DNA from: an uncultured virus (IMG/VR IMGVR_UViG_3300030331_001986)
Lineage: Duplodnaviria > Heunggongvirae > Uroviricota > Caudoviricetes
IMG/VR virus record: IMGVR_UViG_3300030331_001986
Reading direction: 5' to 3' (one strand)
DNA: 64,000 nt
Shown here: positions 1 through 64,000 of the stretch, in pieces
How the letters are laid out: each line of letters starts with the position of its first letter
How positions within the stretch are numbered: position 1 is the first letter of the stretch
Notes under the pieces: generated by a model
Told to the model about the DNA's origin: nothing
Database searches by the model: none
The model's input: the letters and a program-made list of their open reading frames with translations, nothing else
Program-made: the position numbers and the translations under genes

Positions 1-132
1 TACAATGGGTATAAAGTTAATATTAAACGCATACCTTCCCAACAAAGATTAGTGAATATATTAACTAAATATCCTGAGTTTACTAGGGTGAATTGTAAAA
101 AAGAACGACCTGCTTTATGGGGGCTTAAGTAA
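1..132 (+). CDS. 3' end of a hypothetical protein (truncated by window)
   Basis: Frame 1 is open from base 1 (YNGYKVNIKR...ALWGLK*). Its TAA overlaps the ligase ATG (TAATG). Confidence 0.6.
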   Translation, partial: YNGYKVNIKRIPSQQRLVNILTKYPEFTRVNCKKERPALWGLK

Positions 133-1637
133 TGAAATGGATAGAATTTAGTAGATTGATGCAAGCAATAGAGTATAAAACACCAACTAAGAAAGTCAGT
201 TTATTGGCGAAAGATTTCTATGGAACTCAAGAATTTATTAAAATACTAGCGCTAGATTTAGAGCCTAATAATTTAGCAAGTAAGAAAGCATTAAAATGGA
301 TTACAAAATCTTTAGAAGTATTTGAAGAAGAAATAGAAACTTCAATTTATAATCATGGGGATATTGGAGAAGCGATATATCATTTTGCTCAAGAAGATGG
401 GAGTCAAGAATTTAGCCTTAGAACCATTATAAATTTATTATCCATGGATTGTAGTAAAAGTGATGGTGAATCTTATCGTGCGTTTAATGTAGCATTTAAT
501 CAAATGTCTTCATTAGAAAGAAAATGGTTCTTGAGATATTGGTTAAGAACACCGAGAAACGGAATTAATGAAGGACTGGTTAGAAAATTAGTTGCCAAAG
601 TATATGATAAAAAAGAGGCAGATGTTAAAAAACATATGCAATTACATTCTTTATCGGAATTATTAGTTTACTATCAAAGAAATGAAACTCCACCTAATGA
701 TTTAGTAATTGGTAGATTCATTAAGCCTATGTTAGCGAAAGAAGTTCCTAAAGAGAAGTGGCCGAAAGAATCTATTATTGAATACAAGTATGATGGTGCT
801 AGGTATCAAATACACAAAGGAGATTCAGTCCTTATTTTCAACCGTAAAGGTAAGGTAGTTACAGATAAGTTTCCCGATATTGTTCTTATGATAAATGCAT
901 GGGAAATGAAAGAGTCATTTATTATTGATACTGAAATTTATCCTGTTGAAAGTGACGGCAGACCTGCTCCTTTCAAGAAGATGGGAACTCGTATTCATTC
1001 AAAGGATATTGAGGAAGCAGTTGAAAAATGTCCTGTGGAACTGGGTGTGTTCGATTGCATGATGTTTAATGGTGAAAATCTAATGGATAACTCATTGAGA
1101 GAACGATTAGGTTTTATCGTTAAATTCCCTAAACAGGCAGTTAGAGTAACAGAAGATAGTGACTCTTTCTATAACTTAGCAATCAATGATGGTTATGAAG
1201 GTATAATGATTAAAGACCTTAACGGAACATATGAAAGCGGTAAACGTTCTTGGATTAAGTATAAACCACCAAGAATAGAGTTAGACGTTGTAGTTACTGG
1301 GGCAAGATATGGTGACGGTAAAAGGGCTACGGTGTTTGGTTCATACGATATAGCAGTTAAAGACGGAACGGAGTTTGTTCCTGTTGGTAGTATAGGAACT
1401 GGGTTTTCAGATATAGATTTAATATCTTTAACTCAACAGGGTAAAAAGATAATTCAAAGAGTCGAGAACGGAACATATGAATTACTACCTAGAATAGTGT
1501 TAGAGGTTACTGCTGATTTAGTAACTAGAGATGCTAATGATAACTTAGGATTAAGATTCCCTAGACTACTAAGAATAAGAAGTGATAAACCAGTATCAGA
1601 TATTAATACAATACAAGATGTAGAGGGAATGATATGA
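132..1637 (+). CDS. lig: ATP-dependent DNA ligase
   Basis: Motif I EYKYDGAR, IDTEI, VFDCM, EGIMIK, WIKYK and C-terminal LRFPR; N-terminal DNA-binding domain. Confidence 0.95.
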   Translation: MKWIEFSRLMQAIEYKTPTKKVSLLAKDFYGTQEFIKILALDLEPNNLASKKALKWITKSLEVFEEEIETSIYNHGDIGEAIYHFAQEDGSQEFSLRTIINLLSMDCSKSDGESYRAFNVAFNQMSSLERKWFLRYWLRTPRNGINEGLVRKLVAKVYDKKEADVKKHMQLHSLSELLVYYQRNETPPNDLVIGRFIKPMLAKEVPKEKWPKESIIEYKYDGARYQIHKGDSVLIFNRKGKVVTDKFPDIVLMINAWEMKESFIIDTEIYPVESDGRPAPFKKMGTRIHSKDIEEAVEKCPVELGVFDCMMFNGENLMDNSLRERLGFIVKFPKQAVRVTEDSDSFYNLAINDGYEGIMIKDLNGTYESGKRSWIKYKPPRIELDVVVTGARYGDGKRATVFGSYDIAVKDGTEFVPVGSIGTGFSDIDLISLTQQGKKIIQRVENGTYELLPRIVLEVTADLVTRDANDNLGLRFPRLLRIRSDKPVSDINTIQDVEGMI

Positions 1638-2251
1638 CGTGTATGTGGAAAGGAACAGCAAAAGAAGGGGGTATCATTTGTGGTAAAAATCCTAGAGATA
1701 CAATTTTTACTACTGATGTTCATTTAACAACCTGTGTTGATTGTATAAGATTATTTAACAGTAGACATCACAAACTTGTTAAACATAGAAGCGTTCATTT
1801 AAACGTTGATTTTTTATCTAATGAAAATCTTAGGGTTAACGCAGTTCCATATGAAGTTAAGAACAAATACACTGGAAAATTAGAGACGAAAAATCAAATA
1901 ATTATATCCTTTGAAGATAAAGAATATCTCTCTTCAGAAGCAACTCCTATGTGTAAACTTACTAGTGGTGACGTAAAACCTTGGTGGAAAGTAACGAATG
2001 ACCCATTTAAAACAACTTGCAAACATTGTCACTCTGCGGTTTGGGGTAATAGAGATGCAAAACGTTTTATTTTAAGAGGTATATTTGTAGAATTAGGTCA
2101 GCCTATGAGATTAATTAATGGTTATTTAAAATATAAAACAAATCAAGAACTAAGAGATTTACTAGATTCTTTAATTGAAGGTAAACTTACTATTGAAGAT
2201 TTGGCAATGGAAATGAATCAGTTACATTATTCTAAGGTAACGTATAAGTAA
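1634..2251 (+). CDS. Hypothetical protein with two Cys-rich (C...TTCxxC) repeats
   Basis: 205-aa ORF with ATGA overlap; TTDVHLTTCVDC and TNDPFKTTCKHC. Confidence 0.7.
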   Translation: MTCMWKGTAKEGGIICGKNPRDTIFTTDVHLTTCVDCIRLFNSRHHKLVKHRSVHLNVDFLSNENLRVNAVPYEVKNKYTGKLETKNQIIISFEDKEYLSSEATPMCKLTSGDVKPWWKVTNDPFKTTCKHCHSAVWGNRDAKRFILRGIFVELGQPMRLINGYLKYKTNQELRDLLDSLIEGKLTIEDLAMEMNQLHYSKVTYK

Positions 2252-2289
2252 GGGGCTATTAGTAGCACCAAATATAATGAGGGTTTTTC

Positions 2290-2643
2290 ATGGAGTTTTA
2301 TGATGAAAATGTCAAAGCAGAATGGACAGAAGAATACGGTTCAGTAACGACTGTGACCTTCATGGTTTATAGTGAGATGAAAACACAAGATAATTTAATT
2401 ATTAACCATGCAATAGGTGATATATTAAATATGAAAAGATTTGCTCAGTTCATAGAAGATATAGATTTAGAGAAAGCAGAATTATTAAATACATATAAAG
2501 GAATGTGCATTCAATGGATATTTCCTGATAAGTTAGATAATATAGAACAAATTAAAGAAACTATTTCCGATGGATTAAGTTTCCAAAGACTAAAACACGA
2601 ATGTATAGGAGCGTCAACAGATGTTTACGAAAGAACAACTTGA
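2290..2643 (+). CDS. Hypothetical protein
   Basis: 117-aa ORF in a same-strand operon. Confidence 0.7.
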   Translation: MEFYDENVKAEWTEEYGSVTTVTFMVYSEMKTQDNLIINHAIGDILNMKRFAQFIEDIDLEKAELLNTYKGMCIQWIFPDKLDNIEQIKETISDGLSFQRLKHECIGASTDVYERTT

Positions 2644-3022
2644 AGGAATATTGGTATCACTGGCTAGTCCAGAAGTATCAATAGAAAAAGATAGCAAACA
2701 GTCTATCGGTTATAGAATAAGATTAGTAGTTAAAATAAGAGCGATGAATATAGAGTTCTTATCTGCGCTACAAGAAACTTTAGAGGAATATGGTATAGAT
2801 TCCTATCTAAAAGAGACAGAACATTGTAATAGAAAATATCCTATACTTAGGATTACTAGTATTAATAATCTATTACAATTTTATAAACTTATACCAAACA
2901 CACCAAAGCATTGCAATAAATTTGAATCATTTTTAGAAGTATTAACTATTGTTTCTAATAAACATCATTTAACGCAAAAAGGCTTTGATAAAATATTAGA
3001 GATAAAGGGGTTAATAACTTGA
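2621..3022 (+). CDS. Single-domain LAGLIDADG-like protein, degenerate catalytic motif
   Basis: LEGILVSLAS first helix; GYRIRLVVKI; EFLSALQETL; C-terminal KHHLTQKGFDKILEIK typical of LAGLIDADG endonucleases. Confidence 0.7.
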   Translation: MFTKEQLEGILVSLASPEVSIEKDSKQSIGYRIRLVVKIRAMNIEFLSALQETLEEYGIDSYLKETEHCNRKYPILRITSINNLLQFYKLIPNTPKHCNKFESFLEVLTIVSNKHHLTQKGFDKILEIKGLIT

Positions 3023-3870
3023 GTTTAATAAATATGGGAGAAAAGAAAAGACCAATATTAATAACAGGAAAAAGCGGAACAGGAAAATCTACACTTGCTA
3101 AAACTTTAGTAGCAGAAGACGTATTAATTTACTATGCTAATGAGATAGAAAACAAAGATTGGAAGTCCGTTGAACAAGATATTATTATTGAAGAAGTACA
3201 TTATAAACCGAATAAAGATATTATAATGGATGTAATACGAAATTGTAAAAGTCAGATTGTATTAACTTCTAATAATCAAAAAGATGTTCCGAAGGATATT
3301 AAAAATTGTTGTAAGATTAGAAGGGCAGGGACCAAAGCACATGCGTTAGAAGAAATAAAAAGAATAGCACCTAGAAGTCAGCCGCCACATAAAATAGAAT
3401 TAAGTGTGTTTGAGTTGGTAGGAGATTATCTTAAAAACACTAATCGTAAAGAAGTGCTTAAGAATTTAAAATTCAATAAACCTGCCGATGTACAAATTAT
3501 AACTTGGTTAGGATTAAACCTTAATCCGAACAAGTTAGTGTTTATAGATGGTAGAGTAAAGAGAAGATGGTCTTCTGATTACTTCTATGAATTATTAGCG
3601 TATGCACATGATGGAAGAATATATTCAAAAATTCAATATCCCACAAGAGCAAGTTATTCTAAAGTACCCACTATTCTTAGAAAACTAAGAATAAAACCAA
3701 ATCAAGGCTATTTACTGCCTCAATTACTAAAAGATGAAGAGTTCACTAAGTGGGCAAAAAAGAGATTGAAAAGTGAAGAAACTAGAGTATTAGGAATGAA
3801 AGATAGGACAAGACCTAGAAACGCTCCTATAACTCCAAACAGAACCTTAAAATTAGATAGGTGGTTTTAA
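3019..3870 (+). CDS. AAA+ ATPase, clamp-loader (RFC) large-subunit-like
   Basis: Walker A GKSGTGKS, Walker B IIIEE, LTSNN; PIP-like C-terminus TLKLDRWF; adjacent to RFC small subunit. Confidence 0.7.
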   Translation: MSLINMGEKKRPILITGKSGTGKSTLAKTLVAEDVLIYYANEIENKDWKSVEQDIIIEEVHYKPNKDIIMDVIRNCKSQIVLTSNNQKDVPKDIKNCCKIRRAGTKAHALEEIKRIAPRSQPPHKIELSVFELVGDYLKNTNRKEVLKNLKFNKPADVQIITWLGLNLNPNKLVFIDGRVKRRWSSDYFYELLAYAHDGRIYSKIQYPTRASYSKVPTILRKLRIKPNQGYLLPQLLKDEEFTKWAKKRLKSEETRVLGMKDRTRPRNAPITPNRTLKLDRWF

Positions 3871-3871
3871 A

Positions 3872-4783
3872 ATGTTATGGACAGAAAAATACAGACCAAA
3901 GAATATACACGAATTAATAGGGCAAGAGATATTTAAACTCGATGCCGAGAACTGGATAGAAATAAAAGATATGCCGAATACACTATTGTATGGGCAAGCG
4001 GGAGTAGGTAAAACTGCCGCCGCAGGTATCTTAGCAAATGAAATGTTGAAGTCTGAAATGGACTCTAATTACTTTGAAATAAATGCTAGTGATGATAGGC
4101 GTTTAGAAGTGGTTAGAACTACCATTAAAGATATAGCACAGCAGAAAGCAATTGGAGATGTTCCATTCAAAATCATATTACTTGATGAAATGGATGGGAT
4201 GACAACGGATGCGCAGAATGCTTTAAAAAGAGTTATGGAACGATATGCTTCTAATGTTAGATTTATTATTACTGCTAACGATAGAAGTAAAATCATTTAC
4301 CCTTTACAATCTAGGTGCGCTAACTATTTCTTTACTAAATTAGATAGCGCTACAATTTTAACTTTATTGAAGACAATTTTATCAAGAGAAGATATTTCAC
4401 ATCCCTCCGATGTTGATTTGGGTCAGTTTATAAGTCACTACAACGGTGATGTTCGCAGAACAATAACGGAATTGCAAGCCGCACTTGCAAGTGGAACAAG
4501 TTTGAAAAGACAGGTAAATAAAAGTTTAGAGAGGTATGATGATATTTTACAACTGTTAGAAAATGAGAACCACAAGAAAGCACTAGAGGAATTACATAAT
4601 GCACTTTATTCAGGAAAAACTGTCAAAGATATATGTTATGGATTACATGAAGTTATTGTTAAAAGCGATATGAGTGATGATTCAAAATACAAATATCTTA
4701 GAGCAGTAGGTGAAGCAGAGTGGAGAGGAAATTCAATGACCCCAAGAGTATTAGTTTCTTGGTTGGTTGCACAATTAAAATGA
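3872..4783 (+). CDS. rfcS: Replication factor C small subunit
   Basis: LWTEKYRP, GQAGVGKT, EINASD, ILLDEMD, AQNALKR, LQSRC, GDVRR. Confidence 0.95.
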   Translation: MLWTEKYRPKNIHELIGQEIFKLDAENWIEIKDMPNTLLYGQAGVGKTAAAGILANEMLKSEMDSNYFEINASDDRRLEVVRTTIKDIAQQKAIGDVPFKIILLDEMDGMTTDAQNALKRVMERYASNVRFIITANDRSKIIYPLQSRCANYFFTKLDSATILTLLKTILSREDISHPSDVDLGQFISHYNGDVRRTITELQAALASGTSLKRQVNKSLERYDDILQLLENENHKKALEELHNALYSGKTVKDICYGLHEVIVKSDMSDDSKYKYLRAVGEAEWRGNSMTPRVLVSWLVAQLK

Positions 4784-4853
4784 CAATCCAAATGGATAAT
4801 AAATCTAGTCTAGCGACTAGTATAAAATAAATAAAAATACAAGAGGTATATAT

Positions 4854-6071
4854 ATGAAAGAAGAAATGAAATATGAAATAGAAAAATACGCTGAAAAGTT
4901 AGGCATAACTATTGAACAAGCGCAAGCAGACTTCGATAATATTGTTGCACAACACAGTTTAGACTTAGAAGATGAAAACGGTTTTAAAATCGCTAGAAGT
5001 CTTTTTAGGGCTAGATTTGGTCAACAAGTTGCTATAAAGAAAAAAGAAGAGAATGGTGATAAGGAAGAATTTACAGGTACAACTTACACTAAAACTGCTA
5101 CTGGTTTCTTTTATGCCGTTGAAGATGCAAGAGATTGGGAAGAAAGAAACAGAACAAATCTATTGGCGGAATACCAAAGAGATTCAACTGCTAGTTTAAA
5201 TGCAGGTAATGTTGCTGTTGCTGTTCAACTATCAGATGGAAGATATGAAGTAACTAGGTTTGCTAATGATGAATTGGCTACTAAAGTTTTAGAGAAAATT
5301 CCTGATAGTGCTATGGCTGTTGATGACGATAAATGGATAATTCCAATTGATTCAAGAAAAGCATGGGGAAGCGGTCAAGCAAATCCTAATTATGGAAAAC
5401 CATTACCTGCTGAAAACTGGTCAAGAAGATTATTCTTTGTAGGTAAATTAGATGAAGGCGGTGAATACCAAAAATATCAATTAAGAATGAATGGACCACA
5501 ATGTAAAGATTTTGCTCCTAATACATTTAGTTGGTGTTCATTTACTTGTGTGCCTAATTCAAACAATGCAAGTATATTAAGCGCAAGAAAAGATGGAAGC
5601 ACTGTATCATCATTAACGTATTTAGATTCTGATGAAGAAATAATTAACGTAATTCAATCTACGTTAGCAGATAGTATTTCTGAATTAGTTGCTTTAGATG
5701 CATTCCATTCTGATAATTCACATAAGAAAGCAGATGAAAGAATGATGATTACAGATGGAAATGTTACAGGTATGAACTTACAACAAACTGCTAATGGTAA
5801 TCAAACATTATTCTTAAGTGATTTAAATATTGATTATGATTATGATGGTTCATCTAATGCTGTCGCTTGTTGGGTTCCAAGTTATGTAGATATTGATTTT
5901 GGTATTGGTAGTAATGTAATTGTTTGTGGTAGAACTTCACAAGGAACTGATAAAGAAACAGGAGAACTAAGAAATGTTACAATCAATGTATTAGGATTAT
6001 ATGTTATTGATAGACATGGAAGTGCAGAAGTAGTTGAAGCACCAGTGGAGGATAACTTTGATTGGTTTTAG
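4854..6071 (+). CDS. Putative ssDNA-binding protein (RPA/OB-fold-like)
   Basis: Beta-rich C-terminal OB-like segment (GSNVIVCGRT), acidic-aromatic tail VEDNFDWF, replication-module context. Confidence 0.55.
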   Translation: MKEEMKYEIEKYAEKLGITIEQAQADFDNIVAQHSLDLEDENGFKIARSLFRARFGQQVAIKKKEENGDKEEFTGTTYTKTATGFFYAVEDARDWEERNRTNLLAEYQRDSTASLNAGNVAVAVQLSDGRYEVTRFANDELATKVLEKIPDSAMAVDDDKWIIPIDSRKAWGSGQANPNYGKPLPAENWSRRLFFVGKLDEGGEYQKYQLRMNGPQCKDFAPNTFSWCSFTCVPNSNNASILSARKDGSTVSSLTYLDSDEEIINVIQSTLADSISELVALDAFHSDNSHKKADERMMITDGNVTGMNLQQTANGNQTLFLSDLNIDYDYDGSSNAVACWVPSYVDIDFGIGSNVIVCGRTSQGTDKETGELRNVTINVLGLYVIDRHGSAEVVEAPVEDNFDWF

Positions 6072-6155
6072 ATAGATAAACTCATGGGGGTTTCCACAGT
6101 AATAATGGAGCGGCATGTTCTTGGCCGACTTCATTCCCTCCCCACGTTTATTTAT
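6072..6155 (+). ncRNA. Intergenic structured element, copy 1
   Basis: Nested pairings atagataaac/gtttatttat, tgggg/cccca, aatggag/cttcatt, cggc/gccg; core GGTTTCCACAGTAATAATG...CATTCC. Confidence 0.45.
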
Positions 6156-6170
6156 TAAGGAGAGATTATT

Positions 6171-7055
6171 ATGAGTTTAAAAACTATGAATAAACCAAAA
6201 CAACAAAATGCTGTTGGTCCACAAGTTCAAAAAGAACTACAATACCAACAGTGGAAAAAGTTAACACAAGAAGCAAGAAAAGCACAATTAGCAAGAAAGC
6301 ATTCCTTTCTAGTTTTATCTATCGAAGGTAAAGCAAAACAAGGTAAATCGGGATTGGGTCTTGATATAAGAACTGATAAAGAAATTAAAGATGGTGCTGT
6401 ATTACGTTTCTTAGATTTTGATGATGGTGCGGAAGTAACTTGGAAAACATGTTGGGATTCAGACCCTAACATTTATGTTTACTGCCCTAATCATTATAAT
6501 TCTGATGGAACAGAAAACTATGCTTTAACTATGCAAAATGCATTAAACTTCATTAGAGAAACAGAAGAAATGATTGCAGATAAAAATACTAATGTTAGAG
6601 CATTTGTTATGGATGGTATGGATAAATGGAATGATTGTGCTACTAATAAACTTAGATATGAAATCAATAAAGGGGATAGAAAGAAAATGACTAACCCTAT
6701 TTCCCCAACAGCATACGGGGCTAGAAATATTGACCATAATGAAGTGTTTATTAGTGCTTTAAGATTACAATGTGATAAAGTATTTATTACACATCTTAAG
6801 GCTACTTTTAGCGACCATATGAATCCTACACCAACTGGATTTGTTGCTAATTGGAATAAAGATGTTCCCGATAAAATGATGCAAATGATTACGATTAGGG
6901 ATGAATCTGTAGGTAGTAATACTAAATATGTTGCAAGATTGAAAGCAAGTAAAACAAATCCCAACTTAGTTGGTAAGACTTGGACTATCTTTGAGTCTAA
7001 CTCTAAAGAAGCCAAATGGAATGGTATTCCCGACCTAAGAAACAGGGAAATTTAG
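6171..7055 (+). CDS. Sak4/AAA_24-like (RecA-fold) ATPase, probable recombinase
   Basis: Walker A GKAKQGKS, FLDFDDG, Walker B FVMDGMD, FITH. Confidence 0.7.
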   Translation: MSLKTMNKPKQQNAVGPQVQKELQYQQWKKLTQEARKAQLARKHSFLVLSIEGKAKQGKSGLGLDIRTDKEIKDGAVLRFLDFDDGAEVTWKTCWDSDPNIYVYCPNHYNSDGTENYALTMQNALNFIRETEEMIADKNTNVRAFVMDGMDKWNDCATNKLRYEINKGDRKKMTNPISPTAYGARNIDHNEVFISALRLQCDKVFITHLKATFSDHMNPTPTGFVANWNKDVPDKMMQMITIRDESVGSNTKYVARLKASKTNPNLVGKTWTIFESNSKEAKWNGIPDLRNREI

Positions 7056-7056
7056 A

Positions 7057-7179
7057 CTCGCAAGAGTGAGGTTTACTAAGTAAAAATGACGAATCAATGT
7101 TAGACGTGCGCTTATACTTATCAGACAGAGTGCTCATAGTAAGGGGTCAGAGGTGGTCCTGTCATTCCTCATTAGCGAG
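7057..7179 (+). ncRNA. Intergenic structured element, copy 2
   Basis: Pairings ctcgc/gcgag, tgagg/cctca, aatgac/gtcatt; core GGTTTACTAAGTAAAAATG...CATTCC. Confidence 0.45.
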
Positions 7180-7194
7180 AGCAAGGTGATTAAA

Positions 7195-7971
7195 ATGCAA
7201 ATAGAAGTTAAAAAGAAAGATATTATAGAAGCATTGAAAAATGTAGAATTAAAAGGAAAATGGGCCAGCACTGGAGGATTATCTTCAAAGTCTTTGGGTA
7301 ACTATATTCATTTCCAAATACAAGATAACAATTTATTATTAGTCAACTCAGATGAATCTACAACTGTTATTAAATCTATATCTGTGGATACAGATGATGA
7401 AGGTTCTTTCGTATTAGAAATTGATACATTTAAAAAGTATCTATCTAAGATGAATGAAGATATAAGTTTAACAGTAGGAGATACAGTAGTAATGCAATCA
7501 GATGGTAAAAGAGCAACAATGCCTATTGTAGTTCATCACCCATTCGAAGGTAGAGTAAATAGATTCATAGAAAGATGGCCGTTAAACTTTGATAGTGATT
7601 TGGAAGAAGTATTAAAGTTAGGAGTTATAGATGTAAGGTGTGGAGTTCAAGTTACTGGAGAAGAATTTCATAATGCTATAGATGGTTGTGAGATATTAAA
7701 CAACGGAATATATAAGTTAGACTTTCATGAGTCCGATGAATTAAGTAATCCTAAATTTATTATATCTTCTTCCGCTACTGTTTCTGCTTATAGAGAAGAA
7801 ATGGCATTCAGTAATTCAGTAGGTGAATCATCAACTGTTATATTCAGTGGGCCACTACACAAGTTCTTTAACAAAGATGAAATAATAAATATATTTATTG
7901 GGGATAACCAACCTATCATAATGGTTACAGAAAATAGCGCACTAATTAGAGCACCGAGATTGGGGATTTAA
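7195..7971 (+). CDS. DNA sliding clamp (PCNA/beta-clamp-like)
   Basis: About 258 aa, acidic, clamp-like repeated alpha/beta pattern; lies directly upstream of PolB; ATG 7195 has a GGTGAT SD. Confidence 0.7.
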   Translation: MQIEVKKKDIIEALKNVELKGKWASTGGLSSKSLGNYIHFQIQDNNLLLVNSDESTTVIKSISVDTDDEGSFVLEIDTFKKYLSKMNEDISLTVGDTVVMQSDGKRATMPIVVHHPFEGRVNRFIERWPLNFDSDLEEVLKLGVIDVRCGVQVTGEEFHNAIDGCEILNNGIYKLDFHESDELSNPKFIISSSATVSAYREEMAFSNSVGESSTVIFSGPLHKFFNKDEIINIFIGDNQPIIMVTENSALIRAPRLGI

Positions 7972-7972
7972 T

Positions 7973-9595
7973 ATGATAATAACATGGATAGATAAAGATA
8001 AATCAATTAAGATAAGATGGAGAGATGAAAATAGAGAGAGAAAAGAAAAGGTTATCTCTAATTTTAGACCCTATTTCTTTATACGTTCCATTGATAATCA
8101 GCCTACCACTTACAAGACTAAACATCGTATGGTTGGTAGTAAACCCATAGACCAAACTGGATTCTATGAATATAAGAAAGGTGAATGGAGAAACCTAGAA
8201 GGTTATAACTTAACTAAAGTTTTCTATACTCATCCTAAAGACATGAGGGATGCAAGAAAACCTTTTAAAAATACGTGGGAGGGAGATGTACCAATACTTA
8301 GAAGATATTGTGTAGATGAATTAAATAAAGTTCCTGAATATGAAATGAGAAAATGGTATTGGGATATGGAGTGGTTGCCCAATGGTCATAAAGATGAAGG
8401 GGCTATAACTGCTATTGGTGTATATGATAATTATACTAACAAGTCTAAGTTATACACATGGTCTTATGAAGATAAATCAGAAAAAGAAATGCTTGAAGAA
8501 TTTGTAAAAGATATACAAGAACAAGACCCCGATATGTTAATCGCTTGGTGGGGATTAAAGTCTGATGTTCCACAATTAATTAAAAGATTATTTGAGAATG
8601 ATATAGACCCAAGAAAATTATCTCCATATAAAGAAGTTAAACAAGTAGGATTCAATGCTATTGGTAAACTAAACTTTAGTAATATAGAGCAACCCATTAA
8701 AGGTAGATTATGTTTAAATTTAGATTTAGCATTTGAACGTCAATGGAATGATGCACAGAGGGGAACTTTACCAAGTGCATCATTAGATTATTGTGCAAGT
8801 GTTTCTGTTGGAGAAACTAAGAAAAAAGATTCTAAGTTTACAGATAGAAATGAATTCTTTATGAAAGCATGGGAAGAAGATACTCAAAACTATTTAGAAT
8901 ACTGTATGCAAGATGCTGAATTACTCTATAAGATAGATGAAGAAATGGGATTGAGTGAAGGTGTATTAGCAATTCAAAAACTGATTAAAGCACCTTTCGA
9001 AGATTGTTTCTTTGTATCTCACATGGGTAGCACATATTTCATGCGTAATGCATATTGGAAAGCACCAACTGGTAAAAAGACTGAGAAGAAAGAGTACGAT
9101 GGAGCGTTAATCTATGACCCATTAGACCAAGAAACAAACGGATTACATCTTAATGTAGCGGCGTTTGATTTTGCTTCTCTATATCCGTCTTGTATATTAG
9201 CAAGGAATATTTCTTGGGAAACTAAAAGTGAAACTGAAACTGATTTTGCTGTCAATTTAAAAATACCTAGAGACTTTTCTGATGTTACAGTTGAGGATTG
9301 GAAATATTATAGAACTGATAAGTTAGGATTATTACCGAATGCTATTGCTACATTAAAACCATTAAGGAAAGAATACAAATTAAAAATGTTAGAAGCATTA
9401 CAAGAAGGAAATAAGAAAGAATATGTAAAATGGAATTCAATGCAAATGGCTACTAAAAGATTGTTAGCATCTTTTTATGGAGTTGTAGCATTACAAGGAT
9501 TCGGTTGGTATGATGTAGATTTAGCCGCATCTATTACAGCCAGTGCTAGAGAAGCAATTAGAGAAGCGGCATTTAAAGTGAGGGAGTTAACATGA
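7973..9595 (+). CDS. polB: Family B DNA polymerase, N-terminal piece (3'-5' exonuclease plus motifs A and B)
   Basis: ExoI WDMEW, ExoIII YCMQD, motif A DFASLYPS, motif B KRLLASFYG; stops before motif C. Confidence 0.93.
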   Translation: MIITWIDKDKSIKIRWRDENRERKEKVISNFRPYFFIRSIDNQPTTYKTKHRMVGSKPIDQTGFYEYKKGEWRNLEGYNLTKVFYTHPKDMRDARKPFKNTWEGDVPILRRYCVDELNKVPEYEMRKWYWDMEWLPNGHKDEGAITAIGVYDNYTNKSKLYTWSYEDKSEKEMLEEFVKDIQEQDPDMLIAWWGLKSDVPQLIKRLFENDIDPRKLSPYKEVKQVGFNAIGKLNFSNIEQPIKGRLCLNLDLAFERQWNDAQRGTLPSASLDYCASVSVGETKKKDSKFTDRNEFFMKAWEEDTQNYLEYCMQDAELLYKIDEEMGLSEGVLAIQKLIKAPFEDCFFVSHMGSTYFMRNAYWKAPTGKKTEKKEYDGALIYDPLDQETNGLHLNVAAFDFASLYPSCILARNISWETKSETETDFAVNLKIPRDFSDVTVEDWKYYRTDKLGLLPNAIATLKPLRKEYKLKMLEALQEGNKKEYVKWNSMQMATKRLLASFYGVVALQGFGWYDVDLAASITASAREAIREAAFKVRELT

Positions 9596-10578
9596 AAAAG
9601 AATTGTAAGACATGTGGTTCAGAGTTTACCCTAACCCGTTCAGACAAACAATATTGTTCGGGGTCATGTAGAAGAAAAAAATATAGAGAAAAAATAAAAG
9701 CAAACAAAAAACCTATCATTAAAAAATGTCTTTGGTGTAAAAAAGATTTTAAAATTTTATCTAACATGACAAAAAAAAGAAGTTGTTGTAAAGGTGAATG
9801 CACTAAAAAATTTAAACTTCACGATAATAAAATTAGGGCGAGAAAAAGAGTTAGAGAACGCCTCGCTAAGTTACCACCTAAATATTGTGAAACTTGTGGT
9901 GTGGAGTTAGAATTATCTACATATAACTTTAACAAAATAAGATTTTGTAAACCTTGTAGGGTAAAACATCATAAAATATACAAAGATGAATATCTTAAAG
10001 AAAATAGAGAGAGGATTAGAAAAGAACAGAGGGAAAAACATGCTGAACGCATGAAGTGTCCAAAGTACAGAGAGAAACGGAGACTACAATCTCTCAAAGA
10101 AAGAGAAAAAAATAAACCTACTTATACTTGTTTGGTTTGTAAAAAACAATTCCAAAATAAATTTAATCGAAATAGATACAAAACTTGTAGTGACGAATGT
10201 GGTAAAATATATGAATTAACTAAACAAAGCACTACAGTATATAGGATAAGAAGTAGATTAACTAGGGCATTGAGAAAAAATGTAAAAAATATTTCAGAGA
10301 ATTGGCCTACTGAATTAGAATTTACCTCAGAAGATTTAATGAATCATTTTGAATCATTATTTACAGAAAAGATGAATTGGTATGAATTTAATAAAGGTAA
10401 TATACATATAGACCACATAAGACCTGTAGCATCTTTCAATCAAAAGCAATTAGAAGACACAACAAGTGAAGACTTCAAGAAGTGTTGGGCATTAGAAAAC
10501 TTACAACCATTATGGGCATCAGACAATTGTAGTAAAGGCTCATTATGGAAAGGAAAAAGATGGAGTGTGAAAACATGA
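9592..10578 (+). mobile_element. Free-standing HNH homing endonuclease with repeated CxxC...CSxxC zinc fingers, inserted in polB
   Basis: HIDHIRP...ENLQPLWASDNCSKG HNH core; several Zn fingers; ATGA overlaps at both ends. Confidence 0.85.
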
Positions 10579-11510
10579 AAGTAGTTTATGCACATACGGA
10601 TTCTCTTTATGTTCCTGTTCCTTCTATTGAGAAGGCTCAAGAAGTTAGAGAGATATTAAATACACATATACAAGAAAATGTATTTCCTAATCTTATGGGA
10701 TTAGAAGACCATCCTATGGATTTAGAGTTCGAGAAATACTATTCTGTATTAGGAGTTGGAGCAACTAGAAATAGAAATGCAGGTTTTATTAATTGGAAGG
10801 ATGGTGTTCATTTACAAGAACCTGAATTTGTTTGCACTGGTTTTACTCTAAAAAGAATTGCTGAATCTGTCATTGGGAAAGAAGTTCAAAAGACAGCATT
10901 AGAGATGTGGATTAATCAAAAGACAGAAGAAGATATTATATCTTATGTAAGAGATATGTATGATAAAGTTAGAACTGGTCAAGTTGATAAAACCGATTTA
11001 ATTAAAAGAAGTAGAGTAAAAGAAAACAGATTAAAAGTTAAATGTCCCGAATTTAAATGTAAGAAAATATATGATGTTGATTATATCAGAGGATTACTAA
11101 GTGTTTTATCTAGCGCTGTCTGTGAAAAGGAATCCTGTAATAAAAAATTAAAACAATGCACAACCGTTGAAGGAAAAAGACCTGCTTTCGGTGGAGGATT
11201 CGCAGGTGTTCTTTATTATAATGAACACGTAAATAAAAAGGATAAATTGGATGATTCATTTTATCACATGAAATGTAATTTTAAAATCGGACAACCCCAA
11301 ACATATACTAATTGGAATGGGGAAGAAAAGAAAGCAGGTTACATAGCAGTTAGAAATATAGAAGAATTAAAAGACTACGAACCTGATTGGTTATTTCTAT
11401 CAGAGTCAGAAGTTTTAAAAAAGGTAAAACCTATATTTGATGCTATGAATTGGGATATATCAAAAGTGAAAGAGGATGGGAAACAAAAAACATTGGATGA
11501 ATGGTTTTGA
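10575..11510 (+). CDS. polB: Family B DNA polymerase, C-terminal piece (motif C, thumb, PIP box)
   Basis: MKVVYAHTDSLY motif C, LEFEKYY, RNRNAG, C-terminal KQKTLDEWF. Confidence 0.9.
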   Translation: MKVVYAHTDSLYVPVPSIEKAQEVREILNTHIQENVFPNLMGLEDHPMDLEFEKYYSVLGVGATRNRNAGFINWKDGVHLQEPEFVCTGFTLKRIAESVIGKEVQKTALEMWINQKTEEDIISYVRDMYDKVRTGQVDKTDLIKRSRVKENRLKVKCPEFKCKKIYDVDYIRGLLSVLSSAVCEKESCNKKLKQCTTVEGKRPAFGGGFAGVLYYNEHVNKKDKLDDSFYHMKCNFKIGQPQTYTNWNGEEKKAGYIAVRNIEELKDYEPDWLFLSESEVLKKVKPIFDAMNWDISKVKEDGKQKTLDEWF

Positions 11511-11536
11511 TGTCTAAATAAAAGGAGGAAAATATA

Positions 11537-12397
11537 ATGGAATATACATATCAATGGAATCCCGAATGGGAAGAAGACCCTGCTATGCCGCAGTTAAAAG
11601 TAACTAAATCGTCATTAAATACATTTGAATTTTGTAGAAAGCAGTATGAATTTAGTTACATAGAAAGAAGAAAGACAGAACCAAATATGGCTATGATTAA
11701 AGGAACAATAGTCCATAATTCATATGAAGATTTTTATAATCAATTTGATTTAAAAAAAGCAGAAGAATTAGATGAAAATAGTGTCTATGATTATTGCATG
11801 GGATTATTTCCAATAGATGATTATGGCGACCTTTATCAAACTATTTCTGCGTTTGAAACTGAAAGATTTATTCAATCGAGAAAAGAAGATATTTTAGATA
11901 CTTTCTTACCAGTGGGCAACGAAATACAATGTAATGCGAAACTAATAATTCCTAAAGATGTTGGGATGTCAGGTAGAGGAACTAAGTTTATGTTAAAAAG
12001 AGATTACACAGTTCATCTTCAAGGTATTATAGATAGAGTGTTCCAAGAAGGTAATAGTATAATCCCTGTAGAGTTAAAGACTGGAGCATGGAAGGATAGA
12101 AAACAAGCACACATGAGAAATGAGATGGCCTTTTATAAAGTGTTAATGGAAGCCGACCCTGATTGTAACTTAGGAGAAGTAACCCATTGGGCTTGGTATT
12201 ATCCTGATTCTAATTATTTTCAATTAGAAGAAGTTAAGAAAGGTAATGTAAATAGAATCAAAAGAAGAATAGGCGTGTTAATTCATGCTTATGAGCAAGG
12301 CGTATTTCCCGCTTCATACCATTACGCTAAATGTCAATATTGCTCTTATACTGCTCTTTGTGATTCAGCACAACAGTCAGAATTGTGGGAGTGGTGA
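11537..12397 (+). CDS. Cas4-like PD-(D/E)xK exonuclease with Fe-S cysteines
   Basis: FEFC...GIIDRV...VELKTG...CQYCSYTALC; no CRISPR context. Confidence 0.85.
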   Translation: MEYTYQWNPEWEEDPAMPQLKVTKSSLNTFEFCRKQYEFSYIERRKTEPNMAMIKGTIVHNSYEDFYNQFDLKKAEELDENSVYDYCMGLFPIDDYGDLYQTISAFETERFIQSRKEDILDTFLPVGNEIQCNAKLIIPKDVGMSGRGTKFMLKRDYTVHLQGIIDRVFQEGNSIIPVELKTGAWKDRKQAHMRNEMAFYKVLMEADPDCNLGEVTHWAWYYPDSNYFQLEEVKKGNVNRIKRRIGVLIHAYEQGVFPASYHYAKCQYCSYTALCDSAQQSELWEW

Positions 12398-12398
12398 T

Positions 12399-12548
12399 AT
12401 GGCTAAAGGGTATAAAAGAATAAAAGAATGCAAAGTATGTAGTGAAAGATTTGAACTACATAAGAAATCAAACAAATGTAAAAGTTGTGGCGGACAATTA
12501 AGGATAGTGGTAGATAATAGAAACATAAGAAAATTAGGTGATATATGA
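12399..12548 (+). CDS. Small zinc-ribbon protein (49 aa)
   Basis: GGTGA SD; CKVC...CKSCGG. Confidence 0.7.
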   Translation: MAKGYKRIKECKVCSERFELHKKSNKCKSCGGQLRIVVDNRNIRKLGDI

Positions 12549-13033
12549 TGCAAGATAAAATAAAGACAAAAATTAATAGTAAGGACTGGAAATTTCATGA
12601 GTTATTGAAGTTGAAAAATGTAGCAAAAAATCTGTCAGAAGAACTTTATCATGAAGTCGAGTTGAAAGACCAATTAGAACTTATATGGGAAATGAGAGTT
12701 AAAGATGATTTGACATTCGGTAAACTGTTTAAAGAATCAGTGATTTCTAAACTGGAGGAAGAAGTAATGAAAGCATTTCAAGAGAAGTTCGAATCGGCTA
12801 CGGTTAACTTTAATGAGAATGAAAAAAGTCAACCTATACTTCCAGTGGAAAAGCCCGCAACTTTAACTGATAAATATAAACATATTAATAATCCAGTTAC
12901 AGAGTTAGAAGATTTAATAGAAGGTAAAGATGTTATAGTAAATAATAAACCGTCTTTAGAAGAAAAAGATGGTAAAGTAAAAACTAGAGTTGGGAATGTA
13001 AAAGTTAAGAGAGTTGGTGGAAATGGTTTTTGA
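12545..13033 (+). CDS. Hypothetical protein
   Basis: 162-aa ORF with GGTGA SD. Confidence 0.7.
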   Translation: MMQDKIKTKINSKDWKFHELLKLKNVAKNLSEELYHEVELKDQLELIWEMRVKDDLTFGKLFKESVISKLEEEVMKAFQEKFESATVNFNENEKSQPILPVEKPATLTDKYKHINNPVTELEDLIEGKDVIVNNKPSLEEKDGKVKTRVGNVKVKRVGGNGF

Positions 13034-13178
13034 TGAAATGTTAGAAGGGCAAAAGAAACTTACAGAAACTATGGAAGAAATTCATGCTACTCTTAAGTTT
13101 AGTAATAGAATAATTATGATGGTTAATGTTGTAAACATATTAACTATTATCGTAGTTGGTTTGGTGTTATTTCAATGA
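13023..13178 (+). CDS. Small tail-anchored membrane protein (51 aa, not in ORF track)
   Basis: MVFDEMLEGQKKLTETMEEIHATLKFSNRIIMMVNVVNILTIIVVGLVLFQ*; fills the gap, with an ATGA overlap to the primase. Confidence 0.7.
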   Translation: MVFDEMLEGQKKLTETMEEIHATLKFSNRIIMMVNVVNILTIIVVGLVLFQ

Positions 13179-14290
13179 GTTTACTAAATATGAATAGGGA
13201 TAAACCCATAGATGATATGAAGTTCCCTAGAGAAGTTTGGCCTAGTGCTAATAAACAAACTAATACTTTTGGTAGTAAAAGAATTGTAGTTCATAGTAGA
13301 GAGGATTTCAATAGTTGGGTTAAAACACACAATGGAAAGATGAATTGTTTTACATCTGTTTATGATTATGAACAATATACATTCAAACAAGCAGTAACAT
13401 CTACAGTTATTCTCGATAGAGTGTTCTTAGATTTCGACTCTCATCATGGAGAAGTAGATAAAATAACAGGGGCTACAATGATTAGTCCCAATGCTATAGA
13501 TAAATGTTTAGTAGATTTACGTTTAGTACAAAATTATTTACTCGAAAGAGATTATAAATTTGATATGTCTTTTTCAGGTAGAGGTTTTCATTTATATGTT
13601 TATGGAAAACAAATAAAGGACATTAGAAGATTAACTGCTTTCTTTAACGAAGTTAAAAAAGTAACAGTAAACGGAACTTTGGATAGTTCTGGAATACAGG
13701 AAAGAAGACTAAGACGCATTAGAAATACTATGAATCTAAAATCTTCTTACGGAACTGGTTGTTTTTATTGTATTCCTTTAACTGTTAATGATACTCTTTT
13801 AAATGGGGATGAATTATTAAGGCTAGCGATGAAACCAAGATTCGAAGTAAGAGAAACTTATGGAAAAACACTAGTTGAATGGCCTAAAGTAGCACCGATA
13901 AAACAATCAAAAGTCGAGGCCGATGTGATTAATGTGGGTAATCTACCGATGCCTCCATGTATGCATAGTGCTATTATGGTAGAAAATCCAACTGATGATG
14001 CTAGAATGAGATTAGTTAGTTGGTATAAAGAGTTATTATTGTGGACTGATTTAAGTATTCCATTTATGAATACAAACGTGGTTCCCGATAAAGAAACCCG
14101 TAACAGAATAGGAAATCAAATTGTTGCGGAGATAAAAAATTTACACGAAAGTTATAACGTGTGGTTAGATTTCAATGAATCAATAACGAAACAAAGAATG
14201 GGTTCTATTTTGGAAAAAGATTACAGTTTTCCCAGATGTGAAACTTTAATTGGTCAAGGGTATTGTGTAGGAAAATGTTGGAGGTTATAA
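13175..14290 (+). CDS. Archaeo-eukaryotic primase, PriS fused to a PriL-like Cys-rich domain
   Basis: FLDFD, SFSGRGFHLY, RLRRIRNT; C-terminal MPPCM...C...C...C. Confidence 0.88.
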   Translation: MSLLNMNRDKPIDDMKFPREVWPSANKQTNTFGSKRIVVHSREDFNSWVKTHNGKMNCFTSVYDYEQYTFKQAVTSTVILDRVFLDFDSHHGEVDKITGATMISPNAIDKCLVDLRLVQNYLLERDYKFDMSFSGRGFHLYVYGKQIKDIRRLTAFFNEVKKVTVNGTLDSSGIQERRLRRIRNTMNLKSSYGTGCFYCIPLTVNDTLLNGDELLRLAMKPRFEVRETYGKTLVEWPKVAPIKQSKVEADVINVGNLPMPPCMHSAIMVENPTDDARMRLVSWYKELLLWTDLSIPFMNTNVVPDKETRNRIGNQIVAEIKNLHESYNVWLDFNESITKQRMGSILEKDYSFPRCETLIGQGYCVGKCWRL

Positions 14291-14291
14291 A

Positions 14292-14375
14292 ATGCAAAAA
14301 ACACTGTTTGAATATGGATTAATATTAGAAGAACAAATGACGCTGTTAGATTTTGGATTAGAAATTGAGGAATAA
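14292..14375 (+). CDS. 27-aa tandem PIP-box microprotein (not in ORF track)
   Basis: GGAGGT SD; MQKTLFEYGLILEEQMTLLDFGLEIEE*; exactly fills the primase-XPF gap. Confidence 0.7.
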   Translation: MQKTLFEYGLILEEQMTLLDFGLEIEE

Positions 14376-14377
14376 TT

Positions 14378-15073
14378 ATGAGTTTAATAATTGATAGTAG
14401 AGAGAAATCAATTCTCACAGACTTAGTAATTGAAAAGGCTAAGTCATTAAATATACAGACTACTAAACAATGGATTGAAGTCGGAGATTATGTAATTGGC
14501 GATGTATGCTTTGAGGCTAAATCAAGCCTTGATTTCTTAGGCTCAGTAATGAGTAGAAGATTATGGACACAACTAGATAATATGGATAGATGTTACAAAA
14601 CTAATATTGTTATTATTTATGGTTCACTAGGAGATGCTTTACAATATACAGACCATTCTGCTAAATATGATAAAAGACCCATTGGAGATAAAAAGAGATT
14701 TCTAACGAATAGGTTTTTCGGAGCATTAGGAAGAATAATGTTAGACTCAGATATTAAACCTGTATGGGTTACAAGTGAACATGCGGCGGCTTCAATTATT
14801 TGTACCGTTTCTAAAATGCAAGGTCACGAAAGAGAACCAATTAAACCTCATATCTTTAAAAGATTAACTACTGATGATATACGCATTAATATGTTAACAT
14901 CAATTAAAGGTATAAGCGAAAAGAAAGCAAAGATGCTTATTAAGAAATACGGGTCACTTATGGAGATAGGAGACTGTAGTAAAAGGGAACTATGTTCCTT
15001 AGACGGAATAGGAGATGTAACAGCAGATAAAATCTTATCCGTTTTTAACTCAGAAAAGAAGGTGAAACAATGA
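14378..15073 (+). CDS. XPF/ERCC4 structure-specific nuclease with HhH domain
   Basis: IIDSRE, VGDY, FEAKS; IKGIS and LDGIG helix-hairpin-helix motifs. Confidence 0.9.
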   Translation: MSLIIDSREKSILTDLVIEKAKSLNIQTTKQWIEVGDYVIGDVCFEAKSSLDFLGSVMSRRLWTQLDNMDRCYKTNIVIIYGSLGDALQYTDHSAKYDKRPIGDKKRFLTNRFFGALGRIMLDSDIKPVWVTSEHAAASIICTVSKMQGHEREPIKPHIFKRLTTDDIRINMLTSIKGISEKKAKMLIKKYGSLMEIGDCSKRELCSLDGIGDVTADKILSVFNSEKKVKQ

Positions 15074-16701
15074 ATGAATATGATTATGATGATGAAATAT
15101 TAGATAAAGAACAAGAAGAAGTTAGGGAGATAGATTTACCCTACATAGTTAGAAACTGGGAGAAGGTAGCAACTAGTTATTCAAGATATAATAACATACC
15201 TTCTATTATCGGGTTTTATTCTTTATTAGGAGATTTGGCTAAAAATATGGTTGAGATACCATTTGGTCCAACTAGTACAGATACGAGAGTACATTTTTGT
15301 TGGATTCAAACAGCAAGAACTGGAAAGACGACATTGATTTCTTATGTGTTAAATCCAGTTGCTAAAGAAATCTTCAAAGAATTAGAAGATGACCCTTATG
15401 TAGAATCTAAAGTTTTAAACTTTGCAGATTATACTACTGCCGCATTAGTAGGAACTTACTATGAAAATAAAAAATTTATAGAAGACCCTAATAAGATTCA
15501 ACAAATTTATGATGATGAAGTACGTAAAATAGAAACTAACTATGCTGATGAAGTAAGAAAATTAGAAGAGAGATTAAGAGGAAGAACCTTAACCCAAGAA
15601 CAGTTTGTGGTCGAAGAAGCACCACTTATGAGTGAACGTAATAAACAAGTAAGATTAGCAGAAGAAACTAGAGACTTGGCTAAAGAAAGATGGATAATAG
15701 AATACGGGCCTATTCATGGACAAGGACTTTGGTTCGCAGATGAGTTTGAAGGTAGTGGTGTATTCAAAGATAAAAGTCATAAAGAAAATATGAATATTGT
15801 TTTTCAAACATTAATGAATAACTTCCATAATGGCTCTAATGTATATGCAAGAATTTTGACTGGTAAACCTACTATTTTCTTAGATTCAAGATATACTATT
15901 ATTGCTTGTACTTTTCCTCCAGAATATATGTTGAAAACTGTAGCAGAAAAAGGTATTTTACAAAGATTTCTACCTTACATTTGGACCGTTCCAGATGATA
16001 TAGTTACTAACATGAGAAAAGAAGTAATTAGAGGATTTGGAACAAGAGCAGAAACACAAGGGCCACCTTTACATCTAAAAGATGGAATATTACAAATATA
16101 TAGATTACTAAAAAGAAGGTTTGAATCTGTAGGTAAAGATAGAGACAAAACAATTGTTTACAGTGCATCAGCGAAAGACGTATTGGATATGGAATATGAC
16201 AATGTGTTAAGATACATAGATAATTTAAAACCTGAAATACGAAATGTGGTTCGTTTATTTGAAATGAATTTGTTAGAATATATGGGTAAATTGGCTGTAC
16301 TTAGTACAATAGCAATGGCCCCATCTATTTCAAGAGAACAAGACAGGTATATTGTTCACTCTCAAAATATTAGACAGGGCGCATACATTGTAAGGAAATG
16401 TTATACTGCCTTAGTGTCTTGGTTAGAAGATGCTATGAAAAATAATACTAAAGTATTCAAAGAGAAAAGCAACTTCAAAGAATTCCAACAGGCTTATCAA
16501 CTAGCGTTAGATAGGGCTAAACCACAGGAAACAATGGCTGGAGGTTATGTTTGGAAAAAGAATGTATTAGCAGAAGCGTCTAAAATACTTAAAGTAAGCC
16601 CTGCAAGCACATATAGAAAATTTGAAAAAATAAGTGAATTTTTCGAAACAACCAAGAAAGGAAAACAGGCTTATATTAAACTAAAAACTACGGAGGGATA
16701 A
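15070..16701 (+). CDS. MCM-like AAA+ helicase
   Basis: Walker A TARTGKT, YTTAALVG, Walker B FADEFE, Arg finger GILQRF, C-terminal wHTH-like region. Confidence 0.7.
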   Translation: MNEYDYDDEILDKEQEEVREIDLPYIVRNWEKVATSYSRYNNIPSIIGFYSLLGDLAKNMVEIPFGPTSTDTRVHFCWIQTARTGKTTLISYVLNPVAKEIFKELEDDPYVESKVLNFADYTTAALVGTYYENKKFIEDPNKIQQIYDDEVRKIETNYADEVRKLEERLRGRTLTQEQFVVEEAPLMSERNKQVRLAEETRDLAKERWIIEYGPIHGQGLWFADEFEGSGVFKDKSHKENMNIVFQTLMNNFHNGSNVYARILTGKPTIFLDSRYTIIACTFPPEYMLKTVAEKGILQRFLPYIWTVPDDIVTNMRKEVIRGFGTRAETQGPPLHLKDGILQIYRLLKRRFESVGKDRDKTIVYSASAKDVLDMEYDNVLRYIDNLKPEIRNVVRLFEMNLLEYMGKLAVLSTIAMAPSISREQDRYIVHSQNIRQGAYIVRKCYTALVSWLEDAMKNNTKVFKEKSNFKEFQQAYQLALDRAKPQETMAGGYVWKKNVLAEASKILKVSPASTYRKFEKISEFFETTKKGKQAYIKLKTTEG

Positions 16702-16703
16702 AT

Positions 16704-16937
16704 ATGGAAGTAACATGGGAGAATAAATATGTAGTGTTTGATGTTCAAGATGGACCTAAAACCATGATTGATGCACTAAACTTAGAAGGGCAAGATGGAT
16801 GGGAAGTAGCATCTATAGTTAGCGTAGCAGGTAATAAGTTATGCGCTTTCTTAAAGAAAGGAAACTATATTGATAAACCCACACCCGAAGAAGAAAAAAG
16901 AGATGAAGTGCTAAAATTATGGGGCGGTAACAAATGA
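16704..16937 (+). CDS. DUF4177-like small protein
   Basis: WENKYVVF...LNLEGQDGWEVASI pattern. Confidence 0.65.
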   Translation: MEVTWENKYVVFDVQDGPKTMIDALNLEGQDGWEVASIVSVAGNKLCAFLKKGNYIDKPTPEEEKRDEVLKLWGGNK

Positions 16938-17533
16938 ACAATGTAATGGCTATAGATTTAGAAACTAAAAATCTATCAACAGATATTGGTGGGTGGGGTA
17001 ATACTCATATGTTTTTAGTTTCAACTGTAACAACTTGGAATGGAGATACAGGAACAGTCTATGTAGATGAACCAGTATCGGATACTTTTTCTAAATCAGG
17101 AATACAAACTAAATCTATTAGAGAACTTAAGTTTGATTTAGATGACCACTTCATGAAAGGTGGTTTGTTATTAGGACACAATATCGTGTCGTTTGATATG
17201 CCAGTTTTAAGAGATGCTTTAGATATATACTGTATTAGAAAATATATGTCTTCTAATCAATATATAGATACTAGCCAATACTTTGTTAAAAATCATGGAG
17301 AAAGATATTCTTTAAATAACTTAGTAGACCACACTTTAGGAAAACAAAAAACACTAGATAGTATGGATGCACCTAGATTATGGAAACAGGGAGAATACGA
17401 TACTGTAGTTGATTATTGTTTAAAGGATTCTCAACTAGTATATGATTTGTGGAAACATGGTAAAAATGAAGGATTCGTAAAAGCATTTAATATAGAAAAA
17501 GAAGAAGAAGTAAAAATGGAGGTTGAATGGTAA
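16934..17533 (+). CDS. DEDD/RNase H-like 3'-5' exonuclease
   Basis: AIDLETK, GHNIVSFD, YIDT, YCLKDS. Confidence 0.85.
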   Translation: MNNVMAIDLETKNLSTDIGGWGNTHMFLVSTVTTWNGDTGTVYVDEPVSDTFSKSGIQTKSIRELKFDLDDHFMKGGLLLGHNIVSFDMPVLRDALDIYCIRKYMSSNQYIDTSQYFVKNHGERYSLNNLVDHTLGKQKTLDSMDAPRLWKQGEYDTVVDYCLKDSQLVYDLWKHGKNEGFVKAFNIEKEEEVKMEVEW

Positions 17534-17694
17534 TGGACACTGGAGAAGTATTTGGTTGGATATTTTTCTTCATATTTGTTAGCATTTTGTTCTTTGCGGC
17601 GTTTGGCAGTGCATCTGTAACAGAAGATACTGTCGAAGAATATATTAATAATCTAATGGCTGAAGAACAACGAGCAATGAATAGAAAGAAATAA
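17533..17694 (+). CDS. Small membrane protein (53 aa, not in ORF track)
   Basis: MDTGEVFGWIFFFIFVSILFFAAFG...RKK*; TAATG overlap, GGAGG SD. Confidence 0.7.
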   Translation: MDTGEVFGWIFFFIFVSILFFAAFGSASVTEDTVEEYINNLMAEEQRAMNRKK

Positions 17695-17695
17695 T

Positions 17696-17830
17696 ATGTC
17701 AATAAAGCATAAATGTAAAAAATGTGGTAAAGTAGTTATACCTAGACGTATCAAAGGATATTATATTGGCTCTAACGATATGATAAAGATATGGGAGTGT
17801 AACAAGTGCGACTATTTATGGAGAACTTAA
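17696..17830 (+). CDS. TFS/TFIIS-like zinc ribbon microprotein (44 aa, not in ORF track)
   Basis: CKKC-x24-CNKC-DYLWR. Confidence 0.65.
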   Translation: MSIKHKCKKCGKVVIPRRIKGYYIGSNDMIKIWECNKCDYLWRT

Positions 17831-17870
17831 GGGAGGGGGGCTACGGCCTCTCTCCTTTTTTTTATTTTAT
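17829..17870 (+). terminator. Intrinsic terminator ending the replication operon
   Basis: aagggagggggg-c(TACG)g-cctctctcctt stem with a UNCG tetraloop, followed by a long T run. Confidence 0.8.
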
Positions 17871-18121
17871 TTTTAATAGGTAATATTATTGTTACCTAAC
17901 TTAACTCTCTTTATAAGCCATTAAAAATAAAAACATACATTTTTCATCGCTAGACTAGAATTTCAACATTAATTTTCCCAATCGGAAGTATTTTTATTTT
18001 TAGGAGGTTTTTTCATCAATTGATAAAGAGCAATAGAAAAGAACCATAAATAACACACTCCTAAAACGCTCAGTCCACAAATATCAACAGTATCTAGTGA
18101 AATTCTTTCTGACATTTTTAT

Positions 18122-18604
18122 CTACAGACCTCTAATCGCAAACTGTACAGATAGAGCAGTATCACTCCCCGCTGAATTACTACCTTGATATTCAACTTCC
18201 ATTGCATAAGTAGTCCTAGCCACACTAGTTATCTCTATAGTACCATTTGTATAATTAGCGGAACTACCCGTTGTATTAGTTAAAGTTTCGCTCGGGCCTG
18301 AATTCTGAGATAAAGTCCAACTATGTGTGGTAGCGGTTCCACCAGTACCAGAGTTACTGAAAGCCTTCACTGTAAGCGTAGGATTTGTACCAGTATTAAT
18401 AAAAAAACTAGCATTATTGGCTACATCAAAATCAGTACCCGCTGAAAGTGTTCCACCACCAGACGGATTCGGAATGTCTATGTCACAATTTAATGTAACT
18501 TGCCTAGCATTGTCATTGATGTCTAAAATTTTAAGACCAGCAGGTGCGGTAACTACGGCAGATACAGCATTCTGCACAACTCCAAATTGCCAGTGCAAAC
18601 CCAA
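18122..18604 (-). CDS. Putative virion beta-sandwich (Ig-like) protein
   Basis: S/T/G-rich beta protein; last gene of the tail module. Confidence 0.55.
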   Translation of the reverse strand: MGLHWQFGVVQNAVSAVVTAPAGLKILDINDNARQVTLNCDIDIPNPSGGGTLSAGTDFDVANNASFFINTGTNPTLTVKAFSNSGTGGTATTHSWTLSQNSGPSETLTNTTGSSANYTNGTIEITSVARTTYAMEVEYQGSNSAGSDTALSVQFAIRGL

Positions 18605-18608
18605 GTAA

Positions 18609-21054
18609 TCACCCTATTCTTATCCAAGTATTATTACCACTACAAACAAACGTAGCCGCTTTAAAAGATTCTATATCATCATGATTACTAGCCGCAACAC
18701 CGTTGATAGTCGCAGAATTAGAAACTGCTATCTGTGCGCTAATTGTCGAACCTGTTTGATTATACACCGTAAACTGAACACCTACACTAGTAGTGTTGTT
18801 TATAGAAGGTAAAGTTAAATTAGAACTAGCATTATCAAAAATTACTAAAGTTCCTGAGTCTCCGATAGTAGGAGCATAAGTAGCCGCCGCAACAATAGCA
18901 GTTGTCGCTCTTGAGTTGAATCCAGCATGAGTAGTAGCATTAGCAGTAGTATCGGGTTGCCCTACATTTGCTACAATAGTTGAAGTTAAATCATCATCAT
19001 CATCAATTAAAGATACACCAAATTTAAGATTACCACCTTTATCTGTTGTGCTATGGTCTTCTGTCGCAATAGAAGCAATAAAAGCAGAGGATTCTAAAAC
19101 AGAAGAAGGTACATTACCATCAGTAGAATCAAAACCAATACCACCAAGCAAATCTCCATCGGAAGTAGAACTATCTGTTCTAACAACCATTATTCCGTCA
19201 TTACCATCAGCACCAGTAACATTAACTTGTAAAATATTAGAAGGACTTGTAGTTCCAATACCAACAGTACCCGTATCAGTAATCCTCATCCTTTCTGCCA
19301 ATGTTCCAGCATCGGCCGTTGATATCGTTAAACTTCCATCATCGACCCCAGTTACTTCATTGATAGCAGAAATTCTAGCACCAACATAAGAAGTTGGTCC
19401 ATGTGAATCGTAGTTTTTTAAATCTAATCTCGCAAAATCTGTACCCGTTGCGTTCCTTGCTCCTTCAATGATAACCGTTCTTGTTTCGCCACTATCAGAA
19501 CTTCTTGAAATTGTAGTATCACCACTTACTTCTAATTTAGCCGAAGGAGCAGTTGCGCCAATACCAACTCTCGATTCTGAACCATCAATCCTCATTACTT
19601 CTGTTCCCGCAGAACCTCCATCATTTACTTGTAAAATAATATCTTTATTTGAAGTTACGTTTTGAATTATAACATCATCAGAAGATGTTGAAAGTTGTAA
19701 GTCTGTTCCAATCACTACTTCTCCTGAATCTTTTATTCTCATTCTTTCTGCTAAACTTCCAGCGTTAGCAGTTGAAAGCACTAAACTCCCGTCATCAACT
19801 CCCGTTGCTTCATTGATAGCGGCAATCCTAACACCTACATATGAAGAAGCACCACTATTAGAATCATAATTTTTTAAATCAATTCTAGCGAAATCCGTTC
19901 CAGTTGCAAATCTCGCACCTTCTATACTTAATGTCCTNNNNNNNNNNGGCTGTATCTCCTTTAACTTCTAATAATGTAGTTGGAGTGCTAGTTCCAATAC
20001 CAACGTTACCACCATTAAATAAAGCGGCGTAATTTGTATCCGCTGAACCTACATCAACTGTAAGACCTGTTGCTGTTGATGTTCCACTAGTTGCCCCAAC
20101 AACATCAATATCCATACCTATAACAGTTGATGTTCCTAAACTAGCAGAGTTAACATCTAAGTTAATTCCAATATCGTTATGTGCGTTTGTTCCAGAACTA
20201 GCAACTGTTCTATCAAAATCAACGTGAAGTCCTACTAAATCTTCTGCTCCATCTCCAGAAGTATCTGTGTTAACCACCATAGATTTACCATCAAAAGTTA
20301 AATTGGCTTCTCCATTGATTCCACCAGCACCATCAGCAGTTGTTATTCTATTATTACCATCATTTGCTAAAGATGCCCCACCTGCTAATGCTACAATACT
20401 AGAAACGGTTACTGATTTAATTACATCAGAAGCATTGGTATCTTGGATTAAAACTTTATCATCAGTAGCAACAGTAGCAGTCCCAATACCAGTAATGAAT
20501 AATCCACTTGATGTTCCCGAAATAGAACCTGCTTCAGTATAAGTATTAGAATTCTCATAACCAATTGATAATTTATTTTCTGTTTTACTAGTAGTAAATG
20601 TTTGAAAAGCAACTGTAGAATGTGTATCAGTTGATTGAACTCTAATTAAGGAAATAGGAGTTAAGGTAACAGTTAGGTCAGGAATAACTCCGTCACTCGA
20701 ACCCATAATTACACTAATAGTTCCTGTTCCATCACCGTCATCTGCAAAAGCCACCCAATGATAGAAAGCACCCGAAGAAGGTTTATTGATTGTAGTAGCC
20801 GAAAGAGCATCAACGGCAATAAATTGACCATTAGAAAACCCTTTACCTGCGGTCAATGCTACTTGAATATTAGAACTACTAGTTGTAAAGGTGTGAGCAA
20901 AACCTAATGTTGCGCCATCCTTTAAAGCATAATTACCCTGTGCCATTGAATGTAATCCCTTAAACAATCCCGAATGTGGAGAATCTATTTTATCAACTAA
21001 TTGTGTGCTTGCTGTTGTTGTCAAACTACTGAGTATTCCACTATTTGCCACCAT
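18609..21054 (-). CDS. Tail fibre / receptor-binding protein (single gene broken by an N gap)
   Basis: GNVGIGTxxP and ERMRI fibre repeats; the frame break coincides with Ns at 19938-19947; ATG 21054 has a GGAGGT SD. Confidence 0.8.
19938..19947. other. Assembly gap (10 N)
   Basis: Ns in the sequence. Confidence 1.
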
Positions 21055-21055
21055 C

Positions 21056-21466
21056 TTATTCAACCTCCATTGTATATATTATCTCAATAGTGTCACTAGT
21101 TGAAAAGTTTCCTATTCCTTCGAAGTTGACTCTAGCGAGCATAACATTTTCTGTAGGATTATAATCATAACTACTAGTATCTATTAATGCCATCTCAGCA
21201 TCAGTAGGAAGATTACCAAATATTCCCATCTCTCTAATTGTATATCCTTGTAAAGTTGAGCCAGTGAAACTACTAGTAAATTCTACAACTTTATCATCTG
21301 AGGATATGGCGGTATTAGTGGCAGATGTACTCAAAGGCACATCTAAATCAGAAGCGGTTGGATTAGTTCCTCCACCACCAGTTCCTACTTTTGTTGTTCC
21401 ACTTGTTGCCCCAAACATTTCTCTCAAAAATAAGGCTACTTTCTTTTTTGTTGTGTGTGTTATCAT
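21056..21466 (-). CDS. Tail-collar/baseplate-associated protein
   Basis: KVGTGG...GYTIREMGIF...MLARVNF pattern of tail-collar fibre proteins. Confidence 0.6.
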   Translation of the reverse strand: MITHTTKKKVALFLREMFGATSGTTKVGTGGGGTNPTASDLDVPLSTSATNTAISSDDKVVEFTSSFTGSTLQGYTIREMGIFGNLPTDAEMALIDTSSYDYNPTENVMLARVNFEGIGNFSTSDTIEIIYTMEVE

Positions 21467-24400
21467 GTAAAGTCCTCGTCTGTTATTATTGTCGTTATTG
21501 TTTCTAATGGCCCCATTGTATCTCCGAAATCTAACTTTCTTGTTGTTAAGGTTTGAAATCCTAATGTGAATGCATCACTGTCCGCTAAACTAATCTTCTT
21601 TATTACTAGTCTTAATTCTTTCAGTTTGATTGAATCGAAAAAGTCTAAAGGAGCAGTAGTAGCACCGAATTGAGAACCCCTTATAGAAGCAGAATTAGAT
21701 TTATTTTGAATTGATAATTCAGCAAATCTATTTGCTAAATCTTTACGATAGGTTCCCACTTCTAACTCAACTAAATTTTGGGTATCCCTTTTAATTTCAT
21801 ATATTTTATATTGTCCTTTAACAATACCTTCTTGTGGGAAATCTAAAGTTACTAAATCTCCAGCCTTAATAAAATCAATACCTTTATTTGACATTTTAAT
21901 TGTGAATCTATCTTCACCATCTGAATGTACGGATAATAAACTCTTTGCTCTTGAGTCTACATCATCTTGTGAAATAAGTTCCATATTTACTTCTTCGAGA
22001 GTTTTTTTACCAAACTTGTCTATACTCTTACGATTACGCTTAATAGATTTTACCCCACTACCATAAACTATTATTTCATTAAAAAGGTCAAAAGTTGATT
22101 TATTTCTAGTTACCCCTGTAATATTCACATTAGGACTAGAGTATGATAAATCTATAGGTTGTGAATCTAAAGTTGTTCTTTCTTTTGTGAGGGATATTCC
22201 TGTTTCATCTATTCTTAATTCTTTTTCTTTATATCTAGCGGCAAAGGTAGCGGCCGAAAATATATCAACTCCTTGATAATTAGGTGAAATAAAATAAGGA
22301 TATTCTTTATTATCTCTTATCTCATAAATAATATCTTCTTCACTCAATAAATTATTAATAACATCTTCAACTTCTTCTCCTATTACTATAGTTGAACCTA
22401 TTTTTAAAGTAGTTGGTTCATTAACTTTAGTTACTAGAGGACTTTTAAGAGAGAATATTTCTCCAAAAGAAACTATACCATACATAGGTTGACTCGCACT
22501 ATCACTTAGAGTTAACCTACATAGTGCTCTATCATCATAATAATCTGCCTCTACCCCTATAGACATTTTTTGTTTTGATACTCCATCTGTTAATAACATA
22601 TTAAATGATGAACCTGATTTGAACGTATTTCTATTTCCCGTTGGATTAAATAAATGAATATAATCTCTAAGAACAGTAAATGTATTATTTAATAATGTTA
22701 TATTTCCAGAGGATAAATCAGCGTCATTGCCAAACTTACCTGCTATCACCAAAGAAGTATCACTGATAATAGACTTAACATAGCACCTTTGATGGTCTAA
22801 TAAAATAACATCTCCTTCTTTTAATTCATCTGTAAATTTAGTGCTACTTCCAGTTAAAGTAGTATTACCTATATCCATATTAGAAATAGTTCCAGTTAAA
22901 GTTTGTTGTTGTGAGTGTCTACCATCCATATCTATAGCCACATACATAGACATAATTGCTTCATTTTCTCCTTGTTCTCCCGAAGTTCTTAAATCAATAT
23001 TATGAATACTACTTAATTCCCCACCAGTGAACTCACCTTTATTGTTTAATCTATTTACTGGAGGAATAAAACCATACATAGAGGGACTTTGCGGTTCTTT
23101 AGTAGTTTGTGCAGATAAACAATATAAGTTTAATTCATTGGGTGATTCGGGCCATATACAAGTTTCAGCGGGGCGCATAACTCTATAATCATTAAAAAAA
23201 CTTAAATTACCAGTATTATCTATAGGCAAATTATCTATTAATAATTCATGAGCCACAGCATTACCCGTTATCTCTCTTCTATGTTCTTTAACAAAAAGAA
23301 TATGTTTAGGGTCTACCATAGTATCAGCCATAGAAGTTATAGCCCCGCCACTTGCATCTATTATCCCTTTAGCATTAGGGAGAGTGTCATTATTTACATG
23401 AACAGAGCCACCATTTTTAAATGGCAAATGGTCAACTAAAGTAGGCTGAGTATCAATAGCCGTTCCTAAATTACCAACTAAATACATACCTGTTAAATCT
23501 ACAAAATTTAAAAAGCCATTATTAGTTCCATTAATAATCCTAAGCCATCCTTCTTTACTATTACTTCCGTTTATAGAATTTATACTGTTAACTCCTATTT
23601 TAGTTACTGCAAGACTGCCGTCAGTTAAATCGCCATTATAATCGCCTAACTGTAAATGAGGCACAAAAGCACCATAAACTCCATCGGCAACATAACTAGT
23701 TCCATCAGGGTCTTCGAAAAATGTTTCAGTTTTAGTATCAGAACGAAGTTTAGCATAAGGATATGAATCATGTGTTCCAGCAGTAATAAAAGTATATTCA
23801 CCACTATTAGCGTTTGCTAAATCTGAATCTGTTATTCCTCCCTTACTGTTTCCATATGGTATATCGGATAAAGGCCCATTAGTTAGGAAAAGGTCAACAT
23901 TACTTTTAGCGCCCCCTGTAGTGCTAACACTTATCTCAAAAGTATCAGAATCAGTTACAGTAACAACATAAGCCCCTTCAGGAATACCATCTCCCATTAC
24001 TCCTTGTCCCTCTGTTATGGTTCCGCCAACAGCCCCGCTGTGAGTATCTATTGTTGTACTATCATTATAATCACAACTTCCAACAATAAATACCGCTGGT
24101 TTGGCAAAGGGAAATCCTTCCGCATCTACTTGTTTAGAAATTTTAAATTTACCTCCTAATGGTATATTAGTAATAGATTGTTCAATATTATATCGCCCTA
24201 AAGCAACTACATCGCAATTCTTGTAAGGATTATCACCCGTTTGAACCCACTCTAAAACATTAGAGGCGTGAGAATATTCAGTTGCTATAGGATTTTGTAT
24301 AGTATTATCTGCTCTATTAACAAGATAACTTTTTACTTGCATAGCATTAACAGTTCTACCTGATTCTGTCGAATTAGACGAAGTAGTATGAGCCGAAAAA

Positions 24401-27400
24401 TATGCCCTAAAAGAAGGTGGTAAAACAAAATGAGAAGAAAAAGTAGTGCTTAATGCCGTAAAGTTTTCATTAAAATGAGTCATAAATTTAGACTCAGTTA
24501 TTTTATTAGAGGTAAAAGTTAATGTGGTATTAGAATTAGTAGCAGTAGTATCTACACTTAATGTAAAACATGTGGTGCTGTTTATAGCAACAACAGTAGC
24601 ACCTGCTGGTATTCCAGTACCACTAACAATTAAACCTACAACAATATTAGCATTAACATCATGAGTAATATGTCTAACACTTGTGGATGAACCATCAGAT
24701 AATCCCGAAGTATGATTAGTATCACAAGTAGTATCTGTAAAGCCCCCCGCATCAGTCCCCTCTCCATCTGCAAATACAGCGCTATTGATACTTCCATAAG
24801 GTGTTTGTTTATAGACTCCAGAAGTATGATGCATTCCGTTAATCATACCTTGTAACATATTAAGGTCATTATCTCCTACTTCTGTAAATGTATTTTTACC
24901 ACCTCTACCTTTAGTTCTAAATGTAAAGAACGAATCATGTCTATCTTGATTTGCTAAACTAACTGCTCCATCTCCGCAAACATATACATACCCATAATAT
25001 TTATTTCCAGTTCCATCTGATTTTAAAATAGGATGCCTAGCAACAGTTCCAACTATATCTATAGTGCTACTACTACCACTATCATTCATAGCAAAAACCT
25101 TACCAAGATAATATCCTTTATCTGTAAATATTTGGTCGCCTATTTCTAATAACCCGCTAGGTGCGGCACTTACAGTTAAAGTATCATTTCCATCATAAGC
25201 GGTTATAAGTAGATTAAGAGCCTTTAGAGGTTGATACCTTGTATATTCAAAATTAGGAGTATTAAGTTTAGACATATCACTTGGTAATCTCTCAGGGTCT
25301 ATTAGATTGAAATGCCAATCATAAGTGCAATCTATTAAACGCATCAAACCAAATCTTTTCATTTCGGATGGAAGAATAGATGCTTCACTAATCGGTAAGT
25401 TTTCGTATTGGTCATCTACTTCTTGTTCATCAGGTAAACTACCTTCATAGTATTCATGTAAAACAGAACTAGATTTTGTAGCACTTTTACCTTTTAAGAA
25501 TATATTATAATCTGTAAACTTCCTAGCAATAGCCGTACTATCAACTGTACCAGAATAACCAATGTGATGTTTTCTAGCCATAGAATCGGGATACATATCG
25601 GATGGAGAGAATATAGACAATCTTAATGTTTTAGGGTCAGGTAATTCCCAATGGTCTTTTGCTCTAGTAATACCGTCAAACTTAGGTCCAATAAACGGTT
25701 CATATAGAACTGTAATATGTTCAAAACCAGTAGTAGTATCTGCTGAACCCCCCACTCCAGTTTTAGTATCTAATGTTTCAACTCCTATCTGAGTAAAAGG
25801 CATCTGTGCTACTTCCATTGTATATTTACTACTAGATAAACTTCCTAACTTGAATGTTCTATTGCTGTTTTTATCAGGCCATCCACCTAACTTAACCCAT
25901 CTATTAGCCAATCTAGTTGTAAAGTTTGCACTATCACTAGCGGCAGGGTCAATAAAGGCCGCATCATCATCAGCACCATCCCATTCTATATCATAATCAT
26001 GAGCATTAGAAGCCCCGCCAGCCGCAGTAAACTTTTGATAAATTAAAGAAGTATCTATACTATCAACTGGCCCCTCTGTATCTTCTTGCCAATCACCCCC
26101 TCTATGGTTATCATGAATTCTAGGCATAAATCTAGGATACAATAAAGTGTTATAATCAGAATGTTCTGGAGTAGCGATAGTAGTTCCATGTTTACTAAAG
26201 TCGGCAAAGTTACTACCTGTTACTGGTCTAAAATCTCTTGATTCGGGTGAAAGATATTCTAAGAAATATGGATGTTCTCTAATTTTATTTGTAGAATCAA
26301 ATAAGTTTACATTACTATTACTTGCTTCGTTAAAATATTCACTATTAAAAGCAAAATCATTATTATGATAACCATATGGATATTTAATAACTTTATCAGT
26401 TCCGTATTTAGCATCTTCAATTCTATAAGCGGTAGCATAACCGTTTATTCTTCCCTTTTCAGATGTATATGCTCCCTTAATTTGTCCATCTCTTTTTCTT
26501 CTATTTATGTAAGATAATGCTAAACCTTTTTGTAAACCAAAATATCTCCATTTAGTATTACCATATCTGTATATGTAATCTGAATATATTGCATGTCCAG
26601 TGGCATTATGGCTAACACCATTAACTGTATTATTAGTAAAATAATGATATATTCCACCATTCCATTTAATAGGTTTACATATATTATCTACTGCATTAGG
26701 ACTTGATAAGTTATTATTAACTAAAGTTAATACACCGCCTTGACTTAATCCTTGTGTATTTAGAAGATATAACCCTTGAGTAAAATAATCAGTTAATACT
26801 GTTATTCTAATGGTTGCCCCTTTAGATTCATCATCAGGTCCACCTGCTATAGAACCTGATTTAGCCTTTCTCATATAAAGAATAACTTCTTTATCATTAC
26901 TATCAGTAAATACATGAGCGATAGAAAATACTCCATTATTATGTTCATTAGAACTACCTTCTATTTTTATTCTCATACCAGCCTCTAGTTTTTCTAAAAA
27001 GGCTCGCCCTGCCGTTTCATCAGAGGATATTACATGTGTTTTAAACGCTGTTCCACCAAAATCAGAAATAGAGGTTGTATCTCCATCAAATGTTATATCA
27101 GCCGCACTATGATATGTTGGTGGACTAGCAGAAGAAAAATATTTGTAAATACCTTCACCACTATTAACAGCCTTAAATAAAGGTCTATCTAAAGTGAAAC
27201 AAGTAGCGTCATTAGCAATTCCACCAGTAGAACTAGCACTAATATCTATAATTCTGCCGAATAAATTACCCTCAGAATCGAATATAAAATCTCCCTCTTT
27301 TAATTCTTCAATCCATGTAGTGTAAGAAAATATACCATTATGCCCACTCGGTATAGAGTCAGAACCTAAAAATGTAGTAGCATCTGGGAAATGACCAATA

Positions 27401-30400
27401 TGAACTAAAGTTTTATCTCTTCCATCTAAAGGATTATCATCTACTCTACCTAAAACCGCTGGACAAATTGGTGCAACTTCTATAACAGTTCCTTCTTCTT
27501 TAGAAGAAACACTAACAATATCATAATCAGTTAATGAATTAACAGTGTGTAAATTTACATAATCTATATTGTTACTCTTTGTCACCTCATCTGCTAAATG
27601 ACAATAAAAGGGCAAATCAAAATCTACTCCATTTGGAGCGTGTATATTATATCCTTTTGCTAAAGGATGAGGACTACTAGAAGAACCTATTAAACTATTA
27701 CCTTCTAAGACTGGGGCATTTTTAGCGCTATTAGTGAGAGCATTTCCACCATTAAAAATTATACCTTTATTACCTGTACCACTTAAAGAATTAACTCTTA
27801 TAGTCGAATAAGGGTTTGCACTCATGGCTTTAGCAAAACTAACTATATTTCCTCTTATATTTTGTTTTGCTATTTGACTAGTAGTAGCATTAGTATCAAC
27901 TAAGAAACTTGGTATAACATCCTCTAGCAATCCTGAAAATTGACTACTAATCATAACGGCTTCATTTTCTTTTAATCTAGTTGGTATTCCTTCTTCTAAG
28001 TCATAAGTATTACTTGAAGGTACATTGAAAATTCTACCAATATAGGTTCCTAAAGAAGTGAATAATAAATCCCCTACAGCCGCATCAATTAAAGCATTAC
28101 TATCTTTAACTAATACAATTTGAGTTGCCCCTACCTCATAAACTCCATTACTATCAGTATGACTAACTTGCCCATAAAGAGCCATCCTTTCTATTGGCCC
28201 AATCGTTGAATAAACTATATCTTCTGTAAATTTAAAGTTTTTATTTACTATTGGCCCTAATAATTTAGAACTAGAATCTCTCCCTCTTATTTTTAGTTTA
28301 AACGCCCCATCCTCTATTAGTTGCTCTACACTTTCTATAGTACCAGTAAAAACCTTACGCTCTATATCTAAATTACCTCTAAAATAATCTATGTAAGATG
28401 TTACTCCCCTTACATGCGAAGAAGCCGAACTGGAAGGTGAACGTGCTAAATCATATCTAAATCTTACTCCCGTTCCTTCTGGGTCATCACCACTATTTAT
28501 TGGATAACCATATAAAGATACATTAGATAATCCGTCTGCATAAGGAAGATAATCTGTTTTATTATATAGTTCTAAAAATCTTTCATCTTTTAAATGGGTT
28601 TTTAATTTAACAAAGTTATTATTTTTATCTCCGTATTCTACTTTAATTCTATGTCCTGAAATATTACTACCTTTAAACACTAAATTAATATCATTTATTC
28701 TACTAAAGTTTACTTTCTCTAAAGCGGTTTCTCCAAATTTTAAAGACGCTCCAGCAGTTTCAAATAAATTTTTAAAATTAGTAACATTTCTATTTGTTGG
28801 TTGAGCAGAAGCCCCATCATAATCTAAGTCATAATTAGATATATCAGTATCAATATCTAAATTAGTTAATAAGTTATCTGCTAAAAAGGAGTATTTTCTT
28901 CTAAAACCATCTGTGTTAAAATTAGGAACAGAACCAGCAACTAGGGTCGTAGTGTTATATTCAGTATCAGTTTCTTTTCTCCATAGTCTAACTGCAAATT
29001 CTTGAGAATCAGAACTAACATTACTTATTTTATCTGGAACAATATGATATAGAACATCGTCTACATTAACAGTAAAAGACTCAAATAATGGGTCTAAACG
29101 ACTAGTAGTATCTGTATTAGTTTTAGGAATAGAACTTTCTAACACGAATCTTAAATCTTGATTATTTTCTAAATTTATAATATCAATAGTTGCCCCACCG
29201 TTATAGTCAAAAGTTCCTATTGGAAAGTCCCTAGATACATCAAATTCTTCATCCTTAATTGTCCTATGAATAGATATTTTATCTCCTTCTTTAAACTTTT
29301 TAGCAAGTATTTTTTGTATATCTATTAGAGTAATATCTACATATCCACCACTAGTAGTTACAGATTCAAATAAATCTATATTTATGATATTGGGCATTAT
29401 GCAATTAGTTAATGGTGATTTAGTATAATGCATATATCTAGTCTGTCCTATTGCGTGACCATAATAATAACCGTCATCATCTTTAGGTCTATGTGCCATC
29501 CTAAAGGCATCTTTCATTTTAAAGAATCCACCTGAAGTTGAACCGTAATGGGACGGACTAAAAACACAATACATCTTATTGTGGTCTAAATCTACAGCGT
29601 GTCCAGTAAAAAATAAAGCCAAATTGGTAGAAGTAGAAGCCCCACTAAAATCATCTGCACTCATTGTTAAAGTTGTGGCCGTTGAATTATTACCTTCTAC
29701 AATGTAAATACCAGTTTGCGCTCCTGTTAATCTAAATCTTGAATCTTTTAAGATACCTTGTAATCCCCAATTAGTAGTAGAACCGTCTAAATCTGTAATA
29801 GAATTATCAAAACTAACATCATTACTACCTCCACCATCAAGAAAAACTGTATCGGGAGAGCCATTAGTTAATGATAAAAAATCACTAGTATAAATCAAAG
29901 TATCTACAGCAGTTGGGTCATCTGCTTTATACAACATATCTACAACGGTTGCTTCCATTGTAAAGGGACCATAATCTATAACGTCAGTTCCATATTCAGG
30001 AGCAGTAACAAAAACACTGTAAGCATAATGATTAGAAATGCCTGTAGAATAAGTTGTCCTTAATACATATCGTGTTGAGTGTTCTAATCTATCTTTATTA
30101 TTTAGAAAGTAAAAGAAAGGACGTGAAACATGAGTGTTAGCATGATGTCTAGTATTATCTTGAGTTCCTTGTAACCCATAAGCGCATGCCACTAAAGTTT
30201 GATTATCAGAATCAATTTTGGGTAAATTAGAATCTAAAGAAGAAAAGATAGCGTATTTAGTGTCTTTAGGTATATCTCCTTTTATAGCAGGTTCAAATTG
30301 TATCCCATCACCTAAAACTTCATTTTCTAATAAGTTAGTTATTTTAGCAAAATGGTGAGTATTAGGGTCATCTGCAAAAACTAAAACCCATAAGTGGTCT

Positions 30401-31524
30401 ATATTATCTTTAATAAATACAGGAGTTTCATCAGCATAACTAGAGTCAGGTATATCTGTTCCTTCAAAACCCCTTACAACATTCGCTACCAAAGTAATAG
30501 AATTAAAAGCAGTAACTAACATATGTTCATTATCAACTATTAATACTTGCCCCGCAGTTGGGTTAGTGCCTCCTTGTAAAGTTATAGTTGTAGCAGTAGA
30601 AGTTACCGCCCCGTCTAAAGTGCCACCATCTGTAATAAATCTTTGACCGCTATCTCTATCTACATCATAGGTTTTAATAGCATTACCTCTAGTAGTTTCT
30701 AAATTAGATAAGTATTCATTAACAGATGTTATTCCTGTATTGTTATTAGGATATATCCTATTAACAGCGTTATATGTTTGTTTAGTAAATGTGAGTTCGG
30801 TTGACCCACTTCCAGTTGCACTAGCAGATAAAACAAAAGTAGTCGTATTAGTTACCGAAGTAACAGTTGTTCCATCAGGTATATTAGTACCAGTTACAGA
30901 CATTCCAGCAAATACACCAGTAGTGTCTCCGCTATTTGCAGTAGTATTACTATTTAGAGTAAAAGTCGCTTTAACCTGATGAGCCTGATTAATACCAGCA
31001 GTAGCGTGAGTTAACACATCATTATCTGCTTTATGAATTTCATAACTGTTAATTGTTTGATATATAACTTTAAGTTCTTCGTTATTTGCTAAAGCAACAA
31101 TATTATTTTCTTCTAAAGTTATAACGGTTGCAGTTAAAGATTTAATTGTACCTACTAATGCTTGGCTATCATCATAAACGAAATCTCCTACTTTAAACCT
31201 AGTAGTAGCATCAACTGTATCTACTATTATAGTTTTAGTAGTATCAGCACTAATAGCCCCATTGACTAAAACACCTGTATCATAAAAGCCACCAGAAACA
31301 GTAAAGTCAGCAAAGTCTTCACTAATATTTCCTCTTAACAATAAAGGATTTACAGGAACTTTATACAAAGATTTTGTTAAGAAATTTTTAGTTGGATAAT
31401 ATTGAGCATGAGCAGAATCAGTTTGTGTTATATCTGTATCAGTTGTAGTTGTGCCTAATGCTTGTTCTGTTTGACCTTTACGCATAGCAAAAACATTGGT
31501 ATTAGCAAAACTGTTTATTTTCAT
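21463..31524 (-). CDS. Giant (3353 aa) tail tip/baseplate hub protein with many inserted beta modules
   Basis: VFTGTIESVE...LKIRGRD hub-like segment; C-terminal SIDKFGKK...KAGDLVTLD...YKIYEIK; internal repeats. Confidence 0.75.
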   Translation of the reverse strand: MKINSFANTNVFAMRKGQTEQALGTTTTDTDITQTDSAHAQYYPTKNFLTKSLYKVPVNPLLLRGNISEDFADFTVSGGFYDTGVLVNGAISADTTKTIIVDTVDATTRFKVGDFVYDDSQALVGTIKSLTATVITLEENNIVALANNEELKVIYQTINSYEIHKADNDVLTHATAGINQAHQVKATFTLNSNTTANSGDTTGVFAGMSVTGTNIPDGTTVTSVTNTTTFVLSASATGSGSTELTFTKQTYNAVNRIYPNNNTGITSVNEYLSNLETTRGNAIKTYDVDRDSGQRFITDGGTLDGAVTSTATTITLQGGTNPTAGQVLIVDNEHMLVTAFNSITLVANVVRGFEGTDIPDSSYADETPVFIKDNIDHLWVLVFADDPNTHHFAKITNLLENEVLGDGIQFEPAIKGDIPKDTKYAIFSSLDSNLPKIDSDNQTLVACAYGLQGTQDNTRHHANTHVSRPFFYFLNNKDRLEHSTRYVLRTTYSTGISNHYAYSVFVTAPEYGTDVIDYGPFTMEATVVDMLYKADDPTAVDTLIYTSDFLSLTNGSPDTVFLDGGGSNDVSFDNSITDLDGSTTNWGLQGILKDSRFRLTGAQTGIYIVEGNNSTATTLTMSADDFSGASTSTNLALFFTGHAVDLDHNKMYCVFSPSHYGSTSGGFFKMKDAFRMAHRPKDDDGYYYGHAIGQTRYMHYTKSPLTNCIMPNIINIDLFESVTTSGGYVDITLIDIQKILAKKFKEGDKISIHRTIKDEEFDVSRDFPIGTFDYNGGATIDIINLENNQDLRFVLESSIPKTNTDTTSRLDPLFESFTVNVDDVLYHIVPDKISNVSSDSQEFAVRLWRKETDTEYNTTTLVAGSVPNFNTDGFRRKYSFLADNLLTNLDIDTDISNYDLDYDGASAQPTNRNVTNFKNLFETAGASLKFGETALEKVNFSRINDINLVFKGSNISGHRIKVEYGDKNNNFVKLKTHLKDERFLELYNKTDYLPYADGLSNVSLYGYPINSGDDPEGTGVRFRYDLARSPSSSASSHVRGVTSYIDYFRGNLDIERKVFTGTIESVEQLIEDGAFKLKIRGRDSSSKLLGPIVNKNFKFTEDIVYSTIGPIERMALYGQVSHTDSNGVYEVGATQIVLVKDSNALIDAAVGDLLFTSLGTYIGRIFNVPSSNTYDLEEGIPTRLKENEAVMISSQFSGLLEDVIPSFLVDTNATTSQIAKQNIRGNIVSFAKAMSANPYSTIRVNSLSGTGNKGIIFNGGNALTNSAKNAPVLEGNSLIGSSSSPHPLAKGYNIHAPNGVDFDLPFYCHLADEVTKSNNIDYVNLHTVNSLTDYDIVSVSSKEEGTVIEVAPICPAVLGRVDDNPLDGRDKTLVHIGHFPDATTFLGSDSIPSGHNGIFSYTTWIEELKEGDFIFDSEGNLFGRIIDISASSTGGIANDATCFTLDRPLFKAVNSGEGIYKYFSSASPPTYHSAADITFDGDTTSISDFGGTAFKTHVISSDETAGRAFLEKLEAGMRIKIEGSSNEHNNGVFSIAHVFTDSNDKEVILYMRKAKSGSIAGGPDDESKGATIRITVLTDYFTQGLYLLNTQGLSQGGVLTLVNNNLSSPNAVDNICKPIKWNGGIYHYFTNNTVNGVSHNATGHAIYSDYIYRYGNTKWRYFGLQKGLALSYINRRKRDGQIKGAYTSEKGRINGYATAYRIEDAKYGTDKVIKYPYGYHNNDFAFNSEYFNEASNSNVNLFDSTNKIREHPYFLEYLSPESRDFRPVTGSNFADFSKHGTTIATPEHSDYNTLLYPRFMPRIHDNHRGGDWQEDTEGPVDSIDTSLIYQKFTAAGGASNAHDYDIEWDGADDDAAFIDPAASDSANFTTRLANRWVKLGGWPDKNSNRTFKLGSLSSSKYTMEVAQMPFTQIGVETLDTKTGVGGSADTTTGFEHITVLYEPFIGPKFDGITRAKDHWELPDPKTLRLSIFSPSDMYPDSMARKHHIGYSGTVDSTAIARKFTDYNIFLKGKSATKSSSVLHEYYEGSLPDEQEVDDQYENLPISEASILPSEMKRFGLMRLIDCTYDWHFNLIDPERLPSDMSKLNTPNFEYTRYQPLKALNLLITAYDGNDTLTVSAAPSGLLEIGDQIFTDKGYYLGKVFAMNDSGSSSTIDIVGTVARHPILKSDGTGNKYYGYVYVCGDGAVSLANQDRHDSFFTFRTKGRGGKNTFTEVGDNDLNMLQGMINGMHHTSGVYKQTPYGSINSAVFADGEGTDAGGFTDTTCDTNHTSGLSDGSSTSVRHITHDVNANIVVGLIVSGTGIPAGATVVAINSTTCFTLSVDTTATNSNTTLTFTSNKITESKFMTHFNENFTALSTTFSSHFVLPPSFRAYFSAHTTSSNSTESGRTVNAMQVKSYLVNRADNTIQNPIATEYSHASNVLEWVQTGDNPYKNCDVVALGRYNIEQSITNIPLGGKFKISKQVDAEGFPFAKPAVFIVGSCDYNDSTTIDTHSGAVGGTITEGQGVMGDGIPEGAYVVTVTDSDTFEISVSTTGGAKSNVDLFLTNGPLSDIPYGNSKGGITDSDLANANSGEYTFITAGTHDSYPYAKLRSDTKTETFFEDPDGTSYVADGVYGAFVPHLQLGDYNGDLTDGSLAVTKIGVNSINSINGSNSKEGWLRIINGTNNGFLNFVDLTGMYLVGNLGTAIDTQPTLVDHLPFKNGGSVHVNNDTLPNAKGIIDASGGAITSMADTMVDPKHILFVKEHRREITGNAVAHELLIDNLPIDNTGNLSFFNDYRVMRPAETCIWPESPNELNLYCLSAQTTKEPQSPSMYGFIPPVNRLNNKGEFTGGELSSIHNIDLRTSGEQGENEAIMSMYVAIDMDGRHSQQQTLTGTISNMDIGNTTLTGSSTKFTDELKEGDVILLDHQRCYVKSIISDTSLVIAGKFGNDADLSSGNITLLNNTFTVLRDYIHLFNPTGNRNTFKSGSSFNMLLTDGVSKQKMSIGVEADYYDDRALCRLTLSDSASQPMYGIVSFGEIFSLKSPLVTKVNEPTTLKIGSTIVIGEEVEDVINNLLSEEDIIYEIRDNKEYPYFISPNYQGVDIFSAATFAARYKEKELRIDETGISLTKERTTLDSQPIDLSYSSPNVNITGVTRNKSTFDLFNEIIVYGSGVKSIKRNRKSIDKFGKKTLEEVNMELISQDDVDSRAKSLLSVHSDGEDRFTIKMSNKGIDFIKAGDLVTLDFPQEGIVKGQYKIYEIKRDTQNLVELEVGTYRKDLANRFAELSIQNKSNSASIRGSQFGATTAPLDFFDSIKLKELRLVIKKISLADSDAFTLGFQTLTTRKLDFGDTMGPLETITTIITDEDFT

Positions 31525-33932
31525 GAATCCTCACCTTCAAATCTAAAATAAAGTAATGTATTTCTGAAATTAGGAAGCAAAGTATCTAAACTTTGAAAAG
31601 TAGTTTTAACATCTTTAGTAATAGAAAACTCATGTATCTCTCCCATAAACTGTGAAGCCCTTCTTGTTTCTAAAGTATCATTACCATTAGAACCTAAAAA
31701 GCAATCACTTTGGTCAAATTCAAACTCTGTAAAATTTAATGAAGTTCTTATAGTTACATCCTTTAATGTTCCAGCAGTAGTTGTAGCAGAAGCAACAGCA
31801 CTTTGAGTTGTTATTGTAAATGAACTAGTCCCAACTGTTTGACTAGGTAATTGAAAAACTCCATCTAAATTAGTAACTCCTGTTCCGTCAATACTTATCC
31901 AATCTCCAACTGATAAACCATGTGCGCCTATTGTATTGATAGTTACTGTTGTGCTACCATCACCAACTATATTGTGTATTCTCAAATCACCCTCACTGAA
32001 AATAGAAGTTTCTACTACATCTCCATCTATAACTAAGTTAACTCTGTTTGCTAAACTATCATAAGACATACCTAAATAAAAAGGTCTTAAAACGTAAGAT
32101 GCTTCTTTCCAACATTCCGCTATCAAATGACCACCAAAGTTATCACTGTCACTAATACTATCACCACTTCCATCTATTAGCCTAACACCATCAAATAAAT
32201 CACTTGGTAATATTTTATACAAAGTTCTTGAAAAATTATATTCCTCTAATGGGTCTATGTAATAATCTGTAGGAGTAGAATCACCTCCACCGAAACCATC
32301 TATCTTACTAGTTCTTGCTGTACCTCCATCCTGATTTCTAGCAACTGTAATAGCATTACCACTAATAGCACTAATAGTTATTATTTCATCAAAGAATCTT
32401 AGAGAATCTCCAACAGATAAATCTCTTGCATCGTCAACATAAAAGATAGTTTCAGTTGTTGTTCTTACAGGTTTAGTTAATCTACAGGCCGCCATATAAA
32501 TATAAACAACTTTATCACCACTAATATGAGAATATAAAGAATCAATATATCCTAAAGAAATGGGTTCTTTTTGCTGTAAAGAAGTTGAAAAGGTTTTACT
32601 AGAATTTATTTGACCATAAAGTTTTCTTCCTCTCCAAACCCTATCAACCATATCTAAAGCAGAAGTACCATCTGCATTATAATTTGTACTACCATCAGCA
32701 AAGGATAAAACTCCATGGGTGCTAGTTGCTCTCGTTGTGTAATAAACTTTTAATGCTCCAGAGTTATGAATTTCAGTTGTTAATAAATTATTACCAGTAT
32801 TGGTCCCTCCAGCCGCTATCCAATTTGCAGTTTCTAAAGTTAATGTCCCCCCACTTTGTCCTCTAACTCTAAAGTAACCATCATTGTTATCAGAACCTAC
32901 AACTTTAATATATCTCATATTGGAGGCCCAACTACCAGTAGCCCTTACTATAGTATTAGTACTAGCACTAAAAGTTACAACATTAAGACTTACATCAGCA
33001 ATAGTATCTACCCCATTAAATAATCTTTCAAAGTATATTTGATTAGCACTAGAGTCTACCATTTTATGATATTTTACTCTGTCCTCTCTACCTAGATAAA
33101 TGGGCTTTCCAAACACACTATCAATTAATGCTGGCTGGTCAACAGTTACACCATAGTATTCTTTATCAGCAGTTATAACTGGGTTATTGCTTTCAATAGT
33201 TACAGTTCTAGTAATGCCGTTTGAGTCTTTTCCTTTTATGGTACAACCAATTTTATATTCAGCAGGTTGATTCATATTTGTTCTTGTCATATTTTTTAAG
33301 TAGAATTCACAATTAGGATTATAAAATAATGACATTTTGTGATTCTTACGATTATCTGTATAAATAGGGGCATTAACATCATGAGTTGTAGCAGTAGTGC
33401 CATCAAAACCTCTAGCAACTGTTACTTGATATCCATTACCAAAATTTCTTGCAGTAGAAACTATTCTCATTTTTTCATTATCTATACGAATATAATCTCC
33501 ACCATCTAAGTCTTCTAATCTACTAACATCAATTACAGTTTCAGAACTATCTAATGCTTCTGCTAAATAAGCAACATGCATATGTGAAAAATAAGCCTTT
33601 GACCTAGAAGAAGCCGCATTAGACTCATTTCCAACCGCTGAAAAGTATTTATCATTAAAAGGTAATTCCAAAACATTTGGATTAGCAGTTATATTAGAAC
33701 TAGCATTACCACCGCCAGTTTCGTAATCACCACCTAATAACCAAGCAAAACCATTTACATCATAAGGAGTTACAATAGTTTCTATCATAAAAGAATCTTT
33801 ATGGCCCCATAATCCATAAGGTTCTTCAGAGTCAGTCGGGATGTGTTTGCTATAATCTAAATGAACATAACCATCACCCATTATTGGGAATACTAATGAT
33901 TTTTTATTTTCACTATAAACTCTATAACTCAT
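31521..33932 (-). CDS. Tail protein with a LamG/ConA-like scaffold and inserted modules
   Basis: FMIETIVTP, NLVIDG, FLGSN, FMGEIHEFSI, LLYFRFE LamG elements. Confidence 0.65.
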   Translation of the reverse strand: MSYRVYSENKKSLVFPIMGDGYVHLDYSKHIPTDSEEPYGLWGHKDSFMIETIVTPYDVNGFAWLLGGDYETGGGNASSNITANPNVLELPFNDKYFSAVGNESNAASSRSKAYFSHMHVAYLAEALDSSETVIDVSRLEDLDGGDYIRIDNEKMRIVSTARNFGNGYQVTVARGFDGTTATTHDVNAPIYTDNRKNHKMSLFYNPNCEFYLKNMTRTNMNQPAEYKIGCTIKGKDSNGITRTVTIESNNPVITADKEYYGVTVDQPALIDSVFGKPIYLGREDRVKYHKMVDSSANQIYFERLFNGVDTIADVSLNVVTFSASTNTIVRATGSWASNMRYIKVVGSDNNDGYFRVRGQSGGTLTLETANWIAAGGTNTGNNLLTTEIHNSGALKVYYTTRATSTHGVLSFADGSTNYNADGTSALDMVDRVWRGRKLYGQINSSKTFSTSLQQKEPISLGYIDSLYSHISGDKVVYIYMAACRLTKPVRTTTETIFYVDDARDLSVGDSLRFFDEIITISAISGNAITVARNQDGGTARTSKIDGFGGGDSTPTDYYIDPLEEYNFSRTLYKILPSDLFDGVRLIDGSGDSISDSDNFGGHLIAECWKEASYVLRPFYLGMSYDSLANRVNLVIDGDVVETSIFSEGDLRIHNIVGDGSTTVTINTIGAHGLSVGDWISIDGTGVTNLDGVFQLPSQTVGTSSFTITTQSAVASATTTAGTLKDVTIRTSLNFTEFEFDQSDCFLGSNGNDTLETRRASQFMGEIHEFSITKDVKTTFQSLDTLLPNFRNTLLYFRFEGEDS

Positions 33933-34756
33933 ACTAACCCTCTTGCAACCTCAAATGACATACTAAATTCTACATAGGGTTGACCCCCAACAAATGTAGT
34001 ATCAAAAGAACGAATAAAACCAGCAATCGCCTCAAGTTTGTTATGTTTAGTAGTGTCGCCTAAAGGTTTTGGAAAGGGGCTACCCCCAAAACTACCGAAT
34101 GCATCTAAACTAGAACCGTTCCCACTTCTAACCCCATAGTTAAAGGGAACTAAAGGGCATTTTTCAACTGGAGTATTTTTACCGATTGCATTCCCATCTA
34201 TATCTGTAACATCATTACCAGCCGCATCTTTATCATGATAGATGAAATCATTTCCAACTCTTGAAGGTATAAAAATAATTAAGTTGTTAAGATTTTGTTG
34301 AACTTGGGCGGCAGAAGAATCAACATAAGAATGTATTAGTTGACATACTTCTTGTGCTGTCATTTTTACAATTACGTGTTTACCATCCACATCTGTATAA
34401 GTTCTATCTGCAACACCAACATCTACTGTAGTATCAACTTTTTCTTTCGGTAAATCATCCGCTTTAAATTGTTTAGAAATCTGTTGTTCAGTTATAATAC
34501 CACTAAGAGTAATACTTTTACTGGATATTCCTAAATCAATAGGTTGAGTATTTGCTTCACCAGTAAAGATACCACTAAGAGGAATAGGCATTGCCAAAAC
34601 ATCTTTAGTTGTAGATATTGCTACAGTTTCACATTTTAATGCTATTCTATTAGTATCAAAGTTTTTCATAGTAGTTGTATCTGTTCTATCTGTTATAGGA
34701 CTTCTTGAACTTAAATCAAGAAACACAAAATGTCCATCATAATCTGTTGCTACCAT
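33929..34756 (-). CDS. Putative distal tail protein
   Basis: Follows the tape measure; SITLSGII...GFIRSFD...EFSMSFEV. Confidence 0.55.
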   Translation of the reverse strand: MVATDYDGHFVFLDLSSRSPITDRTDTTTMKNFDTNRIALKCETVAISTTKDVLAMPIPLSGIFTGEANTQPIDLGISSKSITLSGIITEQQISKQFKADDLPKEKVDTTVDVGVADRTYTDVDGKHVIVKMTAQEVCQLIHSYVDSSAAQVQQNLNNLIIFIPSRVGNDFIYHDKDAAGNDVTDIDGNAIGKNTPVEKCPLVPFNYGVRSGNGSSLDAFGSFGGSPFPKPLGDTTKHNKLEAIAGFIRSFDTTFVGGQPYVEFSMSFEVARGLV

Positions 34757-34757
34757 T

Positions 34758-36509
34758 TTAATACCTCACGTTTGTTGATGAAGAAGTACTTCTATTTATT
34801 TCGGCACTTACCATTCTTCCCACTTTCTTTGCTATATCTCTTAACTCTGAATCTGATGCTCCTAAACGGCCATTAACATGAACATGAATTGTATTACCTC
34901 CAGCCATTTTTCTGCTTTCTGCATTGGAATGAACTCTTGCACCTTTTGGTAAATTAACTAACTCTGGACCCTTTTCTCCTACAACTGCTAAACCACCCGC
35001 TGATACTCCACCATTTGCAAAGAATGGAACAAAGGGAACTCCTTCTCCCTTAATTGCTCCATAAATCATCTCTCCTATTGCACCTGCGGTTTCCCCTAAT
35101 GCTGTAAAGAAATTACCTATAAAGTCGCTTATACTAGCAACAATTTGGCCTACCACTCCAAAAAATGCTAAAGTCGCTACAACGAAGGGAAGGTTGCCTA
35201 AACTTACAAGAAATTCCATAAATTTTGTATATCCTTTTTTTATAAAATCAAATACAGGTTTAAGACTCGCATCCCAAAATATAGTTTTAAGTAAAGCAAA
35301 TAAACCCTTTAATGTTAATGCAACGATACCAACCATAACAGACATAATTATACCTCCTAAACCTGCAAAGATTTTAACCACACCTTCTAACAACTTCATA
35401 CCTTTTTCCATAAAAGTTCCACTACCAAAGAATGCTGAAAATATATCAACAATACCTTCTACTGCTAAAAATACACTACCCATTATTCCTGATATTACAT
35501 CCATAACAACTTGCATCGCTTCTGCGTTTTCCATTATCTTCCTGATTAAAGAGAATACAAAGAAAGCACCCAGTAAAAATAATACAAACAATATCGAATA
35601 TTTAAGGGCAAGACCAGCGACTTTACCAAGTTTAGACATAGCACCTAAAGTTAATTTATCTCTTATCCTCGCTAAATTTTCTTTTAAACTTTCTTTTCTA
35701 TCATATAGTTCCTTTAATTTAGCAAATGGCTCAAAAAGATTATCTTTAAAATTAACCGCTTTTAAGAATCCAGTATCTTTCTTTACTTCTTTTAACTGCC
35801 CCTCTTTCTTATCAAACTCTTCTATTTCTTCTTTTGATGCTTCCCCTGTAAAGATTCTTTCTTCTAAAACTTTTAATCTTCTTTTTAAAGTTCTTTCGAG
35901 GCTAAGTTTTTCTAATAATTCTTCCTTTGCTATTTCCTTTTCTACTAGTTTATTTCTTTTATCTAGTAATTTTTTCATTTGATTTCCTTGATATTCATAA
36001 ATTTTAAGAGTTCTTTCTACGGCCCTTTTTTGAGCATCTTCTTCACTAAAATCTTTTAATGCCCCTTGACTTGCTTTAACCGCTTCAGCCATAGAATCCA
36101 TTTGTAATTTTAATTCAAGATTATCTTTAATTGCTTCTTTAAACCCAGTTCCGTTTTTTAAAATACCCTGTAATTCTTTAGTTTTTTGATTAACAGTTAC
36201 AAATTCTTCACTTAATGACGCTAAAGATTTCATACTTTCATTCTGTGATTCTATTGCTTTGGCCTGTGCATCTTTATAAAAAGTTAAAAGTTGTATTCCA
36301 CCTCTAAGATAGTTTTGTAATTTCCAAAGACCTGTACCCGATAATATTCTACTAGCGGCTGTCCATATTTTACTTTCATTAGCCGCAGTACCAATTGATT
36401 TAGCCAGCCCCTCTGTTGCCTGAGCAAGAGTATCTGCGGTATCAGATATTGAAAACATTTGAGATTCTAAGCGCATTAATTCTTTTGCTATTCTCTTTGC
36501 TTCCGACAT
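34758..36509 (-). CDS. Tail tape measure protein
   Basis: Helical with hydrophobic segments; FANGG...VVGEKGPELV...GARVHSNAES; follows the chaperone genes. Confidence 0.85.
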   Translation of the reverse strand: MSEAKRIAKELMRLESQMFSISDTADTLAQATEGLAKSIGTAANESKIWTAASRILSGTGLWKLQNYLRGGIQLLTFYKDAQAKAIESQNESMKSLASLSEEFVTVNQKTKELQGILKNGTGFKEAIKDNLELKLQMDSMAEAVKASQGALKDFSEEDAQKRAVERTLKIYEYQGNQMKKLLDKRNKLVEKEIAKEELLEKLSLERTLKRRLKVLEERIFTGEASKEEIEEFDKKEGQLKEVKKDTGFLKAVNFKDNLFEPFAKLKELYDRKESLKENLARIRDKLTLGAMSKLGKVAGLALKYSILFVLFLLGAFFVFSLIRKIMENAEAMQVVMDVISGIMGSVFLAVEGIVDIFSAFFGSGTFMEKGMKLLEGVVKIFAGLGGIIMSVMVGIVALTLKGLFALLKTIFWDASLKPVFDFIKKGYTKFMEFLVSLGNLPFVVATLAFFGVVGQIVASISDFIGNFFTALGETAGAIGEMIYGAIKGEGVPFVPFFANGGVSAGGLAVVGEKGPELVNLPKGARVHSNAESRKMAGGNTIHVHVNGRLGASDSELRDIAKKVGRMVSAEINRSTSSSTNVRY

Positions 36510-36513
36510 ATTA

Positions 36514-36729
36514 TCACCTATTGTTCTTCTTCATTTGTTTATCCATCTCTTCCGCTTTATACTGTTCCACTTCGCCATGAACCATTAACATATCTCTAAC
36601 TAAAGAGGCTGGCATTTGATAAACCTCTAATGGACTTATCGCTAAAGCCTTAGAAAGACTGTAAACTGTTATCAGAGATACAATCTGAGGATTAGCAGAC
36701 TTTCCTCTTATTGCGGCTCTGACTTCTCG
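36514..36729 (-). CDS. Tail assembly chaperone -1 frameshift extension (gpGT-like)
   Basis: A_AAA_AAC heptamer (36729-36735) opens a 71-codon -1 frame REVRAAIRG...LAISPLEVYQMP...NNR* that ends just before the tape measure. Confidence 0.85.
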   Translation of the reverse strand, partial: REVRAAIRGKSANPQIVSLITVYSLSKALAISPLEVYQMPASLVRDMLMVHGEVEQYKAEEMDKQMKKNNR

Positions 36730-37094
36730 TTTTTTGTATCATCCCCCATAAAATCTTGAAGGGGATTCGGAAGTATATCTTTTAATTGACTTCCTAAGTA
36801 TGGACTTAATCTAATTAAGTCCACTTTAGATAAACTGGGTTCAGTTTTCTCTATAAAGTTATCAATCATATAATGGTATAAATTATTTAAATCTATATCC
36901 ATTTCCTGAGTACGGGAATTAACTTTCATAACAGAAGCCATTGCCGCTTCTACTTGCATCCAAGTTGGTTCCTTTACCCATATTTTTAGATGTTCGTCAC
37001 TATTCTCAGCAATTTTGAGATAGTACAATTTCGGTTCGTTTGCCGCAAACAGCAAACTTTTATCACTAACAATTTTTTTATTTTCGTTTAACAT
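36708..37094 (-). CDS. Tail assembly chaperone (gpG-like)
   Basis: Position between tail tube and tape measure; slippery site at the 3' end. Confidence 0.8.
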   Translation of the reverse strand: MLNENKKIVSDKSLLFAANEPKLYYLKIAENSDEHLKIWVKEPTWMQVEAAMASVMKVNSRTQEMDIDLNNLYHYMIDNFIEKTEPSLSKVDLIRLSPYLGSQLKDILPNPLQDFMGDDTKNEKSEPQ

Positions 37095-37152
37095 TTTATC
37101 CACCTTATTTTTTTACCAACATACAAACAAACGGTGTTGGTGGAATATGATA

Positions 37153-37269
37153 TTATTCAGTAGTTTCTGGAGTTTCTTCCTTAACTACCTCCTTTTTCTT
37201 TTGGCGTTTTTTAGCCTTTGATTTTTTTAATTGTTTTCTGTAAAGTTCTCTTTTAGCCCACTTTTCCAT
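37153..37269 (-). CDS. Small basic protein (38 aa, not in ORF track)
   Basis: MEKWAKRELYRKQLKKSKAKKRQKKKEVVKEETPETTE*; GGTGA SD. Confidence 0.55.
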   Translation of the reverse strand: MEKWAKRELYRKQLKKSKAKKRQKKKEVVKEETPETTE

Positions 37270-37274
37270 CTAAA

Positions 37275-38954
37275 TCACCCCTGTAAAATCCAGTGTGTTT
37301 TAACAGTGCAAGTATCAAGTTGTCTAGGCATTACTGTAGCCTCAATGGTAATTGGGCCTTTATCGTCAGGAATAGTTACATTAGAACTACTTAAGAAATA
37401 ATCTTTTAATTTAATTATTATTTGTTCGTTTACAGTTCCGTTAGGTGCAAGTTTATCAAATTGTAAATCTATTGTACTTGTTCCTGAAGCAACTTCTGTT
37501 TCTGTAAATAACTCTTCGAATAACTTATCATCAGTTACCATAGCAGTAAAAGTTAATTCATATGTTCTTTGAGAAGGTATTCCAGATTTAATATCTTTAT
37601 TACCAATTCCTACAAACCTTTTATCTTGTAAATTATTATTAATGGTTAAAGTCATATTAGTTATTTTAAGGAATGTCTGTCCAAATATACTAAAAGAACC
37701 TGTTGAGAAAAAGAAAGGTTCTAACGATTCTTCTCCTGTAGCCGCTAAAGTATTAGCACCACTTCCAAAGTTGAATAAAGTTGTAGCGGTTAAACTTGAG
37801 TTGCCCCCTCTCGCTTGATATGCTTCTGCTTGTTTTAATTTATTAACAGCCCTAGTGTTTAAATCCATAGTAAATTTAACTTCTTCATTTTCATTAGCCG
37901 TCATAGTTAATGTGTTAACTCTATTACCTCTAGCGATTCTTACAAAGTTATGAGATTCACTAGCACTGTCTGTTTCTGTATTATAGGTATTAGTAGATTC
38001 TAATTTACTTAATGTTTGTTCTAGTGCAAAAGAAGGTAAATCTTCTGTATTTAATTCAGCAAAAGTATATTGAATTGGGTTAGTTAAGACCCCACTAGCA
38101 TTATATTCAGGTAAAGTCAATAAAGCCATATTTGCCGCACTTGTTCCATCACTAGTTAGTACTGGAGGAATTAAGAAAGTTGAATCTGTTGCGGTCCTGT
38201 AAAATATAGGGCCAGTAGAAGTATGGGCGGTTAAATTATCACTAAATGCCTTAGCGGTTGCAGTTTCCCCAATATCCAAATAATGAACATTGTTAGCGTG
38301 GGCAATTGGAATAACCCCTGAAGTATCGGGGTCTAATGAACCTGAACCTGTAAATGTAGCATTAATTTGAGAACAAGAACCTAGAGCATAATAAAGCCAA
38401 GTTGCGTGGTTAGCAACAACATTTATATTACCACCACTAGCAGTTCTTATTCCTTTATATTGATGAGTAAAGTTTCTACTTCCTCCTAGTTGTATATTCA
38501 TTTGTTTCATTTCTTGTTCTACATTAGGGAATGTAGCGGTTTCAACTAAACCTAACCAATTATCAGCGTTTAATCTAGCAATAGAACCAGTTTTAGTTGT
38601 AGGACTAGGAGCGCCATAACTTCTAATAACTGCAAAATCAGACGCATCCGTAAATGAAGTCCCAAATGGCCCTCCACTTGATAAATCAGCCGCAGGTGAA
38701 ATAGTAAAAGAAGTAGTATCGTTAGCAGTAATAACATGAGAAGAAACTGGAAGTGTAGGTGCGGCGGCATCATATAAATCCAATACACAACCAACGTATA
38801 AATTTTCAACCATTCTTACGTTATCTGTCCAAGCCGCATCACATACTAACTTAGTGCTTGTACTAGTACTATCTAATACGATTTGCAAATCTACTTCTGG
38901 AACAAGTGTTAAACTCGCTCCGCTTCCTAAAAATATTTCTGTATTTACTGCCAT
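37275..38954 (-). CDS. Major tail tube protein with extra domains
   Basis: LPSFALE, ITNMTLTINNNL, RTYELTFT tail-tube-like C-terminal half; no sheath gene in the window. Confidence 0.75.
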   Translation of the reverse strand: MAVNTEIFLGSGASLTLVPEVDLQIVLDSTSTSTKLVCDAAWTDNVRMVENLYVGCVLDLYDAAAPTLPVSSHVITANDTTSFTISPAADLSSGGPFGTSFTDASDFAVIRSYGAPSPTTKTGSIARLNADNWLGLVETATFPNVEQEMKQMNIQLGGSRNFTHQYKGIRTASGGNINVVANHATWLYYALGSCSQINATFTGSGSLDPDTSGVIPIAHANNVHYLDIGETATAKAFSDNLTAHTSTGPIFYRTATDSTFLIPPVLTSDGTSAANMALLTLPEYNASGVLTNPIQYTFAELNTEDLPSFALEQTLSKLESTNTYNTETDSASESHNFVRIARGNRVNTLTMTANENEEVKFTMDLNTRAVNKLKQAEAYQARGGNSSLTATTLFNFGSGANTLAATGEESLEPFFFSTGSFSIFGQTFLKITNMTLTINNNLQDKRFVGIGNKDIKSGIPSQRTYELTFTAMVTDDKLFEELFTETEVASGTSTIDLQFDKLAPNGTVNEQIIIKLKDYFLSSSNVTIPDDKGPITIEATVMPRQLDTCTVKTHWILQG

Positions 38955-38980
38955 TGTTTTTTCACCTACTTACTTACTTA

Positions 38981-39568
38981 CTATACTGAGATGGCGTACC
39001 GTTTCATTGTCACATTTACTTTATAACCCAATAACCGCTTTGCTTTGTTATTAGATTCCGTTCTTCCTCCTAAAAAAATTTGATGCATTTTTAATGATTC
39101 ACTTCCAATTGTAATGGTCGCACCCTTCCTCTGTGATTCAAGCGTGTGGCGAAGCGATTTATAAAGTGATTCCAACCTTTTGTGGGCGAACATATTATCT
39201 GCGGCCCTAGTATCTCCACCGCTTACAGTTCTAATATGACAAGTTAAGTTGTAAGTTTCGTTTCTAACATCGAAATGAACTGTACCATATTCTATATCTT
39301 GTCCATCTTCAAATACCACAATTAAATCAGAAGAAGTAGCCGCACCAATAGCGGGACTAGTCTGGTTTAACAAACTATATTGTCTAGCCTGTCCTCTACT
39401 AACTTTACCAGTTGTACCATCTGTTGCCCCACCCGAAGATAAATTACGAATATCTAGTATTGTAGGTTTAACTCTATGAGAAGATGGTATTCCTAATGTG
39501 TCTTGCATAACACTAGAACTAGGCCAGTTATTTCTTAAGAGTTCTACCAAATAAGTTACTTCATCCAT
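38981..39568 (-). CDS. Putative tail terminator/completion protein
   Basis: Position between adaptor and tail tube. Confidence 0.5.
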   Translation of the reverse strand: MDEVTYLVELLRNNWPSSSVMQDTLGIPSSHRVKPTILDIRNLSSGGATDGTTGKVSRGQARQYSLLNQTSPAIGAATSSDLIVVFEDGQDIEYGTVHFDVRNETYNLTCHIRTVSGGDTRAADNMFAHKRLESLYKSLRHTLESQRKGATITIGSESLKMHQIFLGGRTESNNKAKRLLGYKVNVTMKRYAISV

Positions 39569-39756
39569 TATAATCCACTACTCTTTACAGCGTTATTTAT
39601 TCTATTATTGATTTCTTTTTCTATCGCTTCTGCTATAAATTTTTCAATCTCTTCATCAGAATAAGTATAATCCCCAAGACCACTAGACTCAAAAAGTTTA
39701 TTTCTTTCTTCATACATTTGCTGTGTTCTTTTAATTATCTTTGCTACCTCACTCAA
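39568..39756 (-). CDS. Small hypothetical protein
   Basis: 62-aa ORF with overlapping start and stop. Confidence 0.6.
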   Translation of the reverse strand: MSEVAKIIKRTQQMYEERNKLFESSGLGDYTYSDEEIEKFIAEAIEKEINNRINNAVKSSGL

Positions 39757-40864
39757 TTAAGAACACCCCTTCTTTCTTACCGTCTAATATTTCCATTGCT
39801 TCTTTTCTTAGAATGTCATATTTTTCTTTAACAGATATTTGATTTCCAGATTCAGTAATTAAAACAGTGGCATCATCAGAGCGTAGGATTTCACAAGCAA
39901 CTAACTTTGTAGCCGCATCTGTAATTGTTGCTGGAATATTGCCATCGCCCGCAAAGTATGTAGCCCGTACAGAATTTAAATGAATATATGGAAACTTATC
40001 TCTAAAGAAAATTCTACCCTCTCTACTTATTTTCCACCATTCATTCATTCTTCCTGAGTCTTCTTTATCTGTAAAACCACTAACCTCTAATCCATGAGCA
40101 GAAGTTGTAGCCGCATTGCCATTCAGAAAAATAGTACACTCTGCACCATCATCACTTGGTAATAAAGATGAAATCAAAACTTTACTAGAATCTTCTGAAT
40201 CAAGACAAGCATAGAAAAAGTCTGAAACTTGTTTAGCCCCTGTAGAATCTGTTTGTCCTTTTGCTTCTGTAGCACCTGTCAATGATGCTGTTTTATCGGG
40301 GAACCTTTCATTGATTAATGAAACAAGTTCCCTTGCCGCAGTTTTATTACCAAATGTAGTATCGAATCTTGAATTTGTAGTCCCTGCTAATAAATTAAAT
40401 ACTAAACCGTTGTTAGGTAAACGAAGGTTAATTGTAGTTGTACCACTAATCATAGAAGTATAATCGTTAAAGGTTACACTGGCTTCTGCTCCACAAATGT
40501 TTGTCCACTTACTACCTTCCCATATATCTAAACGAATCATTTTAGATATACTGTGTCTATCTAATTGAACAAAACCAAGATAATCTCTATACATTCCAGC
40601 AGGGTAATGCCCTACTCCTACAGTAAAGTTATGATATTCTTTTTCATACAGTATTTTTCTCCAAGAAGTTTTAGTTTTACCATCAACCATATCTTCTACT
40701 CTTTTAATAAATTCACCAACTTCTGAGTGCATTGGTGTAGTATTAGCAGTAAAAGGTGGTATTTGTAAAAGTTCTGCAACTTTATCAGAAGTGGTATAAA
40801 ATCCTCTACCTGCTGAATAGTCAGGATTTATGGTGGTGGTATCAGAGGGTGATTTATAAGTCAT
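39749..40864 (-). CDS. Head-tail adaptor protein
   Basis: YTTSDKVAELL N-terminus; VRATYFAG...IPATITDAATKLVA C-terminus. Confidence 0.7.
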   Translation of the reverse strand: MTYKSPSDTTTINPDYSAGRGFYTTSDKVAELLQIPPFTANTTPMHSEVGEFIKRVEDMVDGKTKTSWRKILYEKEYHNFTVGVGHYPAGMYRDYLGFVQLDRHSISKMIRLDIWEGSKWTNICGAEASVTFNDYTSMISGTTTINLRLPNNGLVFNLLAGTTNSRFDTTFGNKTAARELVSLINERFPDKTASLTGATEAKGQTDSTGAKQVSDFFYACLDSEDSSKVLISSLLPSDDGAECTIFLNGNAATTSAHGLEVSGFTDKEDSGRMNEWWKISREGRIFFRDKFPYIHLNSVRATYFAGDGNIPATITDAATKLVACEILRSDDATVLITESGNQISVKEKYDILRKEAMEILDGKKEGVFLIE

Positions 40865-40866
40865 AA

Positions 40867-42246
40867 TTAAACCTCTATTGTATCTTGACTTTTTATTGCG
40901 CCAATTACTCTATCTAATCTATTGATTCTACTCTTTAATTTTCTAAAATATTTATCTAATTGTGGTATAACTTTTTGTCTAGTTGTTGTGACTTTTTTAG
41001 GTTCTTCTTCAAATCCTTCGACAGCCGCTTCTTCTTCCGTTCCTTCACTTTGAGTTCTTGCTTCTTGTAAGTCTTCTTCACTTTCCTTCTCACTTTCTAC
41101 TTCTGCTAATTTTGCTTCTAATGATTCTATTTTTTCTTTAGTCTTTTCATCTATTTCTGATTTATCTTTTAGACTTTTTATATTATCTCTTAATCGTCTT
41201 ATCGTATCTTCTGTCACTTTACCCTTTAGCCTTTTACCGCCTAACTCTAAATCTAAAATAGCAGTGGTCATATAATCTATTTCTATAATTACAGGCACTA
41301 CCATATCCTTTAAATCTTCTAATAATTTAGGTGTTTCTTTAACTCCTTCAAACACATTATCTAATTTTTCTTTATCAAATTCTACATAAATAGTTATATC
41401 ATTAACTTCTCTAATTTCTCTATATTTATCGTCCATAGATAATAAATTAACAGGAAAGTTTTCTTTTAAAGACATAGCCAATTCTAAATAAAATAGTTTC
41501 TTATCTTCTTTAGTTCCTTCTAATATCTTTTTTAACTCACTAGAAGGCAAAGGCCAACTATATTTTTTAGGTGTACCCCTTTCTTTTTTTTGTTCTATCT
41601 GTTCAACTCTAAAATTGACACCCGATTCTCTCAATAATTTTTGATTAGATAGTGGGCTTTCAGGTGAAAAAGAAGGCACTTTAATTTCATATCCTACTTT
41701 GTCTTTATCTGTTTCTGCCAGTAATAATTCTCCCTCTTGTATTCTTTGTAAAATTATATCATCAGGAATACCACTTGATAATTGGTCTATTCGTTGTCTT
41801 TGTCTAGCAGTCCTAACACCAGTTAAAGGAGCAATTTTTTCTTCAGAATATAAATCACTTACAGCCATAGTTTCAATATCTTCCACATCACCATCAAAAG
41901 TTTTAACCCAATTTATAATATCTTTAGGTAATTTGATTCTATACTCCGCATAATCTTCTAAAATTAATTGTCTTAAATTCATATCTTTAACAGACTCTAA
42001 AGCCTCACTAAATGAATCATATAAAGTGTTTATATTTTCTTGAGTATATTCTTTATTTCTCTTTTCAAACTCTTCATCTTGTTCTTCTAAAAGTTCATCT
42101 AAGTTTTCTAATCCCATCCTATCCTTTTCATAATATATAAAAATGTAATCTAATACGAGTTTTTTAACATTATAATCATCTATATTTTTTAATCTAACAT
42201 CGGTTTTGCCTACTATGGGAAGATAAAATCTTTTTTCTTCAGCCAT
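40867..42246 (-). CDS. Acidic coiled-coil hypothetical protein
   Basis: 459 aa, E/K-rich. Confidence 0.7.
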   Translation of the reverse strand: MAEEKRFYLPIVGKTDVRLKNIDDYNVKKLVLDYIFIYYEKDRMGLENLDELLEEQDEEFEKRNKEYTQENINTLYDSFSEALESVKDMNLRQLILEDYAEYRIKLPKDIINWVKTFDGDVEDIETMAVSDLYSEEKIAPLTGVRTARQRQRIDQLSSGIPDDIILQRIQEGELLLAETDKDKVGYEIKVPSFSPESPLSNQKLLRESGVNFRVEQIEQKKERGTPKKYSWPLPSSELKKILEGTKEDKKLFYLELAMSLKENFPVNLLSMDDKYREIREVNDITIYVEFDKEKLDNVFEGVKETPKLLEDLKDMVVPVIIEIDYMTTAILDLELGGKRLKGKVTEDTIRRLRDNIKSLKDKSEIDEKTKEKIESLEAKLAEVESEKESEEDLQEARTQSEGTEEEAAVEGFEEEPKKVTTTRQKVIPQLDKYFRKLKSRINRLDRVIGAIKSQDTIEV

Positions 42247-42257
42247 CTAACTCACCC

Positions 42258-42962
42258 TTAAGCAAGCCATTTAGCCCATGCCGCACCCTTTTGTATCATC
42301 TTACCTAATCCTAAACCTGCACTTGGAGGATTATAACTTGCTTGACCAGTAGCAGGGTCTATCCAGTATGGATTGTTATAGTTATCATAACCTGCTGGCG
42401 GAACTGGATAACCAGATTGATTTGTCATTGCCGCTTGGCCCATAGCCATATTTTGATTCATTCCTCCAGTCATCGGTTGTCCTTGAATATTATTAGGAAC
42501 TTGGTTGTTCATCATTCCTGTATTCGCTGGCATTCCTTGGCCCGCTGGAGAACCACCATCACCAAATCCCTGTGCTTCTAAGTATTGACTCTTAGCCATC
42601 TGTCTTTGATAAACAACTTCTTGGTTTATAGATGCTCCCAATATTTGCTGTATATCTAGTTGAATATTTTCCTCTGTTATTCTTTCATATTCAGCAAGGC
42701 ACATTTTTTCTAACTTAATATCTCCTTGAGTTGCTTCTAATTTAAAATGCAATTTAGTTAACATTTTACTCATAACTCTTTCAATAACATCCTCTAGTAA
42801 TTTTTCATAAGCCGTAAAGAATGATTCACCATGATAAAGTAAAAACTCTTCTACATGATTATCTTGTAATGTTAAAAGATTATTCATTGCTTTAAAATTA
42901 TCAGTACTATGTTGATTCATTTGTGATGCTAATGCACCGTTACTTGTTCCTAATATTCCCAT
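42258..42962 (-). CDS. Hypothetical protein with Q/M/N/P-rich linker and C-terminal amphipathic helix
   Basis: ...GLGLGKMIQKGAAWAKWLA. Confidence 0.75.
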   Translation of the reverse strand: MGILGTSNGALASQMNQHSTDNFKAMNNLLTLQDNHVEEFLLYHGESFFTAYEKLLEDVIERVMSKMLTKLHFKLEATQGDIKLEKMCLAEYERITEENIQLDIQQILGASINQEVVYQRQMAKSQYLEAQGFGDGGSPAGQGMPANTGMMNNQVPNNIQGQPMTGGMNQNMAMGQAAMTNQSGYPVPPAGYDNYNNPYWIDPATGQASYNPPSAGLGLGKMIQKGAAWAKWLA

Positions 42963-43582
42963 TATTCTTCACCTACTAATTCATCTATTTGTCCTATTTT
43001 TCCTTTTAATTCTATAAGTAATTCTACTAACTTTTGTTCCGCTGTTGTGGTTTCCGCTTGTGGCGGTGTGATTTGCCAACCTTTAGAGGTTAATGAAATT
43101 ATATCTCCCTGTGAAAGAGTAACTAGTGGTCCCCTATTCATAAGTTGTGGAACTTTTGGTTTAGGAATATACTTTTTAAACTCTAATCCATGTTTCTCGG
43201 CAATGACTTGTTGCTCTATCATTTCTAGTTGTTTATGCATAGAAGCATGTCTAGGACAATAAGTTCCTCTTAATGGTCTACCCTTTGTTACACCAGTTAG
43301 AGGGATAGGTGGCCTAAGATTATCTCCCGCTTCCCATATATGATGTGCTCCACAAACCACACATCTATCTCTAATATTAAATTTATATCCATATTGAAAA
43401 ATAAATCTTTTCTTTTCAGGTTTTAAAATTGTAAGTAATTCCTTTAATTGTTTCTTTAATGTAAAAGTCTTAAACTCATAATTTATAATTGGCCCTGCAT
43501 TCCTAGCGTTACTACTAATTTTTAAAGGGTTAATCATTGTATTATTACTTCCTATTATGTTTGGTGTATATATGCTTGCCAT
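42962..43582 (-). CDS. Zn-binding hypothetical protein
   Basis: CVVCG...YCPRH; C-terminal coiled coil. Confidence 0.7.
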   Translation of the reverse strand: MASIYTPNIIGSNNTMINPLKISSNARNAGPIINYEFKTFTLKKQLKELLTILKPEKKRFIFQYGYKFNIRDRCVVCGAHHIWEAGDNLRPPIPLTGVTKGRPLRGTYCPRHASMHKQLEMIEQQVIAEKHGLEFKKYIPKPKVPQLMNRGPLVTLSQGDIISLTSKGWQITPPQAETTTAEQKLVELLIELKGKIGQIDELVGEE

Positions 43583-43586
43583 TTTA

Positions 43587-44264
43587 TCAATACTCCTTTA
43601 CCATTGTCATTATTCCTCTGTAGACCATTTCTGGGTCGGACTTCGCAGACACGATGTATTTGAAACAGGGAATACCTCTATCCTGTAATCGTTGCATTCC
43701 GAGTTTGAACGGTTCAAAAATAGGATGCTTGTCAATGGCCCCGTTGTGTTCATATTTATCCTTCCACAAATCAAACTTATTCGCCCATATACCTACTGCG
43801 ATGGGGAAATCCTTATCCTTCTTCTTTTTAGACTTACCCTTTGGTAATCGCCAATATTCATCACATACAACATCTACCAAGTATTTCCAAGATAACTGAT
43901 GTTCTAAATTATATGCTTCCGATAAGTGCCTATCATCTATCATAAAAATAATATATTTTACTTTTCTTTTACGCATATCTTTTTTCCATTCTTCCCAAAA
44001 ATAAGTTTGACCACCAACATCAGCAGTTTTAATTGTCCTAGAATCCTTATCAATTTTTACAACTTTTCTTGTTGCTCTTTTCAATCCTACAGTTCTATCT
44101 CTAATAACGGGTACTTCTCCCCTAGTTCTTAATTGACTATGTAATGTAGTTTTGCCAACTTTACTAGCACCATACACTCCAAAGTTTAAAGCGTGAATTC
44201 GTCTATAAAATGCCGCCGCCGCTTCTGCGGTTATAATTGCAAATCCTGTAAGTAGTGTTGCCAC
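43587..44264 (-). CDS. Arf-like small GTPase (Ras superfamily)
   Basis: G1 GASKVGKTT, G2 RTVG, G3 DVGGQ, IIFMID, G4 ANKFD, G5 SAK; hydrophobic N-terminal helix. Confidence 0.9.
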   Translation of the reverse strand: MATLLTGFAIITAEAAAAFYRRIHALNFGVYGASKVGKTTLHSQLRTRGEVPVIRDRTVGLKRATRKVVKIDKDSRTIKTADVGGQTYFWEEWKKDMRKRKVKYIIFMIDDRHLSEAYNLEHQLSWKYLVDVVCDEYWRLPKGKSKKKKDKDFPIAVGIWANKFDLWKDKYEHNGAIDKHPIFEPFKLGMQRLQDRGIPCFKYIVSAKSDPEMVYRGIMTMVKEY

Positions 44265-44275
44265 ATTAAACCCAC

Positions 44276-44485
44276 CTAGAATATACCATTAAAACTGTTA
44301 ATTGTCATTCTAATTAAATCGAAACCAAAGTGACCTAAAACATTACCGATTATAAAACAAGAAACACCAGCAATCGTTCCCCAAATCCATGCTCTTAATT
44401 TTAAAAAGAAAACATCTGCTGAATGCGCTCTTGATAAATCATAAGCCAAAGACTGCTCATCTACTCCTAAGAGTCTATCTAACAA
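44276..44485 (-). CDS. Small membrane protein
   Basis: WIWGTIAGVSCFIIGNVLGHFGF transmembrane segment. Confidence 0.75.
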   Translation of the reverse strand: MLDRLLGVDEQSLAYDLSRAHSADVFFLKLRAWIWGTIAGVSCFIIGNVLGHFGFDLIRMTINSFNGIF

Positions 44486-44497
44486 AGGTAATCACCT

Positions 44498-44875
44498 TCA
44501 CTCTAATGCCTTTAGGAAGGATTCATTTACCTCATCATAAGACGGCTGTGGGGAATAATAATTTAAATTCCTTTGAGCCATTGAATCTTTTATTTTCTTT
44601 CTTTGTGCTTCATCTCTTGATTTCTTTTCCCAATAAAGGTCAATCTTTCTATTTAGTAACCACATTTCAAATCGTTCATTAACCACCATGTCAAATAGTG
44701 ATTTTTGTAACATTATAACTCCAACCGTAATTAGGCTGAATAATACTGCATGTGTAAAAGCAGTAAATGGTAATTCAGCACCATACACTGAATAGAAATA
44801 AACATTCATTCCAGCCATTGCGCCTACATACATTATTGTCATTATTAGTCTCGTATCTTTATCTATTGCCGCCAT
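44498..44875 (-). CDS. Two-TM membrane protein (holin-like topology)
   Basis: Two hydrophobic helices followed by a charged C-terminal tail. Confidence 0.75.
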   Translation of the reverse strand: MAAIDKDTRLIMTIMYVGAMAGMNVYFYSVYGAELPFTAFTHAVLFSLITVGVIMLQKSLFDMVVNERFEMWLLNRKIDLYWEKKSRDEAQRKKIKDSMAQRNLNYYSPQPSYDEVNESFLKALE

Positions 44876-44884
44876 CTATAACCC

Positions 44885-45208
44885 TCAATTAAACTCAACG
44901 GTGAAAGCCGCACCACTAGAACCAGTCAAATAAGTTATATCTGCATAAAGACCTATTTTAAATAGAACACCATGTAAGTCAGATTCAGCGTATCTTGCTT
45001 CTCCACTAGCCGATTTTTCAAGTCCTAATACACCCACAAGATTATCTGCCGCAATATCACCTGCATCATCAACATCATAAAGTTCTATCATTGCAGATGC
45101 CGCACCAATTACAATCCCATGAATACTGATAACTTTGCCTTGTCCTTTTATAATCTGTTTATCGTTTTGAAGCCTACCGCTACTTCTACATCCACCTATT
45201 CCAGTCAT
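44885..45208 (-). CDS. Small beta-sandwich virion-like protein
   Basis: 107 aa; GVLFKIGLYAD pattern. Confidence 0.6.
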   Translation of the reverse strand: MTGIGGCRSSGRLQNDKQIIKGQGKVISIHGIVIGAASAMIELYDVDDAGDIAADNLVGVLGLEKSASGEARYAESDLHGVLFKIGLYADITYLTGSSGAAFTVEFN

Positions 45209-45229
45209 GCTTTTCTTCCTCGTTAAAAG

Positions 45230-45256
45230 GTGCTAATTACTCAAAGGGTATAAAAT
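45230..45256 (-). promoter_or_regulatory. Candidate promoter: TATA box + 13 nt + AGCAC
   Basis: TTTTATAC-N13-AGCAC upstream of the 45208 gene; same arrangement at 49004-49029 and 2243-2268. Confidence 0.4.
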
Positions 45257-45624
45257 TACTCATCAGAACTTTCTTCTTCTGCTGGTTCTTCTACCTTCTT
45301 TTCTCTAACAATTTTAGGTTTTGTTAGAGTGGTTTTAACTTTAGATGCTACGGATTTTCTAGGTAGTAATGTATTTTTTACTGATTTTACATCACAATTT
45401 AGTTTCTCTCCCATTTCTACCAATAGTTCTTCAGGTAAATCTTTGAAGTCTTCATCGGTGAATTGTACTAGAAAGTTAGGTTCTTTCATATACATAACAC
45501 CAATTTGTGTACTTACTTCTTGTGCTGGTTCACCCGCTACAAAGGTTATACCTTGAAAGACGAAAGAACTTATTGTATCCCTTTCATCTTGTTCCTCTTT
45601 GGGAAGTAATGATACTTTAGCCAA
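45256..45624 (-). CDS. Hypothetical protein
   Basis: ORF with GGTGA SD and probable TTG start. Confidence 0.65.
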   Translation of the reverse strand: MAKVSLLPKEEQDERDTISSFVFQGITFVAGEPAQEVSTQIGVMYMKEPNFLVQFTDEDFKDLPEELLVEMGEKLNCDVKSVKNTLLPRKSVASKVKTTLTKPKIVREKKVEEPAEEESSDE

Positions 45625-45634
45625 AGATATCACC

Positions 45635-45991
45635 TTAGATTAAACCGTATACTCTAACTCTCACTGCACAAGTTGGGTCGCCATCATCTGCTACTGTTGC
45701 ATTAGTACCATCTAAACTTGTAAAGATAAGAGCAATCGAAGTTGCCGACTCATAAGCCCCTGCCGCACTTGTTTCAATTCCAGCAAGTCTAGTGTTTCCA
45801 CCTTCTGAACCTGTAATACAAGCCGCAGTTATTGTCGTTAAACCGAACTCACTGGCGGGGATTACAGCCCCCGCCGCTACATGGGATGTTACATCTATTA
45901 CTGCATCAACAAAGTATTCATCACCTGAAACTCTAGGAGCAGTTGTACCTTTGTGGTCTTCTAATATTGTTACTGTAAATGCTAAAGCCAA
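45635..45991 (-). CDS. Putative capsid decoration protein
   Basis: Directly after the MCP; small, A/T/G-rich, ends VRVRVYG. Confidence 0.6.
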   Translation of the reverse strand: MALAFTVTILEDHKGTTAPRVSGDEYFVDAVIDVTSHVAAGAVIPASEFGLTTITAACITGSEGGNTRLAGIETSAAGAYESATSIALIFTSLDGTNATVADDGDPTCAVRVRVYGLI

Positions 45992-46001
45992 TTAAATCAC
46001 C

Positions 46002-47360
46002 TCATTTTAGGTTGGTGATTTTTCCTTGTCCTCTAAAGAAAGTACAACCAGTTTCACCCATTGTTCTGTAAAGTCCTCTGTTTCCAAGTACACCAACACC
46101 GAATGGGTTTCCATGATTGATACCATCTTCGAAGTATTGGGTTGGCTTCATAGTTGCAAACCATAAGTGGTTAGTGTCTAATAACAACATATCAGATATA
46201 CCTGTTGATGCTGAACCAGTCTTAGGCATGTCTTTACAAGGAATTAGTGGAATGTCGTAGTATGTTGCTACTCTGAATCCGACTTCTTGACCCTTTACAC
46301 CTTTTACACCGTTATGTGTAGGTATGATTTCTTTAGCATCCATGAATCTTTCTTGGCTTTGTAACAAGTCAGATATCGCTTGGATTGTATCATATCCTGT
46401 TAAGATAACATTTGGAGTTCCACCGTTCAATCGTAGGTTTTGGATAACATCATTGATTATACTTAATGTTAAAACTCTACCTGCTGTTGCGTATGATGAA
46501 CCGTAGTTAACCACTGAATCCATGAATGATGCTCCACTTGCTCTTGATGTGTTTCCATAAAGAGTTGTTACATCAGCATCTAAGTCAGCAATAGCGGATG
46601 AAACACTTGAAAGTCTATCAAGTTCACCACCGCTGTCTGATAATTCATCATTACTACTAACAATCTTCAATAGAGAAGTATAGTTTTCACGAATCCTTCC
46701 GCTTGAGGTATCTGCTCCAAGTGTATCATAGTTTTCAAGAGGCATTACTAGCATAACTGATTGAGATTCTGCATGGAATTTACCCATATCTTCACGAATA
46801 AGTTTTCTAATGTCTCCAACACCATCATCAATCTTTGCCATTTCTGCCGCTAATTCACTGTAATCAAACATGTGAGCAACAATTTTTGGATTCATGTATA
46901 GAGTTGTATATTCAGGAGCCAATGCTTTTAGTTGTGTACTGTCTAATGCTTCATTTTCTCCAACACCACCAATTAAGTCACCATCAGGACTTGCCGCACC
47001 TTGAGCGCCAGTTCCAGTTGTAGCACCAACGGAGAATGCCGCCGCTGAACCACCTTGAGGTCTGTTAGTCATTACTCTCCATCCACTTGATGTGTATGGT
47101 CTTTTAGGTAGAATTGCTAGTGGGTTTATTTCTTGGTTAATCATTGACCAAACTTTTTGCCCATATACTATGTTGTAAAGTGCAGTTAAGTTATTACCTG
47201 CTGTACCATTTAATGTTAATGCTGTGTCACTAGAACCAGTAAATCCACTGTTAATAGAACCAACAATACCAGCACTTTTCAACAATCCATTCCCAGTACC
47301 ACCTATGTTACCATAAGTAGCCGCTTCTAAATCTCTTATTGTGTTTATGTATTTTGTCAT
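46002..47360 (-). CDS. Major capsid protein (HK97 fold)
   Basis: Follows the protease-scaffold; GGTPNVILTG, VATYYDIPLIPCKD, LLDTNHL, QGKITNL. Confidence 0.88.
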   Translation of the reverse strand: MTKYINTIRDLEAATYGNIGGTGNGLLKSAGIVGSINSGFTGSSDTALTLNGTAGNNLTALYNIVYGQKVWSMINQEINPLAILPKRPYTSSGWRVMTNRPQGGSAAAFSVGATTGTGAQGAASPDGDLIGGVGENEALDSTQLKALAPEYTTLYMNPKIVAHMFDYSELAAEMAKIDDGVGDIRKLIREDMGKFHAESQSVMLVMPLENYDTLGADTSSGRIRENYTSLLKIVSSNDELSDSGGELDRLSSVSSAIADLDADVTTLYGNTSRASGASFMDSVVNYGSSYATAGRVLTLSIINDVIQNLRLNGGTPNVILTGYDTIQAISDLLQSQERFMDAKEIIPTHNGVKGVKGQEVGFRVATYYDIPLIPCKDMPKTGSASTGISDMLLLDTNHLWFATMKPTQYFEDGINHGNPFGVGVLGNRGLYRTMGETGCTFFRGQGKITNLK

Positions 47361-47374
47361 TTTATTCACTTCCT

Positions 47375-48997
47375 TTAAATTTGGCCCTCCAGCCTTTCAA
47401 CTAGAGCATTTATGTCGCTCCAATCCATTTTAGCGATTTCATCGCCTGATGGAATATTAAGTTCTGCAACTACTTCTTCTTGTTTTCTAATTACAGTTTC
47501 TTTTTCTTCTTTTAATGATTTTAAAAGAGAACTAAATTGTTCTTTTAATTCTGCTACTTCTGCTTTAGCATCATAATTAGCCTTTTCAATTTCTTCTGTT
47601 TTTGCTACCATTTCAGCATCAAATCTTGTTTGGAATTGATTTTTAACTGCTTCATAAGCCGCTTTTTCTAATTGTTCTGCTTTGAATTCTGCATAAGCCT
47701 TTTCTAAGTTCTCTGGAGATAAATCAAGAGTAGATTGGTCTTCAAACTTAGCCATGTAATTACCATCTAATTGAGGATGTGGGTCATCTACATATTCACC
47801 TGCGTTACCTGCTTCTATTTGACCAGTAGCCAAATCAGGTCTTGATTTCTTTTCGGTGTCCATGTATTGTGCATTTTCCATGTCTTCCTTATCCATCTCT
47901 TTGTCCATTTCTTTTGCCATTTCTTTATCCATGTCTTCTTTGTCATGCATCATTCCATGTGCTTTATCTTCCATGTCTTCTTTACCGTACATGGCTTTCT
48001 CTTCATCTTCTTTGTCCATATAATCTTCTTTATTTAAGTTTGACATATCTGTTGCCTCCTTCGTTGAATCAGCGTTTTTCACTATGTTCTTTATATGCTT
48101 TTCTGTAGATTTGTTTAAATTAGCCATTTCTACATCATCATCGTCCATCCCCATTGGCATATCCATTCCACTCATTTTGTCTCTTGCTTCGGAATTATGT
48201 TCTTCTACCATTTCATTTAACTCTCTTCTAGTAAAAATTTGTTCTTCTACTAATCTTCTTAATGTTCTATTATTAGGGTCTATTTTTCCTCTAGTAGTAA
48301 ATATATCTTTTTTAGCAGTATCTTGGACATCTTGTAAAGTTGCTTTTCCTTTTTTATAATTAGTTAATGTTTCTAAAAATTCCATTTTAGATATATTGTT
48401 AATTCTATCTAAAGTATTATTCAATTCATTTAACGCTTTTTCTATTTCATTCACTTTTGCTTCACCCCTTTCCATTTTTAAAATATCAAACTTTGCTTCT
48501 GGATTAATTCCTTTTTCGCAAATTGTAACTTCATGTAATTCTAATTTGGAGATTTCATTGTATTCCCCATACTCTTTATGATTTTTCTTTCTCTTCTCTA
48601 AGGCTTGCCCACCTATACTAAAAGAACGAAGACTACCGTTTCTTATTTCTCGGCCAACTTCTTTTGCTTTTTCGATATCCTCTCTCATTTTAATAACTAC
48701 AAAAAACCCAACATCATCAACATCTGTTTTCCATAGTTTACCGTTTTTATCTCTATATTTAGAAATAACTTCTCCTACCTGAACATTAGAATGATTAGTC
48801 ATTACATTTCTAAATTTAGTAATTTTCATATATTTGTCAACGGCTTCTCTTAAAGCCCCTAAAGTGATTAAATCGTTTTGTTTATCAACCATTTCTATTG
48901 AGGCATATCCTCCAATTACTAAATCATTAGATTTTAAAATACTAAAAGAATCATGCCTTGTAGGGGTAACTGTTTTTAAAATAGAGGTTGCGCTCAT
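47375..48997 (-). CDS. Prohead protease fused to scaffold
   Basis: GYASIEMVDKQND, NHSN, SFSIGG, EVTICEKGINPEA; acidic MDKE-repeat scaffold tail. Confidence 0.9.
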   Translation of the reverse strand: MSATSILKTVTPTRHDSFSILKSNDLVIGGYASIEMVDKQNDLITLGALREAVDKYMKITKFRNVMTNHSNVQVGEVISKYRDKNGKLWKTDVDDVGFFVVIKMREDIEKAKEVGREIRNGSLRSFSIGGQALEKRKKNHKEYGEYNEISKLELHEVTICEKGINPEAKFDILKMERGEAKVNEIEKALNELNNTLDRINNISKMEFLETLTNYKKGKATLQDVQDTAKKDIFTTRGKIDPNNRTLRRLVEEQIFTRRELNEMVEEHNSEARDKMSGMDMPMGMDDDDVEMANLNKSTEKHIKNIVKNADSTKEATDMSNLNKEDYMDKEDEEKAMYGKEDMEDKAHGMMHDKEDMDKEMAKEMDKEMDKEDMENAQYMDTEKKSRPDLATGQIEAGNAGEYVDDPHPQLDGNYMAKFEDQSTLDLSPENLEKAYAEFKAEQLEKAAYEAVKNQFQTRFDAEMVAKTEEIEKANYDAKAEVAELKEQFSSLLKSLKEEKETVIRKQEEVVAELNIPSGDEIAKMDWSDINALVERLEGQI

Positions 48998-49003
48998 TGT
49001 TTA

Positions 49004-49029
49004 GTGCTTTTCTGAATGAACTATATTAA
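49004..49029 (-). promoter_or_regulatory. Candidate (near-leaderless) promoter for the protease-MCP operon
   Basis: TTAATATA-N13-AGCAC about 25 nt upstream of ATG 48997; no SD. Confidence 0.45.
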
Positions 49030-51510
49030 TTATTCCTTCAAAACTAGTTTAGATTTCTTATCCTCTCTAATATCCCAAATACCATCATCTGTTTCTGGAT
49101 TAACTGGTTCCGTTTCAACTCCAGTCCAAGCAAGCCACATATCTTTACCATCGACAGGAATAACTCTTACATGAAATTTAGTTTCAAATTTATTTCCATC
49201 TAAGAAATATTCATGATAACCATGCCTTTGTACTCCTAACTTTACTTTACCAGAATCAATAAGTTTTCCTTTTCTGAATTTATTTTCTACTTGTGCGGGA
49301 AACTTTCCAGATTTACCGAATAAACTAAAAATATCATCTTCTTCCTCTATATCTATTTCCCAACCAATAAGTTCTTCATCTAATTTAAACATAATAGATA
49401 AATTATCATTATCCTTACGATAGACTTTAAACTCTCCCTCTCTATATTTTTTAGGAGTTTCATATTTTTCTATCATATCAAACCTAGCATGAAACATATC
49501 ATTTTCTTTATCATGAGTAATACTTTCTTGATTCTTTAACCAATCTTTTAATTTTTTAGTTTTACCTCCAAATAAATTATTAAATTCTTTTGAGTATTTT
49601 TCAGAAACAAATTCCTCTACTTTTCCATAAGGTTTACCATCTCTATCTTTCATTAAGAAATTTTTAATTGCCACTCTAAGTTTAGATTTTTGAGTTTTTA
49701 ACATATTTTCTACTTCTTTTTTCCATATGTCGATATCTAACATTGCATTCTTCGCCATTAAATTATTTTCTTCAAAACCATAAAAAGTAAATCCATCTAA
49801 ATCAGATTTAAAGATAAGGGTGGCTTCACCATGTATAGTATCAGTTATTGAATATCCCTTTTCTAACGCTTTAATATCATAATTTAGAGATTTCTTAGTG
49901 TCTTGAGATAAAAAATCTAAAGTAATTAATTTCTCTGGAAGTTCCACTTCAGGTATTTCTATTACTTTAGCGGATAATACTTTATATCCACCTTCTTTGT
50001 CTTTTTTAACTTCATCAATTTTAACTCTAATAATTTTACCAATATCAACATCTATTTTTGTATTCAACGATTTACCGACATCTAAGTATTTTCTATCATC
50101 TATTTCTTTAAAGTTTTTAAAATCATCTTCATCGGTTAAAGGTCCAGCACCTAAAGTATAACTAAATAGATTAGATTTAGTAGTTTTCTTATCTAATACT
50201 ATTAAATCTAAATCAACAAATTTTTTCCATTTAACCCATTTAGGATTTTTCTTAGTTCCTATAAAATAAGTAGAAGTTATATCTTTTATGACAACCCCTT
50301 CAGCAGTAGGTATTTTCATAATTTCTTCTGAATATTCTCCCACTTCTTTTATAGAATCAGCATAGCGAGTATCTTTTTTAGAAGGAAATGCTAACATCTC
50401 ATCTGAATGAGGTGAATAGTTATTGAATAATGTTGTAAGTCTCTCTGACAATTCAGTATCTAATAATTCATCACCCTCATGCCTCATTATATCAAAAACA
50501 TGCGCTCTTAATGTTGTATCTGATTTCTTATTCTTAAAAATTCTAGCAACAACCTCTGCTCTATGTAGTGGTTCTTCACCATCAAATAACATTAGTTCAC
50601 CGTCCAAAATACAATCACCAAAATGTTTTGCCCTCATTACTTTAACTTGAGCAGGGCATTTATCTGTAATATCTTTACCATTAAAAGAAAATATTTTTAC
50701 CCTGTTATCTATCTTATGAATTTGTATTCTCATCCCATCATATTTTTCTTGGACTACCCATTTACCAGTGAATCCTATCAATTCTTCTAAATCGCTTATT
50801 TCAAAAATTCTATACATTGGCTTGTTAGGAATTAAGAAATGAGATTCTGATTTTTCTGCTTTTTTAAAACTAACAAGGTTATCCCAAGTAGATTTACTGT
50901 GATGAGCAATATAAATTTTTTCTAATAAGTTTTCAGCCGCTTTAAATTTACCTTCTATTCTTTTAGTATCTTTACCATCACCGTAATGTTCTACAATAAA
51001 ATCAACTACATCTTTCGGTGCTAAATTTAATCCTCTATAACCTTCAGTAATAGTATCGGGTTCTAAATCGTTTTTTTCCCACGCTTCTTTACTAAATGAT
51101 TTATCATGATTCCTAATGGCCCAGTGAATAAACTTGGCTAACAATACTTCACTATTCATTAGTTTATCTAATACTTCTTCCCCATATTTATTGGCAAATG
51201 GGTCTTTAACTAATTCAGAAGAATATCTTAATTCTTTTATTTGTTCATATATTCTTCTAGCGTCATCACTCTCTACATTTTCTGCTTCATTAGAAAATAA
51301 TTCTTTTTCTGTTATAGTTCGTTTAATTGCTTGTGCAAAATCATCTATGTCGTCCCATTGTTTTCTAAGTGTTTTAATTTCACTTAACCATTTTTTACCA
51401 TAGGTTTTCTTATCCGATAAAGCAGATAAGTATGACATTCTCATTTTTTCAAAAAACTGAATTACCCTTATGGTTAAAGAGTCTTTATCTTTTTGAAATA
51501 AGAGAGGCAC
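49030..51510 (-). CDS. Second ATP-dependent DNA ligase with N-terminal helical and C-terminal extra domains
   Basis: QEKYDGMR, ILDGEL, HVFDI, EGVVIK, WVKWKK, OB domain. Confidence 0.88.
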   Translation of the reverse strand: MPLLFQKDKDSLTIRVIQFFEKMRMSYLSALSDKKTYGKKWLSEIKTLRKQWDDIDDFAQAIKRTITEKELFSNEAENVESDDARRIYEQIKELRYSSELVKDPFANKYGEEVLDKLMNSEVLLAKFIHWAIRNHDKSFSKEAWEKNDLEPDTITEGYRGLNLAPKDVVDFIVEHYGDGKDTKRIEGKFKAAENLLEKIYIAHHSKSTWDNLVSFKKAEKSESHFLIPNKPMYRIFEISDLEELIGFTGKWVVQEKYDGMRIQIHKIDNRVKIFSFNGKDITDKCPAQVKVMRAKHFGDCILDGELMLFDGEEPLHRAEVVARIFKNKKSDTTLRAHVFDIMRHEGDELLDTELSERLTTLFNNYSPHSDEMLAFPSKKDTRYADSIKEVGEYSEEIMKIPTAEGVVIKDITSTYFIGTKKNPKWVKWKKFVDLDLIVLDKKTTKSNLFSYTLGAGPLTDEDDFKNFKEIDDRKYLDVGKSLNTKIDVDIGKIIRVKIDEVKKDKEGGYKVLSAKVIEIPEVELPEKLITLDFLSQDTKKSLNYDIKALEKGYSITDTIHGEATLIFKSDLDGFTFYGFEENNLMAKNAMLDIDIWKKEVENMLKTQKSKLRVAIKNFLMKDRDGKPYGKVEEFVSEKYSKEFNNLFGGKTKKLKDWLKNQESITHDKENDMFHARFDMIEKYETPKKYREGEFKVYRKDNDNLSIMFKLDEELIGWEIDIEEEDDIFSLFGKSGKFPAQVENKFRKGKLIDSGKVKLGVQRHGYHEYFLDGNKFETKFHVRVIPVDGKDMWLAWTGVETEPVNPETDDGIWDIREDKKSKLVLKE

Positions 51511-51520
51511 ACGTAATCAC

Positions 51521-51715
51521 CTACTTTTTCTTATTAGCACCTGCGTAAACTCTTTCTCCAGCCCTTAAATCTTGTCCTTTTGCTTCTTCAGAAAGATGCC
51601 CAACGCCTAATTCTTTAGGTTTTGCCTTTTCACCTTTAGTTCTTTTCAATTTCATTTCTTCGCCGATAACGAATTTCTTTAGTTCTTCCATGTATTCTTG
51701 TGTGTATCTACTCAT
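51521..51715 (-). CDS. Small hypothetical protein
   Basis: ORF with GGTGA SD. Confidence 0.6.
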   Translation of the reverse strand: MSRYTQEYMEELKKFVIGEEMKLKRTKGEKAKPKELGVGHLSEEAKGQDLRAGERVYAGANKKK

Positions 51716-51724
51716 TTTATTCAC

Positions 51725-52069
51725 CTATCGTGTAATTACTATTTTACCATAATCAGGTCGATTATTAACTTTATATCCTTCTTTCTCATATATTTCTGCT
51801 ATTGTATTAAAAACAAGTTTTTGATTACCACCTAATTCTTTAATAGTCGCTTCATTGATTTCAAAAATATTACCTCTCATACCAGTGCGACTACTAAGGA
51901 GAACCTCCAAATTCACAGGTGATTGTGGTGGTAAATTACGAGTATATTCTGTAAAGGCAGGTTCTATCTTATTCTTTTCAAAATCAATAATTTTTTGTTT
52001 GGCCCCCGTATCTCTTTCTTCTATAACCGACATTGGCATAGGTGCTTTCAAAACTTCTTTCCAACTCAT
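51725..52069 (-). CDS. Hypothetical protein with MSWKEVLK leader
   Basis: ATG 52069. Confidence 0.7.
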   Translation of the reverse strand: MSWKEVLKAPMPMSVIEERDTGAKQKIIDFEKNKIEPAFTEYTRNLPPQSPVNLEVLLSSRTGMRGNIFEINEATIKELGGNQKLVFNTIAEIYEKEGYKVNNRPDYGKIVITR

Positions 52070-52070
52070 T

Positions 52071-52307
52071 TTAATTACCACCTAATCTGTCTACTAAATT
52101 GTTTATATCATCCCAACTCATCTTAGCAATTGTATCTGAATCTGGAACATCTGAATGTGTTTTCATTGCTGGAACTGGTGTGTTAGTTGTAACCATTCCT
52201 GATTTCATCAAAAGATTATCATTATTGTAAACTGTCTTTTCAATCTCTTTTATTCTACTTACTAATTCTTTTAGTAAGTCCATCATTTCATTATTTTCTT
52301 CTGTCAT
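52071..52307 (-). CDS. Mini-scaffold-like protein
   Basis: C-terminus VPDSDTIAKMSWDDINNLVDRL matches the scaffold's IPSGDEIAKMDWSDINALVERL. Confidence 0.7.
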   Translation of the reverse strand: MTEENNEMMDLLKELVSRIKEIEKTVYNNDNLLMKSGMVTTNTPVPAMKTHSDVPDSDTIAKMSWDDINNLVDRLGGN

Positions 52308-52645
52308 TACTCATCATCCCTTAAACTACCAGCACTCTTTGGATATACTATTTTTCTCACCTGTCGATACAGTTGTTCATACTGCTTACGGAGTTTGCTC
52401 GCAGTAGCGACCATATCAACGTTTTGCTCATTAATAGATTTCATTCGCTTTTTCATCTTATTATCATCTTTAATCAAATCAAGTTCTTCTAACATACCAA
52501 TTAAATCGCCTAACTGTGTAAAGTCTTGGCCGAAATACTCTGTAGGTTCTGCCGCTTGAAGCGTTTTCTTTAACCTCTTTTTCATTTTAGAATCTAAAGC
52601 GTTAAGAATTTTATTTTCTTCTTTTAATATATCTTCCCATGTCAT
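52307..52645 (-). CDS. Hypothetical protein with MTWEDILK leader
   Basis: 112-aa ORF. Confidence 0.7.
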   Translation of the reverse strand: MTWEDILKEENKILNALDSKMKKRLKKTLQAAEPTEYFGQDFTQLGDLIGMLEELDLIKDDNKMKKRMKSINEQNVDMVATASKLRKQYEQLYRQVRKIVYPKSAGSLRDDE

Positions 52646-54157
52646 TTAATCATTCTCCATTTGTCCTTCTAATTCCGTTCTATCCGTAGAAACTATAACT
52701 TTATTACCAAAGGTATTCCTAAAATTATCAAGAAATTCATTATCATCGAATCCTTCTAATGGTTCTGTAAAATCAAAAATACCAGTAGGTAATATTCCAT
52801 CTAATCTTTCCGCCGCTTTAAGATATCTAACATTATCAAATTCTTGATTTAAATAATTTTTAATATTTGTTTTTTCTTCTTCCCAGTCTAAATTATTATT
52901 TGCTAGTGTTACTCTTACAGGTATCCTTTGTAATTGTAATAAGGCCATCAATTCTCCTTCTTGTAGTTCTCTTACTAAAGCCCTATAATCGTTCAAAAAC
53001 TTTTTTCTATTTTCTTTTGAGCGTTCCAAAACAACTCCCCTTTTTTGCTCAATAGCATATAACAAAGCATCTAATAAAGTTACACTGGGTCTTGAGCCAT
53101 CTAATCTTGGATATTTCTTTTTAGCAGTTAATGTGTTATGTATTTCTTCTTTTAAATCGTTTACTTTCATATTATTTTTAGAAAACAATTTAACCTCAGA
53201 ATCATCTGTATAAAGTTTATTCTCAGTATTTACGCCTACTTGTTCATAGTTGGAATCTAACCAATTCTTTTTAAATGATTTAAAATCTTTACTTCTTTCT
53301 TCCCTGTATTCTTCAAATGGCTTCGTTTTTTGTGATAATCTTTCTAATCCGAATTTTTCTCTTTTTAGTTTTTCGAATTCACTTTTAATTTCCTTTTCAA
53401 AATCATCTCTAATTAATTTATTTAAGGAACTATTTTGGCTACGATTAGCCTCTTTAACATTTAAAGGTTTAAAATAATAACTAGGTTTAGCGGCCTCTTC
53501 CAATTTTTCTATTGCTTTGTTGTTTGGAATCAACTCTAATAACGGGTCTTCTACTTCAGATTCATAAACTAATTTACCTTCAAAATCCAACAAATCTACT
53601 TTTGTTAATAAGCCACTTAACTTTTGTAAATCTTTTAAGTCTTTATCTAATTCTTTATCAACCTCTACTACTTTTTCTTTAGATGCGGAACGCTCCGCTT
53701 CAAACATACCAACGCTCCTTGGCGTTTTTCCTTGTAGTCTTTTATCTTCTATAGATATTAATTGATTTAAACCAGCAATTATTTTTTTTAAATCTCCATA
53801 TTTAGAAGCATCCCACTTAGTCTCTTTCTCTAATAAATTTCTAAAGTTAATAAGATTTTGTTCTCTTGATTCTTCTTCATAACCGTCATTCTCTCTAACG
53901 GTCTCTAATAAAAAAGGAGGATTATCTTTATTCATCCATCTTCCTACTTTAGTTCTTTTACTAGCACCTGCTAATTTTTTAAAAGCCGTTAATGTTTCTT
54001 TACTAAAAACTTCTGAATCTCCAGAATCTAATATAGCATCTACAAAGGTTTTACCAGTGGCTTTGAGGATAGTAGGATAATACTCATGTAATAAAATTTC
54101 AAACATATCTAAAGGATTATTCGTTTTACGAAGATGAGCCTTTAACAATGTTGTCAT
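52646..54157 (-). CDS. Hypothetical charged helical protein
   Basis: 503-aa ORF. Confidence 0.7.
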   Translation of the reverse strand: MTTLLKAHLRKTNNPLDMFEILLHEYYPTILKATGKTFVDAILDSGDSEVFSKETLTAFKKLAGASKRTKVGRWMNKDNPPFLLETVRENDGYEEESREQNLINFRNLLEKETKWDASKYGDLKKIIAGLNQLISIEDKRLQGKTPRSVGMFEAERSASKEKVVEVDKELDKDLKDLQKLSGLLTKVDLLDFEGKLVYESEVEDPLLELIPNNKAIEKLEEAAKPSYYFKPLNVKEANRSQNSSLNKLIRDDFEKEIKSEFEKLKREKFGLERLSQKTKPFEEYREERSKDFKSFKKNWLDSNYEQVGVNTENKLYTDDSEVKLFSKNNMKVNDLKEEIHNTLTAKKKYPRLDGSRPSVTLLDALLYAIEQKRGVVLERSKENRKKFLNDYRALVRELQEGELMALLQLQRIPVRVTLANNNLDWEEEKTNIKNYLNQEFDNVRYLKAAERLDGILPTGIFDFTEPLEGFDDNEFLDNFRNTFGNKVIVSTDRTELEGQMEND

Positions 54158-54166
54158 TTAAATCAC

Positions 54167-54388
54167 TTAAAAAAATGGTATATTTTCTTTCTTTTGTTTT
54201 TTTCTTTTAGGTAAATGAATTACATTAGGTACGCTATTAGTTTTAGGTTCAGGTCTATCCTTTTCTTTCTTTAATTGCATTGGCATATAATTTGGTTTAG
54301 GTGCTTTAATTTTTTCTTGTTGTGCTAAAATTCTCTCAGCCCTAACTAATTCTTTTCTCATTTTTGTCGCTTCTTCTCTTGTTGTCAT
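54167..54388 (-). CDS. Small basic protein
   Basis: 73-aa ORF. Confidence 0.6.
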   Translation of the reverse strand: MTTREEATKMRKELVRAERILAQQEKIKAPKPNYMPMQLKKEKDRPEPKTNSVPNVIHLPKRKKQKKENIPFF

Positions 54389-54392
54389 ATTA

Positions 54393-54605
54393 TCATCTCA
54401 CTGGTTGTTCCCAAATAACAGGGCCATAATCAGTAGCCCTAAAAGTATCTCTTTTCATCATAACTGTAAACTTTCCTTCCTTTTCCCTAATAACATGAGG
54501 AACCGCAAAAGACCACTGAAATGCTAATCTTCTTGCTTTATCATAATCATCGAATGTTTTCCTAGAACCCATCTCTCCTAATTTTAAAACTGAAATCCAA
54601 CTCAT
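54393..54605 (-). CDS. Small protein with MSWISVLK leader
   Basis: 70-aa ORF. Confidence 0.65.
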   Translation of the reverse strand: MSWISVLKLGEMGSRKTFDDYDKARRLAFQWSFAVPHVIREKEGKFTVMMKRDTFRATDYGPVIWEQPVR

Positions 54606-56254
54606 TATATTCCACCTCTTTCAGTTCTTCTATCTACATTATTATTAGCGGCCTCTTTTGGTAAACCTTTACTACGATTAGGTGGCCCTACGCTCATCTT
54701 AGGTTTAGACTTTACTTCAGCGGGCTTTCCCGCCTCAGCCATTGTAGGTCTAGTTCCCGCTTCCATCATTTGTCCTAGTTGTGATTGGTCAATATCAGTT
54801 CCAGCATAAGGGTCAGATTCAATCGGTTTATCTTCTTCCTCTTCTCCGCCCTCCTGTTTTTGTGGTTCTGGTTTACTAAAAATAAACTTGCCATTTTCAT
54901 CCATATCAACTTCAAATCCTAAATTTTTAATTTGACCAGCAATATTGACTTCGATTTCTCTTTTACGCATAACTGCTATTTCATCTTCTTCTTCTGAAGG
55001 AGGTAAAATTAACTTCCAATCAGTTATACCAAATTGTTCAACTATAAACGGAAATACATATTTATTCCAAACATTTTGAGCCATTTCTACTGCACGATTA
55101 GTTACAAGTATTTGCATACCTTCATTGTTTAATCCGCCACTAGCAGAGTTATCCGCCATAAAGATTTTACTTACACCGTAGAAAGCGGCAACCCTATCTC
55201 TTAAATCTTCTTTAACCGAAATGTAATCCATTTCTTTTAAACTATCCATGAACTTAACCCACTCTACAGAACCCCTACCATTCTCTGCTTCTATTCCCAT
55301 AACAGGAATAAAGTGGGCATCTTGCTCCATCTTTTCCTTTACCCCCCTCCAGAAAGTTTTCATTGATTCTATATTTCTAGTTTGAACTGCCAATAATCCT
55401 TTTGGCATTCTTGCTTTTGTATATGCTTGATTAATATAATTCTCCATAGCGATTAAAGTTGTTAAGTGATTCCATAAAGTTATTACAGGACTAGTTCCAT
55501 ATAATCTACTTGGGGAATACTTACTAAAATGAAGTACTTCTCCCTTTATGAAATTTTGCTGATAGCCATGCGCTCTGTTAGTGTAATGAACTGGATAAGT
55601 ATCTCCACCACATTCAGAACATTTTTCATGAGGGTCACTAGTAGTGATTTCTCTATGGTGAATACAAGTATATGTGTCACCTCCCTTATTTCCTTCATCA
55701 TCACAAACAATAGCCATAGTTACTGGGTCTGCTCGATATACTTGTTTAATTTTATGCGCTCTAATGTTACCATTACCATCAATAAAATACTCTTTGACTA
55801 ATACTAAATAAGCATCATCCATTATATTCAAATCGTCTTCTAATTCTTTTAGAACATCAATGAACATTTGTTCTGATTCATTAACATAAGAATGGTTCAT
55901 AAAACTATCAGCGTATTTCTTTTGGTCTTTATTAGGTTTAATGAGATTAGTAGAATTACATTCTGCACATTGTTTTACGGGTTCTTCATGCTCTTTACCA
56001 CAATTTTTACACTTAACAGCAAACTTAGGAGCCCACTCATATCCTCGTCTAAATATTTCATTTTTTAATTGAGTTATACAAGTCCTAAGAATAACTGAAC
56101 TATCCGCAACATGATAGACTATAGGGCCAGTCATCATTAAAGGATGATGTCTTTCTTGTATTCCCATTTGATATACTTCTCTATCAGCAGGGACGGGAGT
56201 TGATTTCCGAAAGAAATTAACAATAGAAAATCTTCTTTTTTCTTCAGGCATCAT
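54605..56254 (-). CDS. Portal protein with zinc-ribbon insertions
   Basis: EVLHFSKY...YGTSPV, MPKGLL, RVAAFYGVS; CKNC...CAEC and CIHH...CSEC. Confidence 0.9.
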   Translation of the reverse strand: MMPEEKRRFSIVNFFRKSTPVPADREVYQMGIQERHHPLMMTGPIVYHVADSSVILRTCITQLKNEIFRRGYEWAPKFAVKCKNCGKEHEEPVKQCAECNSTNLIKPNKDQKKYADSFMNHSYVNESEQMFIDVLKELEDDLNIMDDAYLVLVKEYFIDGNGNIRAHKIKQVYRADPVTMAIVCDDEGNKGGDTYTCIHHREITTSDPHEKCSECGGDTYPVHYTNRAHGYQQNFIKGEVLHFSKYSPSRLYGTSPVITLWNHLTTLIAMENYINQAYTKARMPKGLLAVQTRNIESMKTFWRGVKEKMEQDAHFIPVMGIEAENGRGSVEWVKFMDSLKEMDYISVKEDLRDRVAAFYGVSKIFMADNSASGGLNNEGMQILVTNRAVEMAQNVWNKYVFPFIVEQFGITDWKLILPPSEEEDEIAVMRKREIEVNIAGQIKNLGFEVDMDENGKFIFSKPEPQKQEGGEEEEDKPIESDPYAGTDIDQSQLGQMMEAGTRPTMAEAGKPAEVKSKPKMSVGPPNRSKGLPKEAANNNVDRRTERGGI

Positions 56255-57606
56255 ACCACTACTCCTGTTTCTAATCTATCCATAACACTCATTTTATTAT
56301 TCTCTTTATATTTAGCAATATTCTCCACATCTATACCATCCTTTGAAAAGTCATAATTAACATGGTCTGCGTGGTTGGCCCATTTCATCAACTTAAATAA
56401 TTCTTGCATTCTTTCTTTAGCCCAAGATTGTTTTTTATGGTTTTTCTTTATACGAATCAACTCTGTAAGAATATCAGCATTATCTCCTTTCATTCTATAG
56501 TGTGGCCTAGTTTTTGAAATCAACTTAGTAATATCATCTTGAGAATAAAAGTTTAACCTTTGAACAGCCCTAGTTGCTTGTGGAGATTTTTGGTCTAAAT
56601 GTAATTTTCCAAACCCTAGTTCTTTATGTAATTCAGTTACGAATGCTTTACCCCTATTACCCGTAGCAATAATTCCAATTCTAGGATTATAATTTCTATC
56701 CATAGTTATGTAACCATCTGAATCTATAAAGGCCGCAGTATAAGCATAAAGGTCTTTTTTAATTTCCATAGGTAATTTATAATATTCCCCATCTATATTA
56801 GTGATATTCATTTTATCTGCTATTTTACAGATAATTTGTGGAGAAGCCCTTCTATGTAATTTAGTTGGTAATCTATCATATATTTGTCTAGCGGATATTC
56901 CTTGTTCATTACATACTGATTTTAAAACAAAATCATCTAGTTGTTTAGAAATATTTGTTTTGATAACTTGATTAGGAATATTAGTTACTATTTTTCTAAA
57001 CTCTCTTTTAGAATTAGTCATTGTTTTAGTTAAAGAAGAATAATTAGAATTATAATTGTTACCTCTATGTAATTCTGCCTCCCAAAATTTACACAAACAC
57101 TCTATAATATCTCTTCTAGTTACTTCATCTTTAATAGAGTGTATTTTCTTTAAATCATTTTCTGTATATCTCATTTGTCTAAGGGGAGTTTCATATGGTG
57201 CTAACCAATAAATAGATTTTATACAATCCGATAGATGATTAGAATAAGCGACAATTAAATTTTCTATTCCCTTAGTGAATTCTAATTTATTATCTCCTTT
57301 TAATTTTCGTCTATACTTTTTTAAATCTTTAACAACTTCAGGAATTGATTTGTTTTCGATTGTATATTGTTTTGGAAAAGAATCTAATTGAGATTTTGCT
57401 TCTGTAATATTCATATTATATTTTTTAGAAACACTCATTGCTACTTCATAATCACTCATAAGAGGTAAAGTTGAAACCCATTTATCAACCGTTTCTAATT
57501 GGTCTTTTATCTCTTGTTCTCTATCCTTTAATTCTGCCAATTCATTAACCCGCTGTGCCTCTTCTCGAAGTTTATCCCCTTCTTCACTTTTAGAAATTAA
57601 GTCCAA
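56251..57606 (-). CDS. Helical/wHTH protein fused to a LAGLIDADG endonuclease domain
   Basis: YAYTAAFIDSDGYI, HKELGFGKL; GISARQIYDRL wHTH-like segment. Confidence 0.8.
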   Translation of the reverse strand: MDLISKSEEGDKLREEAQRVNELAELKDREQEIKDQLETVDKWVSTLPLMSDYEVAMSVSKKYNMNITEAKSQLDSFPKQYTIENKSIPEVVKDLKKYRRKLKGDNKLEFTKGIENLIVAYSNHLSDCIKSIYWLAPYETPLRQMRYTENDLKKIHSIKDEVTRRDIIECLCKFWEAELHRGNNYNSNYSSLTKTMTNSKREFRKIVTNIPNQVIKTNISKQLDDFVLKSVCNEQGISARQIYDRLPTKLHRRASPQIICKIADKMNITNIDGEYYKLPMEIKKDLYAYTAAFIDSDGYITMDRNYNPRIGIIATGNRGKAFVTELHKELGFGKLHLDQKSPQATRAVQRLNFYSQDDITKLISKTRPHYRMKGDNADILTELIRIKKNHKKQSWAKERMQELFKLMKWANHADHVNYDFSKDGIDVENIAKYKENNKMSVMDRLETGVVV

Positions 57607-59041
57607 ACGCTCCCCCTCCTATAACAGTGGCCTGTGGTTGCTCATTATCAAATATTGCCATGTCGTCTAATAATATAATTGATTCTAACATATCATGTGT
57701 GGCAGAATTAGCAAGAGCGAGTCCCATAACTAAGTCATCGTGCGCACCCACCCCTTCAAACTTTCCACTGTCAGTAATACTAAACATAGATAATTCTTCT
57801 ATAATGTTATCAGTCACCTTTCTCGATTCATCATTTCCTCTAGGGAATACAATCTTAGCGTTTTCTATATTCATTTGTAAATTAAGAATGATTTCTTCTT
57901 TCTTCCTACGAGTCATAGTAACATCTCTAATGTTTAAATCAGTTTCATTACGCAACTCTTGAGTAAAGGATTTAGCAAATGTATTTGTTTCAAAATAAAT
58001 TACATCAGGTTCAAATAATTGAGCAACCATTTTTATTTTATTTATATTATCTCTAAACTCTACATTCTTTTGTCTATCAACATAAATAATTCTTTTATTT
58101 CTTTGTTCGTCTACTTCTAAAACCATAATAACATTATAATCACCATCAGTAGAAATAGCAGGGTCAACCCCTACATAGTAATTATACCCCGAATCCTTTC
58201 TATGTCTTAACCGTAGAATATCCTTTTTTCCCGCTTCTTTGCATGCATCTATATGTTCTTGAGCAAATAAGGCAGTCCCAGTAGATATAGGAATACAAAG
58301 ATATTCTCTTGTGAATTTCAATGAACCCACTTCTTTTTTTCTTTGCATTAAAGAATCATAATCCCAACGAGAAGGCCATAGTGGTTCATTGTTTTGATTT
58401 AAACAAGGATAGTTCCTAACAGTATAAACTTCTGAATATTCTTCACTGGCTAATAAACTAAAAATATCTGTATAAGTAAAAGGCGTTCCAATCATTCTGA
58501 GACTAGCAGTATGATGAAGTGTGGGAATCATATCACCAAAAAACCAATCTGTAACTTTTTTAATAGCGGTGAGACTAAACTCTTTTAGAGGGTCATCAAT
58601 AATTATTTCTTGTGGGTGAAGCCCTCTAATTTGAGAGCCTACTGAACGTTCTAAAATTGAATTACCATTAGTAAGAGTAATGTTCCCTACAGCCCATCCT
58701 CTTGATGGCCGAAAATGAGCAATAGTAGGGTTGTTAAACAGTTTATCTATATCTCTCATGTGGACCATAGTTTGCTTATGATTAGAAGAAATGTATAACA
58801 TTTGATAAGGAGCAGGTTGAAAACATAACTGCCATACTGCCCATGAATGCATGAATACAGATTTTCCATGGTCACGACTACAAATAATAACCGTTCTATC
58901 AGTTTTATTCATTAAGTCTAACCACTCTTGATGAAAAGAGGTAAATTCAAAGCCTAATACTTCTGTAAAAAAATAAGGAAAGGAATTTTTAGATAACTCT
59001 AAATCCATATTTCTACTAAAGTCTAAGTCTTTTATTTCCAT
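57590..59041 (-). CDS. terL: Terminase large subunit
   Basis: SRDHGKS Walker A, IIIDDP Walker B, IGTP, GVDPA, HDDLVM. Confidence 0.95.
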   Translation of the reverse strand: MEIKDLDFSRNMDLELSKNSFPYFFTEVLGFEFTSFHQEWLDLMNKTDRTVIICSRDHGKSVFMHSWAVWQLCFQPAPYQMLYISSNHKQTMVHMRDIDKLFNNPTIAHFRPSRGWAVGNITLTNGNSILERSVGSQIRGLHPQEIIIDDPLKEFSLTAIKKVTDWFFGDMIPTLHHTASLRMIGTPFTYTDIFSLLASEEYSEVYTVRNYPCLNQNNEPLWPSRWDYDSLMQRKKEVGSLKFTREYLCIPISTGTALFAQEHIDACKEAGKKDILRLRHRKDSGYNYYVGVDPAISTDGDYNVIMVLEVDEQRNKRIIYVDRQKNVEFRDNINKIKMVAQLFEPDVIYFETNTFAKSFTQELRNETDLNIRDVTMTRRKKEEIILNLQMNIENAKIVFPRGNDESRKVTDNIIEELSMFSITDSGKFEGVGAHDDLVMGLALANSATHDMLESIILLDDMAIFDNEQPQATVIGGGAFGLNF

Positions 59042-59042
59042 A

Positions 59043-59594
59043 TTAATCACGCAACATTTTCATCCATTTAGAAATAGACCAACTTTTTCCTCCCCCTTCA
59101 TAATTATCCTTGAAATGTTGAATGACTTCATCGGGAATTACATTATGTCTATCGGGATTAAATCTAGGTCTAGGGTTAAACAACTTACTACCTGCGGCTG
59201 TATAACCTGCAATAGTGGGAACATCGGGTTTATTTTGTATGGCTTTTGTTCTTGCTTTACTTCCATATCCTTTACCAGCAATCACAGTTCGGGTTCCCCC
59301 TTTATATGCAAACTGCTTTCCGTCTTTACCTTGTCTAACGGCGAAACCACTTATAGCAACTAATCGTGCTTTACCATTTTCATTAATAATTACACCATAC
59401 CAATTTTCAACGGGGTATTTAGAAGTACCTTCGTTTTTAACATTACGCATAATATAAGGGTTATCAGGATTGCTGGCGTTCCACATTTCTTGGACTTTAC
59501 TTTCGCTTGGTCCTAAATCAATAATGACTTCTTCTTGATTGCCTAAAAGTTCTTTTAATCTATCATGGAACTTTAAAGTATCAAACCAATCCAA
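59043..59594 (-). CDS. GNAT-like acetyltransferase with MDWFDTLK leader
   Basis: LVAISGF...AGKGYGSK acetyl-CoA loop, YTAAGSKLF; probable TTG start after a GGTGA SD. Confidence 0.5.
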   Translation of the reverse strand: MDWFDTLKFHDRLKELLGNQEEVIIDLGPSESKVQEMWNASNPDNPYIMRNVKNEGTSKYPVENWYGVIINENGKARLVAISGFAVRQGKDGKQFAYKGGTRTVIAGKGYGSKARTKAIQNKPDVPTIAGYTAAGSKLFNPRPRFNPDRHNVIPDEVIQHFKDNYEGGGKSWSISKWMKMLRD

Positions 59595-59599
59595 GTAAA

Positions 59600-59887
59600 T
59601 CACCACAACTTCTTACATGCTAAACATTTAGGAGTTGTGATTTTACCTTTACATTGGTCGCAGTTATGCCTTGCCCTAAAGTTGGCTCTGCGCTTACTAC
59701 TTCTATGAGTTCCACCGCCACGATTTTTACCTTTACGCTTATAATTACCATAGCCCTTTGCACCAGCGTGAATCTTTTTACCTTCATGTGTTAACATCAT
59801 TATTTTTTTACCTTCTCTATCACTAGGATAAACTCGACCCACTCTCATATCCTTTTTATCTTTTTTAAGTAAGTCGAACCAATTCAC
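59600..59887 (-). CDS. Basic DUF5754-like protein with MNWFDLLK leader
   Basis: SDREGKK...IHAGAKGYGNY...RRANFRARH. Confidence 0.65.
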   Translation of the reverse strand: MNWFDLLKKDKKDMRVGRVYPSDREGKKIMMLTHEGKKIHAGAKGYGNYKRKGKNRGGGTHRSSKRRANFRARHNCDQCKGKITTPKCLACKKLW

Positions 59888-59891
59888 AATA

Positions 59892-60230
59892 TCACAATCC
59901 GTCCATTAAAATGATATCTCCGTCTTTATGTGTTTTCACATTATCCATTGAATTAAGCACCGCTTTACATTCTTTTTTAGATAATCCAGTGGCTTTGCAT
60001 AAAACATCTAGTCCAGCGGCCCCACCTTCTTTCTTTAAAGTTCTAATAATAATTGGTTTTGGGTCAGCCTTTTTCTCTCTTAGTTGTCTAAAGTCTTCTC
60101 CAGTTATTTTACCATCACCATCAGCATCTATTCTTTTTTGGTTGCCGACCAATGCTTTCTTTTCCTCTTCATCATCATCATCTACTTTATGTGTTCCACA
60201 ATGCATTTTCAATACATCTTCCCATGTCAT
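59892..60230 (-). CDS. EF-hand-like plus wHTH-like small protein with MTWEDVLK leader
   Basis: GNQKRIDADGDGKITGEDF; KKEGGAAG domain. Confidence 0.7.
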   Translation of the reverse strand: MTWEDVLKMHCGTHKVDDDDEEEKKALVGNQKRIDADGDGKITGEDFRQLREKKADPKPIIIRTLKKEGGAAGLDVLCKATGLSKKECKAVLNSMDNVKTHKDGDIILMDGL

Positions 60231-60733
60231 TTTTTATCACCTCTCTTTTTTTCCATTTCAGGATGGAATTTCATTGTTACCTTCTTAGCATCTTTTTTAA
60301 TAGATACTCCATCGACTAATACTTCAACTGGATAAGGCTCATGTTTACCTGCCCAATATGCCATATCATAGCCTCCATTTTTTAATAATTTAACAAGTAA
60401 TCCTCTATCATAATCTTTATCCTCTGCTTTCAACACTTTTTGTTTACCTCTAGGTAATATCAAATCAATACTTTTCTTAGATAATTTTGGTTCATGAGTA
60501 TAAAAATCTCCATTAGAATGTTCATGAATAGTTCCCCTCTTTTTCATATCTTCAAGAACCATCTTTAACTTTTTGGGGGAACCTATTCCCTTTAAATTTT
60601 TCATACCTAAAGCCCCTCCTTCTTTTTTAACTTCTGCTAAAATCTTTTTTTCCATGTCTTTACATTCATCATGAGTAATGGTAGTTTCTCCATCTTTTAG
60701 TTCTCGTTTTATTAGTATATCTTCCCAATTCAT
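60227..60733 (-). CDS. Small protein with MNWEDILIK leader, sharing the KKEGGA domain
   Basis: ILAEVKKEGGALG...HSNGD. Confidence 0.7.
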   Translation of the reverse strand: MNWEDILIKRELKDGETTITHDECKDMEKKILAEVKKEGGALGMKNLKGIGSPKKLKMVLEDMKKRGTIHEHSNGDFYTHEPKLSKKSIDLILPRGKQKVLKAEDKDYDRGLLVKLLKNGGYDMAYWAGKHEPYPVEVLVDGVSIKKDAKKVTMKFHPEMEKKRGDKK

Positions 60734-61185
60734 GCTTTCATCCTCTGTGTTTTTCTCTTGCTAGATTCCTTTCGGGATAAAGCAACCTTATGAGCCGCAT
60801 TTAATCTCTTTTTCGCTTCAGGGTCTTTAGCCCTTCTAGCGGCAACTCTCGCTCTTTGTTCCACTAAGTTAATAATTTGTGACTGCCTTTTATGTGGTTT
60901 ATTTTTAAATGCAGAACTGGAAAATGTTTCTCTAACATCCTGTGCTGTTCTAAATTTTACAGGTACAGTATCTTTTGGATTCTCATCAGTGTATAACCTT
61001 CTAGTAGAACCCTGCGGTTTTTTACCCGTACCTTTTCTTGGTTCCTTTTTTAAAATATCTTGCCAACTTTTCTTTACATAACCACTAGCATAGGCCGCTT
61101 GAGCAACTTGTTGTGCCTTTTTCTTAGTTTTGAATGGACCCTTAGAACCCCAATAGTATCCATTCTTTCTTTTAGTTATAGGCAT
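60730..61185 (-). CDS. Basic protein with internal KSWQDILK motif
   Basis: RLYTDENPKDT...EQRAR. Confidence 0.7.
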   Translation of the reverse strand: MPITKRKNGYYWGSKGPFKTKKKAQQVAQAAYASGYVKKSWQDILKKEPRKGTGKKPQGSTRRLYTDENPKDTVPVKFRTAQDVRETFSSSAFKNKPHKRQSQIINLVEQRARVAARRAKDPEAKKRLNAAHKVALSRKESSKRKTQRMKA

Positions 61186-61190
61186 AATAA

Positions 61191-61463
61191 TCACTTTTGG
61201 CTAAACTTCTTTCCTGTTGGTATATGTTGTTTACCTTGTTTTCTTCCTTTTCTTTTCTTTCTATCTTGATAATCTAAAGTCTTTTTAGGAGTTTTTTGAT
61301 ATGTTGCTTTTGGCATATATCTTCCTTTTGTTTTAGAAGGTACTTTTTTTCCTTTGGCTTTTGCTCTATGTTGTTCTTGGCTACCCCACTCTTCATCGGT
61401 CCAAGTGGATAAGTCTTGTTGCCTTTTTGTTTTGGCTTTTAAGACTTCTTGCCATTTAATCAC
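61191..61463 (-). CDS. Basic protein, DUF5872-like C-terminal half
   Basis: KWQEVLK leader; QQDLSTWTDEEW, GRYMPKA. Confidence 0.65.
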   Translation of the reverse strand: MIKWQEVLKAKTKRQQDLSTWTDEEWGSQEQHRAKAKGKKVPSKTKGRYMPKATYQKTPKKTLDYQDRKKRKGRKQGKQHIPTGKKFSQK

Positions 61464-61665
61464 GATAGCCGCCACCCGCTTTCTTGTAGGCTTGAGCCAA
61501 CATTTGTGCTTTTCGTGCTGACCATTTACCAGCAGGGCCACCTTTACTACCTGCCTTTATACGATTAAAAATTCTTTTACGCATAGTAGGTTTGGTATAA
61601 TTACCAGCCTGATTAACAGTAGATTTTTTCTTTTTCTTTTTCTTTAATACTTCTTCCCAGTCCAT
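61456..61665 (-). CDS. Basic protein, DUF5872-like N-terminal half
   Basis: MDWEEVLK leader; NYTKP...GGPAGKWSARKAQMLAQAYKKAGGGY. Confidence 0.7.
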   Translation of the reverse strand: MDWEEVLKKKKKKKSTVNQAGNYTKPTMRKRIFNRIKAGSKGGPAGKWSARKAQMLAQAYKKAGGGYRD

Positions 61666-61669
61666 TTTA

Positions 61670-64000
61670 TCACCTAAACATTGCTTTAATTGTATACACC
61701 ACTTCTTCATTTATTCCATAATTTCTTGAAATAGATTCGTAAGAGGAAACCGCCTTAACTATTCTATCAATTTCAGTGGCAGTTAAATCCATCCTATGTT
61801 CTTTATGTATTTTATTAATAACTAAACCCATCTGGTCTACATCTGTTAATGATAGATAAGATTTAACAATAGGTTTATTTTCCATTTTTCTAATAGTATC
61901 ATGAGCATACAACAAAGACTCATTTATTTCATCCATTTTATGAAACTCATCAAATAATCTATCTAATCGCAATAAGGACTCATATAAATCTTCATCCATT
62001 CCAATCGCTAAATTTTTCTCTGCTCTAGGCAATGAACCCCCTTCACCAAATACATCGGGGTCACGTTTTGGCGCACCTGCTCTATAACTACTAATGCCAA
62101 AGAAGGCCGTAAACTCTGGAAGATTAATAGCGTGTCTTAACATATCTATTGGGTAATTTTTACCTCTTCTATCTTTATCAGGTTTTAAATCACCAAAAAA
62201 TCTTTGCATTGCCTTTGTTTGATTTTTTATATCAGCGGTGGGCATAGCACCTTTAATTACATTTAGAACAGAAATTTTATTCTTTTTATCGAACTGTTGA
62301 CCAAATATTTCATTTAATGCTTTTGAAGCCCTTCTAGCGGCTCTAAATAAACTACTTTCATCATCTACTAAAGTTCCCCTTGTTGCTAAACGCATGAAGG
62401 CAATTAATGACTCAACATCTTTCTTCCTTATATCATCCATTCCTTTATCTAATAGAGAACCAATAGGACTTACTAATTGCTCTTGTTTATCTCTAACCAT
62501 TTTAGATAAATTTAACCAAGCGTTTCCTGTTGACCATCTTGGCCTTTCTTTTGCCTGAACATAAAATTTTCCAGATAAAGGCTCAATATAATATTCATAC
62601 ATAGCCTCCATTAAATTATTCCAAGATTTAGTTAGTTCGGTTGGTAATTTTCTATTAATACCTTGAGAAGTTATTTGTTTTATAGCGCCAAAAGTGCCAC
62701 CTAATGCGCTATCTCCTTGGTCCTTTTCTGATATTTTTTCGTTATAAACATCAAACGCATCTCTAATTTCTTTCCCAAATATAGTAAGAACTTCTAAGAA
62801 ATCTTCAGTCATCTCATTGACTTCATCAAGATATTCTTCACTAACTATATTTCGTTGTTTCTTACCCTTTTTACCTCTAGTAAATTCTTGAAAGAAAAGT
62901 TCACTATCTTTTGGCTTTTTAGTAGAAGTTTCATATATTTCTCCTGTTCCTGTTTTTACTTTCAATTCTATAACTTCTTTAGGCTGTTGCCTTGCGTAAT
63001 ATTCATCTTCTATAAATGGAGATATAGGCAAATAATAAGGAGCCTTTTTCCTAGTCATAGATATGTTATTTTCCCACTCATCGAACTTAGAAATAAACTC
63101 ATCAGTTAATTGTTGGTTTTCTTTAAATATAGGCATCATTGATAATAAAGACCTATATTCTCCGCCACCAATAAGTAAATTTCTAAGTTTTCTTAAATCC
63201 CCCATAGGTATAGGCATATCTTCATACTCATCACTGTATTTGTACCAAAAGATAGGGTCAACTGGTAAGGCTTTAGTTTTCTTAGCAGTTAATTTTATCT
63301 TTTCAGTTTCATCAACTACTTCTTGCACTGCTGGATTCATAGAAGCAGTTTCTACAAACGTAGGACGGTCTTCTTCGTGTAAAGTATCGAAGACATCCTC
63401 ATGTTCTACGTTTTCTCCTACTCTTTCATCTTCTTTACCAGCAACTTCCACTTCTGCGCCACTTATATCTTCATCTTCGGATATACCTTTTAACTCCATA
63501 AACTTACCAATTAACTTTAGAGCAAGTGGAAGTCCTTCTTCTATCTCCATAGAAAAACTATTTAATTTTAAAACATAGTTAGGTATAATTATATCTCCTT
63601 GTAAATATTTTTTCTGATATAATTCTCGAACTTCACTTAATGCCTCTTTTAAAGTTTCATCATCTTCACCATTTCTTTTCTTATCATCAAGTAATGCGTT
63701 TGCATCTTTATTAAATTTATCAAAAGCAGTGATAACTTTATCGTGTTTTTTATGTATTCCTTCCCAGTAATCGTATATCCTTTCTCTAGTTTCCCATCTA
63801 CCAAAAGGTAAATTACCAATCTCTTCTATCCAACCTAAATCTATTTTTTTCCTTGTATCTTTGACTCTAGCCTGTTCTAATTTTAACTTTCTTTTATCTA
63901 ATAATTTTTTTAGTAAATTAATATTATTATTTATATCTCTTTTCTGAGCATCATCTTTAACTGCTGGATGACCAGATTGTGACAAATCCGTTAAAATATT
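61670..64000 (-). CDS. Large hypothetical protein with C-terminal HTH (5'-truncated)
   Basis: Frame is open to the window edge; SYESISRNYGINEEVVYTIK. Confidence 0.7.
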   Translation of the reverse strand, partial: NILTDLSQSGHPAVKDDAQKRDINNNINLLKKLLDKRKLKLEQARVKDTRKKIDLGWIEEIGNLPFGRWETRERIYDYWEGIHKKHDKVITAFDKFNKDANALLDDKKRNGEDDETLKEALSEVRELYQKKYLQGDIIIPNYVLKLNSFSMEIEEGLPLALKLIGKFMELKGISEDEDISGAEVEVAGKEDERVGENVEHEDVFDTLHEEDRPTFVETASMNPAVQEVVDETEKIKLTAKKTKALPVDPIFWYKYSDEYEDMPIPMGDLRKLRNLLIGGGEYRSLLSMMPIFKENQQLTDEFISKFDEWENNISMTRKKAPYYLPISPFIEDEYYARQQPKEVIELKVKTGTGEIYETSTKKPKDSELFFQEFTRGKKGKKQRNIVSEEYLDEVNEMTEDFLEVLTIFGKEIRDAFDVYNEKISEKDQGDSALGGTFGAIKQITSQGINRKLPTELTKSWNNLMEAMYEYYIEPLSGKFYVQAKERPRWSTGNAWLNLSKMVRDKQEQLVSPIGSLLDKGMDDIRKKDVESLIAFMRLATRGTLVDDESSLFRAARRASKALNEIFGQQFDKKNKISVLNVIKGAMPTADIKNQTKAMQRFFGDLKPDKDRRGKNYPIDMLRHAINLPEFTAFFGISSYRAGAPKRDPDVFGEGGSLPRAEKNLAIGMDEDLYESLLRLDRLFDEFHKMDEINESLLYAHDTIRKMENKPIVKSYLSLTDVDQMGLVINKIHKEHRMDLTATEIDRIVKAVSSYESISRNYGINEEVVYTIKAMFR

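Follow-up and report, generated by a model that had tools for sequence, protein, structure and literature searches.

An ancestrally split family B DNA polymerase with an HNH-like gene in its gap in a group B magrovirus-like virus

Among enzymes encoded in pieces, the replicase of Aeromonas phage 25 is said, after Petrov, Ratnayaka and Karam in 2010, to be laid out as gene 43A, a seg-type homing endonuclease gene and gene 43B; the nrdA gene of phage Aeh1 was reportedly described as “genes in pieces” by Friedrich et al. in 2007; and the split family B DNA polymerase (PolB) of Methanobacterium thermoautotrophicum reportedly goes back to Kelman et al. in 1999. The last of these consists of two genes without inteins and has been cited as an earlier example of a polymerase divided inside its catalytic domain (PMC2677866; PMC5434244; here and below PMC5434244, PMC2988022, PMC3045599 and PMC2677866 are cited for parts of their text). 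The halves encoded by 43A and 43B of phage 25 co-purify and are active and, because gene 43 of the relative 44RR is split without an endonuclease, the phage 25 endonuclease may have invaded an already split gene (PMC2988022). In the “fractured genes,” split inteins flank a free-standing endonuclease gene (Dassa et al., 2009; PMC2677866). Magroviruses of group B encode a split DNA polymerase B that has been used as a clade marker (Philosof et al., 2017; PMC5434244), and the Aoguangviridae are described with PolB-NTD and PolB-CTD (ICTV profile 2023; PMC10768690). Group B magrovirus genomes have a GC content of ~31.5%, divergent replication and morphogenesis modules, and a near-complete archaeal-type replisome (PMC5434244; PMC10768690).

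The window, by which we mean the whole 64-kb stretch of uncultured viral DNA analyzed here, appears, from its match to the published description, to belong to a tailed virus that infects marine archaea and is of the magrovirus group B (Aoguangviridae-like) type. Its GC content is ~32% (0.29-0.38), and it is arranged in two oppositely oriented modules with a skew switch near 18 kb. Its genes include two ATP-dependent ligases, RFC, a clamp, a Cas4-like nuclease and ERCC4, together with tail tube, capsid, protease, portal and terminase genes. In GC content, divergent modules, archaeal-type replisome genes (RFC, clamp and ligases) and Caudoviricetes structural genes it thus has the features of the magrovirus B genome type, and it shares with that group a polymerase divided within the catalytic domain into adjacent N and C genes. 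A scan of 24 ORFs turned up no MCM, primase or GroEL, and the best matches among phages are cyanophages and haloviruses at 25-27% identity. The split polymerase itself is already published for group B magroviruses, and its use there as a clade marker agrees with the single split clade found here. The contents between the polymerase halves are not described in the text of PMC10768690 or in the part of PMC5434244 cited here, and “HNH” occurs 0 times in the 2017 paper; the varied cargo, the allele without an insert, the copies of the junction and the signs of recent exchange come from the present analysis.

The polymerase is encoded by two genes, polB-N and polB-C, with a third, ORF2, between them (Table 1). 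All coordinates in the original prediction were correct, as was its placement of the break between motifs B and C.

Table 1. Features of the split polymerase locus, in window coordinates.
Feature	Position (nt)	Strand	Remarks
Sliding-clamp (PCNA-like) gene	7153..7971	+	directly upstream of polB-N; phrog_947 DNA polymerase processivity factor, E 4.3e-7
polB-N	7973..9595	+	540 aa; exonuclease domain and motifs A, B; C-terminal end ...FKVRELT*
Motif A, DFASLYPS	9167-9190	+	in polB-N; read from sequence
Motif B, KRLLASFYG	9455-9481	+	in polB-N; read from sequence
GGGAG, Shine-Dalgarno-like core	9582..9586	+	last codons of polB-N, 5 nt before ORF2 start; putative function
Junction repeat copy 1, AACATGAAA	9589..9597	+	covers polB-N stop and ORF2 start (ATGA)
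ORF2	9592..10578	+	328 aa; four CxxC...CxxxC zinc-ribbon repeats, helical linker, C-terminal HNH-like domain
ORF2 zinc-ribbon repeats	9604-10203	+	~residues 5-204
ORF2 conserved core D274-H275...N303...N312	10411-10527	+	
GGAG, Shine-Dalgarno-like core	10562..10565	+	3' end of ORF2, 9 nt upstream of polB-C start
Junction repeat copy 2, AACATGAAA	10572..10580	+	covers ORF2 stop and polB-C start (ATGA)
polB-C	10575..11510	+	311 aa; ATG start at 10575, MKVVYAHTDS...; motif C, remaining palm, thumb with Cys-rich insert
Motif C, YAHTDS	10587-10604	+	in polB-C; read from sequence

A family B DNA polymerase is recognized by its exonuclease and polymerase domains and by motifs A (DxxSLYPS), B (KxxxNSxYG-like) and C (xTDS), and the two pieces together contain all of these, as judged from Pfam and phrog_262 profiles, PDB alignments and the motifs themselves. 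PolB-N matches PF00136 (E 1.2e-19) and PF03104 (E 3.5e-5), while phrog_262 covers polB-N with profile positions 15-561 of 856 (E 8.3e-75) and polB-C with positions 574-727 (E 8.2e-11); PF00136 matches polB-C at E 8.2e-4, under Pfam's cutoff. The alignment of polB-N with Thermococcus-type PolB (PDB) covers PolB residues 15-523, with N-piece residue 530 corresponding to PolB residue 523, and in a weak alignment (E 0.27) residue 2 of polB-C corresponds to residue 535 of chain 1qht. Motif C in the form HTDS is invariant in the split clade and also found in fused relatives, and M1, Y5, H7, T8, D9 and S10 of polB-C are invariant across 24 sequences. Moreover, both halves are under strong purifying selection (in 10 pairs, dN/dS was 0.075-0.148 over polB-N and 0.036-0.182 over polB-C), and a two-polypeptide enzyme is for this reason the best reading. 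The proposal of a heterodimeric PolB with a composite active site therefore holds as far as the two polypeptides are concerned, with the catalytic aspartate of motif A and motif C on different chains; the assembly and activity of the heterodimer are predicted. The clamp gene adjoins polB-N in relatives as well (median gap 7 bp, n = 80), and the PCNA-like gene and polB-N form one replication operon.

As originally described, ORF2 overlaps both polymerase pieces as ATGA stop/start, and AACATGAAA occurs at both junctions, with no third copy in the window. Its copy number is unremarkable (1.61 expected, and at least two copies in 49 of 100 shuffles); the weight of the pair lies in its identical register on two junctions and not in the copy count. 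A Shine-Dalgarno-like core was found at -18 to -4 of polB-C in 32 of 40 distinct relatives, vs. 283 of 2000 random 15-mers (14%). Removal of the 983 bp between the repeats gives GAGTTAACATGAAAGTAGTT and was expected to leave the pieces split, and a natural allele, that of the relative L010, has exactly this junction and is nevertheless split. Equally borne out was the absence of an intron core and of intein ends. A scan of 9300-10900 with Rfam models at E up to 10 returned no intron family and only three chance-level rows, and the interval is fully coding; the N end and C start line up colinearly with fused relatives and with PDB polymerases and carry no additional residues, ORF2 being in another frame. 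Indeed, the fused ...KEM-GY-EICYGHTDS aligns colinearly with the split ...REL-T*/M-KVVYAHTDS.

The ancestry of the split can be read directly from relatives. Among 80 related viral loci, the contig breaks off short of the site in 9 and extends to it in 71; the N stop is present in 69, and 56 of these also have polB-C. The polB-N stop lies at the equivalent position in all 69 contigs, and polB-C starts with an ATG aligned to residue 1 in all 56 loci with both halves, whatever the insert, the spacer between the halves ranging from -4 to 2204 bp (median 351). The protein database yielded 870 matches at E<=1e-10, and among the best 120 of these (52-91% identity) 117 are 539-584 aa long, three are shorter fragments, and none is a fused polymerase. 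Fused relatives are rare and more distant, with 38-41% identity to the C piece (P0172, P0173) or 46-49% to the N piece (P0175, P0176). In a polymerase tree of 44 rows, built by a quick IQ-TREE search with support by SH-aLRT, the 36 split rows form one clade (SH-aLRT 91), joined to fused P0172, P0173 and P0175 at 97. Alignment of the loci of relatives, as the original prediction had suggested, thus recovered split and HNH-containing alleles, and fused ones only in rare distant relatives and in none of the 56 two-half loci. From the same-codon split with or without an HNH gene, the empty L010, the protein relatives and the single clade, it follows that the split is ancestral and that the HNH gene arrived afterwards, as one among many kinds of cargo.

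Phage 25 (NC_008208), with 43A, a homing endonuclease and 43B, is like the window in that a family-B replicase is encoded by two adjacent genes with a free-standing endonuclease gene between them. It differs in being a bacterial T4-like phage, with a group I intron in 43B according to its record, and in its endonuclease, which reviews assign to the seg-type/GIY-YIG class (PMC2988022) and not to HNH, the record saying only “homing endonuclease.” The split site differs as well, since the end of 43A (498 aa) aligns with the window's N piece near residues 500-507, which puts it at motif B, ~33 residues upstream; the two splits are independent events. M. thermoautotrophicum is a cellular archaeon, and Philosof et al. 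describe its split as similar, though not identical, in position (PMC5434244). The fractured genes resemble the window in that a marine metagenomic replication enzyme gene lies in two parts with an endonuclease gene between, but they carry split-intein halves that re-ligate the protein (PMC2677866), whereas the ends in the window are without intein residues.

The best explanation, to which we assign a probability of roughly 80%, is an ancestral two-gene PolB whose gap was later invaded by a homing-type HNH gene in a magrovirus B-like virus. The polymerase halves have been separate genes since the origin of a large clade, the break replacing a conserved Gly-Tyr in the loop just before the motif C strand, with no residue lost or gained. 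Each polypeptide is translated separately, by means of its own Shine-Dalgarno-like core and ATGA coupling, and the halves would assemble into one enzyme, to whose active site one chain would contribute motifs A and B and the other motif C. Into this already split locus, where the gap is the most often occupied insertion site of the replication operon, a gene for a zinc-ribbon and HNH-like endonuclease has moved. ORF2 is most likely a homing endonuclease: when relatives co-infect, it would cleave those junctions that lack an HNH gene, and repair would then copy the gene into them, together with short flanking tracts. The 9-bp repeat would then be the remnant of a duplicated junction, a duplication that would give the cassette the same stop/start overlap as polB-N and so preserve expression of polB-C.

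By its structure ORF2 is a free-standing gene, with its own ORF and start, between conserved genes and outside any intron or intein. The putative HNH assignment is based on PHROG profiles (phrog_1035 endonuclease VII, E 3.3e-12; phrog_1271 HNH, E 1.3e-10) and on an invariant D-H...N...N pattern: D274, H275, N303 and N312 are unchanged in family alignments of 17 and 18 sequences and provide the His after Asp and the two downstream Asn/His expected of HNH enzymes. Pfam HNH models matched 0 of 17 family members at E<=0.01, a PDB sequence search with ORF2 gave no nuclease among its matches, and comparison with the beta-beta-alpha-metal fold gave weak matches. Relatives of ORF2 adjoin polB pieces diverged to ~49% identity in 10 of 27 loci, and a second HNH family lies in the gap of L027 and L017-19. 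Both observations would suit an ancient homing-endonuclease invasion at the Gly-Tyr site that first divided the gene at the root of the clade, after which the endonuclease was lost, replaced or joined by other cargo, the present HNH genes perhaps descending from it. We entertain this origin as a possibility, short of even odds. In its favor, the fused sister sequences are colinear with no residues lost, and the same question has been raised for phage 25 vs. 44RR (PMC2988022); however, the ORF2 family is present in 6 of 80 polB loci plus a handful found by HNH query, and most gaps hold unrelated small genes or none. Such an invasion can be combined with the best explanation and does not really compete with it.

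The gap between the polymerase halves is a cargo hotspot, one that appears to be unreported. It is occupied in 50 of 56 loci, compared with 20 of 80 and 15 of 51 at neighboring operon junctions; inserts are thus not unique to it, the junction from PCNA to polB-N having a gap >150 bp in 20/80 loci. Cassettes are stacked within it from 0 to 4 per gap and belong to many unrelated gene families, including the two HNH families, MazG (PF03819, E 5.7e-11), a PD-(D/E)XK_3 nuclease (E 3.2e-23), zinc-ribbon peptides and a 735-aa protein of unknown family. We know of no cargo between the PolB halves of M. thermoautotrophicum. Comparison of close relatives indicates that gene exchange at the gap is recent. 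The relative G001 is 99.87-99.96% identical to the window over ~25 kb but has a different 126-aa gene in the gap, and contigs of run X13 diverge from the window at 9589 and 10575 into other sequence; with the empty L010, these constitute a presence/absence polymorphism. The halves themselves are discordant, with 96% (N) and 79% (C) identity in L006 and 85% (N) and 90% (C) in L010. Downstream, G001 and the window differ by 4 mismatches over 9363 bp, and 3 of them fall within 84 bp of the junction, a cluster that fits co-conversion but also any recombination breakpoint.

Copies of the junction are a further trait of the HNH cassettes. Seven cassette loci from distant lineages were examined, of which four include their own polB-N tail on the contig, and in all seven a copy of the polB-N tail forms the end of the HNH gene. 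The L110 cassette has a longer equivalent of the copy-2 repeat (1 of 23 nt different, with a 16-nt exact repeat), and L097 an internal 42-nt copy of the tail at 83% identity. Across cassettes at large, 8 of 57 ends resemble the polB-N tail at a score <=0.02, from ~4 independent types, and most do no better than chance. No immunity substitution is visible between the window and the empty allele of L010, because the first 83 nt of polB-C are identical. Since most cargo is non-nuclease and most cassette ends are unlike the polB-N tail, cassette turnover need not be driven by HNH enzymes. Of the original suggestion that the junction serves as a homing site, what stands is that it bears marks of recurrent gene exchange and could for that reason be such a site.

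A more ambitious view, which we consider somewhat doubtful, would make the polB junction a dedicated plug-in cassette site, at which HNH cuts shuffle cassettes and polymerase halves among co-infecting viruses and the split is kept as a protected cargo hotspot. Each cassette would be expressed from the replisome operon, and at least the nuclease cassettes would end in a junction copy, with its Shine-Dalgarno-like core and ATGA stop/start, so that any number of cassettes could follow one another with polB-C still expressed; the double-strand breaks would come from HNH enzymes that cut the junction. A plainer view, in our estimate improbable, takes the gap as a general accessory-gene (“moron”) islet subject to ordinary recombination between conserved flanks, ORF2 being plain cargo, possibly a domesticated nuclease, that neither cuts the junction nor drives exchange. 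The mixture of MazG, PD-(D/E)XK_3, zinc-ribbon and 735-aa cargo agrees with this, as do the lack of junction mimicry at most cassette ends, the inserts at neighboring junctions and the lack of an immunity substitution. It accounts poorly, however, for the recurrence of two different HNH families at one site, the polB-N tail copies in which HNH cassettes specifically end, an occupancy far above that of neighboring junctions and the clustering of mismatches at the cassette edge.

That the HNH insertion itself split the polymerase in this genome, as mobE did in Aeh1 nrdA, is very unlikely. The gene does fit the gap exactly, with ATGA coupling at either end and a 9-bp direct repeat flanking it, and T4 39/mobA/60 is a precedent besides Aeh1 nrdA/mobE (PMC2988022). 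The likeness to Aeh1 nrdA-a/mobE/nrdA-b is close, since there too a free-standing HNH-type gene lies between the halves of an essential enzyme gene in one operon, and the separate polypeptides work (Crona et al., 2010; PMC3045599). In Aeh1, however, the insertion made the split and related phages are intact, whereas here HNH-less relatives are still split, all 69 N ends and all 56 C starts being split alike at the same codon with or without HNH, L010 included. The Aeh1-type origin implied by the original prediction is further contradicted by the best 120 of 870 protein relatives, all of N-piece size or shorter with 0 fused, and by the single clade of 36 split rows. Nor does the window contain cassette-derived interaction peptides, its ends matching fused relatives residue for residue. 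Least probable of all is that splicing of RNA or protein, or ribosomal frameshifting, restores a single full-length polymerase. In favor of it, the two pieces line up with fused relatives, and in the empty allele a single added base would connect them. Against it, Rfam gave no intron at E up to 10, an ORF in a third frame takes up the whole interval, the ends are without intein residues, and spacers of -4 to 2204 bp, filled with unrelated coding genes, exclude any frameshift or splice common to the clade; no joints were seen in the contigs compared, the RNA contigs stopping short of the junction.

In kind the case is an ordinary one, and its details are of modest interest. It corrects a tempting causal story, in that the endonuclease did not break the polymerase gene, and it illustrates that a replicative polymerase can stay split across a clade diverged to ~50% identity. 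The fused, split-empty and split-occupied alleles constitute a natural series on the tolerance of the PolB palm for a nick at the Gly-Tyr before motif C. For abundant ocean viruses of uncultured archaea, the polB gap represents a compact and highly variable cargo site, and as such a place to seek accessory or counter-defence genes and to trace how natural populations recombine. Should ORF2 cut the junction, archaeal viruses would have yielded a new HNH homing enzyme of a zinc-ribbon-guided type.

The family-B DNA polymerase of this virus is encoded by two adjacent genes, polB-N and polB-C, with a third gene, ORF2, lying between them. The original prediction had proposed this layout with a stop/start overlap of the form ATGA at both the polB-N/ORF2 and the ORF2/polB-C junctions, and the ORF listing and the sequence itself agree with it on each point. 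In Pfam, polB-N is matched by PF00136 (E 1.2e-19) and by the PolB exonuclease domain, and along the 856 positions of the phrog_262 profile the two products follow one another, polB-N covering 15-561 and polB-C 574-727. Alignment to solved structures pairs residue 530 of polB-N with residue 523 of a Thermococcus-type PolB and, in a weak match (E 0.27), residue 2 of polB-C with residue 535 of 1qht, thereby placing the break in the loop immediately preceding the motif-C strand. Motifs A (DFASLYPS) and B (KRLLASFYG) are accordingly carried by the N chain and motif C by the C chain. Motif C reads HTDS instead of DTDS, a form shared by all 24 C pieces aligned and also found in the fused relatives P0172, P0173, P0175, P0176, P0182, P0183 and P0185; the polymerase of halovirus Serpecor1 has GDTDS at this position. 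A Cys-rich insert in the thumb region of polB-C is shared by the window's subgroup; other subgroups have a different version, and a sister subgroup with C pieces of 262-269 aa lacks it.

Features of the window, from the ORF listing and the sequence
Feature	Position	Strand	Product or content
ATP-dependent DNA ligase, replication module	132-1637		501 aa, three ligase domains
Clamp/polB-N junction	7971/7973		tight
polB-N	7973-9595		540 aa
Junction repeat, first copy	9589-9597		AACATGAAA
ORF2	9592-10578		328 aa
Junction repeat, second copy	10572-10580		AACATGAAA
polB-C	10575 (ATG)-11510		311 aa, MKVVYAHTDS...
Motif C	10587-10604		YAHTDS
Thumb-region Cys-rich insert	11020-11150		CPEFKC...CEKESC, polB-C residues ~150-190
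Small ORF downstream of Cas4-like gene	12285-12548		Cys-rich zinc-ribbon-like peptide (...CKVCSERFELHKKSNKCKSCGG...)
Large ORF, structural module	21463-31524	-	3353 aa
ATP-dependent DNA ligase, structural module	49030-51510	-	826 aa

The split is shared by every relative in which it could be followed. Scanning viral contigs with polB-N returned 519 relatives, and among the best 80 (47-100% identity) 71 reach the split site, the contigs of the other 9 ending before it. The N stop lies on the contig in 69 of them, always at the equivalent position, 0-6 codons past ...AAFKVREL, and in all 56 relatives where the C piece is also present it starts with an ATG aligned to residue 1. Stop and start are separated by -4 to 2204 bp in these 56 loci (median 351 bp; 0 bp or less in 2, 1-150 bp in 4, 151-700 bp in 42 and more than 700 bp in 8). 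One relative, L010, is free of any insert: its junction, GAGTTAACAtgaAAGTAGTT, is that of the window with 983 bp removed. The empty allele that the original prediction had constructed on paper therefore exists in nature, and it is still split. Indeed, aligning the polB loci finds both halves separate in all 56 relatives and fused in none, L010 included, which defeats the proposal that insertion of the HNH gene created the split in the manner of Aeh1 nrdA/mobE.

Fused forms of this polymerase are rarer and more distant than split forms. A collection of 5.8 billion proteins contains 870 matches to polB-N at E<=1e-10, of which the best 120 (52-91% identity) comprise 117 proteins of 539-584 aa, three shorter fragments and no fused protein. 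Among the fused proteins, identity to the C piece is 41% for P0172 (835 aa) and 38% for P0173 (827 aa, 12 members), and identity to the N piece is 49% for P0175 and 46% for P0176. With fused P0173 as the query no fused locus was found in IMG/VR, where its relatives show at most 47% identity and five of them match polB-N or both halves. A quick IQ-TREE analysis of 44 rows groups the 36 split rows in one clade (SH-aLRT 91), which joins fused P0172, P0173 and P0175 at 97*, P0176 and the outgroups lying beyond this grouping. The simplest reading of this tree, at moderate support, is that the gene was split once, at the clade's base.

Restoration of a single chain through an intron, an intein or a frameshift device is very unlikely. 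The interval between the halves is a single ORF in a third frame, different from those of the two halves, and Rfam detects no intron family in 9300-10900 at E up to 10, with three chance-level rows only. Moreover, the ends are colinear with those of fused relatives (...KVKEM-GY-EICYGHTDS vs. ...KVREL-T-stop / M-KVVYAHTDS), residues being neither gained nor lost, and this comparison leaves no room for intein blocks at the split ends. The original prediction had likewise seen no space for an intron core and no intein ends. No joints were seen in contigs from the sequencing runs, and RNA contigs lie within the halves, clear of the junction. The RNA library X20 holds two contigs from a related strain, 95-99% alike to the window at 9169-9336 (polB-N) and 10739-10951 (polB-C).

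Although members of the clade have diverged to ~50% identity, both reading frames, the start codon and the catalytic residues are conserved, which argues strongly that both halves are needed. In pairwise comparisons with ten relatives, dN/dS lies at 0.075-0.148 for polB-N and 0.036-0.182 for polB-C. From the conservation of both halves, together with the precedent of phage 25, whose gp43A and gp43B are described in a review as co-purifying and active (PMC2988022), we infer that the two products would assemble into one enzyme.

The gap between the halves is the main insertion hotspot of the operon, and neighbouring junctions take inserts too. The polB-N to polB-C junction exceeds 150 bp in 50 of 56 loci (median 355 bp), as against 20 of 80 loci for the junction of clamp and polB-N (median 7 bp) and 15 of 51 for that of polB-C and the Cas4-like gene (median 80 bp). 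The clamp/polB-N junction, although tight in the window, bears inserts of 157-1279 bp in those 20 relatives and represents a second, weaker insertion site. Within the polB gap are found zero to four tightly packed same-strand ORFs, the first mostly overlapping or abutting the polB-N stop and the last mostly overlapping the polB-C start. Single-linkage BLASTP clustering of plus-strand ORFs of at least 30 aa sorts this cargo into 44 clusters, 17 of them with at least three members; some small singleton ORFs are probably not genes. The cargo includes the window-type zinc-ribbon/HNH family (window, L003, L032/33; phrog_1035, phrog_1271), a second HNH family (L027, L017-19; HNH_5, E 1.3e-4; phrog_7785, E 8e-8), MazG (L024, L037, L038; PF03819, E 5.7e-11), a PD-(D/E)XK_3 nuclease (L014; E 3.2e-23) and, in several loci, many small Cys-rich proteins that match no family. 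In L005, whose polymerase is 97-98% identical to that of the window, the sole gap ORF (L005:6620-8827) encodes a 735-aa protein with no Pfam, PHROG or PADLOC match. PADLOC lends no support to a defence role for the cargo: for 14 cargo proteins it returned no convincing family, its two rows being marginal at E 0.0016 and E 0.0039. Outside the gap, the peptide encoded downstream of the window's Cas4-like gene resembles the small Cys-rich proteins of relatives' polB gaps. We found no text describing a cargo hotspot at this site in the literature, where figures and supplements on magroviruses may depict the intervening genes.

The cargo of the window itself, ORF2, is likely, though not proven, to be an HNH-like nuclease. 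Its C-terminal 115 residues define a family with invariant D274, H275, P278, FKKCWAL, N303 and N312, and PHROG profiles assign it to endonuclease VII/HNH. Pfam HNH models match none of the 17 family members scanned, ORF2 included, and a PDB sequence search with ORF2 gave chance-level rows only. Confident AlphaFold models reach a pLDDT of 84.7 for the whole protein, which has no Foldseek match at E<=0.001, and of 86.9 for the C domain, for which the Foldseek rows are weak and of HNH type. Scanning with ORF2 identified 27 loci, 10 adjoining polB-N and/or polB-C and 17 with no polB within 3 kb; the polB-adjoining loci include lineages in which polB-N identity to the window has dropped to ~49%. 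In L004, where polB-N is 98% identical, the HNH gene agrees with that of the window over its first 37 nt (one mismatch) and then switches abruptly to a different zinc-ribbon/HNH gene, indicating a recombination breakpoint inside the cassette.

The 9-bp repeat AACATGAAA that had been reported at both junctions is present there, with no further copies in the 64-kb window. For so AT-rich a word 1.61 copies are expected, and two or more occurred in 49 of 100 shuffles; two copies per se are within chance, but their same register on both junctions is not. Both polB-N and ORF2 end in ...ACA TGA, and the gene that follows each begins ATGAAA. In the distant lineage the 3' ends of the HNH genes reproduce the polB-N tail, as in L110 (GCAAAGGAGATGGAAGAAtgaAA in polB-N vs. 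GCAAAGGAGATGGAAGTAtgaAA in the HNH gene; longest exact repeat 16 nt), and the HNH peptide tails KAKEMEV, KAKEMKV or GAKEMKI compare with FKAKEMEV or FAAKEMEE of polB-N. The stack at L097:2199-3615 consists of a 144-aa ORF with hydrophobic stretches, an internal 42-nt polB-N tail copy (35/42 identical, 83%) in frame with the start of the HNH gene, and a junction copy at the HNH stop. The repeat in the window is a short version of such tail copies, and the copy preserves the ATGA overlap, together with a Shine-Dalgarno-like core, ahead of the following gene. Such a core occurs in 32 of 40 distinct polB-C upstream regions vs. 14% of random 15-mers. The broader notion that every cassette ends in a polB-N tail copy was rejected: among 57 loci, the 3' end resembles the polB-N tail at <=0.02 in 8 (~4 independent types) and does no better than random windows in 49, which limits tail mimicry to some cassettes, mainly HNH.

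Exchange at the junction can be seen between close relatives. The nearest record, G001 (25,373 bp), is 99.87% identical to the window over 15,532 bp and 99.96% over 9,363 bp, and its gap, between identical polymerase flanks, is filled by another segment, of 374 bp, that codes for a Cys-rich protein of 126 aa. The 9,363 bp downstream contain four mismatches, three of them in the first 84 bp of polB-C (10578, 10598 and 10658), a clustering with a probability of ~3e-6 if mismatches were evenly spread. Yet other inserts follow N pieces 85-97% identical to the window's in L005, L006/L008, L009 and L014. Contigs from X13, a 2025 marine run, match polB-N as far as 9589 and resume at 10575 in polB-C, with different sequence in the interval; the upstream HNH junction is spanned in runs X9 and X11. 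The halves are also discordant in their divergence (96% for N and 79% for C in L006; 85% and 90% in L010), which makes the junction a recombination breakpoint. An immunity substitution in HNH-positive alleles was considered and discarded; in the first 83 nt of polB-C no substitution separates HNH-bearing from empty alleles, and the third base of the HTDS Thr codon varies without tracking HNH presence.

The genes of the window include those for a clamp, an RFC-like clamp loader, two ATP-dependent DNA ligases and nucleases of the ERCC4 and Cas4-like kinds, along with tail tube, capsid, prohead protease, portal and terminase proteins. Its GC content is ~32%, both the direction of the genes and the GC skew change over near 18 kb, and the sequencing runs that contain its DNA are marine metagenomes. 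The description of Aoguangviridae gives a GC content of 31.5% and a pair of modules transcribed in opposite directions, and its map legend names "PolB-NTD/CTD" and "endo" (PMC10768690). By likeness to the published description, the window fits the magroviruses, and Aoguangviridae in particular. The two ligases agree with a published note of repeated ligase acquisition in magroviruses, and the 3353-aa ORF may encode a giant tail or fibre protein. In group B magroviruses, Philosof et al. (2017; PMC5434244) describe a split DNAP gene in seven members, with the break within the catalytic domain, as support for the monophyly of the group.

Outside this lineage, the nearest analogue is Aeromonas phage 25, with 43A (498 aa), a homing endonuclease (267 aa) and 43B (NC_008208). 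Its polymerase is split at motif B, ~33 residues upstream of the split in the window, which makes the two splits independent events. The related case of 44RR, split without an endonuclease, is cited in a review as a sign that the endonuclease may have invaded an already split gene (PMC2988022). An endonuclease-made split, the defining feature of Aeh1 nrdA/mobE, does not hold for the window's lineage. The order of events there is the same as that proposed for phage 25 and 44RR: the split came first and the endonuclease later.
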